The notes under the pieces are model-generated. The model was not told the origin of the DNA, did not search any database, and saw nothing but the letters and a program-made list of their open reading frames with translations. A stretch of DNA of 64,000 nt from Antedon mediterranea (lineage: Eukaryota > Animalia > Echinodermata), in contig NC_092680.1 of NCBI RefSeq assembly GCF_964355755.1, positions 10,230,001-10,294,000 on the forward strand. Reading direction: 5' to 3'. Each line of letters starts with the position of its first letter. The stretch's first letter is position 1. Position numbers and translations under genes: made by a program. Shown here piece by piece: positions 1 through 64,000 of the stretch.

Positions 1-343
1 TTTCCCTTGTGCTCGCCTACGTCAGAACTAACCATAATTTATATATACATTAGATACATTCTACTGTAACGGAATTAACAAATTGTGGAACGCGTTCAAA
101 TAAATCTATAAATCTATCTATAATTTTAAATTTTCAATAATAAATTAGCTCGGATGCAACCCAACGACAAGATTGACCAATCACAAATGACAGTTCTTGT
201 GAGCCATCGCGATTATTCTTTCGGTGACCACTTACTATCATCATTATACCACTACCACCGATTCTCTGCTGTATCTCTACATAAGATACTAGATTATGGA
301 TACAGTACCAAAAATTGGCTATTATAGTTTACGAAAAAGTTAC

Positions 344-507
344 CCTGTGTATGCCAATGGATGTTTCTTTGCCAGGGGAAATAGTGACGCCCTGATCCTC
401 TGGAAAAGGCATCTCCGACTGGTCGTGTATAAGGATTCGTAATCCGGCCGCGGGTTGTATATCTGAAATGTATTCATCCTGTTGTATATTCATTTCCAAT
501 GTTAAGC
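344..507 (-). CDS. DEG/ENaC coding exon 4 (gene continues beyond the left edge)
   Basis: Acceptor TTTTACAG, donor GTAAC; reads GLTLEMNIQQDEY...AGLRILIHDQSEMPFPEDQGVTISPGKETSIGI. Confidence 0.9.
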
Positions 508-1117
508 CTGTAAAAACAAACAGATCATTATAATTTTCTTTCAAAACAAAATTTTTCAGCACTGCCGATTATGAGACTTTTCAGCTTACAATTAACGGAA
601 TAATTAAAGTTTTTGGCCAAAGCTCTACGAACTGGTTCGGCAGTTCTTTCACTATGATCGACATATTATTTCTAATAAACCATGTGACAGCCTCTTAAGA
701 AGAGGCAATTGATTCGTTAATTTTCTATCAATAATGGTAAGTGTATGGATAAATAACTGTTAATTAAGTAACAGAGACTTGTGTGTGTGTAGTGTGCCTT
801 GTAAACCATGCATAATTCAATTCTTTTTTTTAATAGGTTACTCATTAGTCCTGTATTTGTATTAACGATAGATATATCAATCATTTTCATGAATTTTAGG
901 ATTAGACTATAATAATACAATACAATAGCATTAGGTCAAGTTCCTATAATGTAAATAAGAATAATACCGTAATAATTATGATCAGGATAATAACGGCAAG
1001 CCCATGGTACAAATAAAAAAGCCCCTTCCAACCGTACCCACTATCCTCGTCAGTCCCTTACTTCAATAGTAATATCTAGCCTTGGTTTAGTAGTAACAAC
1101 AAATGGTAAACGCTCAC

Positions 1118-1218
1118 CATATAGAGGTCCAGCATATGAGGTGTTACTTATATTGTTTTCAAGACCGTTAAACGTATAGCAATTACCGTACAGATAATTG
1201 TATGAAAATGTGAAATTT
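1118..1218 (-). CDS. DEG/ENaC coding exon 3
   Basis: Acceptor TTTTCAG, donor GTGAG; reads NFTFSYNYLYGNCYTFNG...AGPLYG (GNCYTFN signature). Confidence 0.9.
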
Positions 1219-1527
1219 CTGAAAACAAAGAGATATTGTTATTATTAATATTGCCCCCTATAAAGTTTATCTAGCCAATCTAGTATAAATATTAATTAAT
1301 CATTAAGACATCCACACACATATTAAATTCAAGAAATTAGCCTAAGCAATCAGGAACTATGCGAATAAAATGCAAAGCGATATCGTGGTGCTATTTAAAA
1401 TTCCACATGTTCTATTCAGGACGATAAATTTGGAAAATATGCAAACAAAACAAGCAAGCAGACAAACAATGCACATTTTGTTTTGCCAAATAATGGTACC
1501 AACTTGAACAGTATTCTAATGCCTTAC

Positions 1528-1709
1528 GCTGGTACACATGGGTATCCATTGAAATTACACGACAGCATAGAGCTAGTGACCATGTGACCTGCATACTCTC
1601 TGTCTTCATATGGCATTTTGGCGAGTGTTTCTGTCACTGCGCTGATCATATCAAAGTAACCTTCACGACTTTCAAGATTAGAGCTCGTCCATTCCATAAA
1701 TTGATCATC
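1528..1709 (-). CDS. DEG/ENaC coding exon 2
   Basis: Acceptor TTTTTAG, donor GTAAG; reads DDQFMEW...AGHMVTSSMLSCNFNGYPCVP (ENaC GH..ML.C.F.G..C motif); phase fits the neighbouring exons. Confidence 0.85.
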
Positions 1710-1839
1710 CTAAAAACACACTCAATTTCAATCTTTTATTTCCAGATCCCAGTTCATACAGTATATAATTATAATTACGTATTAACATAATATTTAAAAG
1801 CCTATGAGTGACTGAGACAATATGATAATTAACACCTAC

Positions 1840-2214
1840 CTGTTCCATAGCCTGATTATTTAATGAACTATGTAATTCAGGAGTTTTCAGTAAATATGAA
1901 AGTTTCATTCCGTTTAAGTTACAAATGGTGACAGCAGGGAATATAAGAGTAGTTGCCACTCGAACTTCCAAGTTTGTGGTGATCTGCCAAGATATGTAGG
2001 CACTGACCAGAAGCGTCACTTGCCATACGCACACGGAGAATGAGACAAGAAATGCAAATACCCATAGAAGCCGTCTGCTAGGATACTGTGCGCGCTTTAT
2101 GTTGGGAATTCCATGCGCAGAAATATTTTCCATGCTGGTCCCTACAACAAGTGCCACATTCGTGCCATTTTCATCTTCAATTTTTGTTTTACTTAGTTCG
2201 TGAAGTAGAGTCAT
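1840..2214 (-). CDS. DEG/ENaC (ASIC-like) channel, coding exon 1
   Basis: ATG at 2214; HG motif (SAHGIPNI), hydrophobic TM1 (RRLLWVFAFLVSFSVCVWQV), FPAVTICNLN signature; donor CAG|GTAGGT at 1840/1839. Confidence 0.9.
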
Positions 2215-3639
2215 GATATCAGTCGTTCTTCACGTAAATTAATTAAAGTATCAATCTCCAGTTGGTATTTCTCCAGTTTAGTAACAACTAATTATTTAGC
2301 TATAAATGAAAAGAATGTTAATAACCATTTAGTATTAAAGTTCCGTCAACTGTAGGCTTTAACATTCAGTTGAAAAAAATCATAACATGTCATTTGGGCT
2401 TCCTTTAATCTACTGCTGTATACTCTAATGTATATAGACCAAATGTGAAGATTTACATATAGGAAAAGTACGGGTTAAGGAAGAAATTTAATTTAATAAT
2501 ATTTCATAATTACAAATTACAAAGTTGTATGTTTACCCATTGTTTACCATTACGTCTTAGAAATCTAAATTACAATAGTTAAACCAGAAATCATAATTGC
2601 AAATTCCTAAAACGGTTAATAACCATTACACAATATCAAATATATTATGATAGGTTTGATAATAACAACATTAATTACCGTTTTGTTACATCTTTAATGT
2701 TAAATAGATGGCCTACCTTGTCAGTTTTCCAAACAACTTGATTATGTTAACTTGTATATTACAGAAAACCTGTCACTGCATTGGTTGATGAGACACTAAA
2801 TGAGAGATTTATTAAACACGCTTTTACCTGTAGCTGGTGTCGAAGTGGCGCACTTTAAACTCGTGCATGTACTTACCTTTATTAACAGCAAAATCAATCA
2901 GGCGGTGTCGTAATTAGAATGTCGATATCTACGAGAAATACAAAAAGAAACTATAGCAACGTTGGTTTTATAGTAATTAAAGTGTGTTATATTGAATTTA
3001 GAAATGATTGCATATAAATTCACGATTGAGATTCATTACATTTCATTTCGTTTCATTATTTATTTGGTCTATTTAAGTATATACAAAACAAAAACAAACT
3101 GAAATTGGGGAGACCAGGGTCAACCTAAGTGAACTTAATCACTGTAGCTGAGCCGGTTGACCCAACCCCAAAGTCAGATTACAGATTTATTAAGTAGTAT
3201 TTAGTAAAGTTTGTGGTTCATCGTGTGTTTAAAAACGTAACAACCGTCTTTTAGAGTTGTGTGGGCAAGTAAAATTGATTCGAATAAGTAGCGCAGTCTA
3301 ACTATAAGGTGATGTGACATTGCTAAACAAAACCAGTTTTATCACAGAGTATGGTACAGTACTAAGCCTTCCTTCACTCCCATTTGTACAGGTAATTGCT
3401 GGTGATACTTTTTTGTAGTGACATTTATTCTTTCTGGGAACGCAATCATAGAGAGTTTATTTGCAGCCTACTTTCTAATTTACATTCGTATTATATAACT
3501 CTATCAATAGTATTTAATAAGGTTTGCTGAGTTATTGCAATTATTGGCGTTGCTTAATGTGGTGCTTTGAGATTGTTTTCAATCTCTACTTAGCTTATTC
3601 TGATATTGATTCTTTCTTTTTCTCATTGTAAGAAAATCT

Positions 3640-5900
3640 ATCCTTGATTTATTGTTCTAAACACAAACACAACATGATTAAATTAGAATCATTGTCTCAA
3701 ATTAGACATTTTTCCAGACAGGTCGGAAGATAATTAATTATGTAGGCCTACTGTAATAGACAGGCAGCCCAGAGGTCTACCTGCAGACTTAGTCATTTCA
3801 AATGACTCTACCTTCGGATGACTTCAGGGCTTTTAGGAAACCCTGCAGAAGGTTCGTTGGGACTTATAACAAGAATCAGGGCAACACCCCTGATTCAGTT
3901 GTTAAAATTAATTGTCGACTTTCTAAAGCAGAGAAAAAACGTCTTTCCCGAGGACTTAAATTCTGCCCCAAACCAAGGCAGGTCGGCGCACAACAACTAT
4001 CTTTGGATATAGAGTCTTTCTCCAGAAGATTACGATTACGTGAATATTTTGCTGAGTCAGACAGCAGCACCACGAAAAACGAAGGCAACGTTAACAAATT
4101 TAAACCAAATAGTTCCTGGAATCACCTAAAAATTGTCCAGCTTTAGAAACATTTATTCGAGTCTCGAGTCCAGATAAACGTGACAATCTCTCAAAACAAG
4201 AGAGGCAGGCCATTGCCAAGTTGCGTCAGCGTAATGATATCCTCATTAAACCCGCTGATAAAGGTTCTGCCATTGTTGCTATGGACATCAAATTTTATGA
4301 AGAGGAATCCTTAAGACAGCTAAACAATCCTCTTCATTATATATCGTAAACGGATCACACCCCGGAAATTGCGGATAAGGTGGCCAAATCTGTTTCTGTG
4401 ATGGTAAAAAAACACTCCATCTGTCCTAAGATTGGACATTTGGCACAGGTCAATCCAGTTCCAGGCAGATTTTATTTCCTACCTAAAATCCACAAAACTG
4501 GCAATCCTGGTAGACCCATTATTTCGGGCAATGGCACTGCTACAGAAAAAATTTCTGAATATGGGGATGATTTACTTAGACCATATGTGACTAATCTCCC
4601 TTCATACATTCAGGACTCCACGGACTTTATCTGCAAAATTAACTAATAATTCTGTTCTGGCTACATTAGATGTTTCATCGTTGTATACCGTACTAATATC
4701 CGTCACGAAGAAGGAGCCGACGCATGTATTTTAAATTACAAACAAATTACAGGCAAAACGCCTACTAAAGCTCATTTATGAGAACTGGTCATGTTGATTT
4801 TAACAACAACAATTTTATTTTTGGAAATGACCATTACCTTCAAATTCATGGCACAGCGATGGGCACAAAAATGGCGCCATCTTTTACAAATTTATTTATG
4901 GGACAATTTGAGGCCAAATTTCTGTCCCTCCAACCTAATAAACCACTTTTTTGGTTTTATTTATTTATTCAAGATCCAGCAGTGTAAAGAAAAACAGGAT
5001 CGCCATAAATAAAAAAAAAATATAGATACATTGACGACATCTTCATGATCTGGACCTATGGTGAAGATAATTTGGAATTTTTTCTTCTCAATATTAATTC
5101 AGCCCACCCAACTATCAAATTTACAGCTACCAAATCCACTAAGTAGCGTTGATTTTTTTACGTAAACCCACGGATAAAAATATGTACCTGCTCCCTAGCA
5201 GTTGTCATCCCCAATACTGTACTATAAACATACCGAACAGTAAAGCATTACGTATCAGACATCTGTTCTTCAGATTTAAATTTTCAGAATCATACCGAAG
5301 AACTAACCGGACATCTCCGGAATAGAAATTACAAGAAGGAATACATCGAAACTGCTATAAAGAAAGCAAAAGATATTCCTCGATGTCAAACACTGACGTA
5401 CAAACTACGTCAGCCAAGTTCGACCAGAGTGCCATTGGTCACAACCTATCGCCCTAGGTTGCCTCTATTACGGGCTATTTATTTATTGAGAAACATATGC
5501 CCATTCTACAGTCCACAGAACGTCTCAGAACTGTTTTTCCGGAACCACCCATTATTGAATTTCGTAGACCTCTCAACCTTCGTGATATATTAGTCAGATC
5601 CAAATTTAATTGAAATCTCATATTCTAATGAAAAAGTTCATTGATATTAAGTTATGTTTACACTATCAAACTAGTTTGACAAAAAAAGTCACATTTGAGG
5701 CAAATCTTGCAAAACTTGTTCATTGGTTGATTCTAATGAAAAATTTAAGAGTAACCAAACTGGCCGTATTTTTCGGATAAGACAATCAATTAATTGTTTA
5801 ACCAAAAACGTCATTTATCTCATATACTGTAATATTTGTGGAAAACAGTACGTCGGAGAAACTAAAAAAAATAAATTACCCGAATCCGTACTTGTTATAT
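3640..5900 (+). mobile_element. Degraded Penelope-like retroelement (Neptune-type), RT + GIY-YIG
   Basis: Fragments [50 protein letters not shown] (~5020), NVIYLIYCNICGKQYVGET; many stops and frameshifts. Boundaries approximate. Confidence 0.85.
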
Positions 5901-5996
5901 ATATTTGGCTTATATAAGTTTTTTAAGTGAGCAGAGAAAAAGTCTGTCATTTGTGATACTGGTATAAGGATGCCAATGGGCATCCCATGGTGGTAA

Positions 5997-6290
5997 AATA
6001 ATAATAAATAATAATAAATAACATTTATAAAGCGCAAGAGACAAAGGTTTCAAAGCGCTGTGTTTTCCAAGATCTGTGCAAGTAGTAGCGTGCGATTATG
6101 CTTCTCTGAAGAGATGAGTTTTGAGTTTCGTTTTAAATGTGATAACAGATTTTGATGAGCGTATTTCGAGGGGTAGAGTGTTCCAGAGTTTTGGGGCTGC
6201 GACAGCGAAAGCACGATCACCGTAAAACCGAGTTCTGGAACGGGGTCCAGGTTTTAGAAGAAGTCTGCTGGTAGTAGGTAGTATCTCTCT
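5997..6290 (-). mobile_element. 3' end fragment of L2/CR1-group LINE
   Basis: GDRAFAVAAPKLWNTLP...FKTKLKTHLF C-terminus followed by a (TAT)n tail. Confidence 0.8.
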
Positions 6291-6904
6291 CATCTAACCG
6301 GGGGTGATTTTTTAGCACGTTTCGGGGTCCCCCGGTCTAGACGCAGCAGGGGGTACCCGGCAGACTCCCATTTTCATTGACTTAAAGTGACCCCCAACAC
6401 ACTTAAATAGTCAGATATTGGTACCTAGCTCATCTAACCAAATGTCTCTGAGCTGCCGGTCTATAATGCACCTCTTGCTTGAAGCACGCAATAAGTAAAT
6501 ATAGTAATTTATAGATAGAATCAAACCTTTTAGCGTGCCATTACGATATTTCGTAGTGTTCTCCAAGATTCCAATTATAATTTGTATAATGTATAAATTG
6601 TTTTTCATTTTTCATAGAATAAAAAGATATAGACTTCTTTCCTCCTTTTCAAAAACTTACTTTAAAAAACACCATTATTTAAAAACATAAAAATGCTACC
6701 TCGTATTACCCAATGCACTGATAAAGATCAGAACAAAGACATTAAATTAAATTTGACCTCAACACGTGCCGTATAATGTGATACAATTTGGCTAATTAAT
6801 GTGAATAATATACAAATATTTTTAGATTTGGAATAATGCCAGTAGTGTTTTTTGTTTGTGAATGAAACATCATTTCCTCATAAAACTAAAATATATATAT
6901 TTCG

Positions 6905-7990
6905 GTATCTTTTATTAATCAAAAAGTATATACATAAAACAAGTCATGGAAGTATAAACTGAATTGCGAACTGAGTAGTTAAATACATTATACAAAATAT
7001 ACAGAATTAAACAAAATGAGCAAAATGAAGATTAATACAATAGTTAAGTTACGGTACATAGTCAATTAATTAGTAGAAAAATATCTTTAAAAATATATAA
7101 TGTTTAAATATTCTAAAAAAAGATTTTTTATTTATTTTATCAACGAGTAGTAATGTACTGTAGTTTTCATTTTCATTCTTTTTCGTTCATTCATTTAGTA
7201 ATTTAGCCATTGATGGTATAGGGGAGCGTTGGAATCGTTTAGATCTACATTTATATTCTTTGTATTTAAGTGAATTTCGCATATTCATGTTATGTGTTTT
7301 ATTGTTTAGTGGGAACCATTCACTAAATCTATTGTTTTGTACACATTTGTGAGAAAAATGGGAAAAAGCAGGTCACGGCGGTCTGACAAACGTTCAAAGT
7401 CTAACTCAGTCAGGGCCGCATCGTATGATGTATAGTTCTCATAGCCTATTATACACCTGCAAGCCCTTTTCTGGACGCGTTCAATCAGGTTGGATTGTGC
7501 GTGGGTTATACCAAAATGCCAAACTGGGGCGGCGTATTCTAAAACGGGTCTGATGTAGACCTTAAATACAATGGACAGCTCCTCCTTATTGAAACCGCTT
7601 AGCTTGAGAAGTCTCAACATGAATAGTTTTTGGTTCCCCTTCTTAACTATTTCATTTGTATTGCTCTCCCATCTAAGATTATTATCAATCACGACACCTA
7701 GTAATTTGACTTTATCAGCAAGTGGTAACGCAGTACCATTAATTGTGAAATTCCGGTCTGGAAGTAAGCGGCGGGGGGTTAGGACAGGGTAGGTATGCTG
7801 GTAGCATGGACGTATCAATTGGGGGTTGTTGCTGGGAGTAACTAGCTAACTGGGCGTTTATTGCATTAGCGGTCATTAAGTAGTCCTCTGGGTTGACACC
7901 ATTAATATGGATAGTAGAGGATGGGTTTTTTTTATTCGTGATGCTGCGAATCTCCGAATGCCATCTCTTAACATTAGTTAAATATAAAAT
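6905..7990 (-). mobile_element. LINE fragment (CR1/L2 group), RT C-terminus and 3'UTR
   Basis: VKLLGVVIDNNLRW...YIRPVLEYAAPVWH...IERVQKRA. Boundaries approximate. Confidence 0.75.
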
Positions 7991-8636
7991 GTTGAAACGT
8001 TAGCAAGTAGAGTTAATCAGCAGATTGATATAAATCAAGAATGGAATCGATCCAATTCCCTTTTCCAATTATAAACGCTTACAAACATTATTTTTTGTTT
8101 TCAAATAATCACAAAATTTGAATAACAGATTAATGCATATTAATAATATACTATGCTCGGTTCCCACTTTAACGCAACGCAAGGACGTATACGTAACGCA
8201 GGTGAGTAGACCAATAAAAAAGGACAATGCAGGAGATGTAAGACGTTGTGATTGCTTATTAAAATACTGTAGGTTTTTTAAAGTAATCACTTGCTTGAGC
8301 AATAGATATTATTGTGATTTTAAAAGAAAATGAAGATGTAAAAAATATTATTTTACATCTCCCTGCTACATATTTGTTTGTTCATTGTATTATTTGTATA
8401 CCGTATAATTTACGCAGTGTAAGTCCTAAAAATGTAGATTACGTACGTCACGTGGATCTTATGATAATGACAAATTAATATTAAGAGTCATATCCGTGTT
8501 TAGACAACGAATAGAACCGACTGATTCATTCTTATAGTTTCATAAAACCAAAATATTTTATTTGTGGTTAAGATGTTCAAATCCCGATTTCATTTTCTTC
8601 TTATAATAACACAAACAAAACTATGTACACTACTCT

Positions 8637-11600
8637 TACTCTAGTAGCTAGATCAACTTTCGTATGCGCTTTGAGGTCCAGAGAATTTGACTTCAGAAAT
8701 TGGTTTAGGGTGGTCAAACAATCATTTTTGGCTTGGTTACACATTTTGAAAATGTGGCGAAAGGTCAAAAGGTCAGGGTGAAAGGTCATAAGACCAAACA
8801 CCAATATGTCCTTAAATCTCAACAACCACTGGTCACAGCAAAGTAATTTTGGTCTCAAATTGATCAGAAGGTATACATTTATATTCAGTCTAATGGGACA
8901 TTTTAGTTAAAAATGACCGGAAATGACATTTCTGACCTTTGACCCACAACCCAGGGCATGTATTTATCTCCGTAACTACAGGTTGTAGACACTTAAATTT
9001 GGTTTTAAATTGTTCGAAATATATATTTTGTTATTTGTTACACATTTTGAAAAATGTTACAAAAGGTCAAATGGTCAGGGTCAAGGGTTATATGAGCAAA
9101 TATATAAAGGTACTTGTATCTCGGCAAACACTGGTCGCAGCAAGTCAATTTTGGTCTCAAAATGTTCAGAAGGCATGCATTTATATTCCGTCTAATGGGG
9201 CATTTTAGTAAAAAATTATTAGAAATGCCATTTCTGACCTTTGACCCACATACCAGGGCATCTTCATATCTCTGTAAGTACTGGTCGTAGAAACTTAAAT
9301 TTGGTATCAAATTGTTCGAAATATACATATTTACATTCATTAATAATAATAGAAAATGTGGTTAACAGATGAACAGAAAATACTATTACTAATGTTTCAA
9401 ACAAAAAACATATCTCTACACAACTTATCCTTAGACAGTAATGTTATGCAATAACTGATACTTTAAATTGTTTCAATTTCAAGTACTAGTTATTGCTGTC
9501 CACGAAAACATGTTGATATAAACGTCAAGCTCAACAGTTCTTCTCAGAATGCTAGAAGTAATTTGCCATGTGTATCCGATTAAACGCCCCGGGCATTTAT
9601 TGTTCAAAAGGGTTTTTAGGGGAGGGGAGGCATCTTTATTTGGGGTATAATATGGTAACATGTATAATCAAATAAATATCACCTAGATGTAAAAAAAATA
9701 CAGCACAATTAATATCTAAAACTGATAAAATTATGTCCAAAATGCTTGTTAAATTGTAGATTATGGTAGTTAATGAAATGTGTTGTGATACAATTATTTT
9801 GTAAATGCATGTGGCGGAGCGTTTATTCCACATGATGTTCTATTGGAGGGAATGGTGGCGTTTATTTGAGGGAGACTTTTATTCAAAGCGGGTGTTAATT
9901 CGAATAAATACTCGAGCTCAACAGTTAAGAATTCTAGAAGTAACATATCATAGTTACGCGAATGAAAGGCCCGGGCGCGCGGGCATTTATTTATTCAGGG
10001 AAGGCGTTTATTTTGTTTGGGTGTAATAATGGTAACATGTATAATCAAATAAATACACCCCAGATTTAAAAAAAATAAATTAATATAATAAGAATAATAA
10101 CTGGATTTAACCTCATTCTATTCTGGTGCAAGTACAATCATGTAACAGACAAAACTTATACATAATATGTATAAGTTTTGTCGGTGTATAGTATATACGT
10201 CTGTTCCCAGTGTAGATAATAAAACAATATATGTTTCTGGAGATTTATTATCAATACCACTAGGAACTTTGACATGTTTTAGGTACTGAATGCATTGACA
10301 ATAAAAGCATCATTCAGAAGTTATCATGTTAAAATCATACTACTGTACTACAGTACACAAGGGTGTTTTCAGGAAAGCTGGACATATTGTACAATAGTAT
10401 TGAAACTATGTATTGGCATTTAAAAATATGCAAAATATTGTTGTCAAATTGTAGTCACAAACAAACAGATGATAGAATGAAGATCCATTATGAGTGCAAT
10501 CGTGTCAGAATAATGATATGTCATTGTTTTATATCATAATACTGGCACCTTGAGGAGAAGATCCATTTAATGTTATCTACGACTGTGTCACTTTTATTCT
10601 AAAAGACAGAAACATTTCGTTAAAAAGCATAAAGAAGAAAACGAATCATGTAAAGTACCTTTTATCAGTTGGGAAACGAATTATAATTATTACAATTAGA
10701 GTATTTATTCGAATTAACACCCGCTTTGAATAAAAGCCTCCCTCAAATAAACGCCACCCCTCCAATAGAACATCATGTGGAATACGCTCACCATATGCAT
10801 TTACACAATGATTGTATCACAACACATTACATTAACTACCATAATCTACAATTTACCAAGCATTTTTTTCACTTTTTGATATTAATTGTGCTGTATTTTT
10901 TTTTTTACATCTAGGTGCTATTTATTTGATTATACATATTACCATATTATACCCCAAATAAAGATGCCTCCCCTCCCCCTAAAAACCCTTTTGAACAATA
11001 AATTCCCGGTTAATCGGATACACATGGCAAGTTACTTCTAGAATTCTGAAAAGAATTGTTGAGCTTGATGTTTCTATCAAAATGTTCTTAGAGACAGCAA
11101 TAACTAGTACTTGAAATTGAAACAATTTAAAGTATCAGTTATTGCATAACATTACTGTCTAAGGATAAGTTATGTAGACATATGTTTTTTTTTAAACATT
11201 AGTAATAGTATTTCTGTTCATCTTTTAACCACATTTTCTATTACAATGAATGTAAATATGTATATTTCGAACAATTTGATACCAAATTTAAGTTTCTACG
11301 ACCAGTACTTACAGAGATATGAAGATGCCATGATATGTGGGTCAAAGGTCAGAAATGGCATTTCTGATAATTTTTGACTAAAATGTCCCATTAGATTGAA
11401 TATGAAAGCATGCCTTTTGAACATTTTGAGACTAAAATTGACTTGCTACGACGAGTGGTTGCGAGATACAAGTATCTACTTATATTTGTTCATATAACCC
11501 TTGACCATGACCCTTTGACCTTTTGTAACATTTTAAAAAATGTGCAACAAATAACAAAATGTTTATTTCAAACAATTTAAGACCAAATTCAAGTGTCTAC

Positions 11601-11866
11601 GATCAGTAGTGACGGAGATACATACATGCCCTGGGGTGTGGGTCAAAGGTCAGAAATGGCATTTCCGGTCATTTTTGACTAAAATGTCCAATTAGACTGA
11701 ATATAAATGTATACCTTTTGATCAATTTGAGACCAAAAGTACCTCGCTGTGACCAGTGGTTGTCGAGATTTAAGGACCTATTGGTGTTTAGTTTGATAAC
11801 CTTTCACCCTGACCTTTTGACCTTTCGCCACATTTTCAAAATGTGTAACCACTAGCTACTAGAGTA
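8637..11866. mobile_element. Non-autonomous fold-back element, ~1.2-kb inverted arms
   Basis: 8637-9915 is largely the reverse complement of 10699-11866 (ends TACTCTAGTAGCTAG/CTAGCTACTAGAGTA; ~80 bp missing from the right arm); each arm holds two tandem ~300-bp units; no ORF. Confidence 0.8.
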
Positions 11867-13216
11867 TTTATCAAGAATTATTTAGGTAGAGCAAAATTTA
11901 AAGCCTAGGTCCACACATACATCATCTAAATGCTTTACTTTTGCCAATTTAGTCTGATTGCTCTCAAAATCAACATACGTACAACATTTTTACTTATACT
12001 TTTCGATCACATCAAGGCATTGTTTATTTTCTACCATCTTGATTGGTTTGTCTAGGTAACCGTCATTTATTCCTAATGATTTTATTAAACATGTTTAATC
12101 TTGTTAAATATTATGACCTTGTATTGAATGTATTTAAAATGCAAAGTATTATTATTCTTTAGACCTAAATCAATCTTTTCTCGAAGATACAATACAAATT
12201 ATTATGTGTGTACGTGACTGAAATGTCATGGTACTGATACAACTCATGTATTGTTTTACACGCGTGTAAAATTCGGTCGTTGGCTAACTAATTTTACGGG
12301 GAACGGGGAGGAGTCAGGGGGAAAACTGACCTCCCAAAATAAATCATGGGGGTTAAATATAGCATTATCAATCTAAAAATATGTCTTTCATATCTTGATA
12401 AAGGCGAATTTCGGGCATATCGCAGTATTAATTAACCTACTTAGCTTTACTAACAACAAATACATCACCTCCTCATTAGCGCGCCGTTTCAGAAATCCTG
12501 GGATCATTCGTTCGGCTCGTCCCCGACTTCCTTCAACGTATTCTGTGAATATGACGCCATTTCCATTACGAAGTTGCATGACCCGAACCGAGAAAATTCC
12601 AAAAATCAATGCAAGCAGACTGCCCGCTCGCGATTTTTATTTAATTTTCGTGTATAGTGTCATTTCCGGGCCGAATAGACTGAGAGGTACCATTTTATCA
12701 TGAATTTTATGTGCGAGAGTACCATTTCTAACCACCTAGGGGTGTCATTTATCTAAAATCGCTTTGTTGCCACAGACCCCACCAACTCAAACATTTGGTG
12801 TCTAAGCTCCCATCCCCTATTTAAAAATTAAGGATGCATCCCTTTAAAAACTGTTCCCGCGCCGCTGATTTTAATTTAATGTTAAATTCATTAAACACAT
12901 GATAACCAATTTGCATATTTTGAAAAATTATATGGGCATTATGGAGTGAAATGTTTTAAACCTTCTTTATTACACACTCATTTACATAAAGAAAAACTAC
13001 ATAAAACTATACATTTTGGTTTGCTACTGATTAGAACAGTTCAAACCTACAGCTTAATTTGCTACGTCACTTTGCAAATTGCAACAGTGAAGAGCAAAAA
13101 TGGCGAACGTCTACGATTTGGTATGGACTCATAATAATACGTTAAGGGTGCTGTCTACGTTTATACACCGAATGTCTGTTTGTGTTTATGTTGCAAGGCT
13201 ATTTTATTAAATACAT

Positions 13217-14511
13217 TATAGTATGTTGTTTTGTAGAGCACTCTTCAGTTCGAAACGGTTCATTTTTGTTGTGAATACTATTAGCATTTTGCAAAGCACG
13301 CTTGTTGAACTTGTGCACTCTTTGTGTTCATAATCAGTGTACCCTGTCCCGCATGCGATTTTTTTTTTCGTACATAAGTTGGGGACCCCCTCATGAAACG
13401 TCACAAAATAAACATGAATAATTCATCAGTTAAATTTGTTGTTCCGTGTGCACCCAAGCGTATAGCAACAAGAAGTGATTACACAACTGCGATACGATAC
13501 TTTTCTACAGTAGGCCTAGGATTCTAAGTCAATCCACGTGATTGCCTTCGCGCACTCTTCTTCACACAAAATGTGTCGAGTCGAGGCTAATCGACAGCTA
13601 GGCAAGACATTAAACTAAGTAGTAATTCATTGGACATAGCCCAATGAAATCTTAGACCCACAAGAATAAAGAATGTGTATAATTTGTGTACTGTATTTTT
13701 TTAATTCTGCTATTTTATTATCAAACAATATGCATGATGTAGGCTACTCAAAGGAACTTTAAAAATGCGCGTATATGAACACATGAGATGGGAAGATTTG
13801 ACCCACGAGAATAAAAAATGTATTTTTGTGTAATTTATTGTTTAATTTTGCTGACTTATTACTCGGATTGTGTCATACCAAAGATAACTATCTTTGGTCA
13901 TACCTAACACACACACGTCACACACACCCACAGCTACTACTAGAATAGACATGGGTTTAGAGACTAATAATTAGGCCTAATAGTATTAATAGAAACTATA
14001 ATTTTAACACGTAATTCTTTAGTAATAAATTATATTAAAAACACCATAAACTAAAGGCTGATTATTTCGACAATCCACACAAAACGCCGCTATCTTCTAT
14101 GAAATCGCACGCCGCAACAACAGCGGAGATAGGCCTAGAATCGTACCGCACTTGTGTAATCACTTCTTGTTGCTATACGCTTGGGTGCACACGGAACAAG
14201 AAAATTTAACTGATGAATTATTCATGTTTATTTTGTGACGTTTCATGAGGGGGTCTCCAACTTATGTACGAAAAAAAAAATCGCGTCCCGCATACCTGGC
14301 TCAGCCTATATATTGTGCCAGTTCTGCGGTAAATTTCATTTCGAAACCTGAGCTGCACTGACGAGATCTAATAAGATCGATACAGTACTGTCTGCATATG
14401 GGATATTTCGCTCCTCTACTTTCTGCAATACACATATATAGTATGTTGTTTTGTAGAGCACTCTTCAGTTCAAAACGGGGCATTTTTGTTGTGAATACTA
14501 TTAGCATTTTG
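13217..14511. repeat. 75-bp direct repeat pair (13217-13291 and 14437-14511)
   Basis: Near-identical TATAGTATGTTGTTTTGTAGAGCACTCTTCAG...TTAGCATTTTG; spacing ~280 bp once the MITE and one TSD copy are removed. Confidence 0.8.
13355..14284. mobile_element. MULE-type MITE
   Basis: ~135-bp TIRs starting GCGATTTTT; 9-bp TSD GTCCCGCAT at 13346-13354 and 14285-14293. Confidence 0.85.
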
Positions 14512-14526
14512 GATATTTTATATATA

Positions 14527-14564
14527 TGCACTGATGAAGGGCTAGTGTTGCCCGAAAGCTCTGC
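14527..14564 (+). ncRNA. Minimal hammerhead ribozyme (PLE-type)
   Basis: gca-CTGATGA-agggc-tagtgtt-gccc-GAAA-gc-TC-tgc: conserved core, stem II, short stem I, minimal stem III. Confidence 0.7.
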
Positions 14565-14993
14565 TAAATTTTCTGGCTGTTTACTTTATCGTTTTGATTT
14601 AGCTTTTCGCTTTTTATTTTTGTATCTCCATTGAGATCCAGCCACTGATACCCACAGCATTGTCATTTTTTTCAGTAATTTGCCTTTGGATTTATATAAG
14701 CGACTTTTTCTCATTCTCACAGATTTCCTCATCTTATCGTTTCGAATTAATTAATTAAATTTCAGTATATTACCGGGCGGTTTAGAATTTATGTTCTTTG
14801 CCTGATTTGTTTATATATATAAAAGTATCTCTTCGGAGATCCCGCCTCGTGAATAAAAATACTGTAAGATGGGGGCGTATCAATTTGATCTCTGGTGCGC
14901 GTGCGTACAACTGAGGACTAGTGCTGTTCCGCCGTACCACGCCGAGAATGTTAAAGAGTCGCTATCCAATCGAGTTCGAACAATACCATGAAA

Positions 14994-15065
14994 GCCCCAG
15001 TGGTCTAATGGTTAGGACATCTGCATATCAAGCAGGCGGTCCGAGTTCGAGTCTCGGTTGGGGCG
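14994..15065 (+). tRNA. tRNA-Asp(ATC)-like cloverleaf inside a repeat (probably repeat-borne or pseudo)
   Basis: 72 nt: acceptor GCCCCAG/TTGGGGC, D stem GTCT/GGAC, anticodon stem TCTGC/GCAGG with loop ATATCAA, T arm CCGAG-TTCGAGT-CTCGG, then a TTTTT terminator. Confidence 0.7.
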
Positions 15066-15284
15066 ACTTTTTCTCATTCTCACAGATTTCCTCATCTTTA
15101 TCGTTTCAAATCAATTAATTAAATTTCAGTATATCACCGGGTGGTTTAGAATTAATGTTCTGTGGCCTGATTTGTTTATATATATAGCCTATATATATAT
15201 ATATATATTTATTTTTGTATCTCCATTGAGATCCAGCCACTGATACCCACAGCATTGTCATTTTGTTCAGTAATTTGCCTTTGG

Positions 15285-15318
<34 letters not shown>

Positions 15319-15425
15319 ACATTAGGCAATGAACATTAATTCGAAACCGCCCGATGATATACTGAAATTTAATTAATTAATTTGAAACGATAAAGATGAG
15401 GAAATCTGTGAGAATTAGAAAAAGT

Positions 15426-15497
15426 CGGCCCAACCGAGACTCGAACTCGGACCGCCTGCTTGATATGCAGATGTCCTAACCATTAGACCACTGGGGC
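15426..15497 (-). tRNA. Second, inverted copy of the tRNA-Asp(ATC)-like sequence
   Basis: Reverse complement of 14994-15065 with one acceptor-stem mismatch; flanks also duplicated (14828-15185 vs 15310-15665). Confidence 0.65.
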
Positions 15498-15689
15498 TTT
15501 CATGGTATTGCTCGAACTCGATTGGATAGCGACTCTTTAACATTCTCGGCGTGGTACGGCGGAACAGCACTAGTCCTCAGTTGTACGCACGCACACCAGA
15601 GATCAAATTGATACGCCCTCATCTTTCAGTATTTTTATTCACGAGGCGGGATCTCCGAAGAGATCGAAGATATATATATATGCTTGATA

Positions 15690-17773
15690 TGCAGATATAT
15701 ATGATGATGACTTTAACATCAAAGCATCTGAGATGATCGATTTTTTCAATGCACGCGAATATCCATCTGACATTACTGTGAAATCTCTAAGAAAAGTTTG
15801 CCAGTTAACGCACGAGGACACATTGCAACCTACACATAATAAATGCTTGTGACCGCATACCTCTAGTCCTCACGTATCATCCTATGAATAAGAAGGTTAT
15901 TAACATTGTCCGCGATAACTTTTCAATTTTGACTGAAGATAAATCCGCTACAAAAGATATTTTTCAAGAACCACCCATGATAGCTTACAGACGTGATCAA
16001 AGCATTAAAGACACTTTAGTTAAATCTAAATTACAAAACAAAGGTAATGAATTAACTGGAACATTCAAATGTAATAGAAATAGATGTTCGACATGTAATT
16101 ACGTTTCATGTTCAAACCAAATAGTAGGACCTTCTGGTAATTATGTTATCACAGATCGTATTACGTGCACCACTAGAAATCTAGTTTATTGTATTTCGTG
16201 TACTAAATGTAATATGCTTTATATTGGTGAAACTAAACGCAGGTTAGGTGATAGGTTTGTAGAACATTTAAGGTCTATTAAACTAAAGACTCCCGGATTA
16301 CCTGTAGCCACCCATTTTTGTAATAATGAGCATTCCCTTTCGGATATTACAATTTCTGGTGTTAAAGTATGTAATGGTTCTGAGACATCTCGTAGAATTA
16401 TAGATGAAAGAATAATTGTAAAGCTTGGCACTCTTGCCCCTACCGGCATAAATGTACAATTTAGATCCTTTAAACATTAATTTTGCCAGAGACATTCACA
16501 TATTAACAATTATTTACACTTGAAGCTTTTGTCTTTGTTTTAAATTTCATGCTTTATAAGCAACCATTCCTGCTTTGTACCCCATAGCTTTTGGAGGCGT
16601 GCCTTTATAACTATGCCTTTTGTTTGTTAACATCTTTGATTGACTGATTTGTTTTATTATGTAATTTTATGACTTATATATGTTATCCTTCGTTACAATT
16701 CTTTTCACCTGATGATGGGCTATGCCCGAAACATGTCGTTAAAATAATTCTATATTGAGGCAGTTTTAACTTATTTGATCTTGATTTTTTTTTCTATATC
16801 CTGCCTATGCAGCTCTTTGATTTATATATATATATATACAGCACGACTAATCTGCTGCATCCACCGGGTTTATCTATATTTTTTGTTATCACCATCGTTT
16901 TTTGTTGTGTACCTGTTTGTTTTATAACAATTATGGCCAATTCCAAGGAAGTTTTACAACAAGCGCGTCGGATTCTCAACAACGACTTAAGCCTGTATTC
17001 TCCATGTGTGAGGAAATTTGGTTTTTGCTTTGGAACCTCAACGTTCAGTAAGGCAAGATGTTCTAGTAATGTTTATTTTCTGTCCACATGTCTAAGACGG
17101 AACGTCATACCCAAGTCATTTAGATCTACCTGGTCACCGTCCTTTGCTTATGTTGATAAGAAGTTCATATCTGATAGTATCAATGCTGTTTCCAGACGGT
17201 TTATGCGTATGAGCATTCAGATGAACTTAAAGAAAGTTTCGTATCATGATGAACAAATGGTACATCATAAGACCAACCTACGAGCAGCTTGTACCAACTA
17301 CGAATTTGACAAAATACGAAGTATCGTCCATGGATTAAACAAATTGTATTAAAAGTCATTGACAGAAGCTAAATTACTTAAAGCTAATCGTGTTTGTAGA
17401 GAGTATTCCATTGATGAGGTAGGACCAACGAGAGCACACCCTGATACGTCTAAACTAGTTGTGACTATACCTGATGATTTGCCTCTTAAAGATGAAGAAC
17501 GCTCTGTTCTTTCTAAGGGTCTGTCTTTTATTCCTATTAGGAAAGAGATTGATGATTTCCAGCTTAAACAAGACATGGATCAATATTACAGACGTTTACG
17601 ACTCAAAGCAAACTTTCACGGCAAGAATCAGACAAATGTAACAACAAAAGATGAATTCCAGTTGCTGAATAAGAAGCCATCTAGCTGGACACCGCCACAA
17701 GGTATGTTCGCTGAACTTGATCTGTATGTCAATACTTGCAAACTAGAGATTAACAAGCTTAAGTTAAAACAAC
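15690..17773 (+). mobile_element. Penelope-like element (Neptune-type) in partial-tandem arrangement, cut by a Gypsy LTR
   Basis: 3' part with CNRNRCSTC linker and GIY-YIG (NLVYCISC...LYIGET, 15884-16480), then a hammerhead, (TA)n, then the N-terminus of the next unit (FLSTCLRRNVIPKSF; LSKGLSFIP...RRLRLK). Confidence 0.85.
16706..16740 (+). ncRNA. Minimal hammerhead ribozyme in the PLE terminal repeat
   Basis: cac-CTGATGA-t-gggc-tat-gccc-GAAA-catg-TC-gtt; palindromic ACATGT stem III as known for PLE hammerheads. Confidence 0.75.
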
Positions 17774-20700
17774 TGTTACCGGGTCGTATAAACAAATACT
17801 CGTACACTGTTTCAGTATTTCAAAACAGAATATAGATCCGATAATTTAATAGAATAATATATCAAGCAAGTTACATTACATAGGTGTTATCATCAAGCTG
17901 GTCAACTAAAAACTAACTCCTACACTAACAGTGATTCCAACTCCCCTTACACTAATATTATACTCATCAATTACCATGGAAACGGAGCTGAGATCAATAG
18001 GTTAGGAATGTCTATATCTAGGGTAGGGGGATTATAGGTTGTATTATATATCTATATACAATAGTAATTGTAATGTACAGTACTAGTAACTGTAGGGCTC
18101 TAACATCCTCCCCCACTTCAATTAATGTCGTCCCGACATTCAACACTAAACTATAAAATAAAAAGAAAACATAGTTATAAAAACCAGTACCAACGTCAAT
18201 CATTATTAGAAATTAATAATATCTGGTCATCAATATGGGTAATTCCCAAAATACAAGTCAGTCCATACCTAATGGCTGGCTATCAACTGGATCAAAATCA
18301 TTTTTCAAGTCATAACTTAAAGAAAGAGATATATTTAAAAAAAATGTGTGTGGATCACACCACATCAAGACACAATGTCTTCAACACATTGTTGGTGCAT
18401 CACACCTACAGGACGGTACTCAAACAAAATTTAATTAAAATGTATATATGACTTTGGTGCATCACACCTTCACAAAACAAAATTTAATTAAAATGAATAA
18501 AACTTGCATTACACCATACACGCTTCCTAAAAAGGGCTTAAACACGCGTGCTACAGAACATAAACTCAAATAGGACAAGCCTCAATCGAAAATCTCAATA
18601 TTCTGACCGTATAACATTTTATACTTTATAATGTCTGCTGCCAAGCTGGCTGCTACTTTATCTATCGTACTAATAATATAATACATAAATTAAATTCAAT
18701 GACCATAACCTAATCTCGTTCTCTAGATACACAGTTATGTTTAAAAAAAAAATTTAGTGTCAATATCTTAACTTTTGCTATAACATTCATGCAGTTTCTA
18801 AATAGAAATTACACAGTAATATAGGCATTATACAATCCAATCTAGTATTTGAATTGTAAATCTATTGAGCCACTAGGCTTTCCGGTGCGGTGTGTAACAT
18901 CAAGATTGGTTGTTGTAGTAGTACCATCCATACCATTGGTAGTTGCATAACTTGCATCAGTGGGTGTGGTATCATAGCTTGGTTCATCTGTGGATTGGTC
19001 CAATACATCGCAGGTTGGTAACCATTGGTGATCCTTCCATTTGAGTTCACAGTCGATGAATATAGGTTAGCAAATTGGTCTGGTTCTCCTGGGCGGTCAT
19101 ATGTAAGCCTAGTTGGTGGCCTACGGGTCCTTGGTGGTAATTGATGTACATCATCAGCTGCATCTGTGGTCGGGTCTGATTGTATCTCCAATGTATCTGT
19201 ATCATGAACAGTATCCATAGCATTTTGGTCTTCCACTACTGGGTGTTGGTCTCCACCTGGTATATTTACAAGGTCTGGCACAAACGACTGGGCACTCACA
19301 TTCAAGTCTGAGTTTGGAATATAATCTGGAGGAAGTCTTGCCTCTGTAAATATATAATCTTCCACATCGGACTCATCATCAGAATGCTGGAAGCCGTTCA
19401 CTGCTTCCTCTCTGGAACATGGTTCGTAGCTGGTATTTTCTTCGTCCTCTTCCGTCTGCAGGTAGTCACACGGACAAAGAAGATTTCTATGAAGCGTACG
19501 ATGTCTACCATGGCCATGTTCTGGTGTAACTTCATAAACGGGCATGCCTTCACCTTTTTGTTCCAATACCACATACACATCATCTTCATAGAAGCTCTGC
19601 AACTTTCCTGGTCCTCCGGGGTGCACATAGTTTTTGACCAATACTCTGTCACCGGGTTCTAGAGACGTGTACGCTACCTTTCGATCGTAGTTGTTCTTTC
19701 CTCTGTTGGCTGATTTCTGACTGTTCCTCGCTGCTACAGTACTCTGTAAACCTCCTCCATGTCTGTTTTCCATTGACGAGCATATTCGGAAGGATTTACT
19801 GTATCTCTCTCTGATGGTTTATGGAGTCCAAATGCAATATCAACTGGAAGACGTGGGTGTCTCCCGTACATCAAAAAGAATGATGAATATCCAGTTGCAT
19901 CATGTCGTGTACAATTGTAGGCATGTACAAGTCTGTTGAGTGAATGTTTCCAGTCACTTTTCTGATGTTCTGGCAGTGTCCGCAGCATAGATAATAATGT
20001 TCGGTTAAATCGCTCTACCTGCCCGTTCCCTTGAGGGTGATATGGTGTGGTTCGTGATTTAGCTATGTTTGCATGTCGTTGTAATTGATCAAACATTTGA
20101 TTCTCGAATTCTCTACCCTGATCATGATGAATGCGCTTTGGGAATCCAAAATGTAATACATAGTCGTTAAAAATCCGATCTGCTACTGTTTTACCACTCT
20201 TGTCTTTAGTTGGATATGCTTTAGCTAGTCTCGTAAAGTTGTCAATTACTATTAAAATATATTCAAAACCTCCCTTACTCTTCTCTAAATGTAAAAAATC
20301 GATAAACACAAGCTCCAATGGTTCAGATGTCGTAATGTTAACTAACGGTGCTCTTGTCGGTTTGTGAGGTCGCTTCTGTTTATTGCAACGACAGACATGT
20401 GTGATGTAATGGTCGATGTCACTTTCCATGATGTGTGGCCAGTAAAAACGATCACGTGCCAATTGTACCACTCTGTCCGTACCAAGATGACCCATATCTT
20501 CATGTAATTCCTTAAATACTCTTTGCTTGAGTTGAGATGGAAGAACCAATTGCTGCTTAAACTTAGTATTTCGCCATAGAAGTCCCTTCGGATCCACATT
20601 TAGATTGTTCCACTCATGCATCATTGACTTGGTGCTGGCGGTCTCTCCGTTTCTTTCGTTCCTTGTAGGTCGACGATGTTTGGATTTGTACTCTAGTAAT

Positions 20701-22324
20701 CTTTGAATGGATGGGTCTTTTTGTTGAGCTAAGAAGATTTCCGTCGGTTGTAGTGGCTTGGACTTTACAGAATGATTGTACTCTACATCTGGTAACTGCT
20801 GCAAATTGGACGTCACAGCTGAAATCCACGATGCTCCTTCTTGACCTTGTTCACTTATTCCTGAAAGTCCTGCACATATTACTGAAGGATGGACCTCTTC
20901 TGTAAAGTCATTTTTAAAATTGGTGATATCCAGTGGTAGTCTCGATAAAGTATCCGCGTCAATGTTTATTCGTCCAGGTCTGTACTTTATTGAGAAGTTG
21001 AAGTCCGCTAATTCGGCAACCCATCTATAGCCAGTCGCATTCAATTTCGCTGATGTAAGAACATATGTTAGTGGGTTATTGTCAGTATATACAGTAAAAG
21101 GTGGTGAATAATTAAATAATCCCGGAACCGCTCGGTAATACCCCATTTCAGCGCCAAAAATTCAAGTTTTCCGGAATGGAGATGATAATTTTTCTCTGCT
21201 GGGCTTAGGGTCCTAAATCCGTATGCAATAACCCTGAGCTTTCCTTTTTGTAACTGGTAAAGTACTGCTCCCAACCCGTCTTTGGATGCATCCGTGTGCA
21301 ATACGAATGGTTGACTGTGATCAGGGAAACCCATCACAGGTGGTGATGTTAAACAATCGATGAGCGTGCTTAGTGTGCTTTGATGCTGCTGGGTCCACAC
21401 TACTGGTTGTTTTGAGGGAATTTGCTTGTTCTTTTGGCGTTGACTGGGTTTGGACATCATCTTCTTTTTCTTTGTCTGCTTCCCGTTCTGAGTCTCACAT
21501 TTTAAAAGACTATATAGTGGTTTTGCAATACTTGAGAATTTGGGAATATATTGCTGATAATACCCGAGAAGGCCGACGATTTTTCTCACTTCTCCTACAG
21601 TTGTTTGTTGTCGGTCACGTAGTGCTAATACTGCCTCCGTTTCACTGGGATCGATTGTGTAACCGTCTTCCGAGACTACTCTACCCAAATAACGTACTTC
21701 ACGCTTGAAAAGCGAACACTTGCTCGGTTTTAATTTCACACCTCGTTCTTGTAATCGTTGCAGAACTCGTCGTAGATTGGCTGTGTGTTCTTCAAACGTT
21801 TTCCCATATACCAATATATCGTCTAAGTATACAACAGCAATTTCACAAATTAAACCATCAAGACAAGACTCCATGTGTCGTTGAAAAACTGCTGGGGCAT
21901 TAGTAAGCCCAAATGGAATCCGAAGCCATTCATACAAGCCCCATGGAGTAACAAATGCCGTAGCTTGTCTGCTTTCCTCGGCTACAAATCCTTGGTGATA
22001 TGCCTTTCCTTGGTCAAGTGTAGAGAACCATGAGTTTTCTCCGAGGCTGTCCAAAACATCCTGAATTCTAGGTATAGGCTGTCTATCCGGAATGGTTTTT
22101 TTTGTTTATCTCTCGGTAATCTATGCATAACCTTAAACTGCTGTCCTTTTTTCTAACACATACCACAGGGGATGAATACGGTGACTCAGACTTTTGAATC
22201 CATCCTCTGCCGATAAGATCTTTTAAATAGGTCTTGACCTCTCTATACAGTGGTGGTGGGATGGAAATATATGTTTTTTGAACGGGTTCGTCGTCTTTTA
22301 ATCTAATTTTCATGTTTAAATCTC
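17774..22324 (-). mobile_element. Gypsy/Ty3 LTR retrotransposon, 5'-truncated and frameshifted
   Basis: RT (LRLCIDYR, YLDD), RNase H ([14 protein letters not shown]), integrase (HHCC, IDF, HDQGREF, NGQVERFN); 3' LTR TG...CA at 18104-17774 preceded by PPT GAAGTGGGGGAGGA. Confidence 0.92.
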
Positions 22325-25300
22325 CACCCGATTCTGCTACTGTCCACAGGTGCTATCTGTAAAACTATAGCAAGTTATACACGTTGCTGTCTGCTATAAA
22401 TGCTGTACTTTTAACACACGGTACACTGTCTGTAGCACAGTGTGTGTTGACAATTTACAATGATTTACAGCCATAGGCAGGTTTTCGTACTGCAATGCAA
22501 GAATGGATAGGTGTTTTCCGCCGCTTTTAGGCCTTCTAGTCAATTATTGTTATTATTATACGAATTACGTAATTAGTCTAGTAGTTCATCTACCTTTTTA
22601 GCAGGGCATAATGAATATTGTAGCTATGCTAGGCCTACTAGTCTAGCGGGAAATCAACCAATTATTTGGTTGGATACGAGTTTAGGGTAGGAAGTTATGT
22701 ACGAGTTGGCATGGGTACGAGTCGACCAGGGGTGAATCGACCAGAGTACACCCGGCCGCCCTACTAGAGCATAGGCTACAGGCCAACATTGGGACGCCCA
22801 AAAAAGCCATCCTATGAGCATAAAAAGGCCTCGTAGAGCCAGACATGTTAACATATACTACACAGTACTAGTACGTCTACCATTTATTATAGTTCCATGG
22901 TACTACGGATCACTACTATCTAGGTCTAGTAGGTAGGGTAGGTTTCCAGTAATTTCGGTCGCGTTTTTTCAGGAGGACATGTGAGAGGTGAGGTAGGTTA
23001 GCCCAGCTAGGCTAAACTAACATGTAAGTAGTATTCTACCATGGGATGGGAACGAGTCGGCATAGGGGTACGGGTTGATCTTTATCCGTATTCTAGGGTG
23101 CTGGTCAACCCGTAACGTACCCATGTCAACTCGTACCAAACTTGGCTAACTCGTACCCAAATAATTGGTCAACTCGTACCAATAGCTTTATAGCTTTAAT
23201 GATAGCTGGGTTCAAATCTAGGTTGGGACGGTTTTTTCTCATTCTAAAACAGATTTCCTTATAATAATAAAATAATATCGACCTATGAATTTAACTGTAA
23301 TATTGTATTGTATACATAATATTAGTAGTAATAGTAATTCCCATTGAATTTATTATTATAATATATTTTACGGTTACCCCTTAATTATACTATAGTATAA
23401 CTTCCTTGTTATATTTTACAGAATTTTCTTCATAATTCAACAAATTTTTTTCACAGCTAATTATCAAACTGAATCATCACACACCAAATCTCATGAAATC
23501 TCTAGTGTATTTCTCCAAGCTAATCCAGCTACATGAGGCTAAACTACACTGTATACTGGGCACTAACATCATTCCTGGCCCGTCAACCTGGACCAAATTA
23601 TGGTCCAACACAGTCGTGTACTACCGATTCCAAATAGTGAATTACATCCTGTGGTCAAGGATTTATTTGCACTTCTGCTTATTTCCTCCAACATACAGAG
23701 TACGTAGGGCTTTTAATTTGCTTTTATACCTGTTAATTAAAAAATCGTTTATGCCTATTGTTGCATAAAGATAAAATTTAGACTGTAAATACTGGGATGA
23801 TCACCCTAATTTTTTTTTTCATTTAACAATTTTATATTTCACAGCCAGAAAAAAGCATACAGGTTTTTTTTTATTCATAACTGTTGAATTGCATCCCAAT
23901 ACATGGTACCTATTAGAATCCTAACTTCAATTTCCACGAACTGGAGACGAAGACGACCCTTTTAATTAAATTTATTTGGATAGACCTCCATGTAAATTCA
24001 TTAAAGGCTCTATGATTGTTTTATATTTTAATATGTGATAGTAGAAAATCATTGTGTATAATGAGGACTATGAATCTGATATTTACTTGCATTCTCATCT
24101 TTTTAAAATTTTATTTATAATGCTGGTAGTGAATTTACTATTGAAAAAGTCATGTGTCCACTTATCTCAAATTGTGGCACACCTCTAACCTTGGTAGAAC
24201 TGACTGTGTTCTATATGAGTACATTTAATTTGCCATATAGTAGTGTTTCCACCATACTTCAACCTGGTAATTGAATACATTTCATCGGGGTAAAATTATC
24301 ACCTTTATCACCTTATATACATATATCCTGAAACATGTATTTGTACTGTACTTCATCTACTATTCATTTAATTACTTAATACTAATTTGGGTGATTTATG
24401 TCTAACTTCAGGAATGATCTGAGGCTAGAAGAACGAATTTCTGCACATATAATTTATATAAAAAATAAACCAATGTTTTCCTAAAAATTTAACCCCTAGG
24501 TTGATAACTAACAAAGAAATTATTGAAATTGTGTTCTCACAATATATGTGTACTGTATCTACATATGCATACTGCTGTACTTGTTTTTAACCGCATAATG
24601 GCATTAAAAAAAAACAATGTTTTATAATTATTATGTTATTTCCAAATATTAAAGGTCTGAAAAAGAAACTAAATGTTACCAAACTATGTTTTTGAAAATC
24701 TCTATGATATAATATAATAATATGAACATAATATTAAATTATATTGACTATTTTTGATAATCATCATGTCCTTATAAATTCATTTATATTTCTTTTGTGT
24801 AATATAGTTCATATATGATGTATTAAATAAATTGGTAAGGCCCTATACTGTTTATATTTAAGGAAAGTTTATATACACTATTATTTTATGCCTACCAATA
24901 TTAGTATTAATTGTTTATGTAACTATTTTGTCTAATTGCATTGATTTTTTGTATAGGCCAATGGCATTAATGTTTTCTCAAATCAAATTAGCCTAATAAT
25001 GCCATATTTAGAAACATAATTCATTGATTTCTGATATTCTGTACTTGTGTATCCATTACTAAAATAGTAGTTATTTTATTTCATTTATAATGTATGTATA
25101 AACTTTTATTCAGTTTTTTTTTACATTTTTAAGTTTAAAAATTATTAGAATACCTATCTACCTTTCTGTTATTGTTACTATTATAATATTTTTTGAGGCA
25201 GATTGATTTCAATAAAAAAATTTTAAACAATTAATTTGATTTATACTGTACTATGTTAGTTCAGGAGATGAAGTGTGTGTTGGTAGAATCTGGTGTGTTG

Positions 25301-27040
25301 GAGGTTGGTGATGTGAGGTGTATTTTTGTCACTTTAAGACCTAAATTAGATGTTTTCTGAAGAAAAGAAGTAAGTGGATAGGCTTTCAAACAACTCCAAG
25401 AAGATTCACACAAAAATAATTACTTCCCAATAAAATAGTATGTAACAGTGTATATTACACTACATTGAATAAACTCGAGCGGAAAAATAACACACATAAA
25501 AAAATCATTCATTTCCTTGTCGAAAAGCGCCCTCTCTAGGTTTCTATTAATTTATTAATAATTATTATTAATTAATGAGTAATATAAACTTATTTTTAAC
25601 AATTAATGCTGGAAGCTGATTCTACTCCTAACAAGGTGTCATACCTCCAAATTTCGTCAACGTATTCAAAGCACTTCAATAAATATCACATTGAACATTA
25701 AAAATTAGGGTTATGGATAGAATTTTGCTTAAAAACATATACAAAAAACATCGATAAAAAATACTTTTCGAATTTAAAAACATTTGAAACTTCTTTTATA
25801 TGTTCAATATAGGTTGCTCTATTCACAGAAACAAAATTTCATTCATGAATGTTTTTTGTTGGTTGTTTTTTTCAAAATCGTTATTAGGTTTAAAAAATGC
25901 ATTGGAATTGTATGGTCTTTCATAAGTGTATATTTTGTAAAAACGTAAATTTAAAAAATCGGTAATATGGCTCGATAGTTATTTTTTTATGTAATATGGA
26001 TGGAGCAACCTATATTGAACATTTATACCAAGTATCAAATGTTTTTGAATACGAAAACTATTTTTTATCGATGTTTTTTGTATATGTTTTAAGCAAAATT
26101 CTATCCATAACCCTAATTTTTAATGTTCAATGTGATATTTATTGAAGTGCTTTGAATTCGTTGATGAAATTTGGAGGTATGAAACTTTGTTTGGAGTAGA
26201 ATCAGCTTCCAGCATCAAATGTTAAAAATATGTTTATATTACTAATTAATTAATAATAATTATTAATAAATTAATAGAAAACTAGAGAGGGCGCTTTTCG
26301 ACAAGGAAATGAATGTTTTTTTATGTGTGTTATTTTTCCGCTCGAATTCATTCAATGTACTCTAATATACACTATTACATACTATTTTATTGGGAAGCCT
26401 ATTCGCTTCTTTTCTTCAGAAAACATCTAATTTAGGTCTTAAAGTCACAAAAAAACACCTCACATCACCAACCTCAAACACACCAGATTCTACCAACACA
26501 CACTTCATCTCCTGAACTAACATAGTACAGTATAAGTCAAATTAAATGTTTTAAATTTTTTTATTGAAATCAATCTTCTGCAAAAAATATTATAATAGTA
26601 ACAATAACAGAAAGGTTGATAGGTATTTTAATATTTTTTAAACTTAAAAAGGTAAAAAAAAACCTGAATAAATGTTTATACATACATTATAAATGAAATA
26701 AAATAACTACTATTTTAGTAATGCATACACAAGTACAGAATATCAGAAATCAATGAATTATGTGTCTAAATATGGCATTATTAGGCTAATTTGCTTTGAG
26801 AAAAACATTAATGCCATTGGCCTATACAAAAAATCAATGCAATTAGACAAAATAGTTACATAAACAATTAATACTAATATTGGTAGGCATAAAATAATAG
26901 TGTATATAAACTTTCCTTAAATATAAACAATACCTTACCAATTTATTTAATACATAATATATGAACTATATTACACAAAAGAAATATAAATGAATTTATA
27001 AGGACATGATGATTATCAATATAATTTAATATTATGTTCA

Positions 27041-28423
27041 CCATTCAACTAGTCATGCTTTAATACAATCGATTGAAAAAATCACAAACGCTATTGAGAA
27101 TAAAGAGTTCACACTAGGAGTTTTCCTTGATTTATCAAAAGCGTTTGATACAATCGATCATGATATATTATTAGATAAGTTAAGATTTTATGGTATAAGA
27201 GGAGTTCCGCTAAACTGGTTCTCAAACTATCTTAAAAAAAGACTACAATACACATTTATTGTTAATACTGCATCTAGTAAAATGACAGTAAACACTGGAG
27301 TTCCTCAGGGATCCATATTGGGTCCATTATTATTTCTTATATTCATTAATGATATTAGTCTAGCATGTAACCATGTAGACATGATTATGTATGCAGATGA
27401 CACAAATGTGTTTTATAGTCACAATGATATTACTCAAGCTTTTGATACAATGAACCAGGAGTTATCTATACTTTCGGACTGGTTTATTGCTAACAAATTA
27501 ACGCTAAATGTAAACAAATCAAAATATGTTATATTTAAGGCTAGAAATAAGTCAGCTGACACTACCTCACTAGAATTGAGGATGGGAAATGAATGTATAG
27601 TAAAAGCTACTGAAGTTAAATTTCTAGGCTTATTTCTGGATGAAACTTTATCGTTTAATTATCATGTAAATGAGGTAGCAAACAGTATTTCTAGAATAAT
27701 TGGTGTCTTAAACAAAGTGAAGTCTATGTTATCAAGTAAAATCTTGTTAACGGTATACAATGCACTTATATTACCTAGAATAACGTATGCTATCACAGTA
27801 TGGGGTGCTACTTCTGCTACAAACTTAAACCGTATACATATTCTCCAGAAAAAAGCACTTAGAAATATTTGTCATGTTCATTTTATGCATCCTTCTCATC
27901 CACTTTTTATTTCAACCCAAACATTAAATATTTTTGACCTTTATACGAAACACACTGCTATATTTATGTATCAATATAAACATAATCTATTACCTGAATC
28001 ATTTAATAACTTATTTAGTACATCTGCCTCATTCCATAATTACTCAACTAGAAACAGGTCAAACTACTGTCCACAACTAAAACGCACCAAAGTCGGACAG
28101 CAATGTATTTCCTACCAAGGAACACATATTTGGAACAATTTAACAGACTATATAAAACAATCCCCCACTTTAAGTTTGTTTAAACAGAGATTAAAGCAAT
28201 ATTATAACAATAGAAATATTTAAGTTAAGTAAATCACATTATGTTATTTTGGTTTGTTCTTTTTGTTTGTACTAATTGTTTGATCTTTTTGTTAGGGTTA
28301 CATGCTTAAAGCACTTGTGCTTATTTTGTATCCCATTCCATTATCTTATTATTTGTATTGTATTTGTATATGTTTTTATTTTGATTATGGAATAAAAATG
28401 TCGATGAATTGAAAATTGAATTG
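27041..28423 (+). mobile_element. 5'-truncated CR1/L2-group LINE
   Basis: FLDLSKAFDTIDH, GVPQGSILGPLLF, YADDT; (TTGAA)n tail; absent from the mirror position in the left arm; no TSD. Confidence 0.9.
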
Positions 28424-29889
28424 ATATTATTATATTATATCATAGAGATTTTCAAAAACATAGTTTGGTAACATTTAGTTTCTGTTTCAGACCTTTAATA
28501 TTTGGAAATAACCTATAATAATTATAAAACATTCTTGTTTTCAATGCCATTATGCGGTTAAAAACAAGTACAGCAGTATGCATATGTAGATACAGTACAC
28601 CTATATATTGTGAGAACATAATTTCAATAATTTCTTTGTTAGTTATCAACCTAGGGGTTAAATTATTAGGAAAACATTGGTTTATTTTTTATATGTGTAC
28701 AGAAATTCGTTCTTCTAGCCTCAGATCATTCCTGAAGTTAGACATAAATCACATAAATTAGTATTAAGTAATGGATATTAGATGAAGTACAGTACAAATA
28801 CATGTTTCAGGAGGATACTTTACTGTATGTTAAAGGTGATAATTAGTTTAAATGTTACCCCAATGAAATTTATTCAATTACCAGGTTGAAGTAGTCTGGT
28901 GGAAACACTACTATATGTACTCATGTAGAACACAGTCAGTTCTACCAAGGTTAGAGGTGGGTGCCAACATTTGAGATAAGTGGAAACATGACCTTTTCAA
29001 TAGTAAATTCATTACCAGCATTATAAATAAAATGTTAAAAAGATGAGAATGCAAGTAAATATTAGATTCATAGTCCTCATTATGCACAATGGTTTTCTAC
29101 TATCACATTATTAACATATAAAACAATCATAGAGCCTTTAATGAATTTACATGGAGGTCTATCCAAATAAATCTAAATAAAAGGGTCATAATATGTCTTT
29201 GTCTCCAGTTCGTAGAAAATGAAAAAAAAATATTCAAAATATCCTGCCAGTTTGCGTTCAGTACAACCTGCTTAGTTTTTAATACGAGTACTGCTTTCTA
29301 TACACATAACTTTGATTTCTGCAAAAAAAAAATCTCTGTAATAATGTACTTTTTAATTACTGTAATAATCTAGGCATAGATTATGTTGACCAGGCCAGTG
29401 AGAGGACGATCGACTGTACAGTACTACCATAAAGTCCTCTAGGTAGATACAACTTATTTCTTGTCTACAAAGTGTACAGTAGTATGCTAATAGTACTATT
29501 ACTCCAACTACCTAATCTAATAATTATTATTAGATTAGGTAGTTGGAGTAGTTTGGAGAGATACATCTATTTATAAGAGAGTACTTTATATTTATAGATA
29601 TAATACCAATAGGTACCATGTATTGGGATGCAATTCAACAGTTATGAAGAAATAAAACTCTGTATGCTTTTTTCTGGCTTTGAAATATAAAATTGTTAAA
29701 TGAAAAAGAAAATTTAGGGTGATCATCCCAGTATTTACAGTCTAAATTTGATCTTTATGCAACAATAGGCATAAACGATTTCTTAATTAACAGGTATAAA
29801 AGCAAATTAAAAGCCCTACGTACTCTGTATGTTGGAGGAAATAAGCATAAGTGCAAATAAATCCTTGACCACAGGATGTAATTCACTAG

Positions 29890-30715
29890 AGCCCCTTTCT
29901 CACAGAGTTGTGTGCCAGGAATATTGCGGGAATATACCATTACCATGCCGGTATGGTTTTCTGTGAGAACGGGTCGTCTTGGCATCATGCCGGCACCATG
30001 CCGGCATCGACATGACCTGCTTTAGACCTAGTAATATTCTAGGGATATTCCCCGCAATGCCAGACGGGCATTCTGTGAGAACGTATTGCCGTTATATTCC
30101 GGGGTTCCCCGTCGAGGCTTTGACACCTTGCGCAGTCAAGTGTATCACTTTGGCGCCTATTCAACAATAATAATGTGGAACTGGAGGGATAATGAGATAA
30201 GAGAGCTGCTTAAAATAAGGGGACAAGAAGAAATTTGTAGCATAATCTATATAGGCCGCTAGGCTAGGCCATTATTAATATTAGCTCTTTGTTTGTTGGT
30301 GCCTGACCTTTCGTCGCCTTGTAAATTGTAGGCCTACAGCCTTCTAAGGTGTTTTACAGATTGCCGATGACGGCAAATTAATTGCTATACCTGTATAATA
30401 TATGCACAATATACTGTACATAGCATGTATTGCATAAATATGCTATAAAGGAAGATAATAATCTGTAACTTAACATTCGCCGCCATATCATCGCTAGACA
30501 AAAATAATAACAATAAAGGACGCCCTCAATAATTATTTTGTCAGAGACTTTTTATTGGCCGAATATGCCCGACTCCTTTCTCACAGAAAGCCGGTATATA
30601 CCGGTTATATTTCCGGCACGATAGTCCGATGAGAATGGGTATATGCCGGTAACGATACCGGCACGACGCCAGCACTGTACCGGTATATTGCAGGCACATC
30701 TGTGAGAAAGGGGCT
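29890..30715 (+). mobile_element. PIF/Harbinger non-autonomous element
   Basis: TIR AGCCCCTTTCTCACAGA, 3-bp TSD TAG; internal remnant MWNWRDNEIRELLKIRGQEEI (30174) resembles the Harbinger Myb/SANT ORF. Confidence 0.8.
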
Positions 30716-32019
30716 TAGTTGGAATCAGTAGTACACGACTGTGTTGGACCATAATGTGGTCCAAGTTGACGGGCCAGGAATGATGGTAGTGCCCAGTATA
30801 CAATGTAGTTTAGCCTCAAGGCAATACCATGTAGCTGGATTAGCTTGGAGAAATACACTAGAGATTTCATGAGATTTGGTGTGTGATGATTCAGTTTGAT
30901 AATTAGCTGTGAAAAAAAAGTTGTTGAATTTTGAAGAAAATATTGTAAAATATAACAAGGAAGTTATACTATAGTATAATTAAGGGGTAACCGTAAAATA
31001 TATTATAATAATAAATTAAAATGCAATGGGAATTACTATTACTACTAATATTATGTATACAATACAATATTACAGTTAAATTCATAGGTCGATATTATTT
31101 TATTATTAAATCTGTTTTAGAATGAGAAAAAACCGTCCCAACCTAGATTTGAACCCAGCTATCAATAAAGCTATTGGTACGAGTTGACCAATTATTTGGG
31201 TACGAGTTAGCCAAGTTTGGTAAGAGTTGACATGGGTACGTTACGGAATACGGATAAAGGTCAACCCGTACCCCCATGCCGACTCGTTCCCATCCCATGG
31301 TAGAATACTACTTACATGTTAGTTTAGCCTAGCTGGGCTAACCTACCTCACCTCTCACATGCCCTCCTGAAAAAACGCGACCGAAATTACTGGAACCCTA
31401 CCCTAGCCTACTAGACCTAGATAGTAGTGATCCGTAGTACCATGGAACTATAATAAATGGTAGACGTACTAGTACTGTGTAGTATATGTTAACATGTCTG
31501 GCTCTACGAGGCCTTTTTATGCTCATAGGATGGCTTTTTTGGGCGTTCCAATGTAGGCCTATGCCTATAGCTAGGACAGATTTCCCATTCCTGCAGGCCT
31601 GTAGCCTATGCTCTAGTAGGGCGGCCGGGTGTACTCTGGTCGATTCACCCCTGGTCGACTCGTACCCATGCCAACTCGTACTTAACTTCCTACCCTAAAC
31701 TCGTATCCAACCAAATAATTGGTTGATTTCCCGCTAGACTAGTAGGCCTAGCCTACCTACAATATTCATTATGCCCTGCTAAAAAGGTAGATGAGCTACT
31801 AGACTAATTACGTAATTCGTATAATAATAACAATAATTGACTAGAAGGCCTAAAAGCGGCGGAAAACACCTATCCATTCTTGCATGGCAGTACGAAAACC
31901 TGCCTATGGTTGTACATCATTGTAAATTGTCAACACACACTGGGGTGTGTACTGTGTAGAAAGCGACGACCTCGAATTGGACGACCCCAACGACCCTGGC
32001 GACCTCGAATTGGACGACC

Positions 32020-32930
32020 TGTCACGATAAATATGGTCCGGGGCCAAAATCGGTCCGGCCGGACCAGTTTTGGCTCTAAAATTGTGGCCAAAAGCAGTCC
32101 GCCACTGCCAAAATCGGTCCGGGCTTTTCTTCTGTCGATTTTAATTAAATTACTAGGCCTATGATGCTGTTTTAAGTTGTTTATGGCTAGAAAAATATCC
32201 CATGATATATATTAGTATGTTATCTTGTCGGATAAATACTATAAATAAATGTATTTTATCTAAAAACATGACTTAGGTGTTCACTCATATTTCGGCCTGC
32301 CACACACTCACATGAACGGGTATGAGACGCTGATATTGCCAGCTAGATTTTATTTATGATTGAGGCCTTTTTCATTCCTCAGCCTAATCAATAATTGGAT
32401 AATTGTTTTATAATAATTGTATTGAATTGATATATTGATTGATTAACCATAAATAATTAATAAATTAAATTGTTTTTAACATCATGGGGAAACGAAGATG
32501 TTAAAAAAGAACAAAATGGATTAAAAACAGGCAGAGATACATATTGTATACAAAAAGCCTAACAATTAGTACTAATTATTGATGAGTTACTACTAATAAT
32601 GATAATAAAAAAACAGGCTTAATTTATAATATTAAAATAACAAATAAAACCCCGTAGTTTTCAATTTAATGACTAATCATGGCCTTTTTTTAATGATATA
32701 TACATTATGACTCATTTTGCGCACCATATATTTGTAAGACCGGACCATATTTGGCGGCCAAACACAGTCCTACTGCCCGGACCGATTTTATCCAGGCCGG
32801 ACCAGTTTTGGCGGCCAAAATTGGTCCGGCCGGACAGGTTTTGGCAGCCATAATGGTCCCCCGGACTGATTTTGGCAGCCAAAACTGGTCCGCCGGACCG
32901 ATTTTGGCCCGGACTGATTTTGGTGTGACA
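32020..32930. mobile_element. Ginger-like non-autonomous DNA transposon
   Basis: TGTCAC...GTGACA ends, 4-bp TSD GACC, subterminal GGACCGATTTTGG-type arrays; absent from the mirror TIR near 43675. Confidence 0.7.
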
Positions 32931-35029
32931 GACCCATAACACGAAACCGACGACCCCTTTTGCCTAGCCTAGCCTAGACCTAAGTGTGGTATATAACATC
33001 CCGAAGGCGAACATAGCCAAAGATCTTTAAACCATACCTTATATGATACTCGCAAGCAAGCAATTGATTGAAAAAATACAGAAATATCGCCATTTGATAG
33101 GCCTACTGAATGTGTCGACACGAACAAACGAACAGATATGGAACTGCATTCGACATATTAAAAATAAATTTAAAAGAAATAAATATTATACATTACATGG
33201 TTAAACCATGGACGTATAATTGCATCTCCTCTTCTTATAACGAACACTATATGGCTACCAAGCAGCGTGTTGCGAACATGTGCATGTTCACCAAGTGAGT
33301 ATGGAAAGCCAAACCCGCCAAAAATACATAATACATACCATCCACCAATAATTAATTCGTACAAAATTCAAACCATCCAATATTATCTCATGCAGTTCAA
33401 TGAAAACTTAAACCATTCACCTAGTATCTACACCATCCAATACAATGTGTGACCATCTACCACTAGCCCAAACGACAGTACGCCGAACAAACTACCCATA
33501 ACACAAACCATCTAAAGAATGTTGAGCCCAGGCAGCAATAATTGAATTAATCTAACGTTAATACAAGTATATATTAGCCAACTCATTTATCAACATTTCA
33601 TGTAGTTCATGAACATTTCAAACAAAGCATCTTAATTTTAGTTCATCGAATTATAATTCTAATTCATTGCCTGTTTTATACACCGTTCGTCTGTTCAACA
33701 GTTGAAACAACTGTTTTGCACACGATACGCCCGTTCGTGAGTTCAAACCATGATATTTGAAGCATCGACTTTCCAAACAGCGATTTTTCGCACCGAACGT
33801 ATAGTCCAGTAAAATATCACCTTCACCATTGCATAACGTTAGTAGTCAACGAGATTCTCACCGTAGGTTCTAAACATTATGGTAAAGATCATTTATTGAT
33901 GTTGCGTCGCGTAAAAGTTGGGATTTGTAGAGAAAATGAAGTTTTTATACGCAGTTTTTGCTTCCTTTCGTCGTGGTTTGTTTTCATCGAAAAATGACGT
34001 CATGGGGCATAAGTGAATGACACGCCATTGTCGACATTTGCGTTCGTATTAAAAAGTGAATTTTAAATGTACGAATATGGTATTAATTATCTGTATTACA
34101 TTGTATTATTATGTATCACATATATAACAAGTCATTTTGATAAAAAATAAGTGAAATAAATATGAAAAACAAAGGAAAATTGTGATTTTTGCATATCATC
34201 TGAAGTGACCTTCCATACAATGTGATAGCGCCCTCTATAAGTATTGATACACTCGCACTTCAAACTGCAAGCTTTTTGTTGTTTATTCATTCATTCAGAA
34301 ATACAATTTAAGGAAGGAATCGAATCAAGGGCATTATTACTTGGTTTATTATATATTTATGATGTTTTCCCCAAAAATAATTACTAGTATGTACATTTTG
34401 CGAATTGTAGATGTACCGGCGGTATGAAATTAAAAAAAGCTGTTTACGCGGTCTGTAGCCTAACGATATAATAATAATTATATGTATAAAATAATTGTTA
34501 CTTTTTTTCTGATAAATCAGTATGAATATGTTTACTTAGCGCTGCTTTAAGCACCCTATTAAAAAAGAAAAGAAACAAATTAATTTAAGCCTATTTTTTG
34601 TCACGTTTTCGGTAATTAATTGTCTTCTTCGCTCTCACTATCTGATTCGTCACTGTTCTCATCATCCGAGTTAAAGGAGTCGTTCTCAGCAATCGCTCGT
34701 TCAATTCTGTTGGAAGAATCTCGCTTTCACACCATAAAGGCCCCAGCAAATCGTTATCGCCAACGCATCATCCGTTATTGTCTTGGGGTTTCGGCAACTC
34801 GTAAAATCGGTGTGTTAGTGCGAGCCTCCACAGATCCTGACTTGATAGTTCGATCATCGTGCGTTGTATATGTTGATGCAAGCATCTACGCGACGGTGGA
34901 AAGTTAGCTAATTTTTAAATCAATGTTTTTTTAACACTGATTATTCCGGTTTTTTTTTCTTGCATTTCCTGCGAAAAAAGTCAAATCTAAGTTCATCGGT
35001 AGGCCTACGCCTTGCTTTCGAACGGAATC

Positions 35030-35336
35030 CATAAAATAACAGGCACGTGAACTATTCCAGTTCCAACATTAACTCTTCTTCTCCTTTCCAACTTTCTCCT
35101 ACTTTCTTGAAAACCTCTTCAAATTTTGGATATTTTTCGACAAGTTTAATGGCCTTTAATTTTCCTTTTCCCTTGAAAGCGCTGGTCGTGCTGCACTTTG
35201 TGAACGCATGCAGCCCTAGAATGGCATTACATCGACTTGGGGTGATTTCAGTGGCTAAACTGCTGGTGAGATTGGTTATTTGTCAATTCCTGCCACTGCC
35301 TGTATCGAATAGGACTTTTGCAATAATGGACGAAAC
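35030..35336 (-). pseudogene. Academ-type (XPG-like domain) transposase remnant
   Basis: Manual translation: LFDTGSGRN*...CNAILGLHAFTKCSTTSAFKGKGKLKAIKL...LE*FTCLLFYG, matching the LHAFTGCDTTSAF.GKGK motif. Confidence 0.7.
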
Positions 35337-36531
35337 AAAATGTAACAATATAAAAAAAAAACATCGCTGTCTTATATGGATCCCAATCGAAATCAAGGAG
35401 TACCGATGAACTTAGATTTTACTTTCTTCGCAGGAAATGCAAGGAAAAAGACGGATAATCAGTGTTAAAAAACATTGATTTAACTAACTTTCCACCGTCG
35501 CGTAGTGCTTGCATCAACATATACGACGCACGGTCGAACTATCAAGTCATGATCTGGAAGCTCGCACTAACGCCGATTTAAGAGTTGCCGAAATCTCAAG
35601 ACAATAACGGATGGTGCGTTGGCGATAACGATTTGCTGGGGCCTCTTCCAACAGAATCGGATGATGAGAACAGTGACGAATCAGATAGTGAGAGCGAAGA
35701 AGACGATTAATTACCGAAAACGTGACAAAAAGTAAGCTTAAATCAATTTGTTTCTTTTTTTTAAATATGGTGCTTAAAGCAGCGCTAAGTAAACATTATT
35801 ATTCATACTGATTTATCAGAAAAAAGTAACAATTATTTTATACATATAATTATTATTATATCGTTAGGCTACAGACCGCGTAAACAGCTTTTTTTAATTT
35901 CATACCGCCGGTACAAACATCTACAATTCGCAAAATGAACATACTAGTAATTATTTTTGGGGAAAACATCATAAATATATAGTAAACCAAGTAATAATGC
36001 CCTTGATTCGATTCCTTCCTTAAATTGTATTTCTGAATGAATGAATTTATAACAACAAAAAGCTTGCAGTTTGAAGTGCGAGTGTATCAATACTTATAGA
36101 GGGCGCTATCACATTGTATGGAAGGTCACTTCAGATGACATGCAAACATCACAATTTTATTTTGTTTTTCATATTTATTTGACTTATTTTTTATCAAAAT
36201 GACTTGTTATATATGCGATACATAATAATACAATGTAATACAGATAATTAATACCATATTCGTACATTTAAAATTCACTTTTTAATACGAACGCAAATGT
36301 CGACAATGGCGTGTCATTCACTTATGCCCCATGACGTCATTTTTCGATGAAAACAAACCACGACGAAAGGAAGCAAAAACTGCGTATAAAAACTTCATTT
36401 TCTCCACAAATCCCAACTTTTACGCGACGCAACATCAATAAATGATCTTTACATACTGTTTAGAACGTACGGTGAGAATCTCGTTGACTACTAACGTTAT
36501 GCAATGGTGAAGGTGATATTTTACTGGACTA

Positions 36532-37761
36532 GTATTTTCTTGAGTTAAAGTGGTTGCATTTCAATCACCTACTTTCGATTGGCCAGTATTACACACCGTT
36601 CGCTTGTTCGTGATTTCATGTGATAACATTTCATTCGACAACTTTTCAAACGTTAGTTTTTGGCTCTGCTTACGTATATGTCAGTTGATATACTATTTTT
36701 TTATTTTCATACTTTCCATAGTCAGTTTTGTACATCATTCGCATTTACGCATGTAAAGTGTAGATATTCCACTCGACAAGTTTTAAACGGTAGTTGTTCG
36801 CACATTTATTGTTTTATTGTTAAATTGTAACTGTTGGCGCCGATTTAATATTGAGGGGCGGGGGTGAATGTCAACTTTACGACTGTATGACACTTACTTA
36901 GGCCTAGGCTATACACATGTTTTTATTTAATCCATGATAAATATTCGTAAAATATGTTTATTCGGATATTTATTAATTACGTCTCCACTATAGTCTATAA
37001 AACATAATGAATGTCATTATTTCAAAAAAATAGGCCTACCCCGTAAACAAATGGAAGCTTCTCAACAACAGTTAATTTATGCATCATATAGAGAGCACAG
37101 AGCAGAAAATGGCTCTAGGCCGGCCTCATCTAGCAGCCGCCGCACAGGGGGAGAGAGAAGCACGACACCAGCTCTCTCTCTCCCCTGTCTCTCCCCCACA
37201 GGCGGGTGAGGTGGGTGTTACCCCGGGCCTAGTTGTGGGGCGTAAAATTGTAACAGGCCCACAAGCTAAATTATATTATTTCATTCTGTTTTTTTTTTCA
37301 TTATTTAAGTTTGTGATAATGTGTGTAACCAGGGAGATGTAAAATAAATTTATAAATTAGTTTACATCTCCCTGTGTGTGTAACGTAGGCCTAAGTAAGT
37401 GTCATACAGTCGTAAAGTTGACATTCACCCCCCGCCCCTCAATATTAAATCGGCGCCAACAGTTACAATTTAACAATAAAACAATAAATGTGCGAACAAC
37501 TACCGTTTAAAACTTGTCGAGTGGAATATCTACACTTTACATGCGTAAATGCGAATGATGTACAAAACTGACTATGGAAAGTATGAAAATAAAAAAATAG
37601 TATATCAACTGACATATACGTAAGCAGAGTCAAAAACTAACGTTTGAAAAGTTGTCGAATGAAATGTTATCACATGAAATCACGAACAAGCGAACGGTGT
37701 GTAATACTGGCCAATCGAAAGTAGGTGATTGAAATGCAACCACTTTAACTCAAGAAAATAC
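36532..37761. mobile_element. Fold-back MITE with ~375-bp TIRs (possibly Kolobok-like core 36549-37744 between TTAA sites)
   Basis: 36532-36908 is the near-perfect reverse complement of 37386-37761; absent from the mirror position (33800). Exact ends ambiguous. Confidence 0.75.
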
Positions 37762-38316
37762 GTTCGGTGCGAAAAATCGCTGTTTGGAAAGTCGATGCTT
37801 CAAATATCATGGTTTGAACTCACGAACGGGCGTATCGTGTGCAAAACAGTTGTTTCAACTGTTGAACAGACGAACGGTGTATAAAACAGGCAATGAATTA
37901 GAATTATAATTCGATGAACTAAAATTAAGATGCTTTGTTTGAAATGTTCATGAACTACATGAAATGTTGATAAATGAGTTGGCTAATATATACTTGTATT
38001 AACGTTAGATTAATTCAATTATTGCTGCCTGGGCTCAACATTCTTTAGATGGTTTGTGTTATGGGTAGTTTGTTCGGCGTATTGTCGTTTGGGCTAGTGG
38101 TAGATGGTCACACATTGTATTGGATGGTGTAGATACTAGGTGAATGGTTTAAGTTTTCATTGAACTGCATGAGATAATATTGGATGGTTTGAATTTTGTA
38201 CGAATTAATTATTGGTGGATGGTATGTATTATGTATTTTTGGCGGGTTTGGCTTTCCATAAGTGAGTGAGTGGCCGAGCGGTTAAGACAGTGGAACCGTA
38301 ATCACGTAGCCATAAC

Positions 38317-41300
38317 TGTAGTGTCTGGATTGGGAGACTAAGGGAAAGCAAGGCATTATGGGTTAAGGTAGATCGATATACTATAACCACATGGTTAGTA
38401 ATCTGTATGTACACAATGAAAGATGCAATAAAGACACATAAGATATAACATTGGCGACGAGTTAAGGAGAATATCGAACCACAAGTGATTAGAAGTTTCA
38501 ATACTGTAATTTTTGGCGATATATTTGTTTTAATACTGTTGTAACGATGACCGCTGTAAACGTTGAAATCACCGGAATCGCTGCGTATGATCCACACGAT
38601 GTGCACGCTTCGGCTGAACGGTGGAAGAAATGGCTTCGCAGTTTTGAATTATATGCTACTGGTAAAGGAGTAGTAAACAAAAACCAAAAGAAAGCTTTGT
38701 TATTGCATTGCGCCGGAATGGCTGTACAGGACATATATGACTGTTTAACAGAGGAGAACGGAACAGATGAGTATGATGTTGTTGTAAACACATTAAATAA
38801 ACAATTTGCTATGAAAACCAACGTACCGTATGAGCGTTATTGTTTTAGAAAACTGACGCAAGGTGATGACGAAACAATTCACCAATTTATAAACAGATTG
38901 AGGCAGCAGGCTGCAAAATGTGAATTTGATGATGCGAATGTTGATGAGTTAATTAGAGACCATGTTATTGAAAAATGCAAATCAAATAGACTGAGACTAA
39001 AATTGCTAGAAAAAGGAAATACTTTGAAATTAACCAATTTAAAAGCAATAGCTAGCACATTTGAAATGAGTGAGAAGCAAGCAAAGGAGATGTCACAAGA
39101 AGTTAATGGAGTGGAAACAACAAACATGAATGCAGTGAGGAATGAGAGATGGTCAAGATCAAGCACGACGAGCAGAAACAGGTACCAAGCTGGAAATTCA
39201 AGTGGTAGGCCTAACAGAACAAGTAAGTCAAAGTTCAATGATAGACAAGATAACCGGAAATGCTTTCGCTGTGGAAGAGAAGGACATTTGGCTAAGGATA
39301 AATGTTGTCCTGCAAGAGACAAGAAATGTAATAAATGTAAAATTTTGGGACATTTTGCTATTTGTTGCAAAACTAAATTAGGTAAAGACAAAAAGAGTAG
39401 TGGTATTAGTAATGTTCAAAATGGAAGTGAAGACGATGACTATGCTTTTGGTATACAAAATAATAATTCTAAAACTACAAAGATAAATGTTTGTATGGAT
39501 GTACATAAGGTAGAAATGATTGTTGATAGTGGTGCTACAGTTAATATCATAGATCAGTATTTATGGCAACAGTTAAAATCCAAGAAAATTAAATGCAAAT
39601 CTGAGTTGACAAACAGAAAGTTATATGCATATGGGTCAGAAAAACCATTAGAGTTGTTAGGAAAATTTACTACGAACATGTCAATTTTTCAAGGTACAGG
39701 TAATAATACTGAGCCTAAAATAACAGCAGATGTATATGTGTTAAAAGGGAAAGGCCCTGCTTTGTTGGGAGGTGATACTGCAATGAAGCTTGGAGTGTTA
39801 AATATTGTAATACCACAAGTGATAAATAGTGTACAAGATAAGTATACACAGGTATTTGAAGGTATTGGTAAATTAAAAGATTATAAGTTACATTTATTTA
39901 TTGATGAACAGGTAACACCAGTTGTTCAGAGCATGTATAGAATACCGTTTAGTCTCAAAGATAAAGTGAGTGATAAATTAGATGAGTTAGAATCTCTTGA
40001 CATAATTGAAAGGGTAGACGAACCAAGTGATTGGGTAAGTCCAGTCATAGTAGTGCCAAAACCAAATGGGGATATACGCCTCTGCGTAGATATGAGGCAG
40101 GCCAACCGAGCAGTTAAGAGGGAGAGGCATCCAATCCCAACAGTTGATGAAGTGTTGTATGAAATGAATCAAAGTACAGTGTTCTCTAAATTAGACATGA
40201 ATTACGGCTATCACCAAATTGAATTAGATGAGCAATCACGAAACATCACAACTTTCATAACTAACAAAGGTCTTTATCGGTACAAAAGGTTGATGTTCGG
40301 GATAAATGCTGCCCCTGAAAAGTACCAAAGAGTAATCAGTCAGACGCTGAGTGGATGCGAAGGTGTAGCTAACATATCAGATGACATTGTTGTACACGGG
40401 AGAACACAGACTGAACATGATGACAGACTTCGTGTAGTGCTTGAGAAATTTAAAGAAAAGAATTTGACCCTCAACAAGGATAAGTGTCAATTTTCTGTAT
40501 CACAGATAACATTCATGGGTCACATATTGTCAGCAAACGGAATCAAACCTACAATTGGGCGAGTCAGAGCATTGGCAGAATCAAAGAGACCAAAAACAGC
40601 TGCAGAAGTAAAAAGTTTCTTAGGTCTAGTTAACTTCTCAGCACGATACATTCCAAATTTAGCTACAGTTGCGGAACCCTTAAGACGACTAGTGCGAAAA
40701 GATTGTAATTTCTATTGGGGGTCTGAACAAGAAAATAGTTATGTAAAACTTACGAAATGCTTAACTAATGAAACATGTTTAGGCTATTTCAGATTAGATG
40801 CAGAAAGTACTCAGTTGGTGACAGATGCAAGCAATGTAGGCATTGGTGGAGTTTTAATTCAGAAAGACAATGGTGAAACCAGAGTTATAAGTTATGCAAG
40901 CCGAACATTATCAGCTACTGAAAAGAAATATTCAACAACGGAGAAAGAGGCATTGGCAGTGGTATGGGCTATGGAAAGGTTTCATGTTTACTTATATGGA
41001 CTACAGTTTGAATTGATAACTGACCATAAACCACTCGAAGGCCTGTATGGACCAAAGTCTAAACCAAATGCACGGATTGAAAGGTGGGTGATGAGACTTA
41101 TGTCCTATTCTTATACAGTAAAGTATGTACCTGGTAAGAATAACATTGCTGATATATTATCAAGGTTACCAATAGAAACTGATGGCAAACAGAATAATGA
41201 CAGTGATGACACAGAGATGTATATTCGATTGGTAGCATCAAATGCAACCCCATGTGCACTATCATCACGTGAAGTTGAAGAGGCATCAAAGGAAGATCCT

Positions 41301-43063
41301 GAATTGAGTAAAGTGAGAAATAGTATACGGACAGATAAATGGGACACAGACTTGATTCAGTATAGTGCAATACAACAAGAACTTGCATGTTTTGGATATT
41401 TAATTCTTAGAAACAGAAGGATTGTAATTCCAGAAAAATATAGATTACAGTGTATTGAATTAGCACACCAAGGACACTTGGGGATAGTCAAAACCAAGCA
41501 AAGGCTTAGAACCAAGGTATGGTGGCCTGGGATGGAGAAGAATGTGGAAGACTATGTTAAAACATGTCATGAGTGTCAGATAACAAGTTCGATGCCAGCA
41601 CCAGAACCATTGAAGCCAACACAACTACCAACAGGACCATGACAAGATATTTCGATTGACTTGCTGGGACCGTTTCCATCGAAGGATAATGTACTAGTGG
41701 TGGTAGACTATTATAGTCGTTATTGTGAAATTAGTTTAATGAAGACAATCACAAGTGAGAAAATTATAGACACACTTGAAAATATGTTTGTTCAACATGG
41801 CATACCAAAATCAATTACCTCAGATAATGGTGCCCAGTTTGTGTCCAATGAGTTTGAAACCTACCTGAAGGAAAATGGAATCAGACATAGACGTGTAACA
41901 CCATTACATCCAGCTGCAAACGGAGAGGTTGAACGACAAAATAGATCACTAATGAAAAGAATTCGCATTGCGCAAGCTGAAGGAAATGACTGGAAAAAAG
42001 AATTACGAGTGTACCTATTCGCATATCGTACAACCCCACATAGTGTTACCGGAGTGACACCAGCAGAAATGATGTGGAATAGAAAGTTGCGTACAAAATT
42101 GCCAGAATTAGATGACAATACAATAATGGACGAAGAAATTTCTGATCGTGATGCCGTGTCTAAATTAAAGAACAAACTGTACATTGATGAGAAGAGAGGT
42201 GCGAAGGAAAGTGATGTGTGTAAAGGAGATAAGGTTTTAGTGAAAGTGACACAGAGGGACAAGATGAGTACGCCATATCACACAGAACCATATGTAGTAA
42301 TAGAGAAAAAAGGGAATAGTGTAGTGGTTGAATCACCACAGGGTGTAAGATACAAAAGGAATTCGACACATGTTCGATCCTATAATGAAAGAGTAAATGA
42401 AGCAAATGTTAACACACCAAATGATAATTTAAAACAAATTGATACTAGTAAAGTTAATGGTAACAGTAAGATTGATAACACTGAACAGAATAAGCCAGTT
42501 GATACTGAGCAAAGTGACAAAATAACAAAGAGTAATGAAAATATGATAGTTAAAAGCAGACCAGTAAGAGAGAAGAGAAAACCCAAGAGGTTTGATGATT
42601 TTTAAAGTGTAAAATTAAGAAGTCATATTTATGAGTTATGTTAATTTTTAAAGTTCACCAGAAGTTGAGATTTCGTTAAGATGTTGAAAGTTTTAAGTGC
42701 TATTATATGCTAAGTTGTTCATTGATATTATAGGAATCTTGGAAATAATAAGAAATGATATGTGATCAAGGAAACATTTATAATATGCATGTATGATGAT
42801 ATTTGATTTAAAGTTTAAAGTTAAATTGTTTTGTTATTGTTAAAGTTAAAAAAAAACCAAAATGAATATCATATTGTATGGAGTTAATTGGGTTGTGAGT
42901 TTTAGCTAAAGAAGGGGGAAGATGTAGTGTCTGGATTGGGAGACTAAGGGAAAGCAAGGCATTATGGGTTAAGGTAGATCGATATACTATAACCACATGG
43001 TTAGTAATCTGTATGTACACAATGACAGATGCAATAAAGACACATAAGATATAAGATATAACA
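38317..43063 (+). mobile_element. Full-length young Mag-clade Gypsy LTR retrotransposon
   Basis: LTRs 38317-38450 and 42923-43063 (one substitution plus a 7-bp duplication apart), TSD ATAAC, PBS TGGCGACGAG (complementary to tRNA-Ser(GCU) 3' end), PPT AAAGAAGGGGGAAGA. Confidence 0.96.
38547..42605 (+). CDS. Gag-Pol polyprotein (2x CCHC, protease, RT, RNase H, integrase) with one premature TGA at 41640
   Basis: CFRCGREGH..C and CNKCKILGH..C, IVDSGA, ISDD, TDAS, HQGH..CHEC, SDNG, NGEVER; the two listed ORFs are in the same frame. Confidence 0.92.
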
Positions 43064-43974
43064 ATAACATCGGCAGGGGTTCGAGGCTCACGCACTCCAT
43101 GGTTCTGGTGGTAGAACGAGTCTTCTCGGATAAGGACTATAAACCGTAGGTCCAGTGTACACAACTTGCTCGTGTGCACTTTAAAGAACCTAGTACATCT
43201 TTCGAGACGAGTAGGTTACCCCGGTGTAGTAGTAGTACATCACAGCCACTGATCACCAACTGGGCCCTCTGGGAGATCAGTCTTTGACTGAAGAGGTCAC
43301 CCAGTATAAAGATAAAACAAACAAACAAAAACAAAAATAAGAAAGCTTTACATTTCACACATGCATTGTATACGGTCAAACCTTACCCGCCGCTGAAAAA
43401 GGGGCCGTTTTGACCTGGTTTGCCATGTTTATGATATTTCGTGTGCTAATCGAGTCGAATGCAGTTTTAATGATGCACTCTTGGCGTTCCATATCTGTTC
43501 GTTTGTTCGTGTCGACACATTCAGTATCAAATGGCGATATTCTGTATTTTTTCAATCAATTGCTTGCTTGCGATAAGATATGGTTTAAAGATCTTTGGCT
43601 ATGTTCGGCTTCGGGATGTTATACCACACTTAGGCCTAGGCTAGGCTATAGGCGTCGTCGGTTTCGTGTTATGGGTCGTCCAATTCTAGGTCGTCCAATT
43701 CGAGGTCGCCCGAGTCGTTGGGGTCGTCCAATTCGAGGTCGTCGCTTTCTACACACCCACACACACTGTGCTACAGACAGTGTACCGTGTGTTAAAAGTA
43801 CAGCATTTATAGCAGACAGCAACGTGTATAACTTGCTATAGTTTTACAGATAGCACCTGTGAACAGTAGCAGAATCGGGTGTCATTTTAATCCATAATCA
43901 ATAAATTTACTATCAGAAGGCACCGCCACCAGCATCAAACCGACTATAGAATTAATAGTTGTCACCATTACCAT

Positions 43975-45015
43975 TTTGCGCTTCCGATAGAAAAGTAAGG
44001 AATGACTCATCATCTAGATGATCACCAGATTGCGTTAATAGTAGCGCCAACGCACTTCGTACAGTACGGATCTGTCGTTCCCAAACTCCGCCCATGTGAC
44101 TGGCAGAAGGAACGTTAAACTTGAACTCAATCCAATCGCAATTCTGCTTCAGAAGAAATGCCTTTAACTTAGTTTCATCCATCTCTTGAATTACCTTTTT
44201 CAATTCATTGCTCGCACCCACCAAGTTTGTACCACGATCGGTTCGGGAATAGCTTCTCTTTCTTGAGCTATACTTACCGCGTTTAAACTGCGGGGGTTCA
44301 ATGCAGAACAGGAAACTGATAATTCTTATTGCGGTTTAACAAGGCATCGTAGTACTGTGCTTGTTCCGCCATGTCAGATACAGGAGCAGCTAACCCTGAG
44401 GGACGGGAAAGCAGAGGTGAAGAGCCGGATAATGCTCATAAAAGAGAAAGAACTCTGACTGAAAAAGGAAGAGAATATAAGTTAGAGTTAAAAGAAAAAG
44501 AGTTTAACGGTTGCGTTAAACATGTCAAGAAAGCCATAGCAATTCTGTCCAAAATTTGATTGCTCAGTCTGTGGATATTCATGTAATCCAAACGGAAATT
44601 GCAAAAATGGTCACAGTTACAGGAACGCTTGGTGACATTCAAGCAGATATGTATGAGTTATTGAGTGTAGAGAGACGAAAAGAATTGTATGATCGTTATG
44701 ATTATTATGATAGGATCGTATTTGAAACCAGACAATCTGCAAATGTAAAATTAAAGGAGTTGTTAAGTATGGAACAAGAGCAATTGTCAAGTAGAGCTAG
44801 CAGAGCAAGTAGACGTTCTGTTCGTTCGACAGTTAGTTCTAGCAAGTCTTCTGTAAAACAAAGGAAATATGAGTTAGCAGAGGCTGGAGCAGCAATTAAA
44901 GTGGAATTGTCGTTTATGGAGAAAGAACGTCAATTAGAGGAGAAAGAACGTCAATTAGAGGAGAAAAGACTACAACAGGAAAGATTGGCTAAAGAGTTAA
45001 AGTTACAGAAAGATT
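43975..45015. mobile_element. Rearranged BEL/Pao fragments
   Basis: 43975-44240 copies 46186-46452 (integrase, same orientation); LTR pieces at 44245-44310; 44311-45015 is an inverted copy of the leader + gag (58052-58745). Confidence 0.85.
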
Positions 45016-47429
45016 TGTTCTGCATGGAACCCCCGCAGTTTAAACGCGGACAAAACCACAGAAGAATAGCTTCTCTTTCTTGAGCTATACTTGCTCACTT
45101 TATTTCTACTCATCCGTTCATCCGGTAAACTAAAACAAAACAAACAGAGAAACAATTGAAACGGCGCTATTAAGCACGTCCCTAACGTATACTACGGCTT
45201 ATCACACATAACTTGCCGTTAACATGGGCATACTATCATCATTATGTCTATCAAACCTAACTAATTCATAAGTAAATAATAGATACAAATTATAAAATGT
45301 AAATACCTGATGCTAGGGCTCACTTATATATGATTATGTCTCCACACGAAGCATTGAAGGTGTACAACAACGTTAATACAACGTATCGCCTATTGTGCAC
45401 CGCTCTCATACAATGAACAGTGACTACAACAAATCGTGACTAGCCTAATTTACATATCAAGGTATCAAGGTGCGATGTACATACACAACATGGCTCCCTG
45501 CAAAGATAAATTATGAACCGACTGTATCATCACTTTTCCTTTGCATACACAACAATAGTTGCTCCTTGACGGGGAATTGATTACAATAATACTAAACTTT
45601 TTTCATAAATATTGTAAATATTTTCGTAAAATATCTTTCACTTGATTTATTTTCTAAGTGTCTTCATTTTTTCCTTTTTCTTTTCAGATATTAATTAATT
45701 ACTTATATCTGTTGGCATTAGCAGAACTAATTTATGTATTGGTCTCTCCAATGTAGAAAGTGGTTGACTTCTTTTACCACGATTATCTAGGTCCCTAGAT
45801 GCCATCGTTAGCTTGACTTTTCGTACAAGACCATCCTCACTTGTATATACATCTGAGACTTTTCCAACCTTCCAAGCGTTGCGAGGTAGACTTTCATCTT
45901 TGACGATCACAACGTCACCGACTTTCATGTTTCTTTTCTTATCACACCATTTCCTTTTAGGTTGAAGCGTTTGCAGATATTCTTTCTTCCAGCGATGCCA
46001 GAATTCGTTAGCCAGTTACTGCACTCTGCGCCATCTTTTCCTGCTATATAAATCTTTTCCTTGAAAATTATCAGGTGGTGGAAGTACAACGTTGGCCTTC
46101 ATCGTTAACAGATGGTTAGGTGTTAGAGGTTCTGGTACTTGAGCTTCTGACAAATTAGTTGTCAGTGGCCTTGAATTCACGATATTTTGCGCTTCCGATA
46201 GAAAAGTACGGAATGACTCATCATCTAGATGATCACCAGATTGCGTTAATAGTAGCGCCAACGCACTTCGTACAGTACGGATCTGTCGTTCCCAAACTCC
46301 GCCCATGTGACTGGCAGAAGGAACGTTAAACTTGAACTCAATCCAATCGCAATTCTGCTTCAGAAGAAATGCTTTTAACTTAGTTTCATCCATCTCTTGA
46401 ATTCCCTTTTTCAATTCATTGCTCGCACCCACCAAGTTTGTACCACGATCGGATCTTATCTGCCTACAAGGACCACGGATACTTAAAAACCGTCGAAGGG
46501 CGTTCAAGAACGAAGAGTATTAACTGACTCCATATGGATTGCCCCTGAATACATGCATGTAAACACCACCCCATATCGCTTCAATCGGCTTCTTCTTTCT
46601 CGAATATAGAACGGTCCAAAAATATCTACAGCGCAGTAGGTAAAAGGTGGATGGTTTTCCAGACGATCCTTTGGTAAATCTGCCATCTTCTGTGTTTGCA
46701 GTCCATCCCTTAGCCTACGACACGTTACACATCCGTGAATAATTGTTGAAACTGCAGACGATGCTCCAATTATCCAGTATCCACTCTGGCAAATGCGGTT
46801 ATGTGTAGTGCTCCGACCCATATGGTTAATCTCTTGATGATAATGTTGTATTATGAGATCAGTAACCTTGCACTTCTTTGGCAAGATTACGGGATTAGTG
46901 ACATCTAAAGGCAACATTGCATTCCGGATTCTACCACCTACTCGAAGGATGCCATTCTCATCTAGAAAGGGGTCTAATTTATACATGCAACTTGTCCGTT
47001 TTAGAGTAACCTTCCTCATTCGTGCCAAATTTCGTTCGGTAATCTCACCAGATTGCTTCACTTTTCGGAGAATTTCAATTTCTGATTTGAAGTACTCCGC
47101 CTGTGTACACTTGCAAATGAATCGTTCGCTATCTTGGAGGTCTGCTACAGACATCGGCGGTATACATTTCCCATTTGTACGAGAAGAGGCTAACAGATAC
47201 CTTTTCAGGCGTTGACAATTTGCAATAGCTCGTCTGAGTTAGAACCAACTAGAGAATCGCTCAAATCGTGTAATAATTGACTGATGCACATCCATCTCAC
47301 TATTCACCAAAGTAAACACAGTGGCTTTCTTCATTTCATTCACAATCTCAGTTTGAACTGTATCATCTGAAGACACTTGCACAGATGACAAATTTCGTTT
47401 TTGTAAAAGCACAAGTTAACGGAGTACTT

Positions 47430-47470
47430 ACTCGAACGTTTCGATCTCTATCAGAGATCCTTCTCAACTG
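47430..47470 (-). ncRNA. Sense-strand copy of the variant hammerhead-like motif at the PLE 3' end
   Basis: Reverse complement of 50150-50190, just downstream of the ORF stop. Confidence 0.55.
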
Positions 47471-50149
47471 ACTGCGGAGTGTTAATGCAGCTTGGTCATT
47501 CTTGACGTCATCTGTTGATGACGTCGTACGCCTCCGGCCGCAGGTCGGAGGCCGCGTGGGGCCCGGCCAGGCGATGCGTCCATCAAATCATTGCACAAAC
47601 GCGAGAGCCCGCGGGCCCCAGCGCCCCGGCCCACGGCCCCCTCCCCACCTCTCCCCACATGTAATGACTCTCCAATCTGTCTGTCTCTGCGTCTAGGCCC
47701 CTTGGCCAAGACGGCAGCCCCCCAGCCCGGTACATGACCGTGTCCCATGACATGCTCCGCAATGGCAGATTTGTGTATGATCGAAGATGTGGATGCTCTG
47801 GAGGCCCTAGTCATTACTCCCCCCGTGTTTGTTGTAACATCTTTTTTGTGATCATTAATTCGTGTCTGCAACGCCCCCCCCCCGCCTCCCCAATGCAAAC
47901 CCGTGGACAGCCGCGGCAGGCGACTTCGCAGATCACTCCACACGTATCCATCCTCTCGATTCTATCCTTCGGGTGGACGAGGCCATTCCCGATTTCATTT
48001 TGGGGTAGGAAATAGGTTCCGACATTGTGATAGGAGAGAGTGCGTCGTATTCTTTCTGCCATTCCTTCCACGTAGGGGACCCCCATGCCACCCCGCATCC
48101 CGATCTTCTCCCCCCGTTCCCCTTTCCCCTTCGGTCTTCCATAACTCTCTGGAAGGACCACTCTGGATACTGGCAGTTGTGTAACGCTTTCTTGATGTTA
48201 TCCATCTCAACTTTCCTCAAATCCATATCTCCCACTACCTTCTCAGCTCTGTCCACCAGCGTGTTTATAAGCCCCAGTTTGTGTTCGAGTGGATGATGTG
48301 AGTTGAAATGTAAATATTGGTCTGTGTGAGTGGGCTTCCGATAAACTGAGGTGGTAACTGTTCCATTGTCATTGAGTGTGATGAGCATGTCCAGGAAAGG
48401 TATTGTGTTGTTTGTCATCGATTCTGTGGTGAACTTGATATTGTCAGTTATATCGATGTTATTAAGATGTGTGTTAAATGTATGTACTGTACCTATGGGG
48501 ATGATAGCTAATACATCATCAACGTATCGTTTCCAATACACAGGCTTGATGTTAGTGGGTGCCGTGTTTATGGCTTGATGTTCGAGCCACTCTAGATACA
48601 AGTTCGCCAATATAGGACTTATTGGGCTTCCCATAGCAATGCCTTGTATTTGCCTATAAATGTTACCATTGAACGAGAAATAGGTTTTGTTCACAATTAA
48701 ACCGAGGAGCTCCATTATGTCTGTCACATGTAGTTTAGTTCTATCCAGAAGTGTCGGATCTGTTGTTAGGCGATTTTCGACAACTTTGAGGGCCTCTTCT
48801 ACTGGTGTTTTTGTAAACAGAGATACTACGTCAAACGAGACAAATGTTTCACTTGGTTTGACTATTATTTCTTTTAGTTCACTCGCCAACTCTCCTGAGT
48901 AAGTTACATGATGTTCTGTGTTTCCGACAAGTGGACCCAGGATTTTGGTGAGGAATTGTGCAACGGTGTAAAAAACGGTGTTGATGTTATCTACTATAGG
49001 TCTTAATGGCCAATTTGGTTTATGTATCTTCGGAAGACAATACAACCTAGGTACAATTTCAGCCGTGGGAAACAGCCATTCTTTCTCTCTGTAGTTGATT
49101 TTCTTTTCTTTGAACAACCTGCCTATGATGTTGACCACTTTTCGTTTATAGTTTTGTGTTGGATTACGTTTTAGCAGTTCGTAAACATTAGTGTCGCTCA
49201 CCATGGTTCCCACTTTATCTTTGTAATCATTAGTATTTAGGATGACAGTAGATCTACCTTTATCCGCTGGGAGAATAAGAATAGATTTATCTTTCTTCAA
49301 GTTGTTTATGGCCTTTCGTTCTTTGGGGGTTAAATTTGAAGGTGGTAGAGTGGTAGATTTTACAATAGCTACAATTTTACTGCGAACGGTGTCTTGTTCT
49401 TCCAGGGGGACGAGATCAGCCGCTTTTTCAGCCGCTACTATGAGATCGTCAATGGGCATGGATCGTGGGCTCGCCGCATAGTTCAATCCCCTTTGTAATG
49501 CTGATATTTCGTCCTCACTAACCAACTTACTAGACAGATTTACCACCCATTTTTCTCTTAAGATCTTACCGGATAAATCCTGTTCTTGATGTAAATCTCT
49601 AGCTGCGTTTTCTGCTTTGTTTTTCCACCACAACAGTTTGTTTTGTTGTCGTGATCGGCATTTTAAGAATTCCGCTTCACACACTTTGTTTACGTGATTA
49701 CATACATTGGTGATGTCCCCTCCGTTGCGAATTAGCGATACGATTTCATCATTTAAATCTTTCTTTTTGCCTTCTAACTGTGTGATTTTGTTGGTGGTGA
49801 TTCTTATTCTCTCGCGTAAAAGCTGTCTTTCTGCATGTTTTATTATTTCCTCTGCTTTAGACGATTTGATCGGTCGATATAATTTCAGGCTCGGAGGGGT
49901 AATGTCCAACCGCTTACAATGAAGGGAGAATACCCGGTGATTTCTCTGCCGTGAAATTTTCTTCGCGATATTTTCCTGTTTGCGTACGATGTTGATGGTT
50001 TCTTGACCATATTTTTCTCTTAAATCTTGAAAGAATTTCATTTAGCTTCGATTTTGTATAGATGACAAATTTCGACCTGCGGCCGGAGGCGTACGACGTC
50101 ATCAACAGATGACGTCAAGAATGACCAAGCTGCATTAACACTCCGCAGT

Positions 50150-50190
50150 CAGTTGAGAAGGATCTCTGATAGAGATCGAAACGTTCGAGT
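50150..50190 (+). ncRNA. Variant hammerhead-like motif in the PLE inverted repeat
   Basis: TTGAGAAG-GATCTCT-gat-AGAGATC-GAAA-cgt-TC; perfect stem II, palindromic AACGTT, non-canonical core. Confidence 0.55.
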
Positions 50191-51670
50191 AAGTACTCCG
50201 TTAACTTGTGCTTTTACAAAAACGAAATTTGTCATCTATACAAAATCGAAGCTAAATGAAATTCTTTCAAGACACTTGCACGTTTTTAAAAGGACCATCC
50301 TGATTCAAGAATTCTGCACCGTTAAACCAACTAGGAGTTTCCATTAATTTCTTGGCACTGACTTCACGACTGGCAATATCACTAGGATTAGATGAGGAGT
50401 TTACGTAATACCAATCACTACATGAGCTGAATTCGTGAATCTGCTGAATTCTGTTAGCAACAAACACATGGAATCGTTTAGCCTCGTTGTTAATATATCC
50501 TAACACGACTTGACTATCAGTCCAGAAGAATTCGTTCACTTTATGATGGTCGTAGTTTAATTCTTCTTTGACGAATTTGCTCATTCTAGCTGAGATAACT
50601 GCAGCAGATAATTCAAGACGTGGAATTGTGTACACCCTTCTTAATGGGGCAACTCTGGCTTTCGCAATTACTAATGAGCAAGCACATCTGTTATTCCGGT
50701 TGATTATTCTTAGATATGTGCACTGTCCATACGCAAACTCACTCGCATCTGAGAAGTAGTGAAGCTCAACATTTTGTATTTCTCCAAAATCACTTGTTTT
50801 ATAACAACGTTGGATCTGTAATTGCTTAAGCGCAACGATTTCTTTCCTCCACTTTTCCCATTTTGAGTATAGATACGAAGGTATTGGTTCATCCCATCCA
50901 ACATTTTCTCTACACATCTCTTGAAGAATAATCTTTCCTTCGAAGACAACAGGTGCTGCGAATCCTAGTGCATCGTATAAGGAGCTAATTGTTGATAAAA
51001 CGCCTCTTCGACTCAAAGGACAATCTTTCAATACTATTCGAAACTGAAAAGTGTCTGCTTCCACGCACAAAGTGACACCCAATGCACGTTCAATTGGTAG
51101 CGGATCGGTCTTGATGTCTAACGTTTTCAGACCCTTAGCTCTTTGCTCTTCAGGAATTGCTTCTAGAACAGCTCTTTTATTTGACATCCATTTGTGTAGC
51201 ACCAAGCCAGCTGATGCACAAAGTTCCGTGCTGCTCTTGACAAGTTCGATAGCCTGCTGAATAGTAGGAAGTGACTTTAAACCGTCGTCTACATAAAAGT
51301 CATCTCGAATAAAATTCTGCAATTTCACCAAACTTTCCTTCTCCGTCGTCGGCAGCTCGCTTCAAGCCAAAGATTGTACACCCGGGAAAGCTTTTAGCAC
51401 CGAACAAATGAACTTTCATACGATATTCCACCAATTTTTTTTCAAAGTCACTACCATCCCACCACAAGAACCGTAGTTTGTCTCGATCTTTGGGAGTTAC
51501 ATAAAATTGATGGAACATCCCTTTTATATCGGCCATGATGACAACCTCTTCTTTCCGGAACCGACATAGAATACCAACCAGGCCATTCATTAAATCTGGA
51601 CCCTGAAGTTGGTAATCATTTAAACAGACGCCTTCGTATTTCGCCGAACAGTCGAACACAACTCTTATTT

Positions 51671-54600
51671 GGAGTGGAGTGGAGATCTAAATTGCATCAT
51701 GAATAGTGACATTGACCAAAAAGGTAGCGCAAATAGGTCTGATAAATCTGTTTTTACGATTAAAAACCTAATGAAAAATTTAAATTTAAATGATATTTGG
51801 AGATCCAAAAACATGAATAAGCGACAATTTACGTGGCGTAAGAGATTTAACAACATTTTCCGTAGGCTGGATTACTGGTTAATATCAGAAGATCTCTTTT
51901 TAAATGGAGATGTTTTAGCCTGTGACATTCGTCCAGCTATTCTCACAGATCACCAGGCGGTATCAATTAAAATAGATTTGCATGAAAAAAAACGCGGTCC
52001 TGGTTTATGGATGTTCAACAATAGCTTTCTGAAAGATGAAACATTTACAAAATTAGTAATTAAAATAATTGATGTTTCAATACTAAAAAATAATAGAGAA
52101 CCTGTAAGTGCAAATTTGTTATGGGAGCTTGTAAAAACAAAAATAAAAGAATTTTCAATTGCATACGGAAAACAAAAAAATAAAAACCAGAATAAAAAGA
52201 AAGAAAAATTACAAAAACAAATAAAAAACTTAAATGAAACAATTATGAATACTCAAAATTGTGATATAACCATTGAAAATAAAATTGAAAACAAAAAAAT
52301 AGAGCTTGAAAACATTTATAATGTAGAAGCAAAAGGCGCGCAAATTAGGTCCAGAGTAAAATGGATAGAGGAAGGCGAGCGGAATACAAAATACTTTCTT
52401 GGGTTAGAAAGATCCAAAAGTAAAAAGAAACACATAAAAAGTTTAATTACTAAAGATGGGAGCTTAGCAACGAGCCCAATTGATATTTTAAAGGAACAAA
52501 TACAACATTTCGAAGGTTTATACGCAAAAAATGTTATAAACCCTGGAAAAATTAATAAATACCTTTGTAATTCTATTATAAACAAGCTTTCAGAAATAGA
52601 AAAAGAAAATTGTGAAGGTTACGTCACTATTGATGAATGTAAAAAGGCCATTTTCAATGATGGAAAAAAATAAAACACCTGGATCGGATGGTCTAAGTGT
52701 TGAATTTTATGTGTTCTTTTGGAATAATATTAAACATTTAATTTGCGATGCGTTAAATGAAAGTTATAATTCTCAAGAATTATCCTTTTCGCAAAAACGA
52801 GGTGTAATCACCCTTTTGTTCAAGGATGGAGAAAGAGAAAATTTGAATAATTGGCGTCCCATTACCCTCTTAAACACCGATTACAAAATTCTTGCACATG
52901 TATTAAGTAACAGACTTAAAATGGTTATTAAATCAATAGTAAGTTCAGACCAAAAAGGTTATATAAAAGGCCGTTTCGCTGGTGAAAACATTCGGTTAAT
53001 AGAAGACCTGCTTTATTATACAGAGTGTAATGATATCGAAGGGGCAATAATTACCGTAGATTTTAAGAAGGCTTTTGACTCTATTAGTAGAGATTTTATG
53101 TTCAATGTTCTAGAAAAGTTTAACTTTGGAATGTTCTTTTGTAACTGGGTAAAAGTATTATACAATAACGTTGAATGTGTTACAGTTAACAATGGTTGGG
53201 TTTCAAACAATTTTAAAATGGAAAGAGGTATTAGACAAGGTTGTCCTCTATCTGCTCTGTTATTCATTTTAGTGGTTGAAGTAATGGCATCTAGAATAAG
53301 AAACAAAGATGACTATAAGGGTATTAAACTTCCAAATAATGAAAATAACATAGAAGCTAGAATAAGCCAATTAGCCGATGATACTGTTTTGTATGTTGGT
53401 AATGACAAAAGTATTAAGTCAGCAGTCAGTGTAATTAAACGTTTTTGCGAAGTATCTGGAATGACACTAAATAAAAAAAAACCAATGCTTTTTGGATTGG
53501 TAAATGGAAGAACAGAATAGATAGACCTTTAGAATTAAATTGGGTAAAACACCCGATCAAAATTTTAAGCATATATGTAGGGTATAATACAGAAGAATGT
53601 ACCAGAAAAAACTGGGATGTTAAATTAATAGAGCTAGAAAAGACTTTAAAACAATGGAATGCTAGAAATCTCTCAATTTTTGGTAGAATAATAATCCTGA
53701 AAAGTCTTGCACTATCTAAATTAACATATGCTGCAAATATCACTGATGTTCCAAAATATGTATATACACAAGTTACAAATCTAATATATAATTTTATTTG
53801 GAACAATAAAAGGGAAAAGATAAAAAGAAAAACTCTAATTGGTGATGTTGAGATGGGAGGCATTAAAATGCCTGATTTTACTCTTCATGTTAACGCACTC
53901 ATGTGTGGCTGGTTAAAAAGAATTATGAATGATGATGGTGCTAAATGGAAAAATATTCCAATGTATTATATTAAAAAAATATGTGATGTTAATGTTTTAC
54001 TTAATATGTCATGTTATAACATTATTGATGTTAATTCTGATAAAATTCCACTGTTTTACAAAAATATGATAAAAGCCTACATAAATTATAACAGAATCTC
54101 TAAAAAAAACCTGAAACTTATAACGATATAATGAATGAGCAACTGTGGGGAAACCACTACGTTAAACTAAAAAAAAAACGCTTTTCTACAAGCATTGGAT
54201 TGACAGTGGCATTATCAGTATTAAAGACATTGTTAATAAGAACACTTTTTTAACATCGAACGAAATACTGGTGAAACTACAATGTAAAACAAACTGGTTA
54301 AATGAGTATTTGTGCATTATTAAGGCAATACCAATTCAATGGAAACGTATTATTAAGGAGGTAGATATTTTCAATTGTGATGATAATGATGAAGTAGTTG
54401 GGACTAAGTATGAGATTAATACTACCAAACTAATATACTCATGGTTTGTGAAAGAATATTTCATTATTCCAATGTCACAACTAAAATGGGAAGAGTACTT
54501 CAATGATAACAACATTGATTGGAAAACTTCTTGGTTACGGAAAGTATGTAAAATGAAAGATAAGAAACTAGCACAATTCAATTATAAGATGTTACATAGA

Positions 54601-55380
54601 ATACTGCCTACCAACAAACGGCTGTATCAGTGGAAAGTTAAGGAAACACAAACGTGTGACAAATGTGGAGAAATTGAAAATGAAAATCATTTGTTTTTTA
54701 GTTGTAGATTTATTCAGAAATATTGGAGGAAAATGCTTAGTATCTTTGTAAGTTTAAATCACAATAATATATCATTTAAACAATTAATACTAGGAACGGG
54801 AGATAAGCTAATAGATTATATTTACACTTTTGCAGCATTTACTATTTATAGAATAAAAATGTTATCTGCACTAAATAAGCCAGTGGGTAAATCTTTATGG
54901 AATTCATTTAAAAGCAATATGTTATATAACATTGAATGTGAAACATATAATAATAAAGAAACAAGTATAGAAAAATGGGTAGCTTTAAGAAATAAGATTA
55001 TGATAATATAAATTCTAACTTGATACGATTAACCGAAAAGGAATTACGGTGATACGGGTTACTGGTGGTACTGAGCTATTATTGTTTTTTTTATCATGTA
55101 TATAAATATATTGTATAATCCGGGTTGTAAAATGAAAACAAACAAATGAAAATGTGTGAACTATTTTAAAACGGGATAGATGATAATGATGATCCTGTCA
55201 AGTGTATAACAAAATATAAGAAAATTAATGAAAAAAGGAGTAATACAGAATTCATATATGTAAAAATGTTACTTATGAACTGTAACGACATTTACAAGTT
55301 AAATAATACGATTTTATGTAATATGAGATAATATGAATGTGAATAAAAGTGGTGTTTGCGCCACAAAAGAGAAAAAAAAA
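51671..55380 (+). mobile_element. 5'-truncated L1/Tx1-clade LINE
   Basis: APE C-terminus (GDLN, RLDYWLIS, TDH), RT (WRPITLLNTDYK, GIRQGCPLS, QLADD), CDKC..H....C knuckle, poly(A), 11-bp TSD AACTCTTATTT (51660-51670, 55381-55391). Confidence 0.92.
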
Positions 55381-58300
55381 AACTCTTATTTCATTCGTTT
55401 TTTTTGGATGGTACACGCCTGAATGCGGTATGTAATTAACACTACCATCGGTTACGCCGTACTCAGATTCAGGTACCTTTTCTGCATAGCCTGCAAGTAT
55501 ACCATTCATAAAGGCAATATAGTGTTCTTTAAATGTTGAATTTCTTTTAAACTTTCTCTTAAGCTGCAAAGCCCGTCTCACGGCTGCTAAACGATTGTTA
55601 GGAAATCGTACATCTTCACGACACATCGGCAATGGCATCTCATAATGACCATCATTTCTCTTGACAATTTTACTGGAAAGTATGGAAATAAATCTATGAT
55701 CTTCCACAGAATATCCCTTTTTTGTTGATACATGCTCTACAAAATCCATCTCAAACATCTGCCTAACCTGTTGCATGCTGATTATTTCTTTCACCTTGGT
55801 AGCATGAGTAAGTCTGTTTTTAGGATTTTTGACTGTGTCAACGCAGCCTGGATTTCTAGAAGATTGCTTATGGGAATCAGATAGAGTTTTGAAAGTTTTG
55901 CTAACATTTCCAATTATTCCCCCCATCCCAGAATGGAACGTTGGCCATAAGGATCGTTTTCATCTCCAGCCACAATCTCACGTGGTCTTATTGCTCGGGG
56001 TATAGGCCTATCGTTACCAATAAGGATCCCAATTTTTACGTCTGGTAAGTATGGTACAATCAGATTAGCAATGCGCTGTAAATGTGAGAATTTATTCGCG
56101 TCTTGCTGTCTGGGTATTTGTGATCTTCCTATTGGAATCTGGTCTCTTGTAAACACTCTCGATAGAGGAACCATTTCTTTTCTGTCAAAACTCAACACTT
56201 CCAAATTGTGAATTTTCCTACTAGGTATCATCACGTTTGCTTCTAGCATCGTAGACAGTGAGAGTTGAGTTGCATGCCCATAAACTTGAAGTTGATTAAA
56301 CAGATCATCTGAAATAAAACTGCTATTGCTTTGTGGATCCAGAATACAATACTGAAGAATCTCATTTGAAACATCATTTTTATTTCGGACCCATACAGGT
56401 ACCACCATTGAATTATCAATATTCTGTCGGCGTACCAAAGTACGATGAGAAGTGGTAGGCACTAGCCTCCTGTCAAAGTGTAGGCTAGTAAGGTGTTCGT
56501 TAGAACATGTTTTACATTTGATTCTGTTTTCACATGTGTTTAATTGATGTTGGTCAGTCATTCCGCAACCATAACATAACCTATTTTTTCTCAAGAATTC
56601 TTTTCTCTCCTTCCGGATTAGATTCTTGAACTTTCCACATTCGTCAACATGATGAGCCTCTTCACAAAACGGACATTTTTTACCATCAAAGTTCACAGTT
56701 TTTCTTTGGTTTGTTTCATCGTGCGCTACTGTGGCCAACGATGAAGTATTCTCACTTTGTACCCTTTGTTGTCTTGACCTTGTAGTTCCTTTGACTTCAT
56801 CACTCTTGTAACGTTGTTGAATTTAGCAAATTTAGTAAACGTTGGAAATATAGGCCTCTGTTCTTGGACAATATGACGCCACTTTGCTTCAATATATAAT
56901 GGCAATTTTGTAACAAGTTTCGCATTCTCTTGTGGGAAATTCAACATTTGTAGATACGGAATTCTCTGCATCGCAACATTCACTTCGTTTACAAAGTCAG
57001 AGAATTTCTGCAAGCTGGAAGCATCACGTACGCGGATATTTGGCCATGCATTGAGCTTGTCTGTAAAAGCTTTCGCAATGACACTGTCATTACCGTATCG
57101 TTCCTTCAATTCCATCTTAGCATATACATAAGCGTCTTCTGTCTGCAGTAACAAGTAGTTATATAGTAGTAATATTCTTTGGCTCACCAGCCAAATGTTG
57201 ACTTAACAAGTTCAGCTTCTCGTCAATATTAATTGCCTTTGATTCAATCAGAGCATTAAAAGAAGATTCCCACATCGGGTACTTAAGTGGATCACCACTA
57301 AAAACCTCAACTTTTAATGCTGGAAGCCTTATAGAATCAACGATCTGTTTCATTAAATTTGCTGTTGATGTTGGCAATTCGCTTACAACATTGTTCGTCG
57401 ATACCATCTCAGCTGCTTGACCATATACAGGTACTGCATACGACAATGTAACTGAGTTAGCGTGAACATGAGAAGAAACCAACGATTGTGGCAAGGTATT
57501 TGGATAACAACACACTGGACGGTCCGATAAGGCAGGCGTTGTGTACATAACAGATTGATCCACTGTGCTGTAATGGCTCTGTGTTCTTACATTTGTAGGC
57601 GCAATGGGATAGTCAGAAACGGCAAAGCTCACAGACACTGGTTGCGTAACCTTTCTACCATATGAAATTGGATGAGGCGTCAAAGACGAAACTGCATGTA
57701 ACATGATATTGACGCGTCTCACAGCGAGCTGGGGCACGAACGATTCGTACAAAGGACACCGCCAGACAACTGCAACAGTCAGGTCTTGGTTTTCCATATT
57801 AACTCGTTGATATATGGAGGCAACATGATCTAAAACAATCTCTGTAGTAGTTAATTGTGGTTCACTAACTACACGCACGATCGGAACATCTTTACCAGTA
57901 TCAACTTTTAAATACACATCATTCAGAAATCGTTTCATGTCGTGTTGTTTATCTTCTCCGGGTAATCCTTCAACTACCTGCTCAACAGAAAAATAATCTT
58001 CTTCTTCTGCTTTCAGACAGATGCTCATCTTCGCCATGTTTTTTGCCAAATCTTTCTGTAACTTTAACTCTTTAGCCAATCTTTCCTGTTGTAGTCTTTT
58101 CTCCTCTAATTGACGTTCTTTCTCCATAAACGACAATTCCACTTTCATTGCTGCTCCAGCCTCTGCTAACTCATATTTCCTTTGTTTTACAGAAGACTTG
58201 CTAGAACTAACTGTCGAACGAACAGAACGTCTACTTGCTCTGCTAGCTCTACTTGACAATTGCTCTTCTTCCATACTTAACAACTCCTTTAATTTTACAT

Positions 58301-59043
58301 TTGCAGATTGTCTGGTTTCAAATACGATCCTATCGTAATAATCATAACGATCATACAATTCTTTTCGTCTCTCTACACTCAATAACTCATACATATCTGC
58401 TTGAATGTCACCAAGCGTTCCTGTAACTGTGACCATTTTTGCAATTTCCGTTTGGATTACATGAATATCCACAGACTGAGCAATCAAATTTTGGACAGAA
58501 TTGCTATGGCTTTCTTGACATGTTTAACGCAACCGTTAAACTCTTTTTCTTTTAACTCTAACTTATATTCTCTTCCTTTTTCAGTCAGAGTTCTTTCTCT
58601 TTTATGAGCATTATCCGGCTCTTCACCTCTGCTTTCCCCCTCTGCTTTCCCGTCCCTCAGGGTTAGCTGCTCCTGTATCTGACATGGCGGAACAAGCACA
58701 GTACTACGATGCCTTGTTAAACCGCAATAAGAATTATCAGTTTACTGTTCTGCATGGAACCCCCGCAGTTTAAACGCGGACAAAACCACAGAAGAATAGC
58801 TTCTCTTTCTTGAGCTATACTTGCTCACTTTATTTCTACTCATCCGTTCATCCGGTAAACTAAAAAAAAAAAAAAAGAAACAATTGAAACGGCGCCATTA
58901 AGCACGTCCCTAACGTATACTACGGCTTATCACACATAACTCGCCGTTAACATGGGCATACTATCATCATTATGTCTATCAAACCTAACTAATTCATAAG
59001 TAAATAATAGATACAAATTATATAATGTAAATACCTGATATGA

Positions 59044-61563
59044 CTAGCAATTATACCCGCCCCAGGGCGGGTTTCAAAATTAGTTTGCAGCCTTCTCATT
59101 ACATAACACCCGACGCCAGTACAGTAGAACCTGTGTTTTACGTACCCTGATTTTACGTTCCCTCGATTTTACGTACGCTAAAAATAACCGATGACGTCAT
59201 CATTTTCTTACATTGAGGGCGCAATTTAACAACAACAAAGCACACAAAGCCACAAGCATGGCTGTGTGAGGAATTCTGCTGTGTGTGGGACAAGCTACGC
59301 ACTTGCATTCCCCATAAAGCAGCGACTGTTTTTTTTTTATAGAAAACAATTATATTTTACACTTTATTTAAACATCGCACAGCCTGTATATACTGTACTT
59401 TTCTAGTTAGGCCTCACATCTTGCTAGGCCTGCTAGCCTGGCCTGAATAGTCTAGGCAAGGCCTAGCTAGTGACCACCTGCATAATGTACAGAAGGCAAA
59501 CACGGCCAGCTACGATCTTTACGTATTTGGGGTCAATTTAAGGTCAACCTTGATTTTACGAATCCTTTGTTTTACGTACGCCTTTCGGTCCCGTACCGTA
59601 CGTAAAATGGAGGTTCTACTGTATCTGTCTATACTCACCAACCTCCACCCCTCTTCAATAACACCCCATACTCTATCTTAAAAACAAATTCTTCCCAGTG
59701 ATGGACACCCCAGATACACTGGGTGATGTGTTGAAGCCGGTTCCAGGACAAATTATGTTATTATCACTCCCAACCCATAATCCCTCAGCGGCAGTTTTCA
59801 AATGTAGTTTAAAACATTCCAAATACATTTTCGGTCATGGTGATAGGCCTACATGCCCACCCAAAACTCCCATCCGCTTCCCAGGGATGATTAAAAACTT
59901 TAACATTTTCCAACCACAATTCTGGTGTAAGCAAAATTCCCACTATCCCCTGAACCCAAACCCTATCTCCCAACCCCACTCTCGCACAATTGACGTTTTT
60001 TCCTTGGAGGATTGGTGATGTAGTTGAACACAGTAACCGTAAACAACATGTGTATGTTCACACAGGTATGGATGTCTGTAATGAGACAACCCAAGAGACC
60101 GATACATAGCTGGATATGGTTAAAGTACTTTGCTAAATGTGTAATTGAATAGGTGTCATATTGGTTAATTGGTTTTAACATTAGTTTAAAACCTTCTCAG
60201 AACACCCGACGCCAGTAGGCCTACCTCACTATACTCACCCACCCCTCTTCAATAACACCCCACACTCTTAAAAAAAAAAAAATTCTTCCCAGTACAAATT
60301 CAACTTCAAATTGAGAGGGTATACATAGCTACGATAGGCCTATGGTTTAAGTACGTTGTAAACTGTGTAAATAAATAGGTTTCATATTGGCTGATAATTA
60401 AAATATCTAATTTTGATACTGCGGCTCCCTAGCCTTCTTTCTCCTCTCACCATCCAAGCCACAATCAACAAACCTTAACTCCTCCCCTGGACAGTTCAAA
60501 TGTAGTAACTTTTCCTATTACAATTCCAATCATATAGGCTACTTCATTACGCCAGCATGTTCGGTCCTCCTCCTCCCACTTCAAACACACCCCAGATACT
60601 GGGTAACGTGTTTAAGAAGGTTCCAATAAAAATTATGTTAGCCATTTCCCAACCCATAATCCCTCAGTGGCAGTTTTCATAAGTAGTTTAAAACATTCCC
60701 AATACAGTTTCGGTCATGGTGATAGGCCTACATCCCCACCCCAAACTCCCAGCCGCTTCCCAGGGATAATTAAATACTTTAACATTTTCCAACCACAATT
60801 CTGGTGTAAGCAAAATCGCCACTATTATCCCCTGAACCACACTCTCCCACAATTGACGTTGACGCATGGTGATGTAGTTGAACACAGTAACAGTAAACAA
60901 CGTTTGTATGTTAACACAGGAATGGATGTCTGTAATGAGACAATCCAAGAGACCCATACATAGCTAGATATGGTTAAAGTACTTTGCTAAATGTGTAAAT
61001 GAATAGGTGTCATATTGGTTAATGAATAAAATATGTAAATCTATATACGCCTTGCTGAGGATAATTAAAATACTGTAAAACTTTTGTAGTATAATTTTAC
61101 AATTCGATAGCCTACAACCCCGAGCCCTAGCAAAAAATGACATCACAAACCACCACACCACCCCCCGCCCCCATCCCTTCCACAAAAACCCCAGGAGTCG
61201 GGGGAATTTTTTTTAATGTAGTTTAAAACCTTCCGGGTACAATTGCCATCATTTTGATACCCCATACGTATGGTTACGTGCAGAAACAGAAATTTGTATA
61301 ACGAACAAACATCGAAAGTGGGGGTTTTGACCACATTTTGGTCCTTAACATGGATCCTAGGTGGCGGATGATGTTGAAATATAGCTTAGAACATTCCCGG
61401 TACAATTGCGGTCATAACATAGCTTAGAACATTCCCGGTACAATTGCGGTCATTTTGATACCCCATATGTAAGATTACGTGCAGTAACAAAAATTTGTAT
61501 AACGAACAAACAAACAAACAGACAAACAGACAGACAGACAAACTCTCTCACTTATAATATAGA
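59044..61563 (-). mobile_element. Non-autonomous Helitron in the BEL 5' LTR
   Basis: Minus strand: A|TC start, (TGTC/TGTT)n microsatellite, 3' hairpin ACCCGCCC-TG-GGGCGGGT, CTAG|T end, no TSD; internal diverged tandem blocks (~59105-60180 vs ~60200-61030). Confidence 0.85.
59122..59621. mobile_element. Tc1/mariner (pogo-like) MITE
   Basis: TA|CAGTAGAACC...GGTTCTACTG|TA with TTTTACGT subterminal repeats. Confidence 0.85.
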
Positions 61564-62993
61564 TTATGTCTCCACACGGAGCATTGAAGGTGTACAACAA
61601 CGTTAATACAACGTATCGCCTATTGTGCACCGCTCTCATACAATGAACAGTGACTACAACATCGTGACTAGCCTAATTTACATATCAAGGTATCAAGGTG
61701 CGATGTACATACATAACAACCATCACTTTAATCAATGTCACCATCACCTTTGTCATCACCACATCATAATCAACTTAACTTCATCGCCACGAATGTATAT
61801 CAACATTATCATTGTGACAATTGAACTAGTGCTGTGGAGTAGCTTTACGTCATGTAGTTGAGTAATTGGTCAGACAACTGCCTTCCTCGGTCTCACATAA
61901 GAATTACTTGCTAATTTGTTAGCAGGTGTTTCAATGTACTTAATATAAAGTAAAAAAATTACGTCAGAGTGGGACAAACATCTGACCAATCATCATAGTG
62001 ACCATAAGTATTATCATCATCATCGATACCATCATAAATGGTCTAACCTAGCTCAATTATCATCTCTATTATATATATAGGCCGCCTCCAACCCACGTTC
62101 TTGACTATCGCTTTTTACTGAGCAAAAGGGCGTTACCCGACTATAGCAACCACACACATCTAAAGTTGCACGATGGAGGCATGTTTTCATAAGCCTGGAA
62201 AATGTGTTTTGTTATAATTAGAAATTAGAAGAGATTGGATTATTATCAAAGACAAAATAAAAATCACCGATGAGTTTGGAGATAAACAATAACCTCTTGT
62301 AAAAGTATAATATTATTGGAAACTAATTATTACTTTTTATAAGCCAAATTAAAAAAAATCTCATTTACAATCTCTATCTATTCATAATGTTTCAAATTTA
62401 GGCAACAGATAACAAAGCATTACAAATATTTATCATATTTTGATATATTTATTATAGGGCCTATTCTGTCCTGCAAAATCAAATAAAAACAAGTCAATCC
62501 GCATTTTAGTTACTACTTTACATCGCTTTACGGTAAATGCCAAACACTTCACAATATTTAGAAAGTAGAACCAGGGAAGTCCCTGGCAGAACTAATCTAC
62601 CCGTTTGCTATTATCATGATTCCCGCCGGAAATGCTGAATATAGTATCTTGTCTGTTCTTGCAATCTGATGGGTACGGATGTTTTAGTCTTTAATTGCAA
62701 ATTTTAAAAAAAGAATCATTTTAAGTGTTCATAATGTCTGAGAATTAACTGATTGATTTCCGAAGAAAGCATTAGCATTTTAATCAAATTATAAGCTCCG
62801 AAAGAGAATTTTATTTTTTAAACCAAATTATATCATTTATTTTACTATTTTGATTCTGTAATAAGGAAGTTATTAATAAAGTCGAACACGTTGTGCGTCT
62901 TCATAACTGGTGATCATAACACGGTTCCAGGGGGAATTTTACAATTTTTAGGCCCATGGCCAAAGTATTTCAAAATAATGTATCCACCACTGA

Positions 62994-63125
62994 CAGGCCC
63001 GTAGCCAGGGGGTTTTTTTTGGGGTTCGGGCGAACTCCTTACCCCCCCCCCCCCCTTTTGCGCGAACCCCCCTTTTACCAGCGAACCCCCCTTGAAAAAC
63101 AAAGGCCCCACTTCCAAAATCTTGC
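62994..63125 (+). repeat. Possible hAT-type MITE end
   Basis: CAGGCCCGTAGCCAGGGGG start with CGAACCCCCC repeats; partner end not found. Confidence 0.35.
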
Positions 63126-64000
63126 AATTAATTATCAATTATAGCAGATTTTTTGGTCATTTTACTTCTATTGACTATGTTTAAATCGATCGAATATACA
63201 GATTGTCCGATGTCAAAGTCACTGCTGAGCGTGAGATCGAGAGATTGTTGAGAGATGATGGTTATAAATAGGACAGAAAAATGGGCTTTTCGGAACGCAC
63301 AAGATCACGTTCAGTTCAGTTCAATCTTTTTGGGGATTTTTATTTTTTTCCTGGAAATATTTTTTATTAAACCAAAGAATTTCACTGTGTAAACTTGAAT
63401 AAAAATGGTGCTGAGTTCAATTGGTACGTGTACGTAGGCCTACCGTATATTTCGGTGTATAAGACGCACTTTTGACACGCAAATTTGACCTCTAAATGTT
63501 ACCCTAATTAATTTAATTACCTACTAATAAAAAAAAAATAAAAAAAAAAAAAAAAAATAAATAAAAATAGTGTACTACTTTGCAATGTAGGCCTAGCTAG
63601 TTACTCACTCCTGTCTAACCACAGTGTGGTAACAAGTTTATTGAATTTTTAGTTAAGATAATTGTCATCCTCGACTGTATTAATTAATATTACAGTACGC
63701 ATTATACCCATAGTAGGCCTGTTAAGTGACCCAATCCTTCAAATTGTGATAACATTCTGAAACTTTGCACAGTTATTCATTAGGGTGTCAAAAATATGAA
63801 ATGGAAGGGTTGCACAAAATTTAGTCAGGGGAAAGCCGCCATTTTGGATTTCAAAATGGCGGACCCAAATTGTTCACTTTTCAGGTATATCTCTGCTAAA
63901 TAGGCACCTAGAGTTCTGAATTTAGGTGCAAATTATATGGTAATGGGGTCACCAAACATATTGGTATAACTAACATTTTAATTGCATGGCGGCCATTTTG

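Follow-up and report, generated by a model that had tools for sequence, protein, structure and literature searches.

How did one copy of a Penelope-like element come to carry a strikingly G-rich sense sequence over its endonuclease region, when the rest of the same copy is nearly indistinguishable from its family? The question arises in a stretch of 64,000 nucleotides (hereafter the window) that matches the feather star Antedon mediterranea at the protein level, where the element, on the minus strand, has inserted into another retrotransposon. The features that define the insertion and its host site are as follows.

46504..47238, minus strand: host element downstream of the insertion, integrase zinc-binding region (Pfam Integrase_H2C2, E 3.9e-6)
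47370..47382, no strand: left copy of the target-site duplication, 13 bases, identical to 50269-50281
47383..50074, minus strand: main unit of the Penelope-like element (self-alignment; covered by family contigs)
47383..47537, minus strand: unedited 3′ end, 0 of 49 As changed, with the ORF stop at 47484-47482
47933..50041, minus strand: 702-aa ORF (ORF list, Pfam RVT_1 E 4e-7, protein matches)
50073..50272, plus strand: inverted 5′-truncated arm, 200 bases (self-alignment)
50269..50281, no strand: right copy of the target-site duplication, its first 4 bases overlapping the end of the inverted arm
50267..51361, minus strand: host element upstream of the insertion, pol fragment of a Pao-type LTR retrotransposon (Pfam Peptidase_A17, E 3.6e-50)

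The insertion interrupts the pol region of the Pao-type element and is bounded by a perfect 13-base duplication, of which the window holds these two copies only. The main unit comprises one full monomer plus 15 bases of terminal redundancy, running from 33 bases 5′ of the ATG to a point 18 bases short of the ATG of the next unit. The arm consists of 165 bases identical to 47547-47383 followed by a 35-base tail (50238-50272) that ends 17 bases into the ORF; with its 200 bases and a tail within 30-40, it gives the pseudo-LTR arrangement expected of EN+ Penelope-like elements. The RT domain lies inside a single long ORF and scores over the Pfam cut-off (RVT_1, E 4e-7). About 641 codons of this ORF, including an RT with YVDD, are in the family frame, and an out-of-frame tail follows past a 16-base deletion. 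The ORF is 98-100% identical to A. mediterranea proteins, one of which (P0124) extends into the flank in the window and therefore models this very locus. Downstream of the RT, two frames align to residues 651-722 and 725-820 of P0005, that is, to its Pfam GIY-YIG region. A C-terminal GIY-YIG region is present after the RT, but out of frame and with both tyrosines changed to cysteine; the window's own endonuclease frames gave no Pfam match.

Several observations concern the same copy. At 48492-48491 (minus strand), all seven A. mediterranea family gene models read exit the element at or just past a LAIIP/LAIVP motif where a GT donor is found, which may reflect either a real splice donor giving RT-only proteins fused to flanks or a habit of gene prediction. 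The last seven bases of the target primer (47376-47382) differ from the continuation of the element by C for T at three places only; such a primer would fully pair with A-to-I edited RNA, and the match may be due to chance. Near the 3′ end, at about 47434-47458, a hairpin followed by GAAAC folds into what we take to resemble a minimal hammerhead; no Rfam hammerhead match was obtained up to E 5, and the Rfam search of the element returned a chance snoRNA match only.

The surroundings are rich in other repeats. Near-identical pieces of the Pao-type host occur as an inverted 750-base pair (44277-45017 and 58047-58779) and a direct 272-base pair (43973-44244 and 46184-46455), a rearrangement that suggests nested or scrambled insertions. 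On the plus strand, 38493-42605 holds the nearly intact gag-pol-like ORFs of an LTR retrotransposon, presumably Gypsy (1049 aa and 320 aa, with one stop between), accompanied by 135-base direct repeats at 38317 and 42923, while 51624-54131 (plus strand) holds an element in broken, shifted frames that we take to be a non-LTR element with endonuclease-like and RT-like frames. Long inverted repeats lie at 8734-11851, 22438-31942, 24723-27040, 33802-36531 and 14813-15681, with arms of 0.4-1.25 kb at 88-91% identity and shorter ones nested within; their mismatches are of mixed types and form no editing-like cluster.

The family was represented by contigs of five public runs (X1, X2, X3, X5 and X6) out of 22 listed, aligned to the element. 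Three of the five runs derive from one sample, X5 from a second sample (RNA, by our guess) and X6 from a different organism. Family contigs are collapsed and of high depth, and rare variants are dropped from them; depth was not taken as copy number. The sense strand of the element being the minus strand, a C in the window facing a T in the family on the plus strand stands for sense G against family A. For 47250-48900, 40 of the 105 difference rows were itemised, and the 33 rows of the upstream comparison are complete. Positions 47586-47641, without coverage in X1, X2 and X6, were excluded from the evidence. The gapped part was re-aligned as one 16-base gap, with letters of loose ends added for the positioning of sites; an apparent C>G at 48126 was dropped as an artefact of the gapped alignment. 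In this way 81 A>G sites were positioned, and four more in 47944-47983 follow by subtraction (59 minus 35 minus 20), for a total of at least 85. Zone counts exclude 47568-47628, which could not be assessed, and three untyped differences in 47659-47692. The zone and its parts, in the sense direction, are the following.

47538..48136, minus strand: A>G hypermutated zone, covering the linker, the GIY-YIG domain and the ORF end (family contig comparison)
48068..48136, minus strand: dense patch 1, 20 of 35 family As changed
47997..48067, minus strand: unedited gap, 0 of 25 As changed
47866..47996, minus strand: dense patch 2, with both GIY-YIG Tyr -> Cys changes; 16 of 24 As changed in 47866-47943
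47761..47865, minus strand: nearly unedited gap, 1 of 41 As changed
47538..47760, minus strand: dense patch 3, with 18/28, 14/17 and 8/9 As changed in three assessed parts, 47568-47628 excluded

The initial annotation of this locus had claimed a sense cluster made of A>G only, at 47548-48135. Tabulation by type and strand against the family contigs bears out the zone, with limits slightly wider than proposed, and yields at least 85 sense A>G against two other typed changes (48072, and 47557 at a CpG). Where the assessment is complete, 78 of the 185 family As read G, against none of 716 in 48137-50072 (Fisher p 3.5e-61), a stretch of 1,936 bases with five ordinary differences and a sixth, at 49814, in X3 and X5 only. 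The spectra differ accordingly, with 85 A>G versus 2 others inside the zone and 0 versus 5 outside (Fisher p 4e-7). Between 47250 and 48900, a window C facing a family T accounts for 59 of 63 differences in X1, 51 of 54 in X2, 59 of 62 in X5 and 64 of 88 in X6. Together, the three dense patches have 77 of 119 As changed. Divergence other than A>G is 0.40% inside the zone and 0.26% outside (p 0.64), so that the zone and the remainder of the copy are equally young. Sense A>G outnumber sense T>C by 85 to 1, which points to RNA rather than to the first cDNA strand. When both strands were scanned, the zone proved to be the strongest G-over-A patch in the window, and none of the 20 other repeat pairs of at least 100 bases within the window has a one-type mismatch cluster. 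The pattern is present in the assembly, far beyond chance.

Two frame breaks accompany the changed letters.

between 48115 and 48116, minus strand: 16-base deletion relative to the family, first frame break (16 inserted letters in X1 and X3 contigs; a loose end in X5 agrees)
47874..47883, minus strand: 10-G homopolymer made by edits, two bases longer than in the family, second frame break (two letters absent in X1, X2 and X6 contigs)

A single frameshift, in the run of 10 Cs on the plus strand, had been proposed behind an RT ORF thought to continue uninterrupted into the endonuclease. The two extra bases are indeed found there, but they are not the sole break: the 16-base deletion, which had been missed, lies upstream, so the endonuclease is already out of frame before the C run and the ORF ends at 47933. 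At 48112-48120 short A-rich repeats flank the deletion. With their As edited they would make up one longer direct repeat, an arrangement in keeping with slippage of the reverse transcriptase.

The family comparison agrees with most of the residues initially reconstructed, namely Tyr to Cys in both GIY-YIG tyrosines (sites 47929 and 47896, codons 47930 and 47897), ETG to EAG, MN to VG of the NRD motif and I to V in SLHI; the residue before W, called D, is N in the family. Among the changed codons 40 of 55 are non-synonymous, and the three codon positions show no bias (30/67, 20/51 and 20/51 As changed). The YIG tyrosine presumably corresponds to Y17 of Poseidon. In a Poseidon protein, Y17A abolishes DNA cleavage (PMC11167929). 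The copy keeps its RT frame, and its endonuclease is predicted to be dead. As to direction, the G-rich form is not shared by the family contigs, which carry A. So does X6, from a different organism, where 34 sites out of the 35 listed for 47693-47943 show the family letter. Because the family letters also restore Tyr, Thr and Asn residues conserved in distant homologues, G is the derived state.

The inverted arm provides an internal control, since it begins within the zone.

50073..50082, plus strand: first 10 bases of the arm, lying within the edited zone (X2 and X5 loose ends before 50083)

The arm has G at 50079, 50081, 50082 and 50074 where the family has A, and the left copy has the same letters; 50074 falls within the 2-base overlap of the junction, which leaves three unambiguous Gs. 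The two arms also share one unedited A. They lie on opposite DNA strands, so that a strand-specific miscall or later local damage would not produce the same Gs in both, and the Gs were likely already in the template of both arms. This sharing is compatible with one RNA molecule, two similarly edited molecules or an edited donor gene. The arm stops 10 bases inside the edited zone, a position that suggests, from this one case, a stall at the edge of a duplex. Two apparent A>G differences between the arms, at 47380 and 47382, were rejected as edits, both being inside the target duplication.

The choice of As resembles that of ADAR. Within the patches, the edited share by 5′ neighbour is 16/19 after U, 35/51 after A, 14/23 after C and 10/24 after G. 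The avoidance of a 5′ G noted at the outset is therefore recovered by count (10/24 against 65/93; Fisher p 0.016, within-patch permutation p 0.005) in patches that were delimited after the edits had been seen; over all assessed As the difference is not significant (10/36 with 5′ G against 66/147, p 0.09). By 3′ neighbour the shares are 17/22 for G, 17/23 for C, 33/52 for A and 8/19 for U, with no enrichment of a downstream A. According to PMC3113232, human ADARs favour 5′ U and A over C and G; PMC5625713 describes depletion of upstream G at edited sites across Metazoa and enrichment of downstream A for invertebrate ADARs. As to the duplex, no intramolecular stem of the element scored above the shuffled maxima (best 13, against 12-14 in shuffles), and no partner arm for the edited stretch emerged when purine-collapsed words were searched in the window, a search that would miss a partner itself edited.

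Support in the public contigs is uneven. At the listed edited sites, the window letter appears in none of the contigs of X1, X2, X3 and X6, collapsed contigs being prone to lose rare variants. The best sharing by any run was 0.66-0.69 of sampled words, against about 0.74 expected with family words only, an expectation that used placeholder positions for the unassessed parts. No contig crosses the central junction, where one unrelated low-depth contig in X1 and X3 was met at 50080. A 26-base family motif had no match in metagenome contigs, and the edited C-terminal frame was matched by 0 of 253 candidates in a protein search. That the window letters are missing from the contigs is not disproof, as one edited copy may disappear among its many siblings. 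At the two outer junctions, X2 offers contigs free of differences (47343-47410 and 50245-50330), each reaching 28 letters into the element, under the 31-letter rule applied. In X1, X3 and X6, some flank contigs lack the insertion and differ slightly from the window; they may come from a paralogous host copy or from the other haplotype. With these contigs, and with edited letters recovered in no contig, the initial description of the change as genomically fixed is not supported. In X5, 7-12 contigs each show a minority sense A>G at 50118, 50138, 50140 and 50151, none of them with a 5′ G and none seen in X1-X3. Five X5 contigs of low depth also align to the most heavily edited part, to which no family contig of X1, X2 or X6 aligns; they retain A at 47631, 47634, 47637 and 47640, in three cases after a 5′ G. 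The X5 letters weakly suggest that this region was edited independently, but allelic variants in a second animal can give the same picture.

The best explanation, with a probability of about 0.85, is that an RNA of the element was hyper-edited by ADAR and that its inosines were copied as G into the chromosome by target-primed reverse transcription. Retrotransposition of a hyper-edited transcript had been proposed from the start, and it agrees with every test run here, namely type, strand, derived state, 5′ bias, codon neutrality and the arms; it stands as the favoured reading of those tests. The endonuclease-coding part of the sense transcript would have paired with an antisense partner that this copy lacks; the partner would probably have been either a long inverted arm at the donor locus or an antisense transcript. 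In three patches, ADAR would have turned about two thirds of the As into inosine. An intact protein, likely supplied by a sibling copy or translated before editing, would then have nicked the two target strands 13 bases apart, and two cDNAs would have been primed at the two start sites of the element, 35 bases apart. One cDNA would have been extended over the entire unit, probably with slippage at the newly formed G/I runs (the 16-base deletion and the two extra bases), while the other would have stopped 10 bases into the edited zone to give the inverted arm. A Poseidon protein nicks and extends both target strands, with two start sites bounding the tail (PMC11167929), which fits the two primed cDNAs invoked here. 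This explanation does not account for the two gaps, or for the lack of edits in the last 155 bases.

An unlikely variant of the same explanation places the editing at least one transposition round earlier, the present copy being derived from an edited genomic donor mobilised in trans. It would give both arms the same Gs without needing one RNA molecule, and the five ordinary differences in 1,936 bases could be marks of the donor lineage; the lack of any contig with window letters in four runs makes an amplified edited subfamily improbable, and the arm stop 10 bases into the zone would rather fit an obstacle on the RNA during this insertion. Outside the editing of RNA, the changes could have arisen at the DNA level, by T:G misincorporation during second-strand synthesis under dATP shortage or by dA being deaminated in DNA that is single-stranded or in a hybrid. 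Such processes would likewise leave one-way clusters in a new insertion, and ADARs can edit the DNA of hybrids in vitro (PMC12925331). Deamination of the first cDNA strand would leave sense T>C, seen once against 85 A>G, and misincorporation would not be expected to reach rates as high as 8 of 9 As, or to give sharp limits and avoidance of a 5′ G. Both arms, moreover, would need like damage on opposite strands, and we hold a DNA-level origin to be improbable.

Marginally less probable still is an artefact of sequencing or assembly, in which the G-rich stretch is a miscall or a polishing product and the true locus has A. The failure to recover edited words in the contigs of five runs would be explained, extra bases in a homopolymer are a common read error, and a systematic clustered miscall is known from old trace data, but of G-to-A type (PMC2873906). 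The same Gs nevertheless recur in arms that lie 2.5 kb from each other and on opposite strands, the neighbouring bases show an enzyme-like bias, X2 has contigs without differences on both junction sides, and 20 other repeat pairs of the window (at least 100 bases each) are free of one-type clusters. Collapsing or polishing of repeats, besides, pulls toward family letters and not away from them, which counts against this reading. Pairwise comparison alone has no direction, and the polarity might in principle be reversed, with G ancestral and siblings changed from G to A in an APOBEC-type process, or with the G-rich form as a normal subfamily. This we regard as negligible: X6 has A, the family letters coincide with the conserved Tyr, Thr and Asn of distant homologues, and the window letters accompany two frame breaks. 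An APOBEC DNA-edited retroelement was likewise rejected, as it requires sense G>A clusters where A>G with A ancestral is observed.

ADAR editing of the RNA followed by reverse transcription, the preferred reading, lends itself to a broader and more tentative proposal, to which we give somewhat less than even odds. ADAR would repeatedly mutate Penelope-like elements in the germline, the duplexes being supplied by the inverted-arm insertions of these elements themselves; endonuclease-dead edited RNA would be mobilised in trans; and the edits would be a barcode of both arms primed on one tandem or circular RNA, the short arm ending at the edited duplex. The initial annotation also cast ADAR as a restriction factor for these elements, a role that this locus does not support: on the favoured explanation the edited RNA integrated despite its edits, and one copy cannot reveal the fitness effect on the family.

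Our literature search found no ADAR-hyper-edited retrotransposon copy in a germline genome; it left most subscription papers and supplements out of scope, and a prior report is possible. A 2016 review describes the role of ADAR editing in retrotransposon evolution, or in suppression by mutation, as not yet determined (PMC4982230). The available parts of PMC5974252, PMC3820591 and PMC12548423 contain no established genomic case, and the last reports an A>G excess in Mtv61 without ADAR context. A genomic copy with a clean ADAR signature makes this mutational role testable from assemblies, through strand-specific A>G clusters counted per family. If true, the explanation provides an RNA-to-DNA route by which edits become heritable mutations in invertebrates, where APOBEC-type DNA editing is reported absent (PMC4866542). 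Shared edits would further serve as a tracer for the way in which Penelope inverted arms form.

Among known systems, ADAR hypermutation in avian retroviruses (PMC12925331) is close to what is seen here: in a stretch of reverse-transcribed RNA, roughly every second A has become G, and one case lies in an inverted repeat. Those cases are infectious retroviruses, whereas the present one is an endogenous Penelope-like element, integrated with two arms and a target duplication in an invertebrate chromosome. The DNA editing of LTR retrotransposons by APOBEC (PMC4866542 and PMC2873906) likewise leaves strand-biased one-type clusters in inherited copies, but as sense G>A introduced through the cDNA of vertebrate LTR elements, in contrast to the sense A>G pointing to RNA. 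The screen described in PMC4866542 found none in 19 invertebrates; it kept alignments dominated by G>A and was not built for A>G. ADAR1 restriction of LINE-1 (PMC5224506) also sets an ADAR against a non-LTR retrotransposon; in that paper, restriction is independent of editing and L1 RNA is unedited, whereas editing is what shows in the present copy. The hyper-edited repeat RNAs of PMC5625713, a lizard Penelope among them, share the substrate class, the clustered A>G and the depletion of upstream G; there massive editing is seen in RNA reads only, while here it is found in a genome assembly, and the downstream-A preference of invertebrates is absent. EN+ Penelope-like elements (PMC11167929 and PMC8557442) combine an RT and, at the C terminus, a GIY-YIG domain with an inverted truncated 5′ copy and a tail of 30-40 bases, here 35. 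Unlike the elements so described, the present copy has its endonuclease region hypermutated and out of frame, and its edits mark the two arms as copies of one template sequence.
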